64,000 nucleotides of DNA, taken from positions 32,001-96,000 of the forward strand of contig CAVUWD010000016.1 in NCBI GenBank assembly GCA_963745025.1, in the 5' to 3' direction. Within the stretch, counting starts at the first letter, position 1; every line of letters begins with the position of its first letter. Both the position numbers and the translations under genes were made by a program. Shown piece after piece: positions 1 through 64,000 of the stretch. Source of the stretch: an uncultured delta proteobacterium. Its GTDB lineage: Bacteria > Desulfobacterota > Binatia > JACPRU01. The notes beneath the pieces are model-generated. The model was not told the origin of the DNA. It was given only the letters and a program-made list of their open reading frames with translations, and ran no database searches.

Positions 1-2
1 TC

Positions 3-1190
3 GCGCGCCCCGAGCTCAACGTGGTGGTCATCACCGGCGACGGTGACGGGCTGGCCATCGGGGGCAATCACCTCATCCATGCCGCGCGCCGCAACATCGA
101 CCTGACCTGCCTGCTCCTCAACAACGCCATCTACGGCATGACGGGCGGACAGGGTGCCCCCACCACGCCGCCGGGCGCCCGCAGCAGCATCGCGCCGCGC
201 GGCACGGTGGAGCCGGCCTTCGACGCGTGCCGCCTGGTGACCGGGGCCGGGGCCACGTTCGTCGCCCGCGGGCTCACCGCCTCGCCCCTGGCCCTGGACG
301 ACCTGATCGCGCAGGCGATGACGCACCGGGGATTCTCGTTCGTGGAGGTGCTGAGCGACTGCCCGGAGTACTTCGGCCGCTACAACGCGCTGGGGCGCGG
401 GCCCGAGATGCTCCAGGCCCAGCGCAGTCACTTGGAGTGGGTGGGGGAATCTCTGGGTGAAAAGAAGTTCGTTCCCGGGCTGGCCTGCGACACCGCGCAC
501 GAGCCCCTGCCCTCGGTACCCTCTGGCGTTCTGCATCGCGAGACGCGGGCCGAGTTCGTCGAGACGCTGCGGCACGCCGCCGCCACCGCTTCGCGGCCCA
601 CCGCGAGACCCGTCGAGCCGGTGACGACGGCCGTGGACGAGGAGGCGCCGCGGCCGGGCCTGGCGCGGATCCGCCTGGCGGGGGCGGGCGGTCAGGGCAT
701 CGTGCTGGCGGGCCTGCTGCTGGCGGAGGCCGCGGTCGCCTCCGGGCGCAACGCCACTCAGGCGCAGGTCTACGGCCCGGAGTCGCGCGGCGGGGCGAGC
801 AAGGCGGAGGTCATCATCAGCGACGGGGAGATCGCCTACCCGTACGTCGAGCGCGTCGACCTGCTGCTCGCCCTCACCCAGGAGGCGCACGACCGCTACG
901 TGGGGCAGCTCGAGCCCACAGGCGTGCTGCTCGTCGACGACGGCCACGTGCGCCCGGCGGCCGGCGCGGGGGCGGCGTGTCACCAGCTGCCCGTCACGGC
1001 CACGGCGATGCGCGTGCTCGGCACGGCCATCGGCGCCAACCTCGTCGCCCTCGGCGCGCTCGTCGCGCTCTCCGGCGTGGTGTCGCTGGAGGCGCTCGAG
1101 CGCGTCATCGCCGCCCGGCGCCCGGGCGGCAGCGCCGAGCGCGGCCTCGCCGCCCTGCGCGCCGGCCTGGAGCTGGTGCGCGCGCACTGA
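3..1190 (+). CDS. 2-oxoacid:ferredoxin oxidoreductase beta subunit fused to gamma subunit (5' end outside window)
   Basis: TPP-binding motif GDGDGLAIGGNH...NNAIYGMTGGQ, then a linker and the gamma-domain motif IRLAGAGGQG...YGPESRGG. Confidence 0.9.
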   Translation, partial: ARPELNVVVITGDGDGLAIGGNHLIHAARRNIDLTCLLLNNAIYGMTGGQGAPTTPPGARSSIAPRGTVEPAFDACRLVTGAGATFVARGLTASPLALDDLIAQAMTHRGFSFVEVLSDCPEYFGRYNALGRGPEMLQAQRSHLEWVGESLGEKKFVPGLACDTAHEPLPSVPSGVLHRETRAEFVETLRHAAATASRPTARPVEPVTTAVDEEAPRPGLARIRLAGAGGQGIVLAGLLLAEAAVASGRNATQAQVYGPESRGGASKAEVIISDGEIAYPYVERVDLLLALTQEAHDRYVGQLEPTGVLLVDDGHVRPAAGAGAACHQLPVTATAMRVLGTAIGANLVALGALVALSGVVSLEALERVIAARRPGGSAERGLAALRAGLELVRAH

Positions 1191-1390
1191 GCCCTTCGCC
1201 CTGTGGGATGTGACCCGTCCCGGGATCGGGGCCCGCACACTGCGAGCCGCCACGCCCCCGCAAGGACCCAGGCGACGATCAAATCTCTCGACCGAACTCG
1301 ACGGCCGACGCCGTTTGTGCAAGCGGGTTGGCTGGTCTCCAGGACGACGATCGTGATAGGCGACTCGAGAATCCGGGAAGGGAGGCGGCG

Positions 1391-1645
1391 ATGAACGCGA
1401 GATGGTATCGACGGCGCGGGGCGGTGTTGATCGTGACCTCGCTGATGTTCCTGCTGCTCAGTGCATCTACGGTTCGTACCGATGAGGCGGCACCGGCCTC
1501 CACGGTGCTCGCGGCCGAACAGCATGAGTCGGGGAGCGAAGTGTCGTTGCTCGAGCTCAAGCGCGCTTCCGGCGCGGTGGGGGCAGGTGCGGGTGGCGTA
1601 GCATTCGAGGGTAGCATTCAAGGCGTGGGCATTTTATCGGCGTAG
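1391..1645 (+). pseudogene. Probable truncated secreted protein
   Basis: GGAGG RBS and a signal-peptide-like N-terminus; the sequence stops looking protein-like after LLELKRASG. Confidence 0.4.
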
Positions 1646-1702
1646 GGAATAGGTAAGTCGAGGCCTTCTCGCGGGGGCTTCACCAACACGAAAGGAGCAC
1701 CG

Positions 1703-2491
1703 ATGGAGTTCATGCAAGTGCTGGGCAACCGGCGCACGATCCGATTCTTCGAGCCTACCAAGCCCGTGGAGCGCGAGAAGATCCAGGTCATCCTGGAGGC
1801 CGCGAACCGGTCGTCCCGGGGGATCAACGTCGACTTCTGCAAGAGCATCGTCGTCTACCGCGACGAGATCAGCGACAGCGTCCGGCAGCGGCTGAAGACG
1901 CCGACGACCAACGTGGCTCTAGACCTCGCCCCCGTTTGGATTTTCTTCTACGGCGACATGAAATACCCCGCCCAGGGAAAGACGAGTCTCAAGCAGCTGG
2001 TCGACCTCGGCGCTCTCCCCGCGACCCATGGCTGGTCCCATGCCTACGTCGACGACGTGATCTGGGGCAACGTCATCGGGGTATTCGCCAACGACCCGAC
2101 GCTCAACATGTGGTTTCTTTCCGTCGAGTGCGGCTTGGCCATCTGCCAAGCGATGCTGACCGCCTACGAGGAGGGGCTCGGGGCAGGCCTGCATGCGTTC
2201 GACGCAAACGTGGCCAAGGAGGTGCTCAAGGTCCCCGATCACTGGTTCCCCATGTGGATGCTCCTCGTCGGCTACCCCGCCGAGGACCCCAAGGCGGGCG
2301 GGCAGCGTCCCCGGCGTCCCTTGGGCCAGAACAACTTCCTGGGACAGTACGGCGTTCCGTTCCCCGAGGATCCGGCGGTGACGGAGAAGCTCAAGCAGCG
2401 GGGGTTGATCCAGGAGCCCATGTCGCCGGACAGCCGGGCGCGCAAGGCCGAGATTCGCAAGCTGGCGGAGCGCTTCGGCCTGCCCATGTAG
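1703..2491 (+). CDS. Nitroreductase family protein
   Basis: N-terminal RRTIRFF FMN motif, ILEAA, AYEEGLG, LVGYP; AAGGAG RBS; paralog of 29989..30855. Confidence 0.85.
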   Translation: MEFMQVLGNRRTIRFFEPTKPVEREKIQVILEAANRSSRGINVDFCKSIVVYRDEISDSVRQRLKTPTTNVALDLAPVWIFFYGDMKYPAQGKTSLKQLVDLGALPATHGWSHAYVDDVIWGNVIGVFANDPTLNMWFLSVECGLAICQAMLTAYEEGLGAGLHAFDANVAKEVLKVPDHWFPMWMLLVGYPAEDPKAGGQRPRRPLGQNNFLGQYGVPFPEDPAVTEKLKQRGLIQEPMSPDSRARKAEIRKLAERFGLPM

Positions 2492-2872
2492 GTGTGGGGC
2501 AACCCGATTTTGAACGTCCCTGGCGAGACAGATCTCCGCTCGTTTCCAACGGTCCAGCGCTGGTTTGCCAGTGCAGGCCACGACGAGGACCCACCCGAGA
2601 TGCAGGAGCGTCTACTGGGCATCCTTGCCGACTTCTGCGAGCAGACTGGCAAGTCGCCCGACGAGCTCGTCGATGGCAGCTTCTTGCGCAGGAAGACCAC
2701 AGGCGATTTATTTATCAGCGCCAAGGCCCGGCAGCGAATGAACGAGGCCATCGCCGAGTTCGTGACAAAGAAGGGCTGGAGCGGGCGCGACGCCGTCGCC
2801 AATGGCAACGTTGTGCGTGGCTTCCTGATCCACAATGGTGTCCTGATCCAGGGAGGTGCCTGGACCGGGTGA
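2492..2872 (+). CDS. Hypothetical 126-aa protein abutting the nitroreductase
   Basis: GTG start immediately after the nitroreductase stop; protein-like composition. Confidence 0.7.
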   Translation: MWGNPILNVPGETDLRSFPTVQRWFASAGHDEDPPEMQERLLGILADFCEQTGKSPDELVDGSFLRRKTTGDLFISAKARQRMNEAIAEFVTKKGWSGRDAVANGNVVRGFLIHNGVLIQGGAWTG

Positions 2873-3175
2873 TACATCCACGCGCGAGAGCCGATGCCAG
2901 CAAGCGGTCGTTGTCGCCGGATGTCCCAATGGTTTAATTAATTTATTCGGTACACCACGGGCTCGGGATGAATCCACGGCTTCTACGTGGCAAGCTGGCC
3001 AGTCGATAATGTTTTGCCGAACGATCGCGCGAGTCAAGCCCTTCGACGAGCACGCCTTGGCGACGAGCCCGCGACGGCGGAGCGCCGCGATTCTGCGCCC
3101 AAGTCCTTGAAGAGCCCGTGTCCCGGCGCTAAAAGGATCGGCCGGCCGATGCGGCGGATCGGCGGCTGACCCCAC

Positions 3176-3249
3176 GCGCCCGTAGCTCAACGGATTAGAG
3201 CATCAGACTACGGATCTGGGGGTTACAGGTTCGAATCCTGTCGGGCGCG
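3176..3249 (+). tRNA. tRNA-Arg(ACG)
   Basis: Acceptor stem GCGCCCG/CGGGCGC, anticodon arm TCAGA-CTACGGA-TCTGG, T-loop GGTTCGAATCC; CCA not encoded. Confidence 0.97.
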
Positions 3250-3373
3250 CTTTCTTCTAGACCTTGTGCCGCAACGATTTACGGCGTTTTTCGAGAGCGG
3301 CTTTCGGTACGCTCCGGGCGGCTCGAAGTGGCTACCTATGGCGAGCCTATGGCAACGCCGAAACGTCGGCCGC

Positions 3374-3676
3374 CTAAGCCGCGGTTCGAGCCGACCAACG
3401 CTCGGCCGAGAAGATTGCCCGCCTCACAGTGCTCGGCTCCCAGCCGAGCCAGCCGCACGCCTCGTTGAAACTGACCACGCCAATGTTGCCGTCCTCTATC
3501 CAGGCGCGTGCGGCCGCCACTTCGGCCGGCTTCGTCGTCGCCACGATATGGGCGAAGTCTTCGCCCCGCACGAGCCTGACCGCGTCGAACATTACCTCGG
3601 CGTAGAGGTTTTGCTCCGGACGGGCGGAGACGTTGCGCCACAGCGACATGGGAATCAACGGCTCGACGACAAACAT
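3374..3676 (-). CDS. Hypothetical 100-aa protein
   Basis: Pattern EQNLYAEVMFDAV...ARAWI...SFNEACGWLGWEPSTVRR resembles a small uncharacterised family; recognised from memory. Confidence 0.6.
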   Translation of the reverse strand: MFVVEPLIPMSLWRNVSARPEQNLYAEVMFDAVRLVRGEDFAHIVATTKPAEVAAARAWIEDGNIGVVSFNEACGWLGWEPSTVRRAIFSAERWSARTAA

Positions 3677-3779
3677 ACGCCGACCGTGGCACGAGCGCGG
3701 GAGCGCGGGTATAGGGTGTTGCCCTTACCAGCGTCGCCAGAGCTCTCAGGCACGACGAAGCGACTCTAGGTGTTTTCCC

Positions 3780-3920
3780 TTACTGGTGCGGACTCTCGTC
3801 CTCGTGGCAGGTGTACGCCGCCACGACCAAGCGACCCCGATAGCGTGGGCTGAACGGCAGAATCACTTCACGCTTCGGGGTCGCCCCCACCCCGAGACTC
3901 GCCACGGTCTTGCGGCTCAT
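3780..3920 (-). CDS. Small hypothetical peptide (46 aa, MSRKTVAS...)
   Basis: GAAGGAG RBS directly before the ATG at 3920. Confidence 0.3.
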   Translation of the reverse strand: MSRKTVASLGVGATPKREVILPFSPRYRGRLVVAAYTCHEDESPHQ

Positions 3921-4064
3921 AGCTCCTTCACGTCCGGTAGTCGCTGACGATCGCGCCAGCGATGCAAAATCTTCCTCCCGCGGGATCGCCGTGCCGACCT
4001 GACCGCCCACCAACCGATTTCCACCAATGCTTTCTTCCTACCTCCTCGTCACCCAACCCCGTTT

Positions 4065-4125
4065 ACCGGCAGCAGCCGTGAGGCCTTCGTGCCTCCGGCT
4101 GCTGTCGGTTTCGCCTTCTTTTTTT
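4065..4125 (+). terminator. Long hairpin followed by a T-tract
   Basis: ACCGGCAGCAGCCGTGAGGC / GCCTCCGGCTGCTGTCGGT stem, then TTCTTTTTTT. Confidence 0.5.
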
Positions 4126-4231
4126 GCCAAAAATCCGCAACCCGCAAAATCGCAATTCGCCGCACGGAGCAACTGACGCTACCTCGACGACGTTGGCCCA
4201 CATCGATGACTCCACGCCCGCCATTTGCGCC

Positions 4232-4505
4232 ATCGAAGGCGAGCGCAAGCAGGTGACGGTGCTCTTCGCCGACGTGCAAGGCTCCATGGCGCTGGCCGAG
4301 CAAGTCGATCCCGAGAGGTGGCACGGGATTCTTGACCGCTTCGTCCAGATCCTCATCGACGGAGTTTCACCGCTTCGAGGGAACGGTCAATCAGTACATG
4401 GGCGACGGGATCATGGCCTTCTTCGGGGCGCCGATCGCGCACGAGGCCCACGCGGCGCGCGCTTGCTACGCGGCGCTGTCGCTCCAGGAAGACCTTCGCC
4501 GCTTA
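4232..4505 (+). pseudogene. Class III adenylate/guanylate cyclase fragment
   Basis: GERKQVTVLFADVQGS, frameshift near 4365, HRFEGTVNQYMGDGIMAFFGAPIAHE; no start codon context; truncated at the nrsF 3' end. Confidence 0.85.
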
Positions 4506-5195
4506 GCGACGCCTGAGCGACAGGAGCGCCTGCCCGAGCAGCGCGCCCGCGCCGGCCAGAGCAAACAGCGGCAGGACGTGGCCGAGCAGCAAGTGCGGCA
4601 CAAAGGCAACCGGACACCAGAGGTCAACTGCGACCCACGCGCAGGCGCCGGCTGCAAGTCCCATTACCGCGCCGTTGAGCGCGGGCTGCACGGGGGCGCT
4701 CCGGCGTATGGCGAGGAAAGACAACAGAGGCCCAACCGCGACGAGGAGCGACAACGAAAGGCACCGCCACCCAGGCCGTTCCGGCCACGCCACCATGGCG
4801 TCGCCGAACGCCATGCTCCAGCCCACCTTCCACGCAAACAGACCGATCGGTATCAGAACGGCTCCGTAAAGAAGCCAGCTGCGAGGCCGTCCGAGCATCG
4901 ATCGGCCTCTCCCGAGTGCGACCCACAAAGCCGTCGCCGTAACACCCATTGCACCACCGGCCGTCGTCACGACAAGCCAGACCGATCGCTCCAAGTGTTG
5001 CGACGGCGCGACCTCGCCGCCAAGCCCCAACAACTTGCCCTGCGACATGAGCAGCGCGAAGATCACAAACGCGCCAATACCGCTAGCGACCGCGACCACA
5101 CTGATGAACATGTTGCGGCGCTTGACCGCTGCGCGCGTCGGCGATGGCTCCGCCGCGGCCGCCGCCAACACCCGCGCCCTGAGTTCCGCGCTCAC
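4503..5195 (-). CDS. NrsF/DUF1109-like membrane anti-sigma factor
   Basis: Multi-TM protein with RRSAPVQP, WCP and HLLLGH motifs; GTGA overlap with the sigma factor stop. Confidence 0.8.
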   Translation of the reverse strand: MSAELRARVLAAAAAEPSPTRAAVKRRNMFISVVAVASGIGAFVIFALLMSQGKLLGLGGEVAPSQHLERSVWLVVTTAGGAMGVTATALWVALGRGRSMLGRPRSWLLYGAVLIPIGLFAWKVGWSMAFGDAMVAWPERPGWRCLSLSLLVAVGPLLSFLAIRRSAPVQPALNGAVMGLAAGACAWVAVDLWCPVAFVPHLLLGHVLPLFALAGAGALLGQALLSLRRR

Positions 5196-5803
5196 GGCGT
5201 TTCTCCCGCTTCGCGAAACACGGCACGCAAAGCCTGGTAGGCTCGATGGGTTCTCAGCTTCACGGCGGTCACCGACGTTCCCAATACTTCCGCTGCTTCT
5301 TTGAGACTCAGGCCTTCCTGCTGGAGAAGTTGGTACGCGGTGCGTTGGGCCTCGGGGAGGGCATCGAGCCGCTGCCGGACGCGCCCCTCCAGGCGGCGCG
5401 CGTGCAAGAGATCGTCGGCGGCAGCCATCGCTGCAGTCGGTTCGTACGTCATCCGATCGTCGTCGGCCGGAGCCTCCGAGAATAGGCGCTGCTCCACGCG
5501 GCGCCGTCGAGCGCTGTCGATCATCAGTCGCCGCGCGATCGCATAGGCCCACGGCATCACACGGGCACCCGGTATGAATGACCCGCGCTCCCGGTGAATC
5601 TGTAGCAGCGTCTGTTGCATCAAGTCCTCCGCAGCGGCGTGATCCCTCGTGGCTTTGCGCAAGAAGCCAAGCAGGCGCGGCGCGATCGCATCGTACAATT
5701 CGGCAAACGCAGCCTCATCACCCTTGGAGTAGCGCTCCATGGATGCGTCCGCGCCGTCAACGCCTGGTTTTGCCACAACACGCTCGGTGCTCTTCCCTAG
5801 CAT
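5192..5803 (-). CDS. ECF sigma-70 factor (SigF-like; exact start uncertain)
   Basis: GDEAAFAELY, AEDLMQQT, region 4 EAAEVLGTSVTAVKLRTHRA. Confidence 0.92.
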   Translation of the reverse strand: MLGKSTERVVAKPGVDGADASMERYSKGDEAAFAELYDAIAPRLLGFLRKATRDHAAAEDLMQQTLLQIHRERGSFIPGARVMPWAYAIARRLMIDSARRRRVEQRLFSEAPADDDRMTYEPTAAMAAADDLLHARRLEGRVRQRLDALPEAQRTAYQLLQQEGLSLKEAAEVLGTSVTAVKLRTHRAYQALRAVFREAGETP

Positions 5804-5806
5804 AGA

Positions 5807-5831
5807 TACGAAACCGGGCGACCAAAGTTTC
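5807..5831 (-). promoter_or_regulatory. Putative ECF autoregulatory promoter
   Basis: Minus strand GAAAC-N16-CGTA immediately upstream of the sigma gene. Confidence 0.6.
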
Positions 5832-6741
5832 TCCGTCCAAGAGCTAAGTCAACCCGTCGATCTCATCCATCCGTAATCAGTAGCCGAGCGGCACTTTCGC
5901 CGCCCACGACTCAAAACCGGCGCACGCAGCCGCCAAAGGAGACTTGTATCAAAACTTCCGAAAGGTTCGCACGTCCGCCCACGCTCCTCTTCGCCGGCGT
6001 GGCTCTCTCAGCCTGCCCGCGTCCTCGGACCGAAGCCGCGCAAGCGATCGAGTGTACTTTTTCAGATGCTCGCGATCTTTGTCGGTCAGCTCTCGACCGA
6101 AACGCGAGAGACCCATGTTTTCGTTGGGATCGGCGATCTTCGGCTCTCGCTCGATCGGGTTCAGCGCTACTCGGTCGCTGAAGGAGTCGTAGCTCTCGCC
6201 CTCATCGTGGTGCCTGGGGCGTTCGGTGCTGCCGGGCCGCGATGAAGGGGGGATACCACCGGCGGCCAGAGTATCGCTCCGATACGCTTTGCGTCAAAAA
6301 CTTGTGTTTCTGATGCAGCGGATGCGCACGGGTGGCTGCGCGGAATCGCTCGCCCTCGAAGCGCCTCTCTTCACGGCCCGCTTCAGCGTGCTCAGCCCAT
6401 GGGATTGATGCGCTCCGAGCTGCTCCTCGTGCTTAGGATTGGGGATCATGCACGACCCTCGAAATGGGGCAAAAATGGGCAGGTGCCTCGCAAACCCTTA
6501 TCCTGTGCGGGTTCTCTGAGTCCGATGCTGGCCAAAGTGTCTGTTCGGGTCGGATTGACATTACCTGCGCGTGGGGGAAATCCCACGTCGAATTTGACAA
6601 AATTTGGTAACTTGTGACGAGATCTCGACGCCTATCCCCTAAACTTAGTCCGTTTTCAAAACCCAAAGTTCGGCACTGCTCTTGCAACCATAGAAAAGTG
6701 AGCGTGTTCGTGGCAGAACACGCTTGCTCGAACGGCTTGCG

Positions 6742-6987
6742 ATGACAATCAAATCCGCCATCTATCTCGTCATCCAGCGGCTACATTTCACAGCAGAGGG
6801 CTGGCCCGGATATCTCGATGTCATCACTGAGCCCTCATACATGGATTCCCACGCGGCTCGGGCCCGTCTGGAGGAACTCGCCGCTCTCTACGAGACGGAA
6901 GAGAAGCGCAAGGCGCTCGCAGCTCTGGGCGCTGAAACCCGCTTCTATCTGCGAGATGTCTCGCTCGTTGAGGGAATGGAACAGTAA
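6742..6987 (+). CDS. Hypothetical protein downstream of an AT-richer segment
   Basis: Open frame with protein-like composition; no recognisable family. Confidence 0.4.
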   Translation: MTIKSAIYLVIQRLHFTAEGWPGYLDVITEPSYMDSHAARARLEELAALYETEEKRKALAALGAETRFYLRDVSLVEGMEQ

Positions 6988-7279
6988 GAACCGCGCGGTG
7001 GGGGAAGGTTTCGCCTCGTGGCCCCAGGTCGAGCAGCTCCACCCGCGAAATGCGTGAAGCACGCTGAGCGGCGGAGTGGTGCGGAACTTTGGCGCTTCGG
7101 CCCGGTGAGATCGTTTCCGGCTGGACCGACGGCCTCATGTTCGATGCCTCGCAGAAGCTGGTCAGGCTGATTGGGAGAATGCCGCCGCTTCTGAAACTTT
7201 TCGTGACCTGGTACGCAGTTCGATACCCCACCCGCCGACTAGGAGTTCGAGCGGGAGATTTCGATCCCAGGCGCCGGGT

Positions 7280-7711
7280 TCACTCCTTGATCTTCATGCT
7301 GATGCCGCCGACGCCGAAGGTGAACTTCAGGCCTTGCGTAGCCGACACCAGCCTTACGTTCACTCCGTTCTGGTTCGTCATGGTGGCTGCCGATGCGCCT
7401 CCAGCCACCGTCGCCCCGGCCGCCGCAGCCGTGTAGTTGCCGTCGAAGTTCGAGAGGTTCTTCAGGTTGTAGACTACCCCGGTTGCCTTCAGCCTAGTGG
7501 CGCCAACGTCAACCACGGAGAGACCCGACACCTCGATCGGATAGGTCTTCCCCGCGTAAAGGAGATCGCCGCTTGCCCAGACGATCCCCACGCCGACGGC
7601 CATGGAGCCGCCGCTCAGCCTGATCGTTGCATCGGGTTTGTCCTCTGCCTGCGCCGCAGTCAGCAGAAAACCCAACGCAGCCGTCATCATCAAAATGCTT
7701 ACAGCTCGCAT
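7280..7711 (-). CDS. Secreted DUF1134-like beta-strand protein
   Basis: Signal peptide, then GGSMAVGVG...VYNLKNLSNFDGNY...NQNGV. Confidence 0.75.
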   Translation of the reverse strand: MRAVSILMMTAALGFLLTAAQAEDKPDATIRLSGGSMAVGVGIVWASGDLLYAGKTYPIEVSGLSVVDVGATRLKATGVVYNLKNLSNFDGNYTAAAAGATVAGGASAATMTNQNGVNVRLVSATQGLKFTFGVGGISMKIKE

Positions 7712-7778
7712 TTCATATTGCCTGCCTTTCTCTTCTTGGTGTCCCGAGTTCGCCGAAGTTAGGCTCGACGAGGTGATT

Positions 7779-9644
7779 CTACGGCCCGCCGCCGCATTGC
7801 GAGGCCGCGTCGGCATGCTCGAGGAGGACGCGGCGTACTTCCTCGATGGTCTCGGGGTTTCCCTGCGTCGAGTGATCGGACCGCACGACCGTCTCCGACT
7901 CGACGCCCTCGATGTGCGCGCTCGTGTACTCGACCACGCCATCGTTCCCGGATTCGATGGGGCCATCGCCCTTGACCGGAATGATCGAGTGGACGACCAC
8001 CCCCGGAGCGATCGGGGTCTCGGAGATCAACCTGATGAACCGATGCTTCGGCGACATGTTGTCGACGGCGGTCATGCTGCCGAGATCCGCAACCGTGAAG
8101 GCACTCGGGTTCGCGCCCGTCACGTCGCCCATCAGGCCGGTCAGTCGCTTCGGAAGGCTCACCAGGCTCGCGATCAGCCGCCGTACGACGTCGCGCGAGG
8201 CGAGGTAGCTGCCGCGGTGAGGGGTGGCGATGAACACGACGCGGCGCACGAACGGCAGCGGCTTCACGAACGCCATTTGGCGAATCATCTCTCGCTGCTC
8301 GTCGGTCATCTGCACTTCTTCGAAGGGCTTGTTGCTGACGGCCCTCCAGAACCGATCGCCGGAGTCGATGACCGTCATTTTCGTCAGCAGACCGCCTTGG
8401 CTGTGGCCGATCACGACCATGTCGCGAAGGCACGCATCGCGACCGGACGGGTCCATGCTGTCCACCGCCTCACTGAGGTCCTTCCGGAACAAATAGGACG
8501 AATAGGCGATTGGACTCCCGGAATTGTAGAAGAAGAACCACGGCTCGAACTCGCGATGGATGCGCGGGTCGTTGTCGAGAACGTTGAGCATCTCCGCCCA
8601 GCGGCCGGGGCTCGAGTAGGTGCCGTGCACGAAGACGACGGGGATTCTACCCACCCGATGCGGTCGCAGCCCGAACAAGCGGCCTTCATCTATTTTCAGC
8701 GTGGTCAGACCGCCGAAAAAAGCCTGCAGCTCCTGCTTCCAGACCGGCGAGTCGGCGAGCATCGCGGCGATAGTCGCCGTTTGCTCGCGCTCGAGAGGCA
8801 CACCCTGCGCCCCGATCGACAGCGTCTTCGGATCGGGGGTGGGGTGCAGGTCGAGCCTCGCGTGAACCGTTCCGGCGGTGAGCTGCTTGCGGACGTCCTC
8901 GACGACGAGCACCGCCGTGACCGGGATCTTCAGACGCGGCGCGAGAAAGTCGGTCGAATGATCGGGGTCTTCGGCGGCCGCGCTGGCGGCGAGCGGCGCG
9001 CCGATGCCGCCGGTACGAAATCGGCTGCGTAGGCCGTGGACCTCGAGCTCGGCGACGGGAACGAAATCACGAAGGTGGCGGCCGTTCCACTCCAGGCTTG
9101 CTTCGTCGAATTCGATCTTGAGCTGGCCGAATGGCAGAGGGAACGTCCCTCCGTGAAGGTCGACGTATTCGCCGTCGGCCGTCGACAGGCCTTCGGTGAG
9201 GGCCCGGTTATACAGATCCGAGGCGACGCGCAGCCGCGGGTCGAAAGGGTCGGGCGCATGGTCGCCGAACAGATAGCTCCACGCGTAGAGCGCGGCGGCC
9301 AAATACCAGGATCGGTTTTTCGTCTTTTCGGCGTGCAGGAACGAGAGCTCGGCGAGCGCGAAGTAGAGATCGTTCTCGCCGGTGCCGAGCGCGAGGGAGC
9401 GTAGGTCGGCTAGAGCCTGCTCGGGATCCTCGTCGAAGCGGTCCGCGACGTCGAGTCGGTTGAGCTCGTTGCGCGAGAACAAGCTCGGCTCGTCGCCCGA
9501 GAGCGCGCTCGCCGTGAGCTGGCGGCCCACCGTGCGCGCATCGGCGCGCGTGACGCCGACGGGAACGGCCGCGCAACCGGTCACGGCGAGCACCGCGATC
9601 AGCGCCAAGGACCAACCAGAGCGATTGAGGAGCCCGCGTGTCAT
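7779..9644 (-). CDS. Lipoprotein alpha/beta hydrolase (esterase/lipase)
   Basis: Lipobox VTGC, IPVVFVHG, nucleophile GHSQGG, DGVV, DHS. Confidence 0.88.
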   Translation of the reverse strand: MTRGLLNRSGWSLALIAVLAVTGCAAVPVGVTRADARTVGRQLTASALSGDEPSLFSRNELNRLDVADRFDEDPEQALADLRSLALGTGENDLYFALAELSFLHAEKTKNRSWYLAAALYAWSYLFGDHAPDPFDPRLRVASDLYNRALTEGLSTADGEYVDLHGGTFPLPFGQLKIEFDEASLEWNGRHLRDFVPVAELEVHGLRSRFRTGGIGAPLAASAAAEDPDHSTDFLAPRLKIPVTAVLVVEDVRKQLTAGTVHARLDLHPTPDPKTLSIGAQGVPLEREQTATIAAMLADSPVWKQELQAFFGGLTTLKIDEGRLFGLRPHRVGRIPVVFVHGTYSSPGRWAEMLNVLDNDPRIHREFEPWFFFYNSGSPIAYSSYLFRKDLSEAVDSMDPSGRDACLRDMVVIGHSQGGLLTKMTVIDSGDRFWRAVSNKPFEEVQMTDEQREMIRQMAFVKPLPFVRRVVFIATPHRGSYLASRDVVRRLIASLVSLPKRLTGLMGDVTGANPSAFTVADLGSMTAVDNMSPKHRFIRLISETPIAPGVVVHSIIPVKGDGPIESGNDGVVEYTSAHIEGVESETVVRSDHSTQGNPETIEEVRRVLLEHADAASQCGGGP

Positions 9645-9839
9645 TTCTTCGCGGAGGACTCACGTCACAACAACGTGAGCTTGCCAAGGGGGTAGACCGA
9701 GGGTGGGATGCCGCAGGGTCACACAGGGACTCCGACACTTTCGCGGTGGGTACTGGAGGCGTCGAGGGCGCGGTCGTGGCGCCTCTCGGCTTGCTGACCG
9801 CTTTCAAATTCTCCGGCGCGTACACCCCGCTCGACGCCC

Positions 9840-9897
9840 GTCGGCAGTAGTTTGCCCCAGTCCTCGACGGGGCGATTGGAGGTCATTTGCGTCGTTC
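9840..9897 (-). mobile_element. IS21-family istB relic
   Basis: Minus strand encodes TTQMTSNRPVEDWGKLL, matching the IstB TSNRP..DWG.LL motif. Confidence 0.6.
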
Positions 9898-10007
9898 CAG
9901 CCCATCGTGATCACTGATTCCGGGCGATGGAGACAGTCATCTATAGGGCTCGTAATCGCCGCTGAGAGGTCGCCCCTGACGAGGGGATGACCGGGAAGAG
10001 GATCACA

Positions 10008-10772
10008 TCAGGCCGACGCCTTGGCCGCCGCCGCGCGTGCCGCGCGAACGGAGTCGTTGGTCTGATTGAAGAGGATCGCGCGCGCTTTTTCCTCTTCCTC
10101 CGGTGTCCGTTGGCGGTCGCGCCACTCTTTCCCGACGTTGAAACCCCGCTCGACGGCGGGGCGCCCCCGCAGTTCCTCGACCCAGCGCTTCACGTTGGGG
10201 AACATCTCCCACAGGGACTCGTCGATCAGGCGTCCGAGGAGCATCGCCCAGGGCCAGGTGATGATGTCCGCGATGCTATAGTCGGCACCCGCCAAGTAGC
10301 GCTGCGCCGAGAGCTGCGCATCCATGACACCGCACAGCCGTTCGACCTCTCCGACGAAACGCTTGGTGCCGTACTCGAGCTGCTTCGGGTCGTCGATCAG
10401 CCGCTTGGCGTAGTTCTTGAAGTGGTTGGCGTTGCCCATCATCGGCCCGAGATTCGCCATCTGCCAGTAGACCCACTGCAGCACCCGGTAGCGGCCGCGC
10501 GGCTCCCTCGGCAGGAACTTGCCGCTCTTGTCGGCCAGGTACTCGAGGATCGCGCCCGACTCGAAGATCGTGATCGGATCGCCGCCGCCGAGCGGCACGT
10601 GGTCGACGATTGCCGGCATGCGGTTGTTCGGACTGAGGCGCAGGAATTCGGGCTTGAACTGATCGCCCGCGCCGATGTCGACGGGGACGATCGAGTACGG
10701 CAGGCCGCACTCCTCCAGCATGATGGTCACTTTCCACCCGTTCGGGGTCGGCCAGTAGTAGACGTCGATCAT
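10008..10772 (-). CDS. Glutathione S-transferase (YfcG/YghU-like)
   Basis: WPTPNGWK, SPNNRMPAI, FESGAIL, YSIADI. Confidence 0.93.
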   Translation of the reverse strand: MIDVYYWPTPNGWKVTIMLEECGLPYSIVPVDIGAGDQFKPEFLRLSPNNRMPAIVDHVPLGGGDPITIFESGAILEYLADKSGKFLPREPRGRYRVLQWVYWQMANLGPMMGNANHFKNYAKRLIDDPKQLEYGTKRFVGEVERLCGVMDAQLSAQRYLAGADYSIADIITWPWAMLLGRLIDESLWEMFPNVKRWVEELRGRPAVERGFNVGKEWRDRQRTPEEEEKARAILFNQTNDSVRAARAAAAKASA

Positions 10773-10889
10773 GATGCGCAAGATGCGCTGGCGGCGAAGC
10801 CAAGGCAACCGTTGCAGAGGTCTGCCTTCGTCTATCCCCCAAGGCTGGGGTTGCTGCTACAAACTGCCCGCAACTCTTCAAGCCACCCC

Positions 10890-12500
10890 GTGCGTAACGA
10901 GCCACTTCGAGACTGCTTCTGGATCTTCCTCGCCGGCCCTTTGATCGCGCTGACGCTGCAGCCGTTCCAGGACACGCCGCTGATCGACGACTGGACCTAC
11001 GCGTGGTCGGTGGAGTGGCTGCTCGAGCACGGCCAGTTGCGGATGCTCGATTGGAACCTCCACATCAACCCCGTTCATGTAGCCTGGGGCTGGCTGTTCT
11101 GCTTGCCCGCGGGATTTTCGTTCGTGGCGCTGCGGGTCTCGACGTTCGTGTCGGCGCTGGCGTGCGTGTGCGGCGTTTACATGCTGCTGCGCGAGCTGGA
11201 GGTGTCGCGGCGCGACGCGCTGCTCGGCGCGGGGGTGCTGGGACTGAACCCGATATTTTTCTTCCTCGGGATTTCGTTCATGACGGACGTGCCGTTCCTG
11301 GCACTGACGGCGTGGGCGGGCTGGGCGATGGTGCGCGCGTTGCGCGAGCGCAGCGACGGCTGGCTGGTGGCGGCATCGGCGTTGGCGGCGCTGGCGCTGG
11401 GCGTGCGTCAGGTGGGCGTGGTGATGCCGGTGGCGATGGCGATGGCGCTGCTGTTTCACGCGGAGAATTGGGGACGGCGACCGCGGCGCGTGCTGGTGGC
11501 ATTGCTGCCGCTGGCGTTTCTGGGACCGTTGCTCTGGTGGAGAGCGACTTGCACGGTGCACGTGGCGGACCTCTCCGACCTGGAGGCTGCACCGATGAAC
11601 AAGTTCTCGAATCTGCGTTACTCGCTGCCGCTGTTGCCGAAGATGTTGGCGTGGAACTTGGCCTTCACGGCCTCCGCTCTCGGCGTGGCGATGTTCCCGC
11701 TGGCGATGGCGTGCGTCCGGCGCGAGTTGTGTGGGCGCGCGTTGCTCGTCTTCGCGGTCGCGCTGGCCGCGCTGGTGGCAACGGTGTGGTGGCTGAAGCT
11801 GGCGTTCGCGCCGCCGTTTGCCGCAAGACAGACGTGGGCGCTTGGCGAACTGGGCACGACGGAGCCATTCGTGGCGAATTACACGTCGTTGACTGCTCCC
11901 GCTTGGGCGCTCTGGTCAGCGACGGTGGCGGCCGTCGCGTCGTTCGCGGTCGTGGTGGCAGCGTCTTGGCGTCGGCTGCGCGTGCGCGGCGAGGCATTCA
12001 TTGCGTGGCTGGCGCTGGGTCTGTTCCTGTTGTCGGCGGTGCTGTGGTTGTTCTACGACCGCTACTCGCTGCCGTTGGTGCCTTGCGTGACGGCGTTGTT
12101 GCTGGCGGGCCAGCCGGCGCTGCGGCGGCGCGCGGCGGCGCTGGCGCTCGCGTTGTTTGGCGTCGCGTCGTGGATCGGCGTGCGCGATCACCTCGCCTAC
12201 AACGGCGCGGTGTGGGACGCGGTGAAGTCGTTGCGTCAGTCGGGCGCGCGGGTATCGGAGATCGACGGCGGCTATGTGGTCAACGGCTGGTTCCAATACG
12301 CGCACCCACAGGACGCGCCGCGGGACGCGCAGGGGGGTATCGTCGTGCCCGGCATGACGACCAATTTCGTCTCCCTCCGCTACAAGATCGCCAACGAGCC
12401 GATGTCCGGTTGGAAAGAATTGCGCGCCTTCGGTTACCGGCGCTGGCTCGGCCGCTCGGGGAAGATTTACGTGCTCGAACAAGAGTCGGCGCAGCGGTAA
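10890..12500 (+). CDS. GT-C fold (ArnT/PMT-like) membrane glycosyltransferase
   Basis: First-loop DDWTY, FMTDVP and many TM segments; GTG start inferred. Confidence 0.78.
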   Translation: MRNEPLRDCFWIFLAGPLIALTLQPFQDTPLIDDWTYAWSVEWLLEHGQLRMLDWNLHINPVHVAWGWLFCLPAGFSFVALRVSTFVSALACVCGVYMLLRELEVSRRDALLGAGVLGLNPIFFFLGISFMTDVPFLALTAWAGWAMVRALRERSDGWLVAASALAALALGVRQVGVVMPVAMAMALLFHAENWGRRPRRVLVALLPLAFLGPLLWWRATCTVHVADLSDLEAAPMNKFSNLRYSLPLLPKMLAWNLAFTASALGVAMFPLAMACVRRELCGRALLVFAVALAALVATVWWLKLAFAPPFAARQTWALGELGTTEPFVANYTSLTAPAWALWSATVAAVASFAVVVAASWRRLRVRGEAFIAWLALGLFLLSAVLWLFYDRYSLPLVPCVTALLLAGQPALRRRAAALALALFGVASWIGVRDHLAYNGAVWDAVKSLRQSGARVSEIDGGYVVNGWFQYAHPQDAPRDAQGGIVVPGMTTNFVSLRYKIANEPMSGWKELRAFGYRRWLGRSGKIYVLEQESAQR

Positions 12501-12583
12501 CGTACACGACCAAAATGGTCATCAAAGGAGACGCGATCAACATGCAACATCTCGCTTGGATTCTTGGCCGGGCCGATGCCGCT

Positions 12584-13072
12584 CTAGTGCCGGCGGAGCG
12601 GCGCCACCGGATCCAGCCTCGCCTCCAGGAAGATCGCCCCCGGGATCGGATTGTGCCGGTACGGCAGGATGGGGGCGAAGCCGAGCGAGTAGTAGAGCGC
12701 GAGCGCTGCGTCCATGCCCGGCACGGTATCCAGCCGCATGAAGCGGTACCCGATGGCGCGCGCCTCCGCGAGGCCGCGGCCCAGGCCGAGGCCACGGTAC
12801 GCCGGCCGCACATACATCCGCTTCATCTCGCAGTGCTCGCCATCGATGCGACGGAGCGCCACGCAGCCCGCGGGCTGCCCGTCCACCCAGGCGAGCAGGA
12901 TCCGGCCGGACGGCGGCGCGTACGCGCCCGGGAGCGATTCCAGCTCGGCGTCGAAGTCCTGGAACTCCAGCCCGAACGAGAGCGAGCCTGCGTACTCGAG
13001 GAAGAGATCGTGTGCGGTGTGCAGGTCCGCGCCCTCTTCGGCGGGGCGAATGTCGCAGGTTCGACTCGGCAC
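12584..13072 (-). CDS. GNAT N-acetyltransferase
   Basis: CEMKRMYVRPAYRGLGLG acetyl-CoA motif, MRLDT, LYYSLGF. Confidence 0.9.
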   Translation of the reverse strand: MPSRTCDIRPAEEGADLHTAHDLFLEYAGSLSFGLEFQDFDAELESLPGAYAPPSGRILLAWVDGQPAGCVALRRIDGEHCEMKRMYVRPAYRGLGLGRGLAEARAIGYRFMRLDTVPGMDAALALYYSLGFAPILPYRHNPIPGAIFLEARLDPVAPLRRH

Positions 13073-13161
13073 GCGCCGCGGGCGTGGCGCCTATGGAATC
13101 GCCACGTGGTGGCTGCAGGGTTCGGTCGCTTGGGCTGAGCGACCTTGCCGTAGCCCTGGGG

Positions 13162-13476
13162 CTAGCGACCGTAGGTCTTGACGGCTCGCTCGATGGCGGG
13201 GCCCGCTTTGGCAAGATCCTCCGGGATCATCACCGGATGGAGCTCGATGCTGGCGTTGAAGGCGAGGAACCACGGCTCGGCAATCGCGGGGATCTGTGAC
13301 GCGTCCTTCATGTCGAGCACGATGAACCCCGTGCGTTGGCCGTTGTCGTCGGTGAAGTAGGCGGCCTCGGGCTTCAGGCCTTTCAGAATGGATTGGATGG
13401 TTTCGCCGAGCTTTCCGGCCTTCGCGGCCGCATTGCCCGCGTCGACGGGGATGTTCACCTTGAGCAGGAAGCGCAT
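13162..13476 (-). CDS. Small conserved protein (DUF3303-like)
   Basis: KPEAAYF...G.RTGF...SQIPAIAEPWF; GGAGG RBS. Confidence 0.75.
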   Translation of the reverse strand: MRFLLKVNIPVDAGNAAAKAGKLGETIQSILKGLKPEAAYFTDDNGQRTGFIVLDMKDASQIPAIAEPWFLAFNASIELHPVMIPEDLAKAGPAIERAVKTYGR

Positions 13477-13857
13477 GGATTACCTCCGGTTTGAGCGTGC
13501 ACGTACTATCGACAGTGCTGCGTATAGCCGACTCGGATCAACGATAGCCACTGGTGCGCTGAGAAAAAACAACCGGGATCGCGTTGGGCTTCGTACACAC
13601 CGTTGCACAGCGGCCGTCCGGGGATGTGCTATTAGCCCCAGGGGGATACTGGAGAATCACGTGAACTCCTTTCACGGAGAGCGGGGTCTCGCAGGACGGC
13701 TTAGCGCTCGCCGCCGAAATCAGGTTGAACGGCCGCGAGTTCTTCCGCAGGCGCTGGCGGCGGTGACCACCGGGTGCCTACCTTCAAGAGTTGGGATCGA
13801 TCTGGTGACCGCCGCCGCCCGTTCCCGGCGCGGTCAACAGCATCGCCGGAGGAGACG

Positions 13858-15130
13858 ATGAACGATTTCATGCTGGATGAGCAGGGACGCGCGCTGCAAG
13901 ACAAGGCGCGCGAATTCGTCAAGAACGAGGTTGACCCGGAATACCTGCGGCGCATGGACCGCGACGAGATCCGCTTCCCCCGTGCGCTCTACGAGTCCTA
14001 CTCGAAGCACCAGCTCCTCGGGCTGCGCTTTTCTCCGCAGTACGGTGGCCAAGGAGCCAGTTGGGTCAATGAATGCGCCGCCATGGGAGAGATCGGCGCG
14101 CTGGGGATGGCCGCCGGCTGCGCCTACGTCATGCCCTCGATCGTTGGCGAGGCGCTGAACACGTTTGGAACCGAGGAGCAGAAACGAACGCTATCTCAAA
14201 CCGATGCTGGAGGGGAAGTTGGTCTCCGCCGAAGCTCTGACCGAGCCGCGCGGCGGCTCGGATTTCTTCGGCGCCAGCAGCCGCGCCGAAGACAAGGGCG
14301 ATCACTTCGTCGTGCGCGGCATGAAACGCTTCATCGTCGGCGCCGAAGGCGCGGACTTCTTTCTCGCGTACGTGCGCACCAACTCCGCCGTCGAGGCGCC
14401 GGCGCATCAGCGGATCAGCGCGATGATCATCGACCGCGGCCCCGGCGTGGAGGTGAAGTACCTCTACGGCCTGATGGGCACGCGCGGCGGCGGCACCGGA
14501 CGCGTGGTGTTCCGTGACGTCAAGGTGCCCAAGGCCAACCTCATCGGCCCGCTGCACGGCGGCGCCTTGGTGTTCAACACCATGATGATCCCCGAACGCC
14601 TGACCAGCGCGGCGCCGTGCACCGGAATGATGCAGGCGTGCCTGGACGTGGCGATGAACTACGCCGACCGTCGCAAGGCCTTCGGCACGCCGATCCGCAA
14701 GTTCCAGGCGGTGAGCTTCATGATTGCCAAGGCCCAGGTGCTCATCGACGCCAGCAAGGCGATGATCTATCAGGCGGCGCGCGCCGCGGATGTCGGCGCC
14801 CCGACGGTGCGTCGCATCGTCTCCGAGACCAAGAAGTTCGTCACCGAGGCGGCGTGGGACGTCGCCAACCTCGCCATGCAGATCACCGGCGGCATCGGCT
14901 ACACCGACGTCTACCCGATCGAACGTGCCGTGCGCGACACACGCCTGGCGCAGATCTGGACGGGCACCAACGAGATCATGAGCGTCATGATCCAGCACGA
15001 TCTCTACCAGGAGTTCCACGCCAGCCGCGGTCGCTACCGCGACTTCGAGCACGACGCCATGCACGCCGACGACTCGGAGAAGATCTTCGACGACGACGAT
15101 ATGTGGAAGGTCTACGACCAGCAGAAATGA
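13858..15130 (+). CDS. Acyl-CoA dehydrogenase (one frameshift near 14185, likely sequencing error)
   Basis: [40 protein letters not shown]; EEQK/ERYL split by one extra base. Confidence 0.9.
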
Positions 15131-15187
15131 CTGCTTGGCCGGTTGCTTCGCGCGTGTCGGTCGGGCGAAGCTGGGGTGGGTCATGGG

Positions 15188-15406
15188 TCATGTCGGGCTC
15201 CTCAGCCGCCACCGCCGCACCGCGACGAACGACCAGATGGCTTCCACTACTCCGAACGGCCACGCCCCTTGAAGGAATCCGTAGGCCGACCCCAAGGCAC
15301 ACGCCGCGGCGAATCCCAAAACAAACCAGTGGCTATGATCCTCGAGCGCGTAGCACACCAGCATCGCCGTCACCGCGAACAACCCAAAGAGCGTCAGCGG
15401 ATCCAT
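15188..15406 (-). CDS. Small membrane protein (72 aa)
   Basis: Hydrophobic, with YGFLQGAWPFGVVEAIWS motif. Confidence 0.75.
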   Translation of the reverse strand: MDPLTLFGLFAVTAMLVCYALEDHSHWFVLGFAAACALGSAYGFLQGAWPFGVVEAIWSFVAVRRWRLRSPT

Positions 15407-15521
15407 CGGTCCGAGTGCCTGCTTGAGACGCCGTGGTGGGCGGTGGCGTCACTGTTCCTGCCTGCACCTACCCCGGGAGGGCGCGCGATCCACGACCTGT
15501 TGATCGCCGGCTCCACCGAGG

Positions 15522-17378
15522 CTACCGCGAAAGACCATCGGCCCCGCTCGCGTTCCCTGGCGGCTCGGGCCCCATGGCGGGCAAACGCTCGGCGAAGACG
15601 ACCGGCGTGCGCGCGCTCTCGCCGCGCTCCTCGCCCGCGAAGCGCTCGCGCCACAGCGCCGCATCCGCTCGCCGAGCGGCTCGCCGCCATTCGACGTCCG
15701 AGAGCACGTAGAACCCCGGACTGGGATTCTCGGCGCACGACCCTTCGGACGTGACCCGGGCGCGCTCGGGTTCCGCAAGGTAAAGGAGCAACACCAGGCT
15801 CGTGTCCTCGCCGATGCCGCAAATCCTGAGGTCGCTCGCCGCAGGCATGGACCGGTCGATGCTCGTTACGAGGGTCTTCGGTGAGAGCTGCCTGGCCATC
15901 ACGGCCCCGACAGTCGGCACGACGGCGGCGTAGAAGATTCCGAGACAGACCCATGCGGCGACGAGCGCCGCGCCGCGATCGCGCTTGCCGAGCGCGCGCA
16001 GCAGCGCACCGAGAGCGATCAGGCAGGCGGCGCCAGCGCCGAAGCCGACGGCCGCATCGAGCGGGCCGAGCGACCCGTTTTCCACCCAGGCCCGCACGGC
16101 CGGCGGAGCCGCCACGGCGCCAATGAGTGCGGCCAGCGCGCAGGCGAGCGCCGGACGTGCCCCGCGGCGAAGCTCATCGCCGATTCCGACAAACGGCAGC
16201 GGCGCCCCAAGCAGAACCACGCGATCGAGATACCATCCGACGAGCAGCGCTTCGGCGGGCAGCGCCGGCAGCAGATACGCGCGGCGCTTGTACGCGGCGA
16301 TCTGGAAGAAGGCGATCACGGCGATCCACCAGGCCGCGCAGAACACCGCCGCGGGCTCGCGTCGGCGCCACACGGCGACGAGCGCGACGAGCGCGACGAG
16401 GCTCCAGGGAAACGAGTCGAGCAGCCAGGGCAGCAGGTAGAAATCCTCGCGCATGCGCCCGGTCATGCCGACGAACTGGTTGAAGTTTTCGGCGACGAGC
16501 TGGGAGCGCACGACCGCGCCGCCGCTCGCCGCGTTCGAGAGCACGTACCACGGCAGCGCGACCGCGAGCGCCGCGAGCAGCGCCGTGAGCCACGCCAACC
16601 CGCGCGGCGCCGCCGGGGGGCCCGGCAGAAACGGCGCCACCGCGAGGAACGTGCCGCAGGCGAGCCCCGGAAGAACGATTCCGAGCGGCCCCTTGGCCAG
16701 CACGGCGAGGCCGGCGACGGCGCCGGCGAAGGCAAGCCAGCCCGAGCGCCGCTCGAGCAGCGCACGTCCGGCGCACAGCGTGGCGAGCGTCGTGAGCGAG
16801 GCGAGCAACATGTCCACGCGGCCGAAGCGCGCCTGGTACGAGAACTGGAAGGTCGTGAGCAGCACGGCGGCGGCGAACAGCGCGGCGCGCCCGCCGACGA
16901 GTGGAGTGCCGGCGGCGGCCACCGCGAAGATCAACAGCGATGCCGCCAGCGCCGAAGGCGCGCGCAGCGCCCACTCGTCGAACCGGCGTGCCAGCTCCTT
17001 CCTCGAAGCTGCAGGCGGGCCGAAGAGCCGGGTGCGTGCCCACACGGCTGACGCCGCCAACCAGTGGAACAGTGGCGGCTTGTCGGGGATCCTTTCGCCG
17101 TTCTCGAGGTGGTTCGCCACCGACGGCGCGACGAAGTTTCCCGAGGCAAGCATCGCTCGCGCGTAGACGCCTTCGCGGGCTTCGTTCGCGACGTAGACCG
17201 GCGCCTCGCCGAGGCGGTTGAAGCAGGCCACCACGGCCCAGGCGACGAGCGCCGCGATCCACGGCCCGCGCCGCCGCGATCTCGCTGGCTCGGCGCAGCT
17301 CGAGACCGATGCGCTGCAGTCGATGGCGGGTGTCGGCAAAGGTATCGGCGAGGAAATCATTGATGCGTTCGCCCGCAT
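15522..17378 (-). CDS. ArnT/GT39-like membrane glycosyltransferase (start uncertain)
   Basis: [35 protein letters not shown]. Confidence 0.88.
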
Positions 17379-17580
17379 CTCCCCAAGGTCGGTGACGCCG
17401 CCCTACTCCCGCTCTCCGCCACGGCGTTGATCGGCGAGTTCGGCGAAGTAGATCTCGGGTGCCTCCGCTCCGATCGCAATGTTGATCTCGCTTTGCGCGA
17501 GCACATAGTCGCGATCTGGTTGTACCGCCCACGGCTCATTCCCTGGCCCTTGAGGTATTTTCTCGGCAAGACGTGATGAA
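17345..17580 (-). pseudogene. C-terminal relic of a DUF262/GmrSD-like protein
   Basis: [23 protein letters not shown], frameshift, [25 protein letters not shown], in-frame stop, [12 protein letters not shown]. Confidence 0.65.
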
Positions 17581-20500
17581 CAGTCGAGCCGAGATGGAGA
17601 TCAGGGCGAGAACTGCCAGAGTCACGGCCGATACGAACGCTCCGAGGCGACGAGGTACGGTCGGCTGCAGCGCGAGAACGATGCGATGCGTGCCCGCGGG
17701 GACCTCGAACGTCATCGTGCCGCGCGTCGGCACCACCGATATCGGTGTGTTCTCTCCGTCGATTGAAACCGTCCACCCGGGATAGAAGAATGTGCGCGTC
17801 TCGACCGGTGTCGCTCGTGGCGCAGTGACCCAGATCTCCTGCCGCTGTGCTCGCATGACGGTCTCCCCGACGGTGACGGGGTGCTCGAGACCTCTGAGCG
17901 CCTCCTCGGTGAACGGCGGCCGGGCTTCGACCGCCTGCGGCTCGTACTCTTCGCGCGTCGTGGTATTGATGCCTTTGCGGGCGATCGAGTCGGGCGAGTA
18001 GAACTCGTCGTCGAATGTGAGGTAGCCCTTGGGCTCGGTGTGGGCTACGTTCAGGGCGACGAACGCAAGCGCCGCGAAGGTCTGCCACCGCGGGGCGAGC
18101 CGCTCGAGCGCAGGGGCGGCGGCGAGCGGCAGGAACAAAGCGGGCAGCATCAGCGCACGCCAGGGGTAGGCAAGATACTGCAGCGTCGCCACCCGCTCCC
18201 ATAGGGGCGACGACCAACTCGTCGCCAGCCATGCGCCGATGGTGGCCAATGCGGCGAATGCGATCGCCTCTGCCCGACGAGGGACGGGAGCCTGTTCGTC
18301 GCTTTCCCGCCTGCCGAGTGCGAGCGCCACCCCGGCGACGCCGAGGAGGATGTGGAGCGGACCGATGGCGAACGAGAGACCGTCATTCGTGCCCGGCACG
18401 GAAAGGCCATAACCCCATCGCGACCACAGGAGTTGCCAGACGGCAACCGTATGCTCGCTCCAGCGTAAGAATCCTTCGCGCAGGAGGTTCGTCTTCACCA
18501 GGTCCTTATCGAGGAGGGCAGGAAGCCAAAAGAAGGCGCTCGAGCCGAGGCCGCCAAGGACGCTCGCGCAAGCGGCGAATGTACCCGCGACACTACGCCT
18601 TCCGATAGCACTCGCGACGCCGGCAAGGGCCAGCGAGGGGACGAGAAGCAGCGCCGCCCCGTTGTGGGCGAGTGGAATCAGTCCGAACGCGATGCTCGCA
18701 GCAGCGATCCGTCCCGCCGACGGACGGTCGACCGCGCGGAGAAGAAAAAGAAGCGCCAGGGGTGCGATCAGAAGCGCGGACGCCTCGGCGAATGCAGCGC
18801 GCACGTAGAGATCGAGCGAGAGATAGGGAGCGAAGAGCCAGGCAGTCGCCACGCCGAGCGCCCCCACCGGGCTCGCGATGGCGCGACGGCCCAGGCAGAA
18901 CATGGCACCGGCACCGACGGCGACGAGCAGCACCAGGCCGAATTGCAGCGCGTCCGTGAGCCGACAGCCGATCGCATAGAAGGGAAGCGCCACGAAGTAG
19001 AGCAGTGGCGGCGCAAACTCGAACAGCGGTTGCCCGTGGCCGCTCGAGAGGTCGGGAGCCCAGATGGGCGGGAAGTGACCCTCGTGAAGTACCCGCGCCA
19101 TCTCGACGAGCCGGGGAGAATACTCCCGCGCGTCGTGACCATCGACGAGCCTCCCGCGAAGGAGGGGACGCGCGGCGACCACGACGAGCAGAGCGGCCGC
19201 TCCGATCATGCGCCAGCTTGGCGTGTCGAGGCGGGCGCCGAGCCGCGAAAAACCCCGGCCGGCGGCCCGATCGAGTGCCTCCACGGCGCGGCGGCGAGTG
19301 AACAGGGCGACGAAGCCGGCCGCTCCGACGAGGAAGAGCAGCGGCTTCAGAGGTCCCGGCTCGTAGCGTAGCTCGACCTCGTGCTCGCCGGCGGGGACGG
19401 GAAATGCCGCGAACCCCGGAGTCACCGCAATGATCTGCACCGGACTGCCGTCGACGGTAGCCGAGAGATCCGGATGCCACGAGAGCTTGGCGAGAACGTG
19501 ACAGGGGCGCTTCGCCGAGACTCGGGCGTGGTAGATCTCGCCTTCCTTCGTCTCGCCGAGAACCCGTCCGCGAGGGGCGAGCGCCTCCGGCCCCGGCATC
19601 GGCAGCCCCTCCCAGCGTCCGATCGTAGGTAGTGGGGCAGCGGGCCCGCCGAGGGCGATCACGGTCCCTGCCTGTGGAAGGCTCGTGCCGAGCCACGTCG
19701 CGCTCGGCTCGTACCAGGTCGAGCGCGGCCCGGTGTAGCGGGCGACCACGTCGACGAGACCGAAGTATCCCTCCGGCGATGCCTCGTAGACGGCGAAGCG
19801 GCCGTGTGTCGCGCGAAGCCTGAGATTCGGCGGCATCGCCTTTCCCGCCGGGGCGACGACTGCCCGCACGGCGAAGACCAGATCGTGCACGGCGCTCCCC
19901 TCGTCGCGCAGCGTCATGACGTCCGAGCCGAGCGACATCGAATGGTAGAGGAAGCTTGCTTGATCGAGGTGGGCGCGGGTGAGAAACGCGTAGACGGAAA
20001 CCGAGCCGACGCGAAAGCCCTTTCCCCAAGTCGCCGCCTTTCCGGCCGCTACGCGCCCCGGCCTCTCGGCGAGAATGGCCCGCACGTCGCCGAGCGCGGC
20101 GTCGAGATCGGGGCGCTCCCGCTCGACGGCGGCGAGATTCTCCTCGCCCCACTCGGCGTTGAGCCTCAGGTAGCGCCCACGATCGACGAGGGCCGGAGCG
20201 ATCGCGGCGATCAGCGACAGCGCACCGAGCGCGCCGAGCGCCGCGTGGCGCGATGCCAACGCCTCGATCACGCGCTCGACACCGAAGGCGGCGAGAAGAA
20301 TCGCCGACAGCTCGAAGGCCGCCTGCAGGCGGTGGAGGTGAAAGTCGGCCGGCACTCCGACGAGTACGAGGAGGTGTCCCCAAGTCGTGCGTCCGAAGTA
20401 GAGAGCGAGCCACACGGCCGCGAGCGCGAGGAGGCGGCGCGAGAGGGAGTCACGAAAAGTCGCGAGCGCGGCGGCTATACCCACGACGGCGAGGAGCGAC

Positions 20501-21399
20501 AGTGCCGCAGAGCGCCCAGAGTCGAAGAAGCGGCCCGAGAGGATCTCCGCGAGGAGAAATCGCGCGCCGAGGGAATCCCACTTGAACCAATCCTCGAAGC
20601 GGCTGTGGTTCACTGCAACCCGGCCGAGAAAGAGCGGGACGACGAACCAGAGAACGAGGAGCCCGGCGGGAACGAGAATGGTCGTGAGCCGTGCGAGCCG
20701 CTCCGCGCGTTTGCCCTCAAGCCCGAACATCGCGAGGACGACCGCGGACACTACGGCCACGTAGCCGAAAACGATGTGCGAGAGGGCCGTCGCGGCGACC
20801 AGGAGCGAAGCCGCCGCCCGCCCGCGGCCGCAATCGACCGCGTGCCGGGTCGCCCCGAGCGCCCAAACTAGGAAGTGCAGCGCCACCAGCTGGGTGAAGA
20901 GCCCCGAGCCCCGCCACACCTCCGCCCCGTAGCCGAGGCCATAGCGGTCGAGATCACCCGAAGCGCTCGGTAAAAGGACGAGAAGCGACGCGAGACCGCA
21001 AGCGACTGGGGAGAGGCCGAAGAGCCGCCCGCCGCCGTAGACACTCGCGGGAAAGAGGACGATGAGTGCGTAGACGAGGGCAGCGAACGCGCGGTCGTGT
21101 GTCACCCAGCGCTCGCTCGCTTCGAGCCAAAGAGCGCCCGCGAGGTGCGGCAGCGGCTGATAGCTCCGCCATACGGGATAGCCGAGGGACCACTCCGAGA
21201 CCCAAGGATCGAGAAAGGGCTCGTTGTGCGTGCAGGCTAGCTTGAGCCTCTCCGAAGCCGCGAGGTGAAAGACGACGTCGTTCAGAGGCGCCCGCTCGAT
21301 TCGAAGCTCCGGCGCAAGAAACACGGCGCCGAAGAGAATCGCCGAGGCGAGAAGGAGCGGCCCGATGAGTTCTCGAGGCAACAAGCTCCGGTGGGGCAC
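17536..21399 (-). CDS. 1287-aa membrane protein with two tandem PTPS-related/YfhO-like GT-C modules
   Basis: Two halves: NDVVFH...W.LGYPVW..YQPL and GHDAREY...W.PDL..GHGQPLF.FAPPL; each ends in a YfhO-like W..TVDG...VPAGEH domain. Confidence 0.8.
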
Positions 21400-21402
21400 G
21401 TC

Positions 21403-21765
21403 GATCCTTTAGCGCTTTTCGTGCGCGAGTTGGATCACGCTCCAGAGTCGGGGGCCTGCGCCCGCTCCATGAACGAACGCTTCGTCCCGGATGGCTGGGA
21501 ACTTCACCGAGCGGTTGCTCGGCTCGACCTGAAGCGCGGGTGCTCCGTTTGCAAAGGCACCCCGACAGGACCCTCATCCGGAGCGACGAAGGCTTCGAAT
21601 TCTCGGGTTGTCACGTCCACGGCGGGCGGGATGGAGATCGCCCCGAACACGGTTGTCCGGGTCTACAATCGAAGGCCGGGAGGAGAGCCTTGCGGCGTCT
21701 CCTCCCGACTTGGGGAGGTTGGTCAGCGTTCCACGCACTGGGCCGGTGCCGAACTCAGCGTGGAT
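21403..21765 (+). pseudogene. Degenerate reverse transcriptase C-terminal fragment (group II-like, no maturase domain seen)
   Basis: Across two frameshifts: FVRELDH..ARSMNE (decayed VRxMDD)..WELHRAV..LQRHPDRTLI..EGFEFSGCH..VYNRRPGGEPCGVSSRLG..WAGAEL. Confidence 0.6.
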
Positions 21766-21834
21766 CTGCCTCACTCACTCCCGTGTCCCGCTCGGCTGGC
21801 GGGTCACAGCTCTCCGCTGGATTCCAGGCGAGGT

Positions 21835-22242
21835 CTACACGGGACCGGACGCGCCGGACGGGCCGGTCGCCCCAGTCGCTCCGGTTGCTCCGGTCGCCCC
21901 AGTTACTCCAGTCGGTCCAGACGGGCCAGACGGACCAGACGGACCAGACGGACCAGACGGACCAGACGGTCCACTGGGCCCCGTATCTCCGGTCGGGCCG
22001 ACGATGTTCCATACGATCGAGTGCTCGTGCTGGCGGCACTCGCTGGGGTCACTGACGTTACGCATGTTGCCGTTCGTGTCGTTCACGCAGGCGAAGATTA
22101 TGTTGTCGTCGATCGCCGCCGGTGTCGGTGCTGGCTTGGGCTTGGCCCAACTGCTTATCGCGGCGGTCAGCACGACCGCCAAAGCTAAGCCGAGCAGCCC
22201 CATCACCCTTCTCGTCTTCGATTCTCTTCGCTCGTCCTTCAT
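21835..22242 (-). CDS. Secreted collagen-like protein, probably 3'-truncated
   Basis: Signal/TM segment, two-Cys domain (IFACVND...SECR...IVWNIV), 18 Gly-X-Y triplets, then stop. Confidence 0.8.
21838..21999 (-). repeat. 9-bp-period tandem repeat encoding (Gly-X-Ser/Thr)n
   Basis: GACCAGACG-type units; GPS x7 in a row and GAT x4. Confidence 0.9.
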
Positions 22243-22373
22243 AGTCGTCTCTCCTCTCGTCGTCTCGTCTTGTTGCGAAGCGCCTTTCGCCCCGCATTCA
22301 CCGTAGCCGAATAGTTCGCTTCGTGCCAGAAATTAAATCCGGTCTGCTCCTGAATGTTGCGGTATTAACGAAG

Positions 22374-22389
22374 AGCAGGTTTTGTGCCA
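22374..22389 (-). promoter_or_regulatory. Sigma54 -24/-12 promoter motif upstream of the collagen-like gene
   Basis: Minus strand TGGCACAAAACCTGCT, correct GG-N10-GC spacing, AT-rich upstream region. Confidence 0.65.
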
Positions 22390-22878
22390 CTAAGCCATTG
22401 AAAAAACAGCTGAAAATTCCGTAGATCGGCGATCAAGATCACGCGCAATCGATCAAGAATGTACCTAAGTGTTACAGATTCAACACTAGTCGCCTTCCAT
22501 CTATCGATAAATACCGACAGGCGATTTAGGAACTGGGCGCGACTAGAAGAGTCTCCAACTCATGCCGCTCCGACGGGAGTACCACGTACGCGTACTCGCT
22601 GCCCTGCACCCTGTGGATCGAGCCCGCGTTCGCGAGAACGACTTCGTCGCGGTCGGCCGCCTCGAGGGTCGTCGAAGACTCGTGCCAAGCTGTAGCGCGC
22701 GGCAAATCCCCACGGACGAATTCATGCACGACCGGTCTAGCGCACGAAGCATTTTGCTGATAGGCGGTTCGCCCGCCGAAGGGGCCTGGCCGATTCGAGA
22801 CTGAGCGGTCGAAGAACATCGCATCGGGTCCCATGGCAAAACCGGGATGGACGGGATGGACGGCATGGAGAAGATGGC

Positions 22879-24078
22879 GTGATCGTTGGTGTCCCTAAAG
22901 AGAGCTACCCCGGGGAGCGGCGCGTAGCGTTGGTCCCGAAGGCCGTTCCCAACTTGGTCAAGGCCGGGATGCAGGTCGTGCTCGAAACGGGCGCTGGCAT
23001 CGAAGCGGGGTATCCCGACACCCAATACGCCGAGAAGGGTGTGAAGATCCTGCCGGACCGAGCTTCGGTGTTCGCGGCCGCCGACATCATCCTTCAGGTT
23101 CTCTGTTACGGCTCCAACGACGTGGCGGGAAAGGACGACTTGCCACTCTTTCGCCGCGGCCAGGTCTTGATCGGTTTTCTCCGCCCGCTCGGGTCGATCG
23201 AGGTGCTCCAGCAGATCGCCTCGACCGGCGTCACTTCGTTCGCCGTCGAGCTGATGCCGCGCACGACGCGGGCACAGAGCATGGACGCGCTCTCTTCGAT
23301 GGCGACGATCTGCGGCTACAAGGCCGTGTTGATCGCCGCCGACACGCTGCCCCGGATGTTTCCCATGTTCACGACGGCGGCGGGCACCATCACCCCCGCG
23401 CGGGTCCTGGTGATCGGTGCCGGCGTCGCGGGACTCCAGGCGATTGCCACCGCCCGTCGGCTCGGCGCGGTGGCCTCGGCCTACGATTTGCGGCCCGCCG
23501 TCAAAGAGCAGGTGCAGAGCCTCGGCGGGCGGTTCGTCGAATTGCCCATCGAAGCCAAGGATGCGCAAGACGCGGGGGGATACGCGCGCGCCCAAGACGA
23601 GACCTTCTATGCACGCCAGCGGGAGCTCCTCGGCAACGTCATCGCCGAGAGCGACGTCGTCATCACGGCCGCGGTCATTCCCGGGAAGGCGCCGCCGATA
23701 CTGGTCACTACGGAGATGGTGAAGAGGATGGCGCCGGGATCGGTGATCGTCGATCTGGCCGCCGAACGGGGCGGCAATTGCGAGCTCACGCGAAAGGGCG
23801 AAACGGTCGTCGAGCACGGCGTGACGATTATCGGGCGCATCAACATTTCGAGCGGCACCCCCTACCATGCGAGCCAAATGTACGCGCGGAACCTCACCGC
23901 CTTTCTCCTCCACCTGATGAAGGACGGCGAGCTCCGCCTGAACCTACAAGACCAAATCGTTCGAGAGACGTTGTTGACGCACGGAGGAGAAATCGTGAAC
24001 GAGCGTGTCCGGGAGTTCTTCGCGCTGCCTCCGCAGGCGTCTCGCGAACCAGCAAGCAGGGAGGACCGATCGACGTGA
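22879..24078 (+). CDS. pntAA: NAD(P) transhydrogenase alpha subunit part 1
   Basis: GVPKE..GERRVAL, RAQSMDALSS, GAGVAGLQA, GGYA, DLAAERGGNC. Confidence 0.96.
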   Translation: MIVGVPKESYPGERRVALVPKAVPNLVKAGMQVVLETGAGIEAGYPDTQYAEKGVKILPDRASVFAAADIILQVLCYGSNDVAGKDDLPLFRRGQVLIGFLRPLGSIEVLQQIASTGVTSFAVELMPRTTRAQSMDALSSMATICGYKAVLIAADTLPRMFPMFTTAAGTITPARVLVIGAGVAGLQAIATARRLGAVASAYDLRPAVKEQVQSLGGRFVELPIEAKDAQDAGGYARAQDETFYARQRELLGNVIAESDVVITAAVIPGKAPPILVTTEMVKRMAPGSVIVDLAAERGGNCELTRKGETVVEHGVTIIGRINISSGTPYHASQMYARNLTAFLLHLMKDGELRLNLQDQIVRETLLTHGGEIVNERVREFFALPPQASREPASREDRST

Positions 24079-24365
24079 GCTTGATCGACGCGCTCTACAC
24101 GTTCATGCTGGCCGGCTTCATCGGCTTCGAAGTCATCCGCCGCGTCTCGCCTCTGCTCCACACTCCGCTGATGTCCCTGACGAACGCGCTCGATGCCATC
24201 GCCGTCGTCGGAGCGATCGTGCTCGTCGGCAAGCGCGAGAGCACGTTCTCCACCGTGCTCGGCACTGTCGCGATCATCGCGGCCACCAGCAACGTGGTCG
24301 GCGGGTTCCTGATCACCGATCGCATGCTGCGGATGTTCAAGCAGAGCCGTCCAACCAAGAGGTAA
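24075..24365 (+). CDS. pntAB: NAD(P) transhydrogenase alpha subunit part 2
   Basis: LHTPLMSLTNA, NVVGGFLITDRMLRMF; GTGA overlap. Confidence 0.95.
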   Translation: MSLIDALYTFMLAGFIGFEVIRRVSPLLHTPLMSLTNALDAIAVVGAIVLVGKRESTFSTVLGTVAIIAATSNVVGGFLITDRMLRMFKQSRPTKR

Positions 24366-24367
24366 TC

Positions 24368-25759
<1,392 letters not shown>

Positions 25760-25833
25760 GTCGCGCGGCGAGTTGACGAGCGTAGGCCTCCAGCTCCTCG
25801 GCGCTGCACCGGCCGCGCCGCGGAACACCGCGG

Positions 25834-26634
25834 TCATCGTCCCTTGAAGGCCGCCGTCGAGCGGCCCAGGAAAGCCTGCTGGCCCGCGAGCCAATCCTCC
25901 GAGCGGCACAGATAGCTGAAGGTTTCGGTCTCGAACGCGATCCCGTCTCGCAGCGGCCTGCCGATGCCGTGGAGGACGGCCTGTTTGGCCGCGCGCGTGG
26001 CCAACGGCGCGTTGGCTGCGATCAGCTCGGCGATCTGGGTCGCCTTTCCCATCAAGTCCTTGGCCGGCACCACGTGATTGACGAAGCCGATCCGGTACGC
26101 CTCCTGGGCGTCGTAGATCTTGCCGGTCAGAATGATCTCCAGCGCCCGACCCAGACCCACGATTCGCCACAGCCGTGAGCATCCGCCGTCACCCGGCATC
26201 AGACCCCACCGTATTTCCTGGTGCCCAAAGGTCGCGTGATCGGCGGCGATCCGGATGTCGCAGAACTCCGCGAGCTCATGCCCGCCGGCGATGCAGTATC
26301 CATTTATCGCGGCGATGATCGGCGTGTAGATCTCGTACCCTCCAGAGATTCCGCACCAGCCGGGTCCTTGGAAGGCGCGTTGGCGGTTGTCCTCTTCCGA
26401 TGCGGCACGGATATGAGGAATGAGCTTCTTGAGGTCCGCGCCGCTACAGAACGCGTCGTCGCCGGCCCCGGTGAGGATGACTGCGCGAACATCGCGGTCG
26501 CGCTTCACCTCCTGCCATATCGCGATGAGTTCGTCTGAAGTCTCGACGTCGATGCAGTTGTGCACCTCGGGACGGTTGAGAGTCACGTATGCCAGGGCAC
26601 CACGCTTTTCGTACAACACATTTTGTTTGGCCAT
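25834..26634 (-). CDS. Enoyl-CoA hydratase/isomerase
   Basis: TLNRPE, AFCSGADL, AAINGYCIAGGHELA..CDIRIA. Confidence 0.92.
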   Translation of the reverse strand: MAKQNVLYEKRGALAYVTLNRPEVHNCIDVETSDELIAIWQEVKRDRDVRAVILTGAGDDAFCSGADLKKLIPHIRAASEEDNRQRAFQGPGWCGISGGYEIYTPIIAAINGYCIAGGHELAEFCDIRIAADHATFGHQEIRWGLMPGDGGCSRLWRIVGLGRALEIILTGKIYDAQEAYRIGFVNHVVPAKDLMGKATQIAELIAANAPLATRAAKQAVLHGIGRPLRDGIAFETETFSYLCRSEDWLAGQQAFLGRSTAAFKGR

Positions 26635-26799
26635 TTCGCCGTCTCCTCTGGGCCGAGAACGACTTGGGTACAGGGAAGGTGGCGGTGCGCTCGGCGGGCG
26701 TGCGGAGCCACGAAGACGCCGACTCGAGATCCGGCCGCTCACGGCGACGCGACGCCCAGCACGCGGTTTCTCCCTCCATCGGCCACCGTCGCTTCGCGA

Positions 26800-27264
26800 C
26801 TACCGGACCGCGTAGACGTCGTAGCGGACCTCGGAACGCTCCAGGAATGCCTCGCCGATGCCGACGCAATGGAGCCGGTTCAGCCACTGATGATCGGGGT
26901 AGGAGGTATGGAAGCGCGGGGAAGTACGGATCGGCGTCCCGCTCGGCGGCAGCTTCCCTTCGAGGAACCTTTGATAGCCGTCCTCGCCGAAGTCGAGGAT
27001 GCCGCCATAGGTCACGTAGATGAGGGCCCCGTCGTCGGCCTCGAGGGTGGCCCGCACGTCGATGATTCCGACCCCATCGCGTCGAATCGTGAGCCAATCC
27101 GCTCCGACCGGCCGGACCCTTCCGCGGAGCTTCGGGCCGGTCACCTCGCCTCCGCTGATGTAGCCGTTGACCCGCAAGCCTTCGGCGAGGGGGCCGATCA
27201 CCTCGAAGGGGGTGTGAAGCGTCCCCCGGTAGGAGAAGATGTGCTCCATCCGATAGTCGATCAT
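26800..27264 (-). CDS. DUF3237 family protein
   Basis: [38 protein letters not shown]. Confidence 0.88.
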
Positions 27265-27364
27265 GAAAGACTCCTTTTCTCCGCTCGCCATCCTCTTCCG
27301 GGAATAAGCGGCCGTCGGGACGGACGGCGTCCTGGATTGGGCTTCCAGCGGGCGCCCACGACCG

Positions 27365-28717
27365 CTACTTCCCACGCACCTCGAGGAAGCGCGTCTTGTG
27401 CGCGCTCCGCTCGAGCTGCCCGGGCTCGAGCCAGGAGATGTCGGGCGTGATCCGGAGTCTCTCGTGCATCGTGTGAACGATCTCGGCCGCGAGCTCGTCG
27501 AGCGCCGACGGCGGGGTCTCCGCTCCGCGCTCGACGCGGAGCTTGAGCGGAGGCACGACCCGCGGCGGCGGCTCGTCGAGCGAGATCCGGAACTCGCCGG
27601 TGACCCGCGGGATGAACCCCGAGATCACCCCGTCGATGGCCGCCGGATAGACCATCACACCCTTCACCTTCAGCATGTCGTCCGCACGGCCGACGATGCG
27701 GTAGCGGAGCCCGGTCGCGCCGCAGGGGCACGGCGACACCTCGACGCGCTGGATGTCGCCCAGCGACGTGCGGACGAACCCGAGGCCGCCGCCGAGGAAC
27801 GAAGTGAAGAGCGCCTCCCCCTCGGCGCCATCCGCGAGCGGCACCGGCTCGCGCGTCACGGGATCGACGAGCTCGTAGAGCTGGAGGTCCTCGGCGATGA
27901 AGTGCATGCCCTGATACTCGGGGTGGTCGCAGGAGATGCCCAGACCCGCGCCGAGGTCGTAGAGCTTCCCGCCGTACGCCGACTCGATCCGCCGCCGCAC
28001 CTCCGGAATGCCGGCTCCCGGCTCGCCGCCGCACAGCAGGATCTTGATGCCGAGCGAGGCGATCGGCACCCCGAGAATCTCCGGCGCGCGCTCGATCAGG
28101 TGCTCGGCGAGCGACGGCGTCGACGAGAGCACGTTGCCGCGGAAGAAGCGCGCCGTCTTCAGGATTCGCGCCGCCCCGGCCTCGGCGCCGACCGGAATCT
28201 GCATCACGCCGCCGTCGCGCGCGCACTGGAGCCCCGGCACCCCGCCGATGAACATCGAGAGCGCCATGCCGTGGATCATGCGATCGCCGGGGCGGACTCC
28301 CGCGCGCCAGCGGGCGCGCAGCAGGTATTCTCCCCAATAGTCGTCGAGGTCGGTCCGCGTGAGCGGGTAGGGCTGCGGCTCGCCGGTCGTGCCCGAGGTC
28401 GCCGCCATCGTGACGAGGTCGCCGATCGGCACGGGAAGCGTCTCGTCGAGATAGCGATAGACGTCGCCGCCGCACTCTTCCATGAGGCTGCGGTAGTCGA
28501 CCTTCGTGAACGGCGGGAGCGCGCGTCCCCAGTCCTCGAGCGTCCGGATGTCCTCTGGGCCCGCCACGCCGTTCTCCTGCATCCGGTGGCGGAAATAGGG
28601 GGCGTGCTCGAAAATCTCCGCGACCCGCGAGCGAAGCCTCCGAAGCTGCAACGCCCGCATCTTCTCGGTGCCGAGGAGCGATTCCATCTTCGGGTTCCAG
28701 TACCGACGCTCCGACAT
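27365..28717 (-). CDS. Phenylacetate-CoA ligase family (PaaK-like)
   Basis: [29 protein letters not shown]. Confidence 0.9.
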
Positions 28718-28750
28718 GGTCGTCCCCTCCGTCGCCCCGAGGCGGCTGAC

Positions 28751-29986
28751 TCAGAGCCGAGTGGCTCCGACGAGGCTGAGGACGTCGTTGCAGCCGTCCT
28801 CGATCATCGACGCGCGCGCGTCGCGGAGCAGCTTCTCGATCGGGTACTCGCGGCTGAGCCCGTTTCCCCCGAAGATCTGGAGAGCGCTGCTCGCGATCTC
28901 GAACGCCGCCGTGGTGCAGAAGACCTTCGCGGCGATCGAGTAGTGGAGGAGCGGCGGGTTCACCGCGTTGTATGCCATCACCCGGCGGGAGAGCGATCGC
29001 GCGGCCTCGAACTGCGAGAACATCCGGAAGAGCCGGGCCTTCACGCTCTGATGCCGGATGATCGGGACGCCGCCCTGGATCCGCTCCTTCGCGTAGTGAA
29101 CGGCGTGCTCGAGCGCGGCGCGGGCCACGCCGGTGAAGACTGCCGACATCGCGCCGTTCGCCATCGTCAGCACCGATTCCGACGCCGCCACATAGGCTTC
29201 CGGATTGACGGCGACGTACTCGGCGGGGATCCGGACGTCGTCGAAGAAGATCTCGCTCTGGTTCAGCGTCCGCTGGCCGATCTTGTCGAGCGGCTTGCCG
29301 CGGCTGACGCCGGCAAGATCCAGCGGAACGATCGCGACCACGAAGCGGCGGAAATCGTCGCCGGGAGCGACGGCGCAGTAAAGCGCGGCCACGTCCGCGA
29401 CGCTGCCGTTCGAAACCCAGGCCGACTTCTGACCGGAGATCACGTACTCGTCGCCGTCCCGGCGCGCGACGCAGTTTGCGCGCCCCTTGGCCGGCGGCGC
29501 CGAGGAGTCGAGGGCGATGATCAGGTCGCTGCCGTGGTCGGGCTCCGTACCCGCCCAGCAGCCGATCTCCCGCTGCGTGTAGCGGCCGCGACGCCCGTTC
29601 GTCCCGGCGAAGCGCTCGATCAACGCGGCGTTGCCGGAAAGGCCAGCGAACATCCGCGGGAAGTCCGCGACCATGAGACCGAGGCCGAGCCCGGCGTCGC
29701 CCCAGCCGAACTCCTCCAGGATCAGCGAGCGGAGCCGTGCCACCCGTAGCGCCTCGTCGCCGGAGAGCCCCACCCCCTCGAGGAACTCGAGGCCGAGGGT
29801 CCGGTACCTCTCGTGCACCTGCCAGAGCGCCGAGCCGGGAGCGATGACGCCCTCCGGATCCGGCAGCCGGTCGAGCTCCGCGCCGATCGGCCGCAGCACC
29901 TCGTCGGCGAAGCGGTGCGCCGTGTCGCGGACGGCGCGCTCCTCGTCCGTGAAACCGACTTCGAGGTCAACGATTCCGTTTTCCAT
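28751..29986 (-). CDS. Acyl-CoA dehydrogenase
   Basis: TEPDHGSD, RIQGGVPIIRHQ, QIFGGNGLSREYPIEK, IEDG. Confidence 0.92.
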   Translation of the reverse strand: MENGIVDLEVGFTDEERAVRDTAHRFADEVLRPIGAELDRLPDPEGVIAPGSALWQVHERYRTLGLEFLEGVGLSGDEALRVARLRSLILEEFGWGDAGLGLGLMVADFPRMFAGLSGNAALIERFAGTNGRRGRYTQREIGCWAGTEPDHGSDLIIALDSSAPPAKGRANCVARRDGDEYVISGQKSAWVSNGSVADVAALYCAVAPGDDFRRFVVAIVPLDLAGVSRGKPLDKIGQRTLNQSEIFFDDVRIPAEYVAVNPEAYVAASESVLTMANGAMSAVFTGVARAALEHAVHYAKERIQGGVPIIRHQSVKARLFRMFSQFEAARSLSRRVMAYNAVNPPLLHYSIAAKVFCTTAAFEIASSALQIFGGNGLSREYPIEKLLRDARASMIEDGCNDVLSLVGATRL

Positions 29987-29988
29987 GG

Positions 29989-30855
29989 CTACTTCCTCGT
30001 CGACTCCGCGGCGGCTTCCTGCGCCGCCTGGGTCATGTCCTCGATGATCGCAGCCACCTCGTCCCCGAAGATATCGCTGAGGCCGTACTCCTTAGCGAGG
30101 CCTCGGAGCTCGTCGCGGCGCCCGGGAAGCGGCGCGGGCCGCTGCAGCATCTTCGCTTCCTCGAGCGCGCGGACGACGCGCTCGTCCCGCCGGAACGGGT
30201 CGCCGCACCGGTTCAGGAAGAACCGGTGTTCGAACGGCACCCGCGGCCGCTGTCCGCCGGCCTCGGGATCCTCCTTGGGATAGCCGACGGTCTGCAGCAC
30301 GAGCACCTTGGAATCCGCGGGCAGACGGAGGACCCGCCTGAGCTTTCGGTCGTTCATGACGCCGAGGAGGCAGGTGCCGAGCCCCTCCTCGAAGGCGACG
30401 AGCGTCGCCTGAGCGATGCCCTGGCCGCAGTCCATCTCGGTGAGCCCGGTCGTGCGGATCTTCTCGTTCCCCATCTGGAAGAAGGGGATCAGCGTCTGAT
30501 CGAGGTAGGCGTGGCTCTTCGCCACTTCCACGCCGGCCGCGCCGGCGTCGACGAGCTCGTGTAGGCGGTCGCCCTGGACGCGCACCGCGTCCCAGTCGAG
30601 AAACCACACGATGATGACGGGAGCGGCGCGGAACTGGAACCCTCCGAGCGCCGTCCCGACCGGCAGCGCCTCGATCACTTCCCGGGGTGCGCTCGAGCGT
30701 TCGATCACGACCGCCTTCAGCGCCTGCACGTTTCCCCAGAACGACGCGAGGCGCGCCGCCTCGAGCATCTTCTGGATCTTCTCGTGCTCCACCGGCTTGT
30801 CGGGGCGGATGAACCGGATCGAACGGCGACGACCGATGACTTCCTTCAATTCCAT
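29989..30855 (-). CDS. Nitroreductase family protein
   Basis: RRRSIRF, MLEAARLAS, AFEEGLG, VGYPKEDPEAGGQRPR. Confidence 0.85.
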   Translation of the reverse strand: MELKEVIGRRRSIRFIRPDKPVEHEKIQKMLEAARLASFWGNVQALKAVVIERSSAPREVIEALPVGTALGGFQFRAAPVIIVWFLDWDAVRVQGDRLHELVDAGAAGVEVAKSHAYLDQTLIPFFQMGNEKIRTTGLTEMDCGQGIAQATLVAFEEGLGTCLLGVMNDRKLRRVLRLPADSKVLVLQTVGYPKEDPEAGGQRPRVPFEHRFFLNRCGDPFRRDERVVRALEEAKMLQRPAPLPGRRDELRGLAKEYGLSDIFGDEVAAIIEDMTQAAQEAAAESTRK

Positions 30856-30905
30856 GGACGTGGCTCCTCTCCGCTATCGCACTGGTGAGCTATCGGCTTC
30901 CGGAA

Positions 30906-30921
30906 AGCATCTTGCGTACCA
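30906..30921 (-). promoter_or_regulatory. Sigma54 promoter motif for the nitroreductase-to-ECH operon
   Basis: Minus strand TGGTACGCAAGATGCT, about 50 bp upstream of the ATG. Confidence 0.65.
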
Positions 30922-31085
30922 ATCCGGAAAGAACGCATTGCGAATAGGCTTCACTCGGCGGGTGTGGCGAACGGCGTCATTGTGAATCGGATCGTCCCAT
31001 CCATGTGGCGGTCGGCACCATCATGAATCGGCTTGCGGCACGCCGGAGGAACCTCCGCCCGCTCGGCAATCGCCGGTTCGCAGCC

Positions 31086-32213
31086 TCAGACCGCGAACAC
31101 GTGCACCGCGGCGGCTCCCCCGAATCCCTGGCAATGGGTGAGCGCCGACCGGGCGTTCGCAACCTGACGCGCACCCGACTCGCCGCGGAGCTGCTCGACG
31201 ATTTCCACCACCTGCGCCACACCCGTTGCGCCGAGCGGATGACCTTTCGAAAGGAGCCCGCCGGATGTGCTGACCGCGACGTTGCCGCCGATCCGCGACA
31301 GGCCCGCCTCCACGAATTTTCCGCCTTCGCCGCGCGGGCAGAGGCCCAGGTTCTCGTAATGGATGATCTCGGCGATCGCGAAGCAGTCGTGAAGCTCGAT
31401 CACGTCGAGATCGTCGGGACCGATGCCGGCCTGCGCGTAGGCGCGGCGGATCGCATCGGTATTGATGCCGACGATCATCTGGAGAGGATCGCTGGCGTCT
31501 CCCGGCGGATCCGACCGCAGTACCGAGGCCGCGACCGTGATCGGGCGCCGCCGCCCGCGGGCGACGTCGGCGCTCGCCACCACCGCGGCGGCGGCGCCCG
31601 AGCCCGTCGGGCAGCACATGAGGAGAGTGAGCGGGTCGGCGACCACGCGCGAGCGAAGGACGTCCTCGATCGTGATCCGCTCGCGATACTGGGCGCGCGG
31701 ATTCTCCGCGGCGTGATCACGGTTCTTGACCGACACCATCGCGAGCTGCTCGAGCGTGGTTCCGTAGCGGCGCGAGTGGGCGCGGAAGATCTCGGCGAAC
31801 ATCCCCGGCATCAGAGGAGCGCCGCGTCGCGGGGTCATCCGCACGTCGCTCGAATCGACGGGGATCGGCCCCCGCTCCATTTTCTCGAGGCCGAGGGCGA
31901 GCGCGATCTGCGCCGCTCCTCCGCGCACGGCAGCCACGGCCTGATGGAAGGCCGTGGAGCCGCTGGCACAGGCGTTCTCGACGTTCACCACCGGCGCGCC
32001 CGCGATCCCGGTGCGGGAGAGGGCCCGCTGGCCGGCGGTGATCCCCTGAAGCACGTGCCCGCAGAAGGCGATCTCCACGCCGGATGCGTCGATCCCGGCG
32101 TCGACGAGCGCGGCACGCGCGGCATCGGCTCCGATCTCTTCGATCCCGCGCCCTTCGTGGCGGCCGAAGGGGGTCATTCCGACACCGATGACGAAGACCT
32201 CGCGCTCGTCCAT
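31086..32213 (-). CDS. Thiolase family protein (SCP2/lipid-transfer type)
   Basis: NVENACASGS, ELHDCF, SGGLLSKGHPLGATG. Confidence 0.92.
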   Translation of the reverse strand: MDEREVFVIGVGMTPFGRHEGRGIEEIGADAARAALVDAGIDASGVEIAFCGHVLQGITAGQRALSRTGIAGAPVVNVENACASGSTAFHQAVAAVRGGAAQIALALGLEKMERGPIPVDSSDVRMTPRRGAPLMPGMFAEIFRAHSRRYGTTLEQLAMVSVKNRDHAAENPRAQYRERITIEDVLRSRVVADPLTLLMCCPTGSGAAAAVVASADVARGRRRPITVAASVLRSDPPGDASDPLQMIVGINTDAIRRAYAQAGIGPDDLDVIELHDCFAIAEIIHYENLGLCPRGEGGKFVEAGLSRIGGNVAVSTSGGLLSKGHPLGATGVAQVVEIVEQLRGESGARQVANARSALTHCQGFGGAAAVHVFAV

Positions 32214-32248
32214 TCGCCTACCTCCGAGATGGTTCCCGGACGAATCGA

Positions 32249-32264
32249 TGCAGATGTCGTGCCA
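32249..32264 (-). promoter_or_regulatory. Sigma54 promoter motif for the thiolase
   Basis: Minus strand TGGCACGACATCTGCA, followed by a GGAGG RBS. Confidence 0.7.
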
Positions 32265-32519
32265 GATGCGGGGTGCGGAAATCCCGCCTCGGTGCCACGC
32301 CCGATGAGCGACTGCTGCCTACAGGATCAGGTTCTGTCGCCGAAGGAAACGCTCGCGGCGTTGTCGAGGGTCTTGGGCAGCGCGCAGCAAACTGGCTCCG
32401 GCCCGAGAACCGCGCCGATCGGGCGAGGAGGGGCACTGTTTCACGGTGGGATAGCGGCTTCCCGGAAGAGAGCTGTCCTGCGCGCCGCGGTCCGCGAGCG
32501 CTTCAGGCGCTGACGCAAG

Positions 32520-32535
32520 TGGAACGTGGCTTGCA
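32520..32535 (+). promoter_or_regulatory. Sigma54 promoter motif for the 459-aa gene
   Basis: TGGAACGTGGCTTGCA. Confidence 0.7.
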
Positions 32536-32631
32536 GCTCTCCTTTGCCGGGTCCGCTGCGGGCGCTCGTCGGCAGCCGGGGCCACCCGAGCGCCGGACGC
32601 GCAATCACCGAGAGGACAAGGGAGAACCGTC

Positions 32632-34011
32632 ATGACCAACCGTGAGAAGCTGAAGCACGCCTTCCAGAAGACGCCGTCGGTCTTCGATCTACTGAGCACG
32701 GTACGCAGCCGGCGCGTCGGACGCGGCTACCGGATCGACTCGGGGACCGAGATCGCGCATCCGGTGACCGGGCGGCGGATGAAGCAGGACGTCGGGCCGA
32801 TGAAGTTCGTCTCCCGCAAGGAGCCAAAGCCTCTCACCAAGCTCGAGGAAGCGCTGGTCTGCTGGGCGGCGTGCGGGCCGAACGGGCTCGTCACGGCGGA
32901 GGTGTCGCTCGACGGGGGGTTCAACGAGGTCACGTGGATGTCCGGCCGGACCGCGCCGGGCGCCGGCACCTCGCAGGCGACCGACCTCCTGGTGATCAAC
33001 GACGACGGCGCGTTCATCTACAAGCCGACGCGGAAGCGCGACAAGCCGATCGAGATCGAGAGCGAGGAGGATTACGACAAGATCCTCCGCTGGTACGAGG
33101 ACGGGATGATCCGGATCCTCGACGAGCGCCCCGACGTCGACTGGGCGCTGCGCGCGCCCGGTGCGCCGAACGCCACCCTGATGGGGCCCTACCAGTTCAA
33201 CATGAACTTGCCGGGCTCGACCTGGATCATCCCGATCACGGACGCCGGCTGGCTCAACTCGGCGCTCATGAACATCTTCGGCTTCTGGCACAGCTATCTC
33301 ATCGACGAGTGGAACGGCGGAAGGCCCGCCGGACTCGGCAAATGGGTGCGCGAGGGGATGCTCGAGCTGCCGACGACGATCTCGAGCTCGGAGCAGCTCG
33401 TCTTTCAGATAGAGAGCTATCCGACCGGCTGCATGATCCAGAACATCCGCCTCGCCGCCGAGGCGATGGGGCTCGGCACTTGGGTCTTCTGCGGCTTCAA
33501 CCCCGACATCCTCTTCGGCGCGATGCCAGAAGTGACGCGCGGGCTCGGGTTCCACGTCGAGGCGCTGAATCCGAAGGCGCCGGTGGCGACGGGCCAGCTC
33601 AAGATCTTCGGCATCGAGGGCGTGAAGGAGGCGACGTATGTGCCGTCGCCGCGCTTCAAGAACGGGCGCGAGCTCGTCGAGCACTGGTTCGCCGAGAAGT
33701 ACGGACCGGGGGGCGCGTTCCTCGACGGGCCCGAGGGGTACCTGCGGAAGACCGGCGCGCCGTGGAAGGAGAAGACGGTCGAGGCGATCCTCCGCGACCC
33801 GCGGATCCACATCGCCGAATGGGTGAAGGAGGCGACGACCTGCTACATCGACTACTGCGTCGAGAACTTCGGCCAATGGCCGGTCACCTACAACCCGATG
33901 CAGGCCCACTTCGGCGCCGTCGTCCACAACGTCGACGAGGAGTTCTACGACACGTACTACCGGCCGGGGTACATGAACGAACGGATCCGCAAGCGATCGG
34001 AGATCTACTGA
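32632..34011 (+). CDS. Uncharacterised 459-aa protein, possibly nitroreductase-like fold
   Basis: Strong coding bias; RSRR, PLTKLEE, GRTAPGAG and QNIRLAAEAMGLG motifs. Confidence 0.8.
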   Translation: MTNREKLKHAFQKTPSVFDLLSTVRSRRVGRGYRIDSGTEIAHPVTGRRMKQDVGPMKFVSRKEPKPLTKLEEALVCWAACGPNGLVTAEVSLDGGFNEVTWMSGRTAPGAGTSQATDLLVINDDGAFIYKPTRKRDKPIEIESEEDYDKILRWYEDGMIRILDERPDVDWALRAPGAPNATLMGPYQFNMNLPGSTWIIPITDAGWLNSALMNIFGFWHSYLIDEWNGGRPAGLGKWVREGMLELPTTISSSEQLVFQIESYPTGCMIQNIRLAAEAMGLGTWVFCGFNPDILFGAMPEVTRGLGFHVEALNPKAPVATGQLKIFGIEGVKEATYVPSPRFKNGRELVEHWFAEKYGPGGAFLDGPEGYLRKTGAPWKEKTVEAILRDPRIHIAEWVKEATTCYIDYCVENFGQWPVTYNPMQAHFGAVVHNVDEEFYDTYYRPGYMNERIRKRSEIY

Positions 34012-34088
34012 TTTACTGATGATTTACTGATCATGGAGGCCGTATTTCGATCTTTCCCGCCGCGACTGAACGAAGAGAGAAGTGGATC

Positions 34089-34195
34089 ATGCTGCGGATC
34101 TATTTCCTGCCGCAATGGTTCAATCCGTCCCACCCTCAGGCCGAGGACGCGATCTACGATAGCGAGTCGGGACGGTGTTTCGCCGATTTGAGAAC
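34089..34195 (+). mobile_element. IS5-family transposase relic
   Basis: MLRIYFLPQWFNPSHPQAEDAIYDSES matches the IS5 MLRIYFLQQWFNLSDP..EDA.YDS motif. Confidence 0.8.
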
Positions 34196-34307
34196 TCGCT
34201 GCGCCTCGATTCTCAGCAAGAAGAATCGTTCTCCAATAAGCGATCGCATACTCGCGACCTGCAGCTGGCACGATTGTTGTGAGTAAACGCGATAGAGGTT
34301 TGCGCAG

Positions 34308-36254
34308 ATGATCACAGGATCAAAGTTGATCAAGGCTGTGACCCTCGGCGGAGCGTCCACGCTACTCTCGTGGGCGATCGCAATTCCAGGGGCGCAGGCC
34401 GCGCTTCCCGGCGGCTCGCTGGACCCCGCCTCGATCACGAAGTACGTGACCCCGCTGGTCATCCCGCCTGCGATGCCACCGGTCCCGCGGAGCGGAGCCA
34501 GCGACTACTACGAGATCGCGGTCCGGCAGTTCCAGCAGCAGATCTTGCCGCCCGAGCTGCCGAAGACCACCGTCTGGGGCTACGGCTCGGCTGCCGACCC
34601 CAGTACCTTCAACTATCCGTCGTTCACCATCGAGGCGCAGGTCGATAGACCCGTGCGGGTCAAGTGGATCAACGACCTCGTCGACGCCTCCGGCAACTAC
34701 CTGCCGCACCTCCTCCCCGTGGATCCGACGTTGCATTGGGCGAACCCGCCAGGCGGGCCGGACGGAAGGGACATGCATCCGACGTTCAGCTCGACCCCCG
34801 GTTCCTACACGGGGCCCGTCCCCATCGTGACGCACCTGCATGGGGGGCATAGCGCCGAGGAGAGCGACGGCTTCACCGAGGCCTGGTACCTGCCGGCTGC
34901 GGCCAACATCCCGGCCGGCTACGCGACCGTCGGCTCGTACTACGATGAGTTCCGCAACAAGTTCTTCGCCAAGTTCGGCGAGGCGTGGGAGCCGGGCACG
35001 GCCGTGTTCCAGTACGAGAACGACCAGCGGGCCTCGACGCTCTGGTTCCACGACCACACGCTGGGGATGACCCGCGCGAACGTCTACGCGGGCCCCGCGG
35101 GCTTCTATCTCCTCCGCGGCGGTCCTCGGACCTCCCCGAGGGCGTGCTCCCGGGGCCGGCCCCGAAGCTCGGCGACCCGCCGGGAACGCCGTACTACGAG
35201 ATCCCGATCGCGATCCAGGACCGCTCGTTCAACAGCGACGGCTCGCTCTTCTACCCCGACAGTCGCGCGTTCTTCGACGGTTTCACGGGCCCCTACATCC
35301 CCGAGAGCGACATCGCACCGATCTTCAACCCAGAGGTCTTCGGGAACACGATGGTGGTCAACGGCCGCACCTGGCCGGTCCTCCAGGTCGAGCCGCGCCG
35401 CTACCGCTTCCGGTTCCTGAACGGCTGCAACTCGCGCTTCCTCGTCCTGAAGATCGTCACCGACCCCCTCGCCCGGAGACCCGCACAAGCGGCACTCCCG
35501 TTCTGGCAGATCGGCAGCGAGGGCGGCTTTCTGCCGGCGCGCGTGCGGCTCCGCGACCTGCTGATGGGCCTGGCCGAGCGCGCGGACGTCATCGTCGACT
35601 TCAGCCGCCTGCCAGTCGGTACGGAGCTCTACCTCATCAACGAGGGTCCGGACGAACCCTTCGGCGGCGGGGTAGCGGGGAAGGATTTCGCTGCGGCGGA
35701 TCCCGGCGACGACCGGCCAGGTGATGAAGTTCGTCGTCGTGCCGCTCGCGTCGACGGACACCAGCGTGCCGCCCGCCCGGCTGACGCTACCCGCGTTCAC
35801 GCCGCTCGGGCCAGCCACCAACACGCGTCGGGTGTCCCTCACCGAGGAGGACTCTGCGGTGCTGGAAGGCGTCGGACCGAGGGAGGCTGAGCTCGGCACC
35901 GTCGATGAATTCGGAAACCCTGTGAACCTCAGCTGGGATGAACCCGATCACCGAGAACCCTGCGCTCGGCGCCACCGAGATCTGGGAGATCCACAACTTC
36001 ACCGCGGACGCTCACCCCATCCACATCCACGAGGTGCAGTTCCAGGTCGTCAACCGGCAGCGGTTCGCCCCGGGCGTGCCATCCGACCGCCGGAGCGCTG
36101 GGAGACGGGCTTCAAGGACACGGTGATCGCCTACCCTGGCGCGATCACCCGGGTGAAGGCGAAGTTCGATCTGCCCGGCCTCTACGTGTGGCACTGCCAC
36201 ATCCTCGAGCACGAAGACAACGAGATGATGCGGCCGCTCCGGGTCGGGCCGTAG
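34308..36254 (+). CDS. Multicopper oxidase (CotA/bilirubin oxidase-like), four apparent frameshifts
   Basis: HLHG, WFHDH, HPIHIH and HCHILEHEDNEMM copper motifs across frames; shifts near 35125, 35706, 35945 and 36075. Confidence 0.9.
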
Positions 36255-36422
36255 GGGTGGTGGGCCTTTGCCTCTCCGTCGCGGCTTGCGCCAGCGGCGC
36301 AGCGCGCAAGGCGCGGCAGGCAGGAGGCGCTCGGCGCGGCCTCTGAAACCTTCACGGGCGGGACGCTGCCACCCGCGTCGCTGGGGATTTGGCGCGCCAA
36401 TCATCGATCGAAGGAGGAGCTC

Positions 36423-37607
36423 ATGACGAGGCAGGCAGTCATCGTCGCCACGGCTCGCACACCGATCGGCCGCGCGTTTCGCGGCGCCTTCAACCTGACG
36501 CACGGCGCCGACATGGCGGCGCACGTCATCCGCGCGGCGATCGAGCGGGCGGGAATCGAGCCAGGCGATGTGGAGGACGTGGTGCTCGGCTGCGGCCTGC
36601 CGGAAGGCGCCACCGGGAACAACGTGGCGCGCGTCGCGGCGATCCGCGCGGGCTGTCCCGTGACCGTCGCGGGCACCACGGTCAATCGGTATTGCTCCTC
36701 GGGACTGCAGGCGACCTCGATTGCCGCGCAGCGGGTCATCGTCGATGGCGCGCCGGTGATGGTCGCCGGCGGCGTCGAGTCGATCTCGAAAGTCCAGAAC
36801 AGCATGAACGTGAGCGACTTCACCAACGCCTGGATGATGGAGCACAAGCCGGAGATCTACATGCCGATGGGGCAGACGGCGGAGGTCGTGGCCAAGCGGT
36901 ACAAGGTCTCCCGCCAGAGCCAGGACGAGTACGCGCTGATGTCGCAGCAGCGCACCGCTGCGGCGCAAAAGGCCGGAAAGATCGGCGAAGAGATTGCGCC
37001 GATCGACGTGACGATGGAGGTCCGCGACAAGCAGACGGGGGAGACGTCGCAGAAGTCGCTGCACTTCGCCATGGACGAGGGGAATCGCCCCGATACGACG
37101 CTCGAGGGCCTGGCCAGGCTGCCGCCCGCATTCGATCCCGAGGGCACGGTTACGGCCGGCAACTCGTCGCAGCTTTCCGACGGTGCCGCCGCGCTGGTGC
37201 TGATGAGCGACGCGGAAGCAAGGCGACGAAAGCTGAATCCCCTCGGCGCGTACCACGGCCTCGTCGTCGCGGGTTGCGAGCCCGACGAGATGGGCATCGG
37301 GCCGGTCTTCGCCATTCCGAAATTGCTCGAGCGCCACGGGCTCACGCTCGACGACATCGATCTCATCGAGCTGAATGAGGCCTTCGCGGTGCAGACCGTC
37401 TATTGCCGGGACCGCCTCGGCCTCGATCCCGAGAAGCTCAACGTGAACGGCGGGGCGATTTCGATCGGGCACCCTTACGGCATGACGGGGGCTCGGCAGG
37501 TCGGGGCGATCCTGCTCGAGCTCCGCCGGCGCAAGAAGCGGTGGGGCGTCGTCACCATGTGCATCGGCGGAGGGATGGGCGCCGCGGGGCTCTTCGAAGC
37601 GTTCTAA
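36423..37607 (+). CDS. Acetyl-CoA C-acyltransferase (thiolase)
   Basis: NRYCSSG, NEAFA, GHPYG, CIGGGMG. Confidence 0.95.
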   Translation: MTRQAVIVATARTPIGRAFRGAFNLTHGADMAAHVIRAAIERAGIEPGDVEDVVLGCGLPEGATGNNVARVAAIRAGCPVTVAGTTVNRYCSSGLQATSIAAQRVIVDGAPVMVAGGVESISKVQNSMNVSDFTNAWMMEHKPEIYMPMGQTAEVVAKRYKVSRQSQDEYALMSQQRTAAAQKAGKIGEEIAPIDVTMEVRDKQTGETSQKSLHFAMDEGNRPDTTLEGLARLPPAFDPEGTVTAGNSSQLSDGAAALVLMSDAEARRRKLNPLGAYHGLVVAGCEPDEMGIGPVFAIPKLLERHGLTLDDIDLIELNEAFAVQTVYCRDRLGLDPEKLNVNGGAISIGHPYGMTGARQVGAILLELRRRKKRWGVVTMCIGGGMGAAGLFEAF

Positions 37608-37666
37608 CCTCGATCGGGGCTAGCGGGGCCGGTCCCCGCGCGATCCATCAGTTCCGCAGCGGCGGC

Positions 37667-38128
37667 TCAGGCGGGCAGGAAAACGAGCTCGAGCTTGATT
37701 CCGTCCGGGTCTGCGAAGAACACCGCATAGTAGCCGTTCGCATACTCGGGATATTCGCGCGGCGGATCGAGTATCCTCCCGCCCCACCGCTCGACGTTGC
37801 GCGCCAGAGCATCGACCTCCTCGCGGCTCCCCGCGCGGAACGCCACCTCGCAGAGGCCGACGCGGTCCTTCGAGAAGGTGTCACGGGCGTAGCGGGCGTC
37901 CGCTTGCTTGATCCAAAAGCTGCCGCCCTTGCCCGACCAGCCGAAGACTGGAGCGCCGTCTGCCTCCCACTTCTCCGTGTACCCGAGGCTCGGCATTAGC
38001 GCCGCGTAGAAAGGCCGCGAGCGAGCGAGGTCGTTGACGGTCAAGATGACGTGATGGACCCCGCTCGTCGTCGGGATGCACGGACTCGTCGGGGGACAGC
38101 CGCAGCCTCGAGGCGCCTCGCTCGCCAC
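37667..38128 (-). CDS. VOC/glyoxalase family protein (start uncertain)
   Basis: HHVILTVNDLARS..FY, YYAVFFADPDGIKLE. Confidence 0.88.
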   Translation of the reverse strand: MASEAPRGCGCPPTSPCIPTTSGVHHVILTVNDLARSRPFYAALMPSLGYTEKWEADGAPVFGWSGKGGSFWIKQADARYARDTFSKDRVGLCEVAFRAGSREEVDALARNVERWGGRILDPPREYPEYANGYYAVFFADPDGIKLELVFLPA

Positions 38129-38182
38129 GGCGAGACCCTAGCACAGCGCGGGCAGCCGCGCCGCTCGAGCCGCATCGAGCGA

Positions 38183-38473
38183 CTAACCGTCCTTGCTCCG
38201 CCTGCGCTCCTGAAGGATTCGCTTGGCTCGCTCGAGCGTCCGCCGCCGCGAGGCCGAGAGATTCTTGCCGCCGCGGTTGATGAAGTACTGGATCATGCGA
38301 ATCCCCGAGCCGATCCCCTTGGGGCTCACTTTCTTGCTCGCCATTGCGCGGGCGATCGTCCGCGCATCCTTGGTGAACAGGCCCTCGGCTGGAAAGGTGG
38401 ATTCGGTGTTGACGCTCCGAACCCACCTCTTGCCGCTCCTGCGAGCCCGCGTCCGTGTCCGCTTGCGAGTCAC
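38183..38473 (-). CDS. DUF3175 family protein
   Basis: KRWV...MIQYFINRGGKNL...LERAK. Confidence 0.82.
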   Translation of the reverse strand: MTRKRTRTRARRSGKRWVRSVNTESTFPAEGLFTKDARTIARAMASKKVSPKGIGSGIRMIQYFINRGGKNLSASRRRTLERAKRILQERRRSKDG

Positions 38474-38490
38474 TGGGTCCGATTCTCTCC

Positions 38491-38770
38491 GCTCATCGGT
38501 GCCGAACGATTGCGCCGTCCGTCAACCGCAAGCGGGCGAGCGAAGACGGAGCGCTACGCTTCGAGAGCGAGGGCGATACGGAGGGCGTCATTCAAGGCGC
38601 GTAGACGCTCTGAAGGAAGCCCTCCGATGAAGTCGGTGAGAGCAGATTTGGGCAAAGTCACGAGGGCATCGCAAAGGATGCTCGAGAACCGCGAATCGAT
38701 CAATGTCAGCCGGCTCACCACCACGAAGACGCGACTCTGTCTGGGGTCTCCGCCGCCGGGACGACGAACG
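38491..38770 (-). pseudogene. Diverged partial copy of mazF plus its downstream region
   Basis: Direct repeat of 39800..40169 with substitutions and a 90-bp deletion between two TCGA tetramers. Confidence 0.9.
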
Positions 38771-38837
38771 TATGGCAGGCCCGCCTGCTGTACGATCGGG
38801 GCAAGGTTTGGTAGGGTTTCGAGCGAGACGATAGCCG

Positions 38838-39062
38838 ATGCCACACCTGCTTGACCGGATCACCATCAACCCCAACCAGTGCGGCGGGCGGCCCTGCATT
38901 CGTGGCATGCGGATACGTGTCATCGATGTGCTCGAGCTCTTGGCGGCGGGTCAGACCCACGCTCAAATTCTGGCGGACTACCCCTACCTCGAATCGGATG
39001 ACATCGTGGCCTGCCTTCGTTACGCAGCGCGTCGCCTTGACCATCCCACGCTGGCCGCGTAG
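38838..39062 (+). CDS. DUF433 antitoxin
   Basis: RITINPNQCGGRPCIRGMRIRV..ILADYPYLE..DI. Confidence 0.92.
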   Translation: MPHLLDRITINPNQCGGRPCIRGMRIRVIDVLELLAAGQTHAQILADYPYLESDDIVACLRYAARRLDHPTLAA

Positions 39063-39436
39063 GTGACCGACCCGAGTCGCCCGCTCCTCGTTTGGGTCGA
39101 CGCGCAGATTCCCGCCGGCTGCCACTCGTTGGATTGATGATCCCGGTCTGGTTCAGGCGATTCACGTATTCGATCCAGGGTTGGCCACAGCCGAGGATGC
39201 GGAGCTCTTTGAGAAGGCGCGCAACGGCCGGAGCCGTAGTCTTCACAAAGGACCACGACTTCGTGCAGCTTCAGGAACGTCGAGGCGCACCACCAAAGAT
39301 CCTCTGGCTGACCTGCGGAAACGTGAGCAATCGCGAACTTGGGCGGATCCTTGCCACGTGTTGGCCGCGCGCGATGGAGCTTCTGCGCGCTGGCGAGAAC
39401 CTCATCGAGATCAGTGACGCGCGGCCGGCCGTCTAG
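39063..39436 (+). pseudogene. DUF5615 PIN-like toxin, two frameshifts
   Basis: WVDAQIP...AEDAELF...TKDHDF...PPKILWLTCGNVSN across three frames. Confidence 0.8.
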
Positions 39437-39502
39437 TCGAGCCGATAAAGTGGCAACCGGTGCCGACGGCGATCGTACGTGAAACATGTTAGACATCGGC
39501 CC

Positions 39503-39757
39503 ATGACGCGCATGTCCGTGCGAGACGTTCGTCACAAGTGGCCCGAGGCGGAGCGCAAGCTTGCCGCGGCGGGAGAGATCGTCATCACTCGCGACTCGAA
39601 GCCGGTCGCTCGCCTGCTTCCGTACGGCCCGCAGCGCCGGACGAGCCGGGCCCGATTCGATCCGGCGGCGCACCTTCGCTGGCTTCGGGGATTCTGGAAA
39701 GGCCGTGCCGTCGGCATCTCGACCGACGCGTTGCTCCAGCGCGACCGTTCGGAGTGA
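39503..39757 (+). CDS. Phd/YefM-type antitoxin, orphan
   Basis: SVRDVRH...GEIVITRDSKPVARL; no intact toxin follows. Confidence 0.78.
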   Translation: MTRMSVRDVRHKWPEAERKLAAAGEIVITRDSKPVARLLPYGPQRRTSRARFDPAAHLRWLRGFWKGRAVGISTDALLQRDRSE

Positions 39758-39862
39758 GAGCCGAGGCGTCATCGAGGTCGCCGAGGCACAGGTCCGTATG
39801 CTCCTCGGTGCCGAACCATTGCGCCGCCTGTCAACCGCAAGCGGGCGAGCGAAGACGGGGCG

Positions 39863-40192
39863 CTACGCTTCGAGAGCGAGGGCGATACGGAGGGCGTCAT
39901 TCAAGGCGCGTAGACGCTCTGCAGGAAGCCCTCCGATGAAGTCGGTGAGAGCAGATTTGGGCAAACTCACGAGGGCATCGCAAAGGATGCTCGATTCGTG
40001 CTTCAGACTTTCGGCGCTCCCGACCGGAACTTCGGTGGCGAGGCCTTCACGTCGCGTGTAGACCGGAGCGCATACCACCGTCGAGAACCGCGAATCGATC
40101 AACGTTTGCCGGCTCACCACCACGAAGACGCGACTCCGTCTGGGGTCTCCGCCGCCGGGACGACGAACGCGATAGAGATCACCGCGTTTCAC
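39863..40192 (-). CDS. mazF: PemK/MazF toxin
   Basis: [32 protein letters not shown]. Confidence 0.9.
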
Positions 40193-40419
40193 GGCTCCAC
40201 CTGGAACGCCAGAACATCCTCGGTCTCTCGATTGAGGCGTTTGGCCGAACGGTTGAGAATCTCGAGGTCTCTCGCTTCGCGCAGCTGCCGGCGGCGGCGC
40301 TCGACGAACTCCAGCACCGCCTGCTCGACGACCCGCGACCGGGGCATATCCTTGCCGGCCAACTCGTCGATTGCCTCGATTGTCGAGGGTGACAGGGTGA
40401 TTGATGTCTTGACTTTCAT
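40189..40419 (-). CDS. Ribbon-helix-helix antitoxin
   Basis: [17 protein letters not shown]; overlaps the mazF start. Confidence 0.85.
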
Positions 40420-40509
40420 ACCACCAAGATACGACCGACATAGCGAACCGTTCAGCAACCCGCAAGCAGGAACGCTCCTGCATTCCGCCGTTGTCAGGTT
40501 CGAGTCAGC

Positions 40510-40616
40510 CGGGACCTCGAGCCAGATCGCGGAGCGCTCGTCGCAGGCGTCCGTCTCGGTTCCGGTGAAAGCCGCCTTACGAAGTCGACGACCTGCTCGG
40601 AGAGCTCGACCTTCAC
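40510..40616 (-). pseudogene. RelE/ParE-like toxin stub
   Basis: VKVELSEQVVDFVRRLSPEPRR, frameshift, LRRALRDLARG, then truncated; overlaps the antitoxin stop. Confidence 0.6.
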
Positions 40617-40867
40617 CGCTCGTCGAGCGCGGAAAGCGGCAGGAAGCGGGTCTTTCCGGCCCGATGATCCTCGAGCGCTTTCCTCGCGGCCGGATTGGCG
40701 AGCAGCTCCATCGTCTCGACGATCGCGTCGAGACGCTCCTGCGAAAGGATGTAGGCGACCGTCCGATCGCGCCGGCTGATCGCGATCGGACGCCCGCTTT
40801 CGGCGTCGCGAATGAGGCGCGGTAGCTGACTCTGAGCCGCAGTGACCGTATACGTATCCTTACCCAT
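40613..40867 (-). CDS. Phd/YefM antitoxin
   Basis: TVTAAQSQLPRLI..PIAISRR..ETMELLANP. Confidence 0.85.
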   Translation of the reverse strand: MGKDTYTVTAAQSQLPRLIRDAESGRPIAISRRDRTVAYILSQERLDAIVETMELLANPAARKALEDHRAGKTRFLPLSALDER

Positions 40868-41102
40868 GGCTCTGCGTACACTAGCGCTACAGGCGGGCGG
40901 TCTCTAGCCGGAAGACGTCGGCACGCAACGGGCTGGCGGATCGCCCCGCGGCACTCACTGGACTTGCCGAGGGTCGCGATCGTCACGTCGTCGGCGCTCC
41001 GCGTCGCGTAGCCGAGAACGATTCGTGGAAGCATGGCCGTTGCCTCGCGGCGAGGGACAAGGCGCTGTCGGCTTCGAGTTCTCGCATGCTAAGGTCGTCC
41101 TC

Positions 41103-41549
41103 GTGAAGAAGCTCGAGCGCTTCCCGGTCGGGGTGTTGCGCGAGGGCGCGGACCGAGCGGCTGCTTTCTTGCGGCGTGATCGGAGAGTGCGCCTGGTCTA
41201 CGTTTTCGGCTCCGCGGCGGATCCGACTTGCAAATTTGGTCGCGATCTCGATCTCGCCATCCTTTGCGTCCCGTCGCCGTCTCTCGACGAGCTCATGAAG
41301 CTCCGCGCCGACGTGGTTGCCGAGGCTCGCTGCCCGGTGGACCTCGTTTCGCTCGGTGAGGCCTCGGTGGTGCTCGCGAAAGAGGTGGCGGATGCCGGTC
41401 GTTGTCTCTTCGCGGCTTCGCCGGACGTCGAGGTAGAGTTCGTCACACGCGCGCGTGCTCGCTACTGGGACTTCAAGCCGTTTCTGGAAGAGCAGTGGCG
41501 CTCGGCCGGCCGCCGCGCGGAGGAACGATCGCGTGGTCCTCAGGCCTGA
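41103..41549 (+). CDS. MNT nucleotidyltransferase antitoxin (MntA-like)
   Basis: YVFGS...DLDLAI...VDLV..L. Confidence 0.85.
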   Translation: MKKLERFPVGVLREGADRAAAFLRRDRRVRLVYVFGSAADPTCKFGRDLDLAILCVPSPSLDELMKLRADVVAEARCPVDLVSLGEASVVLAKEVADAGRCLFAASPDVEVEFVTRARARYWDFKPFLEEQWRSAGRRAEERSRGPQA

Positions 41550-41985
41550 AGCGGTCCGCGAACGGCTGCTCAAGCTCGAAGAGGTGATCTCGCGCCTCGA
41601 TGAGCTCCGCCGGTCCGCGCGGAAGAATCGCGGCTTTCGCGACGAGTGGGCGGCCGAGCGCGGTTTGCAGCTCGGAGCCGAAATCATTCTCGACGCGAGC
41701 AACCACATTCTCAGCGCGCATTTCGGCGTGAGCGCCGAGGACTACGAAGATGTTCTCCGCCAACTCGTCAAGCAAGGCGTGATCGACGACGCGATGGGAG
41801 GCCGGCTGAAGGGCTTGGGAGGTTTTCGCAACATCTTGGTTCACGGATACCTGCGTGTCGACCCGGAACGGGTGGCGGAATTCCTCGCGCGGGCGCCGCG
41901 GGATTTCACCGACTACGCCCGAGCGGTTCGCGGGTGGCTCGAGCGGGTTCTGGCTGAGCACGCGACGCCTTCGGTCTCCGGATAG
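41533..41985 (+). CDS. HepT/DUF86 HEPN ribonuclease toxin
   Basis: AERGLQ and the RX4HXY motif FRNILVHGY. Confidence 0.9.
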   Translation: MVLRPEAVRERLLKLEEVISRLDELRRSARKNRGFRDEWAAERGLQLGAEIILDASNHILSAHFGVSAEDYEDVLRQLVKQGVIDDAMGGRLKGLGGFRNILVHGYLRVDPERVAEFLARAPRDFTDYARAVRGWLERVLAEHATPSVSG

Positions 41986-42151
41986 ACTTCACTCGCGTTG
42001 GGCGAAGCCTGAAAGTGCTCCTGCCTTCTGCCGGCGTCGGGTTCGAGTCGGCCCCTCCAACGCCTGCTGACGAACGACGACCGTCAGGCAACGGCCGCGC
42101 GGACGCTCGGTCTCCAGGTCGGCGTTCCGCGCCGAGCTTCGTACCCGAGCT

Positions 42152-43266
42152 TTACTTCGCAGAGCCGAGGGCGGGCGGCTGGAAGTGCGCCGAGAAGTCG
42201 GCGTCTTCGTCGCTGCCGCCGTCGAGCCCGTCGCGGCCGAGAGTCGCAATCGTCACGTCGTCGGCGCTCGGCTCGTAGCGGTAGGGCCGGCCCCAGGGAT
42301 CGTAGAAGCGCGGGTCGGCGCGCTCGGCGAAGCGCCGCCACATCGCCTTGTCCGGGTAGGCGCCGTGCTCGGTGTGATAGCGGTCGGCGAAGTCACCGAG
42401 CACCTTCATCTCCCGGTCGATTCGATGATGGAGATTCGCGAGCCGATCCTCTGGAGTCGGCAGAGTCGATACCAAGCCCAAGAGCGCGAGCGAGGTCAGG
42501 CCGATCGAGATCCACGTGAGCCAGAATTTCTCTTTCGCGGTGTGCGTTTCGCTTCGCTGGATCAGCAAGGGCCCGACGAACGGGACGAGGGCGAAGTACG
42601 ACGACAGGCGCTTGTCGGCTGCGAGCAGCTCGCCGACCATCTGCGGCGCTTCGGAAGAGGGGCCGTTGGCAATGAGCGCGGCGAGGGCGTCGCGCGAACG
42701 AGTCATGGGAGGCAGAGTGGCCTGCTTCGCCAGGGGCGTCTCCTTCCCATTCGGCGGCGCGGCGGGAGCGTCTTTGGTCAGCGCAAGCGCAGAGCACGCC
42801 GCGCACAGGCCCGTCACTCCGGACGAGAAGCGGCCGAGCTCGACGTCGCAGCGGAGGCGAGATCCATGTGAGCCGGAATTTTTCTTTCGCGGTGTGCGCT
42901 TCGCTTCGCTGGATCAGCAAGGGCCCCGACGAACGGGACGAGGGCGAAGTACGACGACAGGTGCTTGTCGGCTGCGAGCAACTCGCCGACCATCCGCGGC
43001 GCTTCGGAAGAGGGGCCATTGGCAATGAGCGCGGCGAGGGCGTCGCGCGAACGAGTCATGCGAGGCAGAGTGGCCTGCTTCGCCAGGGGCGTCTCCTTCC
43101 CATTCGGCGGCGCGGCGGGGGAGCTTCCGGTCAGCACGCGCGCGGAGCACGCCGCGCAGAGGCCCTTCACTCCGGACGAGAAGCGGCCGAGCTCGACGCC
43201 GCAGTGGAGGCAGGTGGTTTGCGTGGAAGGCGAGGGTGAGCCAACTCCTTCGGCCGGCTCGGCCAT
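42152..43266 (-). CDS. CxxC + membrane + GspG (T2SSG) domain protein, interrupted by an internal tandem duplication
   Basis: CLHC/CAAC, two hydrophobic segments, DPWGRPYRY..TLGRDGLDGG..DAD; continuous frame only 42152..42817. Confidence 0.7.
42506..43211. repeat. Tandem duplication, period about 352 bp
   Basis: 42506..42858 aligns with 42858..43211 with scattered substitutions. Confidence 0.92.
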
Positions 43267-45095
43267 CAGAAGTCGTGCCAAGCGAGCGCGGTGTACGAGC
43301 TGCCCCCGCAGGTCACGTTGCCGGGCGTCGTGGAGGGGTAGCCAAGTGTGACATTGGAATTTCCGTTCAGCGTAAGCGATCCGACGATTAAACTGGTATT
43401 CATGACCTGATTGGCATGTCCCTGGAGCTCCGCCGGCGCACCCCACGCGTAGATGACGCCATCGAGGGTGTAATTGCCGTTTGTCCCACCCTGCAGATTG
43501 ATGCACCCGAGCGGCGTGGGATTGCCGCATGTGGGCTGGTTAGGACTGATGGAGGGATTAGGCAAATTGCCGTTGGAGTCGGTCCGATTCTGGTAGATCA
43601 AGAAGCCCGCCATACCCGTGCCGACGAGGCCGTAGTTGTCGGGGCCCGTCGGGGGGTTTGTGGTCGGATCCGTGGTCGGCGCTATCAAGGTGACCGTTGC
43701 GTTCGCCGGTGCCTAGCGCGTTCACGGGGCCGTAGTTGCCGCTCGCTGCACGTGGGACAGAGCGGGTCGAAAGTGTTGACGATCGTTACCCCATTGCCGG
43801 TGATCGTCGGGGTGCCGCCACCGACGTTGAGGCCTCCCCCGGCCATTACGTAGAGGCCAGGGTCGAGCGTGACGCTGTTGTTGAGGTGGAGCCCTCCCCA
43901 GTAGATCCCGGGGCTCAACTGCGTGACGGTTGAATCGGGATTAGATGTTAGCGGAGCGTTCGCCGTTCCCGCGCAGCCCGAGCACGACGGACTGCTGAAA
44001 GCAGAATTCGCGGGTACCGGACTCGGGACCGGCCCCGCGGGCAGCGACGGTGGATTCACGTTGCTGAACGGGTCGACTATCGTAGGTTGGTCCGTCTGCG
44101 GCGGGGGACTGTACGTCGGGCTCCCGTCGACCCTCGAGCCGGAGACATCGATGCCGCAATTGGTGAGACTGCTGTTGGTGCAAGCAGTGATCGAGTTGTT
44201 GTTAACACCAGAAGTCGACTCGCTCGAGTTACAGCTCGCGGGCGGCGACCCGCCAAAAACGGGAGGCGCGCCGGCATTTATCTGGACCGAGCCCTCGGCG
44301 GTGATGGTAGCGCCACCGTTCATATCGATCCCAGGACATCCAAAGTTGGAAGTCAGAAGGCTCCCGAGAGGATTACCGGGATTCGTGTCTCCGAGATCCA
44401 CCGCGCGAACCTTGACCGTTCTGCTCGCGACGACGGAGCCATCGTTACGCCTGACCTCGCCCGTCGAAGTGATCTTCACGATGTTTCGCGTATTGCTACA
44501 GCCGGGTTGCGTACGCTGGCGGATGTCGCCAGCGGCGGTACATCCGTAGCGCACGCCAACGTCGGCAGGCTCGCAGCGATCCCACTCCATTTTCAGATTT
44601 GTCGATGAGCCTGAGCTTCCTGTCGAATACGTGACGGGATACGCGGCCTGCTGCAGCGTCGGAACCTCAACGTTCGGAACGGAGACGGAAGGCGCCGTGG
44701 AGTTGAACAATACCTGGATGCTTGGAAGATCAGAAAGCAGACGTCGAGACCGTAGGGAGAGCTGTTCGCTGAACAATGGACCGGCCGGGCACGGCGTCGC
44801 TCCGTCGCGATATCGCGTGTAGAGAGAGGCGTCGAATGTACCCGGGCCGGGGCTGATCGTCACGTTGCTCTGCCACCGCGCGTTCCCAAGCGGAAGAGAG
44901 CCTCGTTGATCCCTGCCTCGGCGGCGTAGATCGCCTGCTTCTCGTTCTGGAGGTTGCTGACGACCTGAACGTCGGTGCGGGTGAGCGTGCCGCGAAGAAC
45001 GCTGTCAGGCTCAGTACGACGAGAAAGACGAGAACGGTGGCAAGTATAAAGCCGCCTTCTCGGGCGATCCTCATGGACGTGGGCAGTTCTTTCAT
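43266..45095 (-). CDS. PilX-like minor pilin with a long Gly/Ser/Thr/Asn/Cys-rich C-terminal domain (several frameshifts)
   Basis: EGGFILATVLVFLVVL, AIYAAEAGINEA, ITSTG, PGIYWGG, LDPGLY; spread over four ORFs. Confidence 0.75.
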
Positions 45096-45112
45096 AGGGG
45101 CCTCTCGTTTGC

Positions 45113-45748
45113 TCAGCAGGGCTTGTTTCGCAGACGAACACTCTCCGTCTCCGTCCGCGTCAAGGGCAAGCCGCCGATGACGGAGCGAGTCACGGTCAGT
45201 GAGATATCGATCGCAGCGATGAGGTCTCGATCCGCCTGGGTCGCCGGGCTAAAGGTGGTGCCGTCGCACCGCCGATAGGTCAATGTCAGGCCGGCGCCGC
45301 CGTTCGGGAGCACTACGTTGTCGGCGAGCACGTTGCCGGTCCACGGGTCGCCGCCCGCCGTGGCGTCGAGCTTCAACAGATCCGTTCCGGAAAGCTCGAA
45401 ACCCTTGTGCTCGTTCGGAGCGGTCGCGGTGACGACGCCGTCATCGTCCGCGTCGAGCTGGAACTCGATCGTCTGTGCGTCCGCAGCCAGAATCTTGGGG
45501 GCGGCGCTACCCGAGAGGTCCATCCTCGCGGAGCGGAGGTCGCGTGCCATCTGGTCCATCGCGGTGCGGAGCGCCTGCGAGGTTTCGATCTCGATCTGGT
45601 GGTGCTTTGCCGCGCGCTGCTCGGAGACGTAAAATCCCGTGAAGCCCGCCATCAGAAGCGCACAGACCACGATCACGACCAGTAGCTCGACGAGCGTGAA
45701 GCCGCGGTTAGACGCCGAGATTGTATTTGAACCGGACGATAGTTGCAT
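45113..45748 (-). CDS. PilW-like minor pilin
   Basis: Prepilin motif RGFTLVELLV, MARDLRSA, C-terminal VRLRN. Confidence 0.88.
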   Translation of the reverse strand: MQLSSGSNTISASNRGFTLVELLVVIVVCALLMAGFTGFYVSEQRAAKHHQIEIETSQALRTAMDQMARDLRSARMDLSGSAAPKILAADAQTIEFQLDADDDGVVTATAPNEHKGFELSGTDLLKLDATAGGDPWTGNVLADNVVLPNGGAGLTLTYRRCDGTTFSPATQADRDLIAAIDISLTVTRSVIGGLPLTRTETESVRLRNKPC

Positions 45749-46198
45749 TCACCAGTCGGTTGTTGGGCATCGAGACGGTCACCGTGATCTCGTTTCACCG
45801 GATCCTGCAGGGCACCACTCGGGTCAGGTGTAGGGATGACTAGTGGAGAGCTGCCAGTCGCTCGGCGTTCACTACCGTCCACTGCACGTGGTAAGGGCCG
45901 CTGCCAGTGCCGTCCGCGTTCACGGTGACAGGCGGGATGAGCGCCGGCGCATTGGCTACGGACGAACACGTGATCAGAGAAGCTGGCGCTGGGCAGCCAG
46001 TCGGCGTTGCGTTCGGATCGGGCGAAGCAGTGTCTCCATTCGGTGCTCGGCGAGACTCATCGCCGCCGAGTTCGAATCGGTCGTGATTCGATGATGGATC
46101 AGTCTCTCGGTGAGTCCGCCAACCGCGATCACGACGAACGCGCCGATCAGCATGGCGACTACCGCCTCGATTAGCGTGAAGCCCTTGCTACTGAACAT
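45749..46198 (-). CDS. PilV-like minor pilin (frameshifted)
   Basis: KGFTLIEAVVAM, AMSLAEHRME.L; stop abuts the pilW start. Confidence 0.78.
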
Positions 46199-46691
46199 TG
46201 ATGCGCCCGGTGGGTTGAACGAAGATCGTTCGCCAAGCGCCCGCCTCGTTGGTAATGCGAATGACTGGATATGCATTCGAAACAGCCTCGGGGTTTCCCC
46301 GTGGGTTCAAGACCGCACTCGTGGGGGTTCCGCCTGAACCGTTGTCGATACCAGCAGAATCGATTTGTTTTGCGCCGACTTCTAGGGTGTCCGCGCCATA
46401 ACTAGTCGTTCCACAGGTTGGGGCACCGGTTTTGCTTCGGACGAGATAGGTCTTCGCCGACGTATCGAAGCTCACCATGAAACATTTGTTTTCCGCGATC
46501 GCACGCCCGCGCACCTTCTGCAACTCCGCCGCGAGATCCCGGGCCGCCCCCTCGAGCCGATAGATCGGCACCAGCGTCGACATCCGCACCCACGCGATCG
46601 TCAGCAGGATGCCGCCGATCGTGATCACCACGAGTACCTCGATCAGCGAGAAGCCCTTCATGGCTTCCCTAGAGAAACGTGTGTTCGTCAT
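46188..46691 (-). CDS. FimT/GspH-like pseudopilin
   Basis: KGFSLIEVLVV, AARDLAAELQKVRGRAI, NPRG, VQPTGRI. Confidence 0.88.
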   Translation of the reverse strand: MTNTRFSREAMKGFSLIEVLVVITIGGILLTIAWVRMSTLVPIYRLEGAARDLAAELQKVRGRAIAENKCFMVSFDTSAKTYLVRSKTGAPTCGTTSYGADTLEVGAKQIDSAGIDNGSGGTPTSAVLNPRGNPEAVSNAYPVIRITNEAGAWRTIFVQPTGRINVQ

Positions 46692-46736
46692 GCTGAGATC
46701 TGGGCAGGCCAACTGCGGCCCCCCTCCTCGCCGAAT

Positions 46737-47070
46737 AACAGAGTAGCAGAGGGGAGGCCTTTCGCAAAAGAAAACAAACTCAGGCAAACGTCTGATCGCT
46801 CGGAGAAAATCCCCAATCGATTCCGGTTACTCGGGGAATTTCGGCTCAAGGTCAGGGTCATGGTCCGGTGCGACATACCACGTTCCTCCTACGCCCTGCC
46901 GGTTGAGACAACAGAGTAGCAGAGGCGAGGCCTTTCGCAAAAGAAAAGAAAATCAGGGGGATGTCTGATCGCTCGGAGAAAATCCTCAATCGATTCCGGT
47001 CACTCGGGGAATTTCGGAGCAAGATCAGGGTCATGGTCCGGTCGGACATGGCGACGTCCATCCTACGCCC
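46737..47070. repeat. Tandem duplication (about 170 bp) of fimT upstream region + pilB 3' stub + DUF433 5' stub
   Basis: AACAGAGTAGCAGAGG...TCAGGGTCATGGTCCGGT...CCTACGCCC occurs twice; each copy has minus-strand TTGCGA-N16-TACTCT. Confidence 0.9.
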
Positions 47071-47187
47071 CGCCGCTTCCCTGTATACGGCGCCGCGACT
47101 CTCAGGGGCGCGAGCGGCGTCGTTGCGACCTGGCATGAAGATCGATATCACCCGCGACATACGACAAGAGGATCGATCGGAGAGGAC

Positions 47188-47394
47188 ATGGAAACGGTTA
47201 CGATCTCGCCCAAGTTCCAGGTGGTCATCCCAAAGGAAATCCGCGACACGCTGAAGCTCACTCCGGGCCAGAGGGTACAGGCGATCCTCTATGAAAACCG
47301 CATCGAGTTGATTCCCGTCCGGCCGATCAAGAAGATGAGAGGATTCTTGAAGGGAATCGACACCTCCGTGCCTCGTGAGGGAGACCGGGTCTGA
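47188..47394 (+). CDS. AbrB/MazE-type antitoxin
   Basis: VTISPKFQVVIPKEIR..LKLTPGQ. Confidence 0.92.
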   Translation: METVTISPKFQVVIPKEIRDTLKLTPGQRVQAILYENRIELIPVRPIKKMRGFLKGIDTSVPREGDRV

Positions 47395-47783
47395 ACGTCG
47401 TCGACTCGTCGGGCTGGCTGGAGTACCTAGCCGATGGCCCAAATGCGAAGTTCTTCGCCCCGCCGATCGAGAACGTCCGAGCGCTTCTCGTACCGTCGAT
47501 CAGCGTCTACGAAGTTTTCAAGCGCGTCCTGCAGCAGCGGGGCGAAGGGTCCGCGCTGCAGGCCGCGGCCCTGATGCAGCAGGGCGAGATCATCGACCTC
47601 ACCACGCCCTTGGCATTGGCAGCCGCGCGGGTGAGCCTCCAGGAGGGGATTCACATGGCCGACAGCGTCATGCTCGCCACCGCGCGGGCCTTCGGAGCCA
47701 CCCTCTGGAGCCAGGACGCCGACTTCGAGAGGCTGGCGGGGGTGAAGTACGTTCCCAAGAGGGCCGCAGTCGAAAACCGCTAG
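47391..47783 (+). CDS. vapC: VapC PIN-domain toxin (apparent CTG start)
   Basis: NVVDSSGWLEY, YEVFK, ADS..LATA, QDADF. Confidence 0.88.
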   Translation: MNVVDSSGWLEYLADGPNAKFFAPPIENVRALLVPSISVYEVFKRVLQQRGEGSALQAAALMQQGEIIDLTTPLALAAARVSLQEGIHMADSVMLATARAFGATLWSQDADFERLAGVKYVPKRAAVENR

Positions 47784-47912
47784 GCGCCCGGTCATGCGGC
47801 GGGGCTGGTCACGGCGGTTTGCACGAACCCAATAGACGCGCGCGGGGCCGACCCATCTCGAGAGCGTGGAAGAGCGCTTCGATCCGAATCTGCCGCGACT
47901 CTCGCCAAGACG

Positions 47913-48013
47913 CGCTCGTTACCGATCATTCGATTCCGGTCACTCGCAGCACTTCCTCGATCGTCGTCATGCCCCGGCGGACCTTGTCGAGGCTGCTCTC
48001 GCGCATGGTGCGC
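47913..48013 (-). repeat. Duplicate of the pilB 3' end (about 100 bp)
   Basis: Near-identical to 49042..49143. Confidence 0.92.
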
Positions 48014-48074
48014 AAGCGAATGGCTTCCGGTGACCCGATCCGCTACGCCCGCGCCTTCGTTCGGAACCGCGCTT

Positions 48075-48398
48075 CTACGGTGGCAGCTGGAGCTCCACTA
48101 CCGAGCCCCTCGTCAGGGTGGGGAGAATTTTCTCGATCTCTGGCAGCAGCTTGACCACCACCGGTACCTGATTGCTCGGTAGAACCATCACGCCGAGGCT
48201 CCGCTTCGAGAGATCTTGCTGGTGACGCAGGTTCTGGTCGGTGGTCACGAGGACGTCGAACCGCTCACGTTCTGCGAGGCTCAGCAGCTCGCCGTTCTTC
48301 ACGCCCGCCCAACCCATGTCCTGGACGGTCTGGATCTCGTGTGATCGCAGTCGCGCCTTGATCACACTTGGCGTACACTCGTCGAGCAGGACCTTCAA
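48075..48398 (-). CDS. DUF5615 PIN-like toxin
   Basis: KVLLDEC, MGWAGVKNGELL, TTDQNLRHQQ. Confidence 0.88.
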   Translation of the reverse strand: MKVLLDECTPSVIKARLRSHEIQTVQDMGWAGVKNGELLSLAERERFDVLVTTDQNLRHQQDLSKRSLGVMVLPSNQVPVVVKLLPEIEKILPTLTRGSVVELQLPP

Positions 48399-48655
48399 GC
48401 CGCCCGGCCGAGCTTCCGGAGCGTCGCCCGGTAAAACTCGAGGACAGCGACCGCTTGATCTCGGGTCACGGTCGGAAAGTTTTCCAGGAACTCGTCGAGC
48501 GTGAGCCCCGCTTCAAGATTGCTGATGAGGGCGTCGACCGGGACGCGGGTTCCCCGAAAGACCGGCGCGCCGCTAATGATCTCCGAATCAACGGTGATCG
48601 GCAGTCGATCGATTTCGTTCTCCGGGATGATCAGGGTCATGGTCCGGTCGGACAT
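48395..48655 (-). CDS. DUF433 antitoxin
   Basis: SGAPVFRGTRVPV..FLENFPTV. Confidence 0.9.
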   Translation of the reverse strand: MSDRTMTLIIPENEIDRLPITVDSEIISGAPVFRGTRVPVDALISNLEAGLTLDEFLENFPTVTRDQAVAVLEFYRATLRKLGRAA

Positions 48656-48790
48656 CGTAAGTCGATCCTACGCCCGGCCTCTTGCCCTGTCCACGGCGCC
48701 GCGACTCTCAGAGCCGTGAGCGGCGTCGTTGCGACTTGGCATCAAGATCGATGTCCGCGACATCTGACAAAAGGATCGATCGGCGAGGAC

Positions 48791-49028
48791 ATGAAACGGT
48801 TACGATCTCACCGAAGTTCCAGGTGGTCATCCCAAAGGAAATCCGCGGCACGCTGAAGCTCACGCCGGGCCAGAAGGTACAGGCGATCCTCTATGGAAAC
48901 CGCATCGAGTTGATTCCCGTCCGGCCGATCAAGAAGATGAGGGGATTCTTGAAGGGAATCGACACCTCCGTGCCTCGTGAGGGAGACCGGGTCTGAACGT
49001 CGTCGACTCGTCGGGCTGGCTGGAGTAC
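48791..49028 (+). pseudogene. Second abrB copy (1-bp deletion at the start) and 12-codon vapC stub
   Basis: 48629..49028 is a direct repeat of 47023..47427; ATGAAACGG versus ATGGAAACGG. Confidence 0.85.
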
Positions 49029-49053
49029 CGAGCCGGCTACTCGCTCGTTACGC

Positions 49054-50868
49054 TCAATCGATTCCGGTCACTCGCAGCACTTCCTCGATCGTCGTCATGC
49101 CCCGGCGGACCTTGTCGAGGCCGCTCTCGCGAAGCGTTCGCATGCCGAGAGTGAGCGACTTCTTGCGGATGTTGGCGGCGTCGGCTCGGGCCACGATCAT
49201 CTCGCGGATCTCATCGTTGATCGGCAGCACCTCGTAGAGCGCGGTCCGTCCGCGGTAGCCGGTCTGCGAGCACTCGTCGCAGCCCTTCCCGTGATAGACC
49301 TTGAGATCCTTCACCTCGCTCTGCGAAAAGCCGAGATCGACCAGCGACTCGGGAGAGGGAGGGTTCTCGATCGGACTCCTGCAATCGGGGCAGACGAGCC
49401 GCACCAGCCGCTGCGCGGCGACGAGCAGGATCGAGGATGATACGAGGAACGGCTCGACGCCCATGTCGAGCAAGCGGGTGATCGACGTCGGAGCGTCGTT
49501 GGTGTGCAGCGTCGACAGGACGAGGTGGCCGGTGAGCGCCGCCCTGATGGCGATCTCCGCGGTCTCGTAGTCGCGGATCTCGCCGACCATGATCACGTCG
49601 GGGTCCTGTCGGAGGAAGGCTCTGAGCGCGGCGGCGAACGTGAACCCGATCTCGAAGTTCACCTGCACCTGATTGATGCCGTGCATGTTGAGCTCGACCG
49701 GATCCTCGGCGGTCTGGATGTTGCGCACCGATTTGTTGATCTCCGAGAGCAGCGAGTAGAGCGTCGTGGTCTTGCCGCTGCCGGTCGGGCCCGTGACGAG
49801 GACCATCCCGTAGGGCCGCTGGATCGCGCGCTGGAAGTGCCGGAGCTCCTCGGCCTCGAAGCCGAGGTTGGTGAGGTCGAGCTGCAGGCCCGTCTTGTCC
49901 ATCAACCGCAGCACCAGCTTTTCGCCGTTGATCGTCGGCAGCGACGAGACGCGGAAGCTCATCTCCTTGCCGGCCGGCAGGCGAATCTTGATCGCCCCGT
50001 CCTGAGGCAAGCGCCGCTCGGAGATGTCGAGCGCGGCCATGACCTTGATGCGGGACGCCAGCGCCGCCTTGAAGCGGGGCGGCGGCTGCATGATGTCGTA
50101 GAGGATGCCGTCGATACGGAAGCGGATGCGGAGGTCGTTCTCGAAGGGCTCGATGTGGATGTCGCTCGCGCGCCGCTCGACGGCGTCGGTCATGAGCGCA
50201 TTGACGAGCCTGACGAGCGGCGCTTCCTCCGTCGCGCGCTGCAGCTCCGCGAGATCGATCTTGGCCTCGTCGCGCACGAGCTGGACTCCGTCGCCGTTCA
50301 TTCCCGTCAGCGCATCCGAATAGGCTTTCGCGCGCTCGTTGTAGTGCCGGTCGATTCCCCTGCGAATTCCCCGTGCGGGCGCGAGCACGATGCGGACGTC
50401 GCAGCCGGTCAAGAACTTGCACTCGTTCAGCCCGGCGAGGTTCGAAGGATCCGCCATCGCCAGCGTGAGCGTCGACCCCGTGAGGCTGATCGGCAGCAAC
50501 TCGTGCTTGCGGGCGAGCGTGTCGGGAATCAGACTCAGCACCTCGGCAGATGGCTCGGCGCTCAGCGGGTCGATGATCGGAAGCCGGTACTCCTTGTGGA
50601 GAAACGAGGTGATGTCTTCATCCGAGACGAAGCCGAGGCGAACGAGCGCCGCCGCGAATTGGCCCCCGTTCTTGTGCTGATCCGCCGCCGCCGCCGCGAG
50701 CTGCTCGGCGGTTATCACCTCACGCCGGAGAAGGATCTCCCCGAGCCGAGAAGAGGGTGGGGGACGGATCGGCGAGATCACGGGAGAGGACGTGGAGGGC
50801 ACGGCGGGTGCGCCTGTATTTTCGGGGAGGTGCTTGCCCTGCCGTTCCGCCTGTTCGTTGGTCGCCAT
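49054..50868 (-). CDS. pilB: Type IV pilus assembly ATPase PilB/GspE
   Basis: RLGEIL, ASDIHIEP, Walker A GPTGSGKT, RQDPDVIMVGEIRD, TLHTND, tetra-Cys motif. Confidence 0.95.
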   Translation of the reverse strand: MATNEQAERQGKHLPENTGAPAVPSTSSPVISPIRPPPSSRLGEILLRREVITAEQLAAAAADQHKNGGQFAAALVRLGFVSDEDITSFLHKEYRLPIIDPLSAEPSAEVLSLIPDTLARKHELLPISLTGSTLTLAMADPSNLAGLNECKFLTGCDVRIVLAPARGIRRGIDRHYNERAKAYSDALTGMNGDGVQLVRDEAKIDLAELQRATEEAPLVRLVNALMTDAVERRASDIHIEPFENDLRIRFRIDGILYDIMQPPPRFKAALASRIKVMAALDISERRLPQDGAIKIRLPAGKEMSFRVSSLPTINGEKLVLRLMDKTGLQLDLTNLGFEAEELRHFQRAIQRPYGMVLVTGPTGSGKTTTLYSLLSEINKSVRNIQTAEDPVELNMHGINQVQVNFEIGFTFAAALRAFLRQDPDVIMVGEIRDYETAEIAIRAALTGHLVLSTLHTNDAPTSITRLLDMGVEPFLVSSSILLVAAQRLVRLVCPDCRSPIENPPSPESLVDLGFSQSEVKDLKVYHGKGCDECSQTGYRGRTALYEVLPINDEIREMIVARADAANIRKKSLTLGMRTLRESGLDKVRRGMTTIEEVLRVTGID

Positions 50869-51577
50869 GATTTGGTCGCCTATCATACAGAAAGAAGTGC
50901 CGCTGATGCGAGCGCGATGACCATCGACGCGCATCGGCGCGAATCACGCCATATTATTGACGAATTGGTTCGGATTTGTGCGGGTCGCCTAAAACGGTGC
51001 GTGGAGAAGGCAACCTGCCTCTGATAGTAGGCGGCGGGCGCTCGCAAGAAAAAGCGCTCAGTTACCCAGGATTTTGACCGAGCGCGGCGTCGTCGGGAGA
51101 TCCGGTATGAAAGTTGCGAAGCGAGAAGGCACGGCTCGCCGAACCCGCTTCGGCGCACGGCGATCTATCCGGGTGAGGAAGACAACGATCCCAAGAGTTG
51201 GGTGGAGGTGTTCGACGGGCTCGAGACGAGGAAGGCGGCGGCGGTAAAGGAAATGGGGACTCGAGCCCGATACGATCGAACGATGGAGGGGCAGGGCTGA
51301 TGGGGTCGGCGAGCCGTTCCGCACTGGGTCCGGCGCTCTTCCACGGGTGCTGGTCGACACGCTTCTTGGCGACGTCACCTACGCCTAGCCTCGATCAGAA
51401 ATCTCTTCTGTGACCTGAACGCGCCGGGCTCGCGCCTGGCTTGTCCGCCACGAGCTTCTTTCTCGAAGCCCTCCATGCCCCAAGAGACGGCATCGTGGTA
51501 GACCTGGCGCTCGTGACGCGCCGGACCGTGGCTCGCGGCTCGCCACAGCCGCTGCGGTTGACCCCGCCGCGGCTTCG

Positions 51578-52609
51578 ATGAATTTTGAGCTGCGAACTCG
51601 AAGGGAGCTTTTTCTGAAGACCGCTCTGTTTCCACGCCTCGTCAACGGCCCCTTCGGGGATCCGGGCCTGTTCGTCGGCCTGCGCTGGCAGGGGCGTGCG
51701 CTGCAGTTCGATCTCGGCCGGCTGGGACGGATGGAGCCCGGTGACGTGTTGAAGATCTCGCACGCGTTCGTTTCCCACGCTCACATGGACCACTTCATGG
51801 GTTTCGATCACCTGCTGCGCCTGTTCCTGCCGCGCGATGCCGTCCTGCACGTCCATGGCCCCGAGAATTTCCTCGCTCGCATGGGCGCTCGGCTCGCCGG
51901 CTACACGTGGAACCTCACCGAGGACTATCCGCTGGTGATCGTCGGACACGAAGCGCGGCCCGACGTCGTCGTCTCGGCCACGTTTCGCGCCGCGACCGGC
52001 TTCCTCCCCGAGGAGCGGAGCGAGCGCCCGTTCGACGGTCTGCTCCTCGACGAGCCCGCGCTCTCCGTCTCGGCGGCGATCCTCGATCACAAGATTCCCT
52101 GTCTCGCATTCGCGCTCGCGGAGAAGTCTCATCTGAACGTGGATACGTCGGTGCTCGAACGCCGCCACCTTCAGCCGGGCCGATGGATCGACGCGCTGAA
52201 GCAGGCGATCCGCACGGGCGCCCCCGACGATCAGCCGCTGACCGCGCTCGTGCGGGAGAACGGCGCGGTGCGCGAGCAGCCGCTGTCGGTCGGCTCGCTT
52301 CGCGAGCTCGTCATCGCCTCGCGCGGTCAGAAGATCGGTTACGTCGTGGACACGATCTACAGCGCGGGAAACCAGCAAAAGATCGTCGAGCTCGTGCGCG
52401 AAGCGGATCTCTTCTATTGCGAGTCGCCGTTTCTCGAGGAGGACGTCGAGCAGGCAACGAAGCGTTATCATCTGACCGCCCGGCAGGCTGGGCTACTCGG
52501 CCGGGAGGCGCAGGTGCGCCGGCTCGAGGTGTTCCACTTCTCGCCGCGGTACGAGGGCCGCGCGGACCAGATTTACGCCGAGGCCCGCGCCGCGTTCCTC
52601 GGCGGATGA
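51578..52609 (+). CDS. RNase Z-like metallo-beta-lactamase fold hydrolase
   Basis: LVNGPFGDPGL, SHAHMDH, LDH.IP, YHLTA, FHFSPRY. Confidence 0.85.
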   Translation: MNFELRTRRELFLKTALFPRLVNGPFGDPGLFVGLRWQGRALQFDLGRLGRMEPGDVLKISHAFVSHAHMDHFMGFDHLLRLFLPRDAVLHVHGPENFLARMGARLAGYTWNLTEDYPLVIVGHEARPDVVVSATFRAATGFLPEERSERPFDGLLLDEPALSVSAAILDHKIPCLAFALAEKSHLNVDTSVLERRHLQPGRWIDALKQAIRTGAPDDQPLTALVRENGAVREQPLSVGSLRELVIASRGQKIGYVVDTIYSAGNQQKIVELVREADLFYCESPFLEEDVEQATKRYHLTARQAGLLGREAQVRRLEVFHFSPRYEGRADQIYAEARAAFLGG

Positions 52610-52616
52610 GGCGTCC

Positions 52617-53078
52617 TTGCCGCAAGTGCTAGCCGACGACGTTCGCGCGCTGCTCGACCGGAGCCGGATCGGTCACCTGGCGACCGCCGACCGGCAGCTC
52701 CGCCCGCACGTCGTGCCGCTCTGCTACGCGCGCGAAGACGATCGGCTCTACTTCATCGTCGACGAGAAGCCGAAGCAGGCGGGCCAGCGCCTCAAGCGCC
52801 TGCGCAACATCGCCGAAAACCCGGCGGTGGCGCTCGTCGTCGACGTTTACGACGAGGACTGGCGAAGGCTCGAATACGCCCTCGTCCGCGGGACGGCGGA
52901 GATCGTCACGCTCGCCGAGGAGCACCAGCGGGCTCTGGGGCTCCTGCGGGCGAGGTATTCGCAATACCGAGCCATGCGGCTCGAGGCGGGAAGGAACGAG
53001 GTCGTGCGCATCACGGCGACGGGCGTCCACCACTGGAAAGCAAGCGCCTTCTCCCAAAAGGGGACCAGGCCCCTTTAG
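52617..53078 (+). CDS. PPOX-class (putatively F420-dependent) oxidoreductase
   Basis: HLATAD..PHVVP, DEKPK, RLRNIAENP.V, D.YDEDW..L. Confidence 0.88.
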   Translation: MPQVLADDVRALLDRSRIGHLATADRQLRPHVVPLCYAREDDRLYFIVDEKPKQAGQRLKRLRNIAENPAVALVVDVYDEDWRRLEYALVRGTAEIVTLAEEHQRALGLLRARYSQYRAMRLEAGRNEVVRITATGVHHWKASAFSQKGTRPL

Positions 53079-53090
53079 GGAGAAGACCGA

Positions 53091-53321
53091 TCAGGCGGAG
53101 AGGAACGTCTTCAAGATGGAGGTTGCTCGCAAGGCGAGGAGAGCCGCTATCGCAAAACCGATGACGGCAGGCAGGATTCTCTTTCGCGCGACGATCCTAC
53201 CGCGCCCCCAGCTCGCGAGCACGATGGCCAGGTAGTACGAGAGCACGACCTGCAACCAAGGCGGGATCATCGCGACGTAGAGGTCGAGCAGGTGAAGCAG
53301 GTGTCGGTAGTCGACATCCAT
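53091..53321 (-). CDS. Small hypothetical membrane protein
   Basis: Two hydrophobic segments; no family recognised. Confidence 0.4.
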   Translation of the reverse strand: MDVDYRHLLHLLDLYVAMIPPWLQVVLSYYLAIVLASWGRGRIVARKRILPAVIGFAIAALLALRATSILKTFLSA

Positions 53322-53419
53322 CTCAGGGGCCCATGATCGACGGCGGACGGGGGCCATGTCCAGCGAACCGCACCCAACGTTTCCTCCTTCACCTGCTTTA
53401 CCTGCACCGGGCGGGTGAT

Positions 53420-53653
53420 GCCTCAGTCTTCGCCTCCGGCGCTCGAGATCCGGAAGCGCTGGACTTTCCGGTCGGCCCGGATTCGGGTCGACCGGAAAAT
53501 CCAGCCACCGCGCGCAAGCGCGGAAGACAATAGACCAGTGTCGAGGGTGCTGTCCTAAGGACAGCACCGTGTCGAGGGTTATTGTCTTCCGCGCTCCGCG
53601 CGGTTGCGGTCGCTTGTGATCGACCCGAGTACGGGCCGACCACAAGCGACCGC
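53420..53653. repeat. Back-to-back hairpin repeat pair with a central 23-bp palindrome
   Basis: 22-bp stems at 53458..53505 and 53606..53653; GGTGCTGTCC-TAA-GGACAGCACC at 53546..53568. Confidence 0.88.
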
Positions 53654-53979
53654 GTCCGTCTCCTCCAGCGTCATGCGAAAACTGATCGGGGATCTTTCGC
53701 TTTTCTCCTTCGGATGGGTATGTTAGATGCTCGGCAACATCCGTAGACGAGGAGGAGAACTAGAGCCCAATTCGAGTGCTTCAGCCGCTTGGATCTAGCT
53801 GGACCGAGACGGAGTAGCGCTTTCCAAATCGCCTGAGGGCTGCCGCGAAACGATCCGCCGATCCCGCCAGAGACGGCGAGAACGTGACCTTCGCACGGAG
53901 CCGCCGACAGGCGAGCATGAAGAGCCCTCTGGATGCCGGTCCGGAGGGCTCTTCTGCTTTGCGGCCACGAGGAGGACCC

Positions 53980-54855
53980 ATGAACCCGCAAAAGGTGACG
54001 GTACCCGAGATCCTCAAACGCAAGCGAGACGGCAAGAAGATCTCGATGCTCACTGCCTACGATTATCCGTTCGCGCGGATTCTCGACGAGGCGGGCATCG
54101 ACGTGCTGCTCGTCGGCGACACGCTCGGCATGGTGGTACAAGGTCTCGACACCACGCTGCCCGTCACCGTCGACGAGATCATCTATCACCTGAAGATGGT
54201 GACGCGGGCGCGCACGCGGGCGCTCGTCGTCGGAGATCTGCCGTTTCTTTCGTACCAGATCTCGGCCGAGGAGGCGCTCCGCAACGCCGGGCGAATGATG
54301 AAGGAGGGCGGCGCCGAGGCGGTCAAGCTCGAGGGCGGCGTCAACGTCGCCGAGAAGATCGCTGCGCTGACGGCGGTGGACATCCCGGTCATGGGCCACG
54401 TCGGCCTCACCCCACAGTCCGTGCACCGCATGGGCGGCCACAAGGTCCAGGGGAAGAAGCACGGGCGTGCGCCGGGTGAGCGCGAGCGGTTGCTCGAGGA
54501 CGCGGCCGCCGTCGAGGAAGCCGGTGCGTTCGCGCTCGTCCTCGAAGGCATCCCGCTCGACCTCGCCGCCGAGATCACCGAGCGCGTCTCGATCCCGACG
54601 ATCGGCATCGGCGCCGGAGCGCACTGCGACGGTCAGGTGCTCGTGCTTCACGACCTGCTTGGCCTCTTCGACAAATTCGCGCCCAAATTCTCCAAGCGCT
54701 ACGTCAACCTGAAGGACATCGTCGGCGGCGCGGTTCGCGAGTACGTCGCCGAAGTTCAGAGCGGTGCGTTCCCGACCGACGCGCACTCGTTCCACTCCCC
54801 GAAGGTCGTTCCGCCTCTCGCCGTTCAGGAGAGGCCGGTGCGCAGCGCCGGGTAA
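53980..54855 (+). CDS. panB: 3-methyl-2-oxobutanoate hydroxymethyltransferase
   Basis: [38 protein letters not shown]. Confidence 0.97.
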
Positions 54856-54867
54856 GGGGAGGTTTCG

Positions 54868-55746
54868 TTGCAGACGATCCGTACCATCCGCGAGATGCAG
54901 CGCTTCGCCGACGGCGAGCGGCGCGCCGGCCGCACGATCGGCTTCGTGCCGACGATGGGAGCGCTGCACGCCGGGCACTTCTCGCTCGTGCGCGAGGCGC
55001 GCCGGCGTGCCGATTCGGTGGTCGTGTCGATCTTCGTGAACCCGATCCAGTTCAACTCGCGAAGCGACTTCGACAGCTACCCGCGCGACGACGCGCGTGA
55101 CGCGGGGGGTCTCGAGCGCGAGGGCGTCGATGCGCTGTTTCTGCCTACGGCAGAGGAGATCTACCCGCCCGGCTTCCAGACCCGGGTCGAGGTCGCCGAG
55201 CTCACCCGGCCACTCTGCGGTGCCCATCGGCCGGGCCACTTCGCCGGCGTGACGACGGTCGTCGCCAAGCTCTTTCTCGCCGTGAAGCCCGACGTCGCGA
55301 TCTTCGGCGCGAAGGACTACCAGCAGCTCCAGGTCGTACGGCAGATGGTGCGCGACCTGAACTTCGCGATCGAGATCGTCGCGGGTGAGACCGTCCGCGA
55401 GGCCGACGGCCTGGCGATGAGCTCGCGGAACCTCCGGCTCTCGGAGGCCGAGCGCGAGCGGGCACGAGCGATGCCGCGCGGCATCGAGCGGGTCAAGCGG
55501 GCCGCCGCGGCGGGAGAAGGCGATCCTGCGACCCTCGTTGCCGAGTTCACGAGCGAGATCGAGGGTGCCGGCGCTCGCGTGGAATACGCGGAGATCCGCC
55601 ATCCCGACACGCTCGAAGCCGTCACGAGCCTCGAGGACCGAGCGCTTCTCGCCGTCGCCGTCTGGGTCGGTGAGGTGCGGCTGATCGACAACGCCGTCAT
55701 CGAGCGCGGAAGAGCGCCGCGACCCGTGGCAGCGGCACAACGATGA
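54868..55746 (+). CDS. panC: Pantoate-beta-alanine ligase
   Basis: PTMGALHAGH, FVNPIQF, RPGHF, KDYQQ, GLAMSSRN, RLIDN. Confidence 0.97.
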   Translation: MQTIRTIREMQRFADGERRAGRTIGFVPTMGALHAGHFSLVREARRRADSVVVSIFVNPIQFNSRSDFDSYPRDDARDAGGLEREGVDALFLPTAEEIYPPGFQTRVEVAELTRPLCGAHRPGHFAGVTTVVAKLFLAVKPDVAIFGAKDYQQLQVVRQMVRDLNFAIEIVAGETVREADGLAMSSRNLRLSEAERERARAMPRGIERVKRAAAAGEGDPATLVAEFTSEIEGAGARVEYAEIRHPDTLEAVTSLEDRALLAVAVWVGEVRLIDNAVIERGRAPRPVAAAQR

Positions 55747-55888
55747 CGCGGAAGCCAATAACCCACGAGCTGGTCTATTGCTCTCCGCGCTTGCGCGCGG
55801 TGGCTGGATCTTCCGGTCGACCCGAGTACGGGTCGACCGGAAGATCCAGCGCTTCAGGAATTTCCAGCGCGTGTGGCGAAAACTGAGG
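55747..55888. repeat. Second locus of the hairpin repeat, inverted relative to 53420..53593
   Basis: Perfect 22-bp stem at 55803..55850 with AGTA loop and the shared leader. Confidence 0.88.
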
Positions 55889-55923
55889 GCTTGCGGACCA
55901 TGCCCCTTTTGGGTTGACAGCAG

Positions 55924-55945
55924 AAAAGGGGTCTGACCCCTTTTC
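55924..55945. repeat. Short REP-like palindrome AAAAGGGGTCTGACCCCTTTT before smpB
   Basis: Palindrome seen directly; related AAAAGGGACCAGGCCCCTTT at about 53056..53075. Confidence 0.6.
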
Positions 55946-55951
55946 CCGCGC

Positions 55952-56425
55952 ATGGCCGAGACGCCGAAGCACGCCGGTGACCGCCCGGTCACCGAGAACC
56001 GCAAAGCCCGCCACGACTACGAGATCCTCGAGACGTTCGAGGCCGGCATGGTGCTCACCGGCAGCGAGGTGAAGTCACTCCGAGCGGGTCGCGCCAACCT
56101 GAAGGACAGTTACGCCCGCGTGGATCGCGGCGAAGCCTTCCTGATGAACGCGCACATCAGCCCCTACGCCGCGGCCAGCCACTTCGGCCACGAGCCGGAG
56201 CGCAACCGCAAGCTCCTCCTCCACCGCGCCGAGATCGACAAGCTGCTCGGCCGGATCCAGGAGCGCGGCCTGACGGTCGTGCCGCTCAAGATCTATTTCA
56301 AGAATGGACGCGCGAAGGTCTTGCTCGGCGTCGGCCGCGGCAAGAAGGCCTACGACAAACGCGAGTCGATCAAGAAGCGCGAGATGGAGCGCGAGGCGGA
56401 CCGGGCGATCCGCGTGCGGAGATGA
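55952..56425 (+). CDS. smpB: SsrA-binding protein
   Basis: NRKARHDY, EAG..L.GSEVKSLR, RKLLLH, GKKAYDKR. Confidence 0.98.
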   Translation: MAETPKHAGDRPVTENRKARHDYEILETFEAGMVLTGSEVKSLRAGRANLKDSYARVDRGEAFLMNAHISPYAAASHFGHEPERNRKLLLHRAEIDKLLGRIQERGLTVVPLKIYFKNGRAKVLLGVGRGKKAYDKRESIKKREMEREADRAIRVRR

Positions 56426-56434
56426 GGGGTGACG

Positions 56435-56899
56435 TCAGTGCCGACGTTGGCGCTCGAGGATCTCGAGGTCGACGAGATCTTTCGGGCGCCCGCTCGCCCG
56501 TTTGTTGCGGACCATGTCGTCGAAGCCGATCACGGGAAACCGTACCGCCTCGAAGACCCCCTCCGTTCGTCGCTCCCACGCCTCGGCGAAGGTCACCCCG
56601 CTAATGCCCATCAGAACGTCGATTCTCACCGGTGCGATGCCCATCTGGAAGACGAGGTCCCGGTTGGTGAGGTCCTCCTCCCGCAGATTCGCGAGCGGCG
56701 CACCGAAGTCACGCAGCGCGCCGTACGCACGCCGGGCGTTCGCCGGAGTCGGGTCGATCCAAACGTCGAGATCGCCCGTGGCTCGTGGCAGGCCATGCAC
56801 CGCGAGCGCGTAAGCGCCGACGATCAGAAAGCGTACCTCAGCGGCGGCGAATGCACGCAACAGATCTACAAAGTCCTGATGGAGGAGCTTGTCCGCCAT
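56435..56899 (-). CDS. Nucleotidyltransferase-fold protein (DUF6036-like)
   Basis: IVGAYALAVHG.PRATGDLD, RIDVL, NKRASGRPKDLVD. Confidence 0.85.
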   Translation of the reverse strand: MADKLLHQDFVDLLRAFAAAEVRFLIVGAYALAVHGLPRATGDLDVWIDPTPANARRAYGALRDFGAPLANLREEDLTNRDLVFQMGIAPVRIDVLMGISGVTFAEAWERRTEGVFEAVRFPVIGFDDMVRNKRASGRPKDLVDLEILERQRRH

Positions 56900-57065
56900 T
56901 CGCCAATGCCCATTGCTCCAAACTCAGCTGCCAGGCAAACGGGATTCGCTCTTCGACCGGGATCCTCGTCCACCACTCCGCATCCCATTGCGCTTCCTCT
57001 TCGGAGCCGAGCCGGAAGACCCGGCTGATCGCATTCGCGCGCCTCGCGCGGTCGTCGTCCTTCAC
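56838..57065 (-). CDS. Small partner protein of the nucleotidyltransferase
   Basis: DAEWWTRIPVEERI motif; overlaps the downstream gene. Confidence 0.65.
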   Translation of the reverse strand: MKDDDRARRANAISRVFRLGSEEEAQWDAEWWTRIPVEERIPFAWQLSLEQWALANGGQAPPSGLCRSVACIRRR

Positions 57066-57105
57066 GTGGTCAGACTAGCACGTCGGACGTCATCTGACGA
57101 CGCGC

Positions 57106-58275
57106 TCACGGCCGGAGCACGATCTTGATGGCCCGCGAGGTCGCGCGGTCGAGGCCGGTCTCGATGCCACGGCGGAAATCCGCGAGCGGGAACTCGTGAG
57201 TGACGAGCGCTTCGGCGGGGAAGCCGGTCTTGGCGATGATCTTCAGCGCGCGGTCGATCGAGTGCGCGGTCGAGCCGCCGTGCGGGCCGGCATCCGCGGC
57301 ATGATTGAGGGCGCCGACGAACGCGAGCTCCTTCAGCCAGATCGGCGAGAGGTCGACGTTCACGAGACCGGTGATGCCGAGGAAGAGCACCGTGCCGCGC
57401 CCATCGGCGAAGCGGAGCGCTTGGGTGATGGACTGCGGCGTGCCGACGGCTTCGACGACGTACGGGAAGCCGCCCGCGAGCATCGCCTCGTTGCCGGCGC
57501 CGATCGTCTTCGTGCCAGCGATCCGTGCGAGCTCCGCGATGTGGCCGCCGCCTGCGTCGAGCCGAACCACGTGCTTCGCGCCGAGGCGCTCGGCGGCCTG
57601 CGCCTGGTGCTCGTGCTTGGCGAGCGCGGTGACTTCGGAGGCGGGAAAGAGCGCGCGCAGCCCCGCGACGGCGCCGAGACCGATGATCGCGGCTCCCGCG
57701 ACGAGCACCGGCGCACCGTCGGGCGGGGGAGCGCGCAAGAGGCCGTGAATGGCGATCGACAGCGGCTCGTGGAGCGTCATGGCGAGATCGGACACGCCGT
57801 CCGCAAGCGGGTGAAGCATCGAGGCGTGGGCCACGACCTGATCCGACCAACCACCGCCGAGGCCGTAGGTGAAACCGAGGATGAGGCCCGGCGTGACGAT
57901 CTTCGAGGTGAGATTGTAGCAGACCGCGGGCGCGCCTGCCGCGCACGGCCGGCAGGGTGGATCGATCTCGCGCGCCACGCACGAGATCGTCGGGTCGATC
58001 GCGACCCGCGTACCCACCTTCACCGGACAATCGGGGCCGGTCTCGATCACCACCCCGCCCACCTCGTGACCAAGCTCGATCGGGATCGGCGCGAACGCCG
58101 CGAGCAGCGGAATCGGCCCCGTGGTCTCGCGGAACAGGTGGAGGTCGCTGCCGCAGATCCCGCCGCCGAGGACCTTCACTCTCGCCCAGCGCCTTCCGGG
58201 CAACGCTGGCTCGTCGACCTCGACCAGCCGCGCGGGAAAATTCGGATCGGCGAAGTCGAGCTGGACGGAGCGCAT
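57106..58275 (-). CDS. Zinc-dependent alcohol dehydrogenase
   Basis: GICGSD, GHE, structural Cys cluster, HEPLS, THEFPL. Confidence 0.92.
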   Translation of the reverse strand: MRSVQLDFADPNFPARLVEVDEPALPGRRWARVKVLGGGICGSDLHLFRETTGPIPLLAAFAPIPIELGHEVGGVVIETGPDCPVKVGTRVAIDPTISCVAREIDPPCRPCAAGAPAVCYNLTSKIVTPGLILGFTYGLGGGWSDQVVAHASMLHPLADGVSDLAMTLHEPLSIAIHGLLRAPPPDGAPVLVAGAAIIGLGAVAGLRALFPASEVTALAKHEHQAQAAERLGAKHVVRLDAGGGHIAELARIAGTKTIGAGNEAMLAGGFPYVVEAVGTPQSITQALRFADGRGTVLFLGITGLVNVDLSPIWLKELAFVGALNHAADAGPHGGSTAHSIDRALKIIAKTGFPAEALVTHEFPLADFRRGIETGLDRATSRAIKIVLRP

Positions 58276-58341
58276 GCACCCTCTTACGCGTAGATTCGCG
58301 AGCTTGACAAGCTCCGCGTTTCCTTCGCCAATGCCGCCATC

Positions 58342-59409
58342 ATGAGCGACGCTGCGAGCCTCCACGCCGTCATTCTCGCGGGCGGCAAGGGAACGCGCTT
58401 CTGGCCGAAGAGCCGCGCGCACCGCCCGAAGCAGCTGCTGTCGATCGTCAGTGAGCGGACGATGGTGCAGGAGACGGTGGAGCGGCTCGAGCCGCTGATT
58501 CCGGCGCAGCGCGTCTGGGTGGTCACCGGCACGGAGCACGCTGCCGAGCTCCGCGAACAGCTCCCCAGTGTGCCCCCGGAACAGATCGTCGTCGAGCCGT
58601 TGGGTCGCAACACGGCGCCTGCCATCGGTCTCGCGGCGGCGCTGATCGCGGCGCGAGACCCGCAGGCGACCATGGTCGTGCTACCGGCCGATCACCACAT
58701 CCGTCACGCGGACCGCTTCCGCGAAGTGCTCGGACGAGCGATCGATCTGGCCGCGAGCGGAGAGCGGCTGGTCACGATCGGGCTCGAGCCCACCACACCC
58801 GAGACCGGCTACGGCTACATCGAGCGCGGCGAGGAAATCGGGCCGGGGGAGAACCGGGTGCGGCGCTTCACCGAGAAGCCGGACCGAGCCCGCGCCGAGC
58901 AGTTCGTCCGCAGCGGACAGTATCTCTGGAACAGCGGCATCTTCGTCTGGAAAGTCGGGGCGATCCGTGATGCGCTCGCTCGGTATCTCCCCGAGGTCGC
59001 GGGCCCGATCGACGAGATCGTGTCGGCCTGGGGCGACCGCGCGCGCTTCGCCGCCGCGTACGAGCGCATGCCCGAGCAGTCGATCGATTACGGCGTCCTC
59101 GAGAAGGCCGAGAACGTTGCCGTGGTCGCGGGCGAGTTCGGCTGGGACGACATCGGCAGCTGGGCGGCGCTCCTCCGCCTCGGCCCCGCCGACGCCGACG
59201 GCAACGTCGTGCGCGGTCGCGTGCTCGCCCTGTCGAGCCGCGGAAACCTCGTCGCCAGCGACAAGCGGCTCGTGGCGCTGGTCGGCGTGGAGGGGCTGGT
59301 GGTGATCGAAACCGACGATGCCGTGCTCGTCTGCTCTGCGGATCGCGTCCAGGACGTGAAGCAGATCATCGACGAGCTTCACCGTCGCGGATGGAAGGAG
59401 CACCTGTGA
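58342..59409 (+). CDS. manC: Mannose-1-phosphate guanylyltransferase
   Basis: LAGGKGTRFWPKSR..PKQ, EPLGRNTAPA, GYGYI, FTEKP, WNSG, WDDIGSW. Confidence 0.95.
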   Translation: MSDAASLHAVILAGGKGTRFWPKSRAHRPKQLLSIVSERTMVQETVERLEPLIPAQRVWVVTGTEHAAELREQLPSVPPEQIVVEPLGRNTAPAIGLAAALIAARDPQATMVVLPADHHIRHADRFREVLGRAIDLAASGERLVTIGLEPTTPETGYGYIERGEEIGPGENRVRRFTEKPDRARAEQFVRSGQYLWNSGIFVWKVGAIRDALARYLPEVAGPIDEIVSAWGDRARFAAAYERMPEQSIDYGVLEKAENVAVVAGEFGWDDIGSWAALLRLGPADADGNVVRGRVLALSSRGNLVASDKRLVALVGVEGLVVIETDDAVLVCSADRVQDVKQIIDELHRRGWKEHL

Positions 59410-59518
59410 GCCAGGTCGCGGAGGCTCGCCGGAGCCGCCTCGCCGTCACTGCTTCGGCGGGCGCGGCGCCGCGTGGCGCTTCGGGCACGTGAAGCTCGCG
59501 ATCTCGAGGAGGTGATCC

Positions 59519-59971
59519 GTGGAGTCGCTCTACTTCGAAGACTACGGACCGGACCTGTCGCTTCGCACGATGGGGCGGACGGTCACCGAGACCGATCTCG
59601 TGATTTTCGTCGGGCTCTCGGGAATGTACGAGTCGCTCTTCATCGATCGCGAGTTTCTCGGGCGGCAGTCGACGTACTCGGGACGACTGGTTCCGGGCGC
59701 GCTCGTCTACGCGATCTCCGAGGGGCTCGTCGTCCAGTCCGGGATCCTCCACGACCGCGGCCTCGCCTTCCTCGGCCTCGAGATGACGATCCACCGCCCC
59801 GTCTACGTGGGCGACACCCTCCACGTCGAGGTGGGCCTCGCCTCGAAGCGCGAGACGCGCCACTCCGATCGCGGCATCGTCACGACGGAGAATCGCGTGG
59901 TCAACCAGCGCGGCGAGGCGACCATGACCTGCACGATCACGCGGATGATCCGCCGCCGGTCGGCCGCCTGA
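59519..59971 (+). CDS. MaoC-family dehydratase
   Basis: YFED..GRTVTETD..F..LSG, PVYVGDT, NQRGE. Confidence 0.9.
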   Translation: MESLYFEDYGPDLSLRTMGRTVTETDLVIFVGLSGMYESLFIDREFLGRQSTYSGRLVPGALVYAISEGLVVQSGILHDRGLAFLGLEMTIHRPVYVGDTLHVEVGLASKRETRHSDRGIVTTENRVVNQRGEATMTCTITRMIRRRSAA

Positions 59972-60174
59972 GGACGCCCCTTGCGCGGCGCGCTCGCGCG
60001 CTCGGATGAGCGACGCCTGACCTTCCTCGCCGCTGCGGCCGCAGGCGATCGAAGCGTTCCTCGGCTCTCCGTGACGGCGGGTGCGGAACGCGGCGCCGGC
60101 GCGGCAGAGCTGATCGGTCGGAGCCGGGATCGCGACCAACGGGAGCGGTCTGCGACGCAGCGTCCTAGGTTGCG

Positions 60175-61116
60175 TTACGTCGCCCGATCGACCACGTTGA
60201 TCGGCGTGCCGTCGAGGAACGCCTCGACGTTACCGGCCGTGATCGCCATCAGCCGTCGCCTCGCCGCGAGGCTCGCCCACGCGATGTGCGGGGTGAGGAT
60301 GAGGTTCGGAGCTCCGTGCAGCGGGTTCGCCGGATCGATCGGCTCGCTCGAGGCGACGTCGAGCGCGGCTCCCGCGATCTCCCCGGCGTCTAGCGCGGCG
60401 CGCAGCGCCGCTTCGTCGACGAGGCCACCGCGCGCGGTGTTGATCAGGAACGCGCTCGGCTTCATGCGGCGCAGAAGCGTGCGATCGACGAAGCGGGCGT
60501 TGTCGGCGGTGAGCGAGCAGTGGAGGCTCACGACGTCTGCGTCCGCGAAGAGCCGCGTGAGCTCCGCGCGGTCGGCGGCGCGAGTGCTCGTAGTGAGGAC
60601 CCGCATGCCGAAGGCTCGGGCGATCTCGGCGACGCGACGGCCGATCGAGCCGAATCCGACGATGCCCATGGTGAGGCCGGCGAGCTCGACGATCGGCGCC
60701 TTCCAGAAGCAAAAGTCGGCGGAGCGGCTCCACTCGCCCGCCGAGACGGCCGCCGCGTGCAGCGCCGTGTGGTTGCAGAGCTCGAGCAGCAGCGCGAAGG
60801 CGTGCTGCGCGACGGAGTCTCGGCCATACTGCGGCACGTTGGAGACGGCCACGCCCCTCGCACGCGCCGCGGCGAGGTCGACGACGTCGTAGCCGGTCGC
60901 GAGGACGGCGACGAACCGCAGCCGGGGAAGGGCGGCGAGGATCCGCGCGTCGAGCGGCGTCTTGTTGGTGAGCACGATCTCCGCGTCGCGCGCTCGCTCC
61001 ACGACGAGAGCCGGCGGCGTACGCTCGAAGACGACGAGGTTGCCGAGGCGGGCGACCGGATCCCAGGGATTGTCTCCGGGATTGAGCGTGTGCCCATCGA
61101 GAACGACGATGCGCAC
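60175..61116 (-). CDS. D-2-hydroxyacid (glycerate) dehydrogenase
   Basis: VLDGHTLNPGD, ATGYD, GFGSIG, NTARG, TPHIAW. Confidence 0.93.
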   Translation of the reverse strand: MRIVVLDGHTLNPGDNPWDPVARLGNLVVFERTPPALVVERARDAEIVLTNKTPLDARILAALPRLRFVAVLATGYDVVDLAAARARGVAVSNVPQYGRDSVAQHAFALLLELCNHTALHAAAVSAGEWSRSADFCFWKAPIVELAGLTMGIVGFGSIGRRVAEIARAFGMRVLTTSTRAADRAELTRLFADADVVSLHCSLTADNARFVDRTLLRRMKPSAFLINTARGGLVDEAALRAALDAGEIAGAALDVASSEPIDPANPLHGAPNLILTPHIAWASLAARRRLMAITAGNVEAFLDGTPINVVDRAT

Positions 61117-61257
61117 GCTAGGATTCTGATCGGGCGGCGCCGAAAAGCGCGGATGAATCTGGAGTTCGACCATTCGCGTCGGTGATAGCCACAATCTCGC
61201 GCGCGCGGTCAAGCCAGGGTTTACTCCTGTGTCAGCCATGGTTACACTCAGTCTCGA

Positions 61258-61610
61258 GGGGGCGATCGGGTTCGACGGGGGTTGGAAAGTCAGAGCTGCG
61301 TGCACGAGTCCCGGAGTCGCTCGCTAAAAATGCTCCGGCTGCGAAATTTAAACGCAGACAATAACTTCGCTCTCGCGGCCTAAGGGCTGCGACGTCTCAC
61401 CGGTTCGAGCCCGTAGGGCCGACTGAGGCGACGCAAATCGGGATAAGCTCCGGCGGGCGCTCTCACCGCCGGCGACGAAAAATCAGATGAGCTGGCCTCG
61501 GCGAAGCCTGTCGGCGGGCGACAACGAGGCGAGATCAAATCACCGACTAGGCTACGTAGACGCTCTAGATGGACCGCTCTCGGACGGGGGTTCAATTCCC
61601 CCCGCCTCCA
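61258..61610 (+). ncRNA. ssrA: tmRNA, tag (A)ADNNFALAA
   Basis: 5' GGGGGCG..GGTTCGAC, 3' GGTTCAATTCCCCCCGCCTCCA with G3:U pair; tag frame GCAGACAATAACTTCGCTCTCGCGGCCTAA at 61354..61383. Confidence 0.96.
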
Positions 61611-61634
61611 TCCAAAACCTCCCGATTTTCCGGG

Positions 61635-62012
61635 CTGTACGGCTACCAATCGGTGAACGTCGAGGCCCAGCAACGCTCGGGCTCGTCGCTGCTGTCCTGG
61701 ATGAAGCGGCTGATCGCGCTGGTGAAGCGACATCCGGCATTTCGCCGCGGCAGCTTCGAGATCCTCCAGCCGGCCAACCGCAAGATCTTCGCCTTCGTCC
61801 GGCAGTTCCACGACGACGCGCTGCTCGCCGCCAACAACCTGTCGCGCTTCGCGCAGGCGGTGGAGCTCGATCTCTCCCGCTTCCAGGGATGGACGCCCGT
61901 CGAGCTGTTCGGGGATACGCCGTTCCCGAGGATCGGCGAGCCGCCGTATCTGCTGACGCTAGGCCCGCACGGCTTCTTCTGGTTCAAGCTGGTTCCGCCG
62001 CGGGACGTGTGA
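61635..62012 (+). pseudogene. treS: C-terminal fragment of trehalose synthase
   Basis: YGYQSVNVEAQ..SSLL.W..RLI, NNLSRFAQAVELDL, YLLTLGPHGFFWF; no 5' part. Confidence 0.88.
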
Positions 62013-62045
62013 CTCTAGGAGACGCGGGCTGGCGACGCGGGATCG

Positions 62046-62837
62046 TTAGCCCGAGCGTGAAGTGCGATACTCGGCGATCGCCTTCAGCATGCCGGCCGTC
62101 TCTCGCGGCGTGCGCAGATAGTAGGCGGCCTCGCTCGTGCGCAGCGGGTTCATCACCGCGACGGTGAGGTGGTCCGGGAACGCGCGGAACACGTCCTCGT
62201 CGGTGAGGTCATCGCCGACGAAAGCCAGACCGCCGGCGCCAAGCGCCTGGAATACCTCGCCGATCGCGCGATGTTTGCATGCGCCGAGCGGCCGAGCCTC
62301 GACGACCATGTGGCCGGAGAGACATTCGAGAGGTGCTCCGTCTTCGCGCTCGCGCTCGACTTCGCGCACGAACGCGGTGATGGCCGTGGCGGCACGCGCA
62401 GGCTCGAGGCCCCGCACGTGCAGAGCGATCGAGTGAACCTTGTCCTCGATGCGGCCGCCCGCACCGATCGCGGCGTCGAGGCGCGGGCGCAGCCGCTCGA
62501 GCGCGCGATCGGAGAGCAGCGGATCGAAGCGCAAACGGTGCGGTTCGTCGGCCATCGCCACCTCGAGCCCGTGAAGGCCGATCCAGACGTGCAGCGGGGG
62601 CAGCAAGCGACGCAAGTCCTCGATCGCGCGGCCGCTCGCCACGCCGATGCGGAGACCCGGGCTGGCCTCGGCGAGCAGCCGGCCGAGCGCAATCGCCGCG
62701 GTCGTCTCGAGGCGTGCCGCATCCGGCGTCGGCGCGAACGGGGCGAGGGTGCCGTCGAAGTCCAGCATGAGAAGCGCATCCGGCAGGCGCGCAAAGCGAT
62801 TGAGGACCTCCGGCGCCTCTTCGAGCAGGTGGCGCAT
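62046..62837 (-). CDS. otsB: Trehalose-6-phosphate phosphatase
   Basis: DFDGTL, ASGR, GLHGLE, EDK...ALH.R, GDDLTDED. Confidence 0.92.
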   Translation of the reverse strand: MRHLLEEAPEVLNRFARLPDALLMLDFDGTLAPFAPTPDAARLETTAAIALGRLLAEASPGLRIGVASGRAIEDLRRLLPPLHVWIGLHGLEVAMADEPHRLRFDPLLSDRALERLRPRLDAAIGAGGRIEDKVHSIALHVRGLEPARAATAITAFVREVEREREDGAPLECLSGHMVVEARPLGACKHRAIGEVFQALGAGGLAFVGDDLTDEDVFRAFPDHLTVAVMNPLRTSEAAYYLRTPRETAGMLKAIAEYRTSRSG

Positions 62838-63397
62838 CAGCGACGCGTCGGACGCGCGCGCCGCGCCGTGGGCCCTGCGCGCCTCGTCCGCTTCTTCGCG
62901 GCTCGACCACGGCCGCCGTCCACGGTGGCAGCGGCGGCGAGAAACCATCCGAGCCACCACTGCATGTCTTCGCTCACGACCCGCCGGCGCATCGCGCGCA
63001 TCGCCGTCCGGCGCTCGGTTGGCTTCATCGCCAGGGCGCACTCGATCGCGCGGCACAAACCGTTCACGTCGTAGGGGTTGACGATCAGCGCCTCGCGCAG
63101 CCGCTCGGCGGCGCCGGCGAAGCGCGACAGGATCAGCACGCCGTCCTCGTCCGCGCGCGTCGCGACGAACTCCTGGGCGACGAGGTTCATGCCGTCGCGA
63201 AGCGGCGTCACCAAGAGCGCGTCGGCGGCGCGGTAAAAGACCGCGACCTCGCGCCGGCTGAATCCGTGACAGATGTAGCGCAGCGGCGTCCACTCCACGG
63301 TCGACAGCCGACCCGTGATGCGGCGACGGAACGAGAAGGGTGCGCGGTTGGAGATGATGAGCAACCGCTGGTTGCGTGTCGCCGAGCTCGCCGTCAT
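62837..63397 (-). pseudogene. otsA: Trehalose-6-phosphate synthase with a large in-frame internal deletion
   Basis: N-terminal RLLIISNRAP joined within about 10 codons to C-terminal [32 protein letters not shown]. Confidence 0.88.
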
Positions 63398-63750
63398 GGC
63401 ATTTCGGGAGCCGAGGCCGGCAATGCGAGGTGGCCGACGCGGCACCCGTATTCCGCCGGCGCGCGGCTTCTGCGCCGGATCTCCTGCTGATGCCCGGATT
63501 GTGTCGCTTGCGGACGCCGCGTTCAAGGCATGAAACACGCGATGCTCGCCGAGATCGAAGCCCAAGAACGGAGCCACGAATTGTGAAGCGGTTTGATTAC
63601 GCCTTGGTGCGCAAGCACGGAGAATCTGTTGCTGTTGGCGGGCACGAGCACCGGCAGCGCCGCCGCGAGCAGAAGACCGGCCCACCCACGATGGAGCGCA
63701 AGTCGTCGGTAGTCGCGCCGTGTGGCTTGGGGCATACTGCCGCCAGCGTC

Positions 63751-64000
63751 ATGGCTCGCGCGCCTTCGCTGACTACCCTGAGCGCGACGCTGCGCTCGCT
63801 GCCGAAAGAGGTACGGCTTCTCGCCGCGCTCTTTGCCGCTGCGTTCTGGCTGTGGGCCGTGGTGCTCCTCGTCGCCACCATCGGCTATGCGCGCATTCAG
63901 AAGTTCGACGAGCGCGTCTTGCTGTGGTTCCGCAATCCCACCGACCTCTCGGTGCCGATCGGCCCCGAGTGGCTGCTCGGCGCCGCCAGAGAGATCACCG
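63751..64000 (+). CDS. Probable PAP2-family phosphatase (3' end outside window)
   Basis: TM segment, then FDERVLLWFRNP.D..PIGPEWL..AAREIT. Confidence 0.7.
   Translation, partial: MARAPSLTTLSATLRSLPKEVRLLAALFAAAFWLWAVVLLVATIGYARIQKFDERVLLWFRNPTDLSVPIGPEWLLGAAREIT

Follow-up and report, generated by a model that had tools for sequence, protein, structure and literature searches.

Toxin-antitoxin cassettes interleaved with displaced host gene ends at a type IV pilus locus, best read as recombinase-free 3'-end displacement

The window is a 64,000-nucleotide stretch of a MAG (7.6% contamination) that represents an uncultured bacterium from soil or sediment. The array under study spans positions 38491-49143. 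Self-BLAST and a repeat search covered 36000-52000, and domain content comes from a Pfam scan of 29 ORFs. By Pfam, the array holds four intact type II toxin-antitoxin (TA) pairs (MazE(RHH)/MazF, MNT/HepT, AbrB-VapB/PIN-VapC and DUF433/DUF5615) and five broken or orphan ones: a mazF stub, a DUF433 gene with a twice-frameshifted DUF5615 gene, a weak Phd-like orphan, a YefM orphan, and a second vapB with a truncated vapC. The original prediction of nine modules or stubs holds, with two 27-nt DUF433 5' stubs in addition; its six families come down to five pair types. Interleaved with the TAs are direct copies, 85-97% identical, of the 3' ends of mazF, the GspG-domain gene and pilB (Table 1). These repeats around the cassettes had also been predicted, and self-BLAST recovers them.

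Table 1. Features of the two arrays, in window coordinates
Position	Strand	Feature	Evidence
38183..38473	-	DUF3175 gene, left border of first array	Pfam PF11373 E 2e-9
38491..38770	-	Displaced mazF copy	96.4% and 95.5% to 39800-40169; only C-terminal PemK_toxin match; translation
38838..39062	+	DUF433 antitoxin-like gene, copy a, intact	PF04255 E 1.5e-26
39063..39436	+	DUF5615 toxin-like gene, copy a, two frameshifts as assembled	Three-frame translation
39503..39757	+	Phd-like orphan antitoxin (weak)	PF02604 E 0.0038, under cut-off
39800..40192	-	Intact mazF (39863-40192) and 63-nt downstream sequence	PF02452 E 4e-13, profile 1-108; repeats
40189..40419	-	mazE, ribbon-helix-helix antitoxin	PF01402 E 0.004 in ORF 40189-41034
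40474..40510	.	Copy of GspG-domain gene downstream sequence	84% to 42017-42053
40613..40867	-	YefM/Phd orphan antitoxin	PF02604 E 5.5e-12
40966..41002	-	Displaced GspG-domain gene 3' fragment	91.9% to 42236-42272, 37 nt, E 2e-8
41025..41985	+	MNT (41025-41549) and HepT (41455/41533-41985) pair	PF18765 E 1.5e-12; PF01934 E 5e-20
42017..42817	-	Intact GspG-domain gene (42152-42817) and downstream sequence	PF08334 E 4e-7
42506..43211	-	353-nt head-to-tail duplication, GspG-domain gene 5' half	93%; ORF translations
46188..46661	-	fimT/GspH-like minor pilin, downstream border of pilB array	PF07963 and PF12019
46737..47082	-	Two tandem 173-nt units	87.6%; sequence
47188..47783	+	vapB (AbrB type, 47188-47394) and vapC (PIN, about 47391-47783), copy I	PF04014 E 6e-9; PIN E 2.5e-11
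47910..48017	-	Displaced pilB end	90.7% to 49039-49145
48075..48655	-	DUF5615 (48075-48398) and DUF433 (48395-48655), copy b, intact	PF18480/PF18478; PF04255 E 3e-19
48629..49035	+	Copy II: divergent promoter, vapB and first 40 nt of vapC	92.2% to 47023-47433
49054..50934	-	Intact pilB, T2SSE ATPase	PF00437 E 7e-147

The first array runs from the DUF3175 gene to the GspG-domain gene. Its left mazF copy is missing the initial 8 codons and carries an in-frame internal deletion of 87 nt (29 codons), so that it matches the intact gene in two blocks (38491-38685 to 39800-39994, 96.4%; 38682-38770 to 40081-40169, 95.5%), and the repeat extends 63 nt past the mazF stop. The mazE gene overlaps the start of mazF. 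Pfam matches the DUF5615 gene of copy a only at profile positions 47-100; in sister strains, this region has a 1-nt difference at 39111 and a replacement of 39224-39463. No toxin gene follows the Phd-like orphan, and the YefM/Phd orphan has no toxin partner. The MNT/HepT pair is convergent on the GspG-domain gene, whose displaced fragment encodes the same ..SADDVTIATLG.. as the intact gene. The 84% pair at 40474-40510 and 42017-42053 is an extra repeat that the first reading of the sequence missed. The 353-nt duplication (units 42506-42858 and 42858-43211) cuts the GspG-domain gene into two ORFs.

The second array lies between fimT and pilB, the latter with orthologs at 94%, 77% and 75% amino acid identity. 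The "four copies" of pilB in the original prediction are one real end and three stubs. The longest, at 47910..48017, comprises 92 nt of pilB coding sequence, the stop codon and some 14 nt beyond it; it encodes ..LRTMRESSLDKVRRGMTTIEEVLRVTGIE and the stop, with 5 mostly conservative changes from pilB (tblastn, 86% over 29 aa). The short ones are 22-nt copies of the pilB end at 46985-47006 (22/22 to 49053-49074) and 46812-46833 (20/22). They lie in the 173-nt units (46737-46904 against 46910-47078), each composed of the native pilB-fimT spacer, the last ~22 nt of pilB and a 27-nt DUF433 5' stub. One of these units is absent from an X4 contig. The vapC of copy I has no canonical start codon, and the vapB of copy II has a 1-nt deletion after the ATG. 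The repeat shared by the two copies also takes in the DUF433 5' stub, and within it vapB coding sequence is 95.2% identical against 85.2% for adjoining non-coding sequence (p=0.0008). Part of the array is better read as duplication of a whole 1.6-kb unit (pilB end, vapBC and DUF433/DUF5615) and complementary decay, in which toxins were hit first, than as independent insertions. The original prediction of a repeated insertion that regenerates the host gene end is partly supported, in that cargo and then a displaced, diverged copy come after the intact end, but less so for this part of the array.

No integrase or transposase had been noticed at this locus, and profile searches agree. None of the 22 tyrosine-recombinase or 4 serine-recombinase matches found genome-wide by HMM lies inside the window or within 100 kb of the arrays, and the match nearest to the window on its contig is ~237 kb away. 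The same searches detected recombinase fragments down to 40 aa elsewhere in the genome. A transposase domain was absent from the 29 scanned ORFs, the repeat search gave no terminal inverted repeats around the cassettes, and Rfam gave no known RNA family over 37500-49500. On the suggested role of the pilus as a phage receptor or DNA-uptake machine, PADLOC returned one weak match only.

A comparison of relatives, as originally suggested, finds that TA content differs between relatives and sister strains. In relatives L117 and L038 the pilB-fimT spacer is empty (about 160-170 nt), and in L117 mgtE directly follows the ortholog of the GspG-domain gene, with no TA between. In contigs of sister strains, the array shows indels, and its parts come in a permuted order. 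The search did not yield a donor: across 400 other genomes of the class, vapBC is matched at 75% nucleotide identity at best.

The genome-wide test of TA pairs for flanking repeats, also originally suggested, turns up the pattern at further TA loci. Direct repeats bracket 10 of the 36 TA modules in this MAG and 3.4% of randomly chosen sites (20,000 sites of 650 nt); under stricter settings the figures are 9 of 36 and 1.2%. Further clean cases are livF, a gene next to pilD and the end of a STAND gene. Elsewhere in the class, such repeats surround 10 of 54 PIN or PemK loci (PIN 5/29, PemK 5/25) against 1 of 54 control loci (glyoxalase 0/27, GNAT 1/27; p=0.004), and 7 of 54 against 0 of 54 when only repeats of at least 33 nt count (p=0.006); loci are the best match per genome, related genomes do not count as independent, and conservation may be higher in the control genes than in TAs. 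Seven further genomes of the class, each assembled separately from this MAG, show the same anatomy. TA-bearing cargo lies directly beside an intact host gene in seven cases, five in this MAG (pilB, the GspG-domain gene, mazF, livF and a 634-aa gene on C13) and two in G067. In all seven the intact gene comes first, then cargo convergent on it and then a copy of its 3' end, and five copies reach 11-66 nt past the stop (the 108-nt pilB stub, mazF, livF, the C13 gene and SnoaL of G067). The arrays at C16:494-501k of this MAG and in G055 hold stubs only, co-oriented with the TAs and without an adjoining intact host gene. Gene-end duplication also flanks non-TA cargo, with a CitMHS end around a glycosyltransferase, and therefore the join has nothing TA-specific.

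The best reading of the TA arrays, to which we give about an even chance, is a recombinase-free "3'-end displacement", in which cassettes are imported by host recombination and units are later duplicated. The cell's recombination machinery would add type II TA cassettes, with no recombinase carried on the cassette, at two hot spots: just past the pilB stop codon and after the GspG-domain pilin-like gene. DNA of a diverged relative, with a conserved gene end and a TA cassette, would pair with the resident gene through this homologous anchor. An illegitimate join would then fix its far end within the resident gene or immediately after it. Anchored pairing with an illegitimate far join would leave the gene end intact, and the old end with a few post-stop bases would be displaced downstream as a dead stub. 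Unequal recombination between copies may later duplicate whole units, with redundant toxins decaying first and leaving orphan antitoxins. The scars would persist because recombination between copies would excise the TA and expose the cell to post-segregational killing.

Duplication in place is an unlikely account of the arrays as a whole. It would have unequal crossing-over in one lineage duplicate a gene end with its TAs, which then decay, with no foreign DNA or anchored import. The pilB array does reduce to two 1.6-kb unit copies with complementary deletions plus the 173-nt tandem, and the GspG-domain gene carries its own head-to-tail duplication. Sister-strain contigs connect the DUF3175 stop side (38182) to 42054-42111, and the joint that goes back from 42111 to 38182, present in three runs, is consistent with the entire first array having been duplicated in tandem. 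New cargo between gene-end copies (livF, the C13 gene, G067), however, needs an extra exact deletion, copies of one end enclose different TA families, and the sites are empty in relatives. Collapse of a pure tandem still leaves one TA copy, so addiction would not protect it. Selection on the copies points both ways. STAND-gene stubs are relaxed (dN/dS 0.38-0.67), whereas two ComM/YifB C-terminal copies around vapBC in G055 give a dN/dS of 0.118 at dS 1.1; for the mazF and pilB pairs of the window and the livF pair, substitution counts are too small to point either way. Between copies, coding sequence is far more conserved than non-coding, as in vapB, and the pilB stub differs by conservative changes, so that the copies resemble alleles that were once functional. 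Against import, the 4-15% divergence between copies could have accumulated in place.

Less probable again is site-specific recombination in trans, or decay of integrase-borne islands targeting gene 3' ends, or non-autonomous modules of Xer/pdif-like or integron-like kind. A replacement end with a displaced copy at a gene 3' end is the classical island signature and is seen in this genome at tRNA-Arg, tRNA-Met, tRNA-Leu and tRNA-Ala, but those islands retain integrase remnants (C16:634354, C16:781843), and in and around the arrays the searches gave no match to an integrase or resolvase, not even a fragment. TAs are expected to outlast other parts of decayed elements, and the 22-nt pilB-end copies and a 55-nt repeat on C13 are att-like in size; across the arrays, though, repeats range from 22 to 515 nt with no common sequence between sites by eye, the cassettes lack terminal inverted repeats, and cargo is just 0.8-2 kb. 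An assembly artefact, in which haplotypes from a mix of strains were strung together and the copies are alleles of different strains, is very improbable. MAG contamination, copy identities within strain or species variation, and a contig of the nearest relative (L037) that breaks off 111 nt short of the pilB stop, as contigs tend to do at repeats, all fit it. Haplotype switching does not, however, produce the non-homologous joins at which the stubs end, and the matching anatomy in the class comes from separate assemblies. Assembled Logan contigs from other runs, representing sister strains, bridge two of the three pilB-array junctions, from vapC to the pilB stub (47475-47964) and from the vapC stub to pilB (48314-49092); an X3 contig bridges from copy II into pilB, and junction 48017/48018 is bridged by 23 nt only. 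The original view that the copies carry substitutions and are not simple assembly duplicates is borne out.

Orphan cdiA-CT/cdiI arrays are known from CDI systems. In Rhs/CDI loci, as here, orphaned 3' regions are strung out behind an intact gene, and each opens with a conserved piece, but there the variable tip is the toxin within the displaced reading frame, whereas here the displaced end is functionally invariant and a separate operon encodes the toxin. Rhs C-terminal displacement goes back to Jackson et al. 2009, as cited in excerpts of PMC5361080. In the excerpted text of Kirchberger et al. 2017 (PMC5361080), T6SS effector-immunity modules of Vibrio cholerae are displaced sequentially, and the proposed mechanism is a homologous anchor and an illegitimate join, without an integrase. 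Modules join conserved machinery genes, and the old 3' part and antidote are shifted downstream into orphan arrays. The cargo here is cytoplasmic type II TA pairs rather than secreted effectors, the displaced end comes not from the toxin but from a gene with a housekeeping or pilus role, and the cargo is mostly convergent on the host gene, with many unrelated host genes. The TA arrays would, on the best reading, work like Rhs and T6SS effector-immunity displacement. Because recombinase-free displacement has already been proposed for those arrays, the TA arrays need not be the undescribed system of the original prediction.

Homology-facilitated illegitimate recombination in transformable bacteria (excerpts of PMC5361080 and PMC3240628) likewise admits foreign DNA with one-sided homology and no recombinase. 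Such entry would account for anchors in conserved gene ends, but it is a rare event known from experiments, and the anchor duplication would be its outcome here. Integron cassette arrays are stabilised by TA cassettes (excerpts of PMC13108822 and PMC11023631); they too have small TA-rich cassettes, newcomers that push older ones back, and TAs thought to guard against loss. The window has no IntI-type integrase, its cassettes lie in both orientations, and the separators are host gene ends, not attC. Integrase islands at tRNA or gene 3' ends share the regenerated end beside the insert, the far-side displaced copy and tandem accretion, but keep integrase genes or remnants. Neisseria minimal mobile elements (MMEs) and Acinetobacter pdif modules, among which TA modules occur, exchange cassettes between conserved flanks without a recombinase or with that of the host. 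This exchange resembles the arrays, but MMEs leave gene ends unduplicated and pdif modules sit between 28-bp Xer sites on plasmids; the arrays show neither feature.

A literature search did not find 3'-end displacement described for TA pairs. The arrays bear on how TAs integrate, a process that a 2020 review describes as "unelucidated". A scar that recurs in related genomes is a testable clue to how TA pairs enter chromosomes.

Copies of neighboring gene ends bracket the toxin-antitoxin (TA) cassettes of the window, which belongs to a 1.14-Mb contig in a metagenome-assembled genome (MAG). The MAG has 5.65 Mb in 20 contigs, 66% G+C, a completeness of 92.65% and a contamination of 7.6%. As adjacent small genes of known Pfam families, MazE/MazF, MNT/HepT, AbrB-VapB/PIN-VapC and DUF433/DUF5615 are predicted to be type II TA modules. 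The MNT protein has weak PADLOC matches, and only to the candidate system PDC-S09 (E 1.4e-5 to 7e-4). In the vapC (PIN) frame, which starts behind a TGA at 47376, the conserved VVDSSGW is preceded by no ATG, GTG or TTG. A CTG at 47391 is the sole possible start in 47376-47400, and the truncated vapC of the second cassette has the identical sequence there. One DUF5615 copy (39063-39436) requires two frame shifts for read-through. Contigs of sister strains have 1 nt fewer at 39111, within this copy; one of the two breaks could therefore be specific to a strain or result from an assembly indel. The window also holds a tRNA-Arg(ACG) gene and a tmRNA gene (tag ADNNFALAA), at 3176-3250 and 61258-61610, and the repeat scan found no repeated 3' fragment near either.

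Features of the two TA arrays and their host genes, in order from left to right (window positions)
Feature	Coordinates	Strand	Place in order	Basis
Thiolase, glyoxalase, then DUF3175	DUF3175 38183-38473	minus	left end of the order	Pfam
mazF remnant			right of DUF3175	Pfam order
DUF433 and broken DUF5615			right of mazF remnant	Pfam
Phd-like orphan, weak			right of DUF433/DUF5615, left of mazF-mazE	Pfam
mazF-mazE		minus	right of Phd-like orphan	Pfam
YefM orphan		minus	right of mazF-mazE	Pfam
GspG-domain gene piece, 37 nt			between YefM orphan and MNT-HepT	
MNT-HepT			between 37-nt GspG piece and GspG-domain gene	Pfam
GspG-domain gene	42152-42817	minus		Pfam
Minor-pilin operon, fimT to DUF7305-like protein	fimT 46188-46661			Pfam
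fimT-pilB interval: two short tandem units, vapB-vapC, 108-nt pilB end, DUF5615-DUF433, second vapB with first 40 nt of vapC			in the order listed	
pilB	49054-50934	minus		Pfam

The direct repeats that the original prediction placed around mazF and the GspG-domain gene are real; a repeat search and self-comparison recovered them there, and they were checked in the sequence. The left copy of mazF shares 96% identity with the intact gene, with 63 nt past the stop included, and lacks the first 8 codons and, in frame, a further 29 codons. The GspG-gene fragment is 37 nt long and 92% identical to the intact gene. A second pair on this side, 40474-40510 and 42017-42053, had been overlooked and corresponds to sequence downstream of the intact GspG-domain gene. 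Together the two pairs look like an old copy of the 3' part of the gene and its downstream sequence, which may since have been split by the YefM gene. This second pair contains GGTTCGAGTC and was considered, and rejected, as a tRNA 3' fragment; by eye its T-arm cannot pair, and ARAGORN predicts no tRNA there. In addition, a 353-nt head-to-tail duplication (93%) at 42506-43211 divides the GspG-domain gene into ORFs of 238 and 221 aa. The ortholog in L117, the closest genome having the operon, is a single 234-aa gene.

Four copies of the pilB end had likewise been claimed, and they hold up: besides the real end there are one stub of 108 nt (90.7%) and two of ~22 nt (22/22 and 20/22). From its sequence, the pilB array appears to reduce to two copies of one ~1.6-kb unit composed of a pilB end, DUF5615, DUF433, a divergent promoter, vapB and vapC. 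Copy I has lost DUF5615 and retains 9 codons of DUF433, and copy II keeps only the first 13 codons of vapC and is missing 1 nt after the ATG of vapB; the copies therefore complement each other. A 173-nt tandem adjoins fimT, and each of its units contains native spacer together with the final 22 nt of pilB and the DUF433 5' stub. In L239, a locus of a distant genome of the class, AbrB-VapB, PIN-VapC and DUF433 stand together as behind pilB, beside a DDE transposase. This trio hints at vapBC and DUF433/DUF5615 moving together as a composite. Separately, contig C10 of the MAG carries an orphan C-terminal stub of a pilB-like T2SSE ATPase (61287-61454; 6266-6487 in fetched locus L304). It is 56-73 aa long, has no gene body and is placed between a PPTase gene and a glycosyltransferase-sulfotransferase gene.

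TA pairs flanked by gene-end duplicates recur elsewhere in the genome, a test that the original prediction had proposed. Local repeats were sought in every 12-kb stretch, and TA genes were located with nine Pfam families. Direct repeats of at least 85% identity and at least 35 nt, no more than 8 kb apart, bracket 10 of 36 TA modules, which are not independent because they cluster in few arrays, compared with 3.4% of 20,000 random 650-nt sites. At stricter settings (at least 87%, no more than 5 kb), 9/36 modules are bracketed vs 1.2% of random sites, and inverted repeats surround 1/36 vs 0.4%. Merging gave 46 repeat loci, six of which contain TAs. On contig C5, vapBC and a MOSC gene lie between two copies (98.6%) of the last 499 nt of a livF-like ABC ATPase gene with the next 16 nt, and the stub runs on into a 112-nt piece of livG (87%). 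On C13, a convergent mazEF is enclosed by copies (98%) of the last 42 nt of a gene for a 634-aa protein and 13 nt downstream, just upstream of pilD. At 494-501k of C16, the C-terminal end of a STAND/TPR-type gene (..HAERLARELGA) occurs four times, interspersed with HicBA, HigBA, two PIN pairs and a degraded vapBC. An intact gene with cargo and then orphan 3' copies is seen at pilB (three stubs), the GspG-domain gene and mazF in the window, and at the livF-like gene and the C13 gene elsewhere, and the stubs of the STAND-gene end are counted with them.

Of the other 40 repeat loci, 35 were scanned and are mostly an 85-nt dispersed repeat, tRNA-end islands, IS elements and neighboring paralogs. 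One scar holds no TA: at C8:249948-252172 (L034), a GT2 glycosyltransferase and a methyltransferase fragment lie between two copies (88%) of the final ~175 nt of a CitMHS transporter gene, and the transporter gene seems to be frameshifted near its end. The dispersed repeat (~85 nt) includes a terminal hairpin (..CCGTAGAAACGGGGCG..) and lies between single metabolic genes (NmrA, cupin, AlkZ, aldo-keto reductase, O-methyltransferase and molybdopterin oxidoreductase). It is found on C4 (6 copies), at C17:47488-63213 (5), C6:513420-522690 (3) and C16:835361-842650 (3), with a variant at C18:38587/39993. Tyrosine-recombinase genes lie near several of these clusters (C17:44925, C6:500347, C4:29522 and C18:39816), and the repeat could be a cassette-array site or a REP-like element. 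Large neighboring duplications at C16:995729-1002597 and C20:246416-257108 (2.9-3.2 kb at 92%; 1.8 kb at 94%) could be paralogs or chained haplotypes.

Bracketed TA loci also occur across the class. The survey took the best match per genome with 1.5-kb flanks. Among PIN loci, 5/29 are bracketed, short-flank loci being counted. Among PemK loci, after removal of four with short flanks and one from an unpublished genome, the count is 5/25, with repeats of at least 33 nt in only two of the five. Two control sets, each without two short loci and the MAG itself, gave 0/27 for glyoxalase and 1/27 for GNAT (a 28-nt repeat). Pooled, 10/54 TA loci vs 1/54 controls are bracketed (Fisher one-sided p=0.004), or 7/54 vs 0/54 with repeats of at least 33 nt only (p=0.006), counts in which kin are not independent and the control genes may be older. 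This enrichment supports, and does not prove, displacement of gene ends. Among loci of vapBC homologs of the window cassette, 3/11 are bracketed, or 2/9 without two loci from unpublished genomes. Among the positive loci that were annotated (L320 by ORF calls only), those of genome G067 have the anatomy of the window twice. A vapBC lies between copies of the 3' end of a SnoaL-like gene (115 nt, 90%) and a mazEF between copies of another gene end (60 nt), both pairs being convergent. In G055, two ComM/YifB C-terminal copies (466 nt, 78%) surround vapBC, and in G052 the 5' region of a methyltransferase gene is repeated between two PIN pairs. The TA cargo is convergent on the intact adjoining host gene in 7/7 cases, a pattern noticed after the fact, and two stubs-only arrays are co-oriented.

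Repeats of this kind could be produced by assembly, by site-specific recombination or by duplication in place. The stubs terminate at joins with unrelated sequence. Junctions were checked against assembled Logan contigs only, from four sediment-metagenome runs with sister strains (X1-X4; word share 0.20-0.24). These contigs span the passage from vapC to the pilB stub (47475-47964) and from the vapC stub to pilB (48314-49092). Junction 48017/48018 has only 23 nt of cover on one side, under the 31-nt rule, and the check leaves out array parts without X1-X4 contig cover and joints with sides below 31 nt (38795>40713, 39697>40715, 48266>49558). The arrays are thus not an obvious assembly artefact. 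In the comparison that the original prediction had proposed, the content of the pilB-fimT and GspG intervals varies among relatives, with indels and a permuted order in sister strains and empty sites in L117 and L038. X4 lacks one 173-nt unit; X1 and X2 have 13 nt in place of 110 nt after HepT (41986-42095, which holds the 37-nt repeat 42017-42053); and X1 and X3 have 51 nt in place of 39224-39463. In X1, X2 and X3, 42054-42111 continues, after 25 intervening nt, into the DUF3175 stop side (38182), which is a permuted or tandemly repeated order; X1 has a DUF433-DUF5615-Phd block ~360 nt left of the 42111/38182 join, and a contig of X3 has the same block. In L117 (genome G007; pilB 75% aa) and L038 (a metagenome contig, 77%), fimT follows ~160-170 nt after pilB, and in L117 the same operon order ends in the GspG-domain gene and then mgtE, with no TA. 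No close relative of the MAG is found among species representatives. The nearest relative, L037 (pilB 94% aa), is the sole close match in a metagenome scan, and its pilB-fimT site is unreadable because the contig ends 111 nt before the pilB stop; this end is a hint, not evidence, of a repeat there.

By the tests that follow, the arrays are neither an integrase island nor a transposon, and probably not an integron. The absence of integrases noted from the window alone extends to its surroundings: none of the genome's 22 tyrosine- and four serine-recombinase matches lies in the window or closer than 100 kb to a described array (the nearest PF00589 match on the contig is ~237 kb off). The 29 ORFs scanned contain no transposase domain. 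An integron has an IntI-type tyrosine recombinase beside its array and attC sites between cassettes of one orientation, whereas the TA arrays have no such recombinase; their cassettes lie on both strands, separated by host gene ends. A general Rfam search gave no match in 37500-49500, and none in the three loci of the 85-nt repeat that it covered. An island at a gene 3' end carries an integrase or its remnant, as do classical tRNA-end islands of this genome at tRNA-Arg (C16:632k), tRNA-Met (C16:781k), tRNA-Leu (C14) and tRNA-Ala (C13), but no integrase gene or remnant was found inside any TA array. Transposons and IS elements have a transposase, terminal inverted repeats and a short target duplication, whereas the repeat search found no terminal inverted repeats at cassette borders; the array duplications are 22-515 nt long. 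A fixed insertion point 11-16 nt past the stop was also considered and rejected: five measured borders have no common sequence, and a 22-nt pilB copy ends 1 nt past the stop. Between import and decay in place, the evidence is divided. Between the two window cassettes, the vapB coding sequence is 95.2% identical vs 85.2% for the promoter and stub sequence beside it (p=0.0008). For mazF, the two copies are 97.3% identical in coding vs 92.1% in non-coding sequence (p=0.07), the pilB stub differs from the real end by 2 silent and 5 mostly conservative changes, and the G055 ComM/YifB pair has a dN/dS of 0.118 at dS 1.1. These values count as evidence that the copies may be once-working alleles. Against this, the STAND stubs have a dN/dS of 0.38-0.67, and the 6-10 changes by codon position in each of the mazF, pilB, livF and vapB pairs are too few to separate import from decay. 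A donor search with the 2.1-kb pilB-side cassette in 400 other genomes of the class and the MAG found only distant vapBC relatives (no more than 75% nt) and ordinary pilB ends. Plain unequal recombination is also at work, as evidenced by the duplicated unit, both small tandems and the joint from 42111 back to 38182.

The anatomy of the arrays fits displacement of gene 3' ends, in which homologous anchoring in a conserved gene with an illegitimate far join would give the observed order. Such an anchor and join have been put forward for the effector-immunity arrays of T6SS and for C-terminal displacement in Rhs (PMC5361080). Recombination between the flanking copies would delete the cargo, so inserts with an active TA should outlast others, and this longer survival would explain TA enrichment without a TA-specific insertion step. 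A further proposal, gene-end capture, holds that chromosomal TA cassettes travel in this manner, a TA and one conserved gene-end copy being the minimal recombinase-free mobile unit; with all of its steps, we consider it improbable. Recombination between flanking copies would loop the unit out as a circle, or the unit would leave as a linear fragment. After uptake, host RecA would use the gene end to bring the unit to that same conserved gene, whichever relative received it. The target gene would be regenerated, the old end left behind, and addiction would then block the reverse step. The stubs-only arrays (the STAND end here and the ComM end in G055) would be units in transit, and the convergent orientation and bias to pilus or competence genes (pilB, the pilD neighbor, ComM) would be design and not chance.

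Displacement in TA arrays would work like that in Rhs, CDI and T6SS systems. In Rhs, CDI and T6SS effector-immunity systems the displaced part is the variable toxin tip, whereas here conserved ends are displaced (pilB, the ABC ATPase, the pilin-like gene and others) and the toxins are separate genes. The TA arrays therefore fall outside these systems, since no toxin tip is displaced. A 2020 review describes the integration of TA systems into genomes as unelucidated (PMC7167474). A description of gene-end duplications around TA pairs was not found in the literature covered, to which subscription journals are largely external. The scar, composed of an intact gene end, convergent TA cargo and a displaced copy, is of interest because it turns this open question into a countable footprint, with which TA insertions could be dated and counted in any genome. 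It is present in this MAG and at ~1/6 to 1/8 of the TA loci sampled across the class vs 0-2% of controls. The scar points to host recombination, not a dedicated enzyme, and predicts addiction as the preserver of repeat-flanked inserts. The displacement logic of secreted polymorphic toxins would thereby extend to ordinary cytoplasmic TA pairs, and displacement would explain the build-up of orphan antitoxins in arrays.
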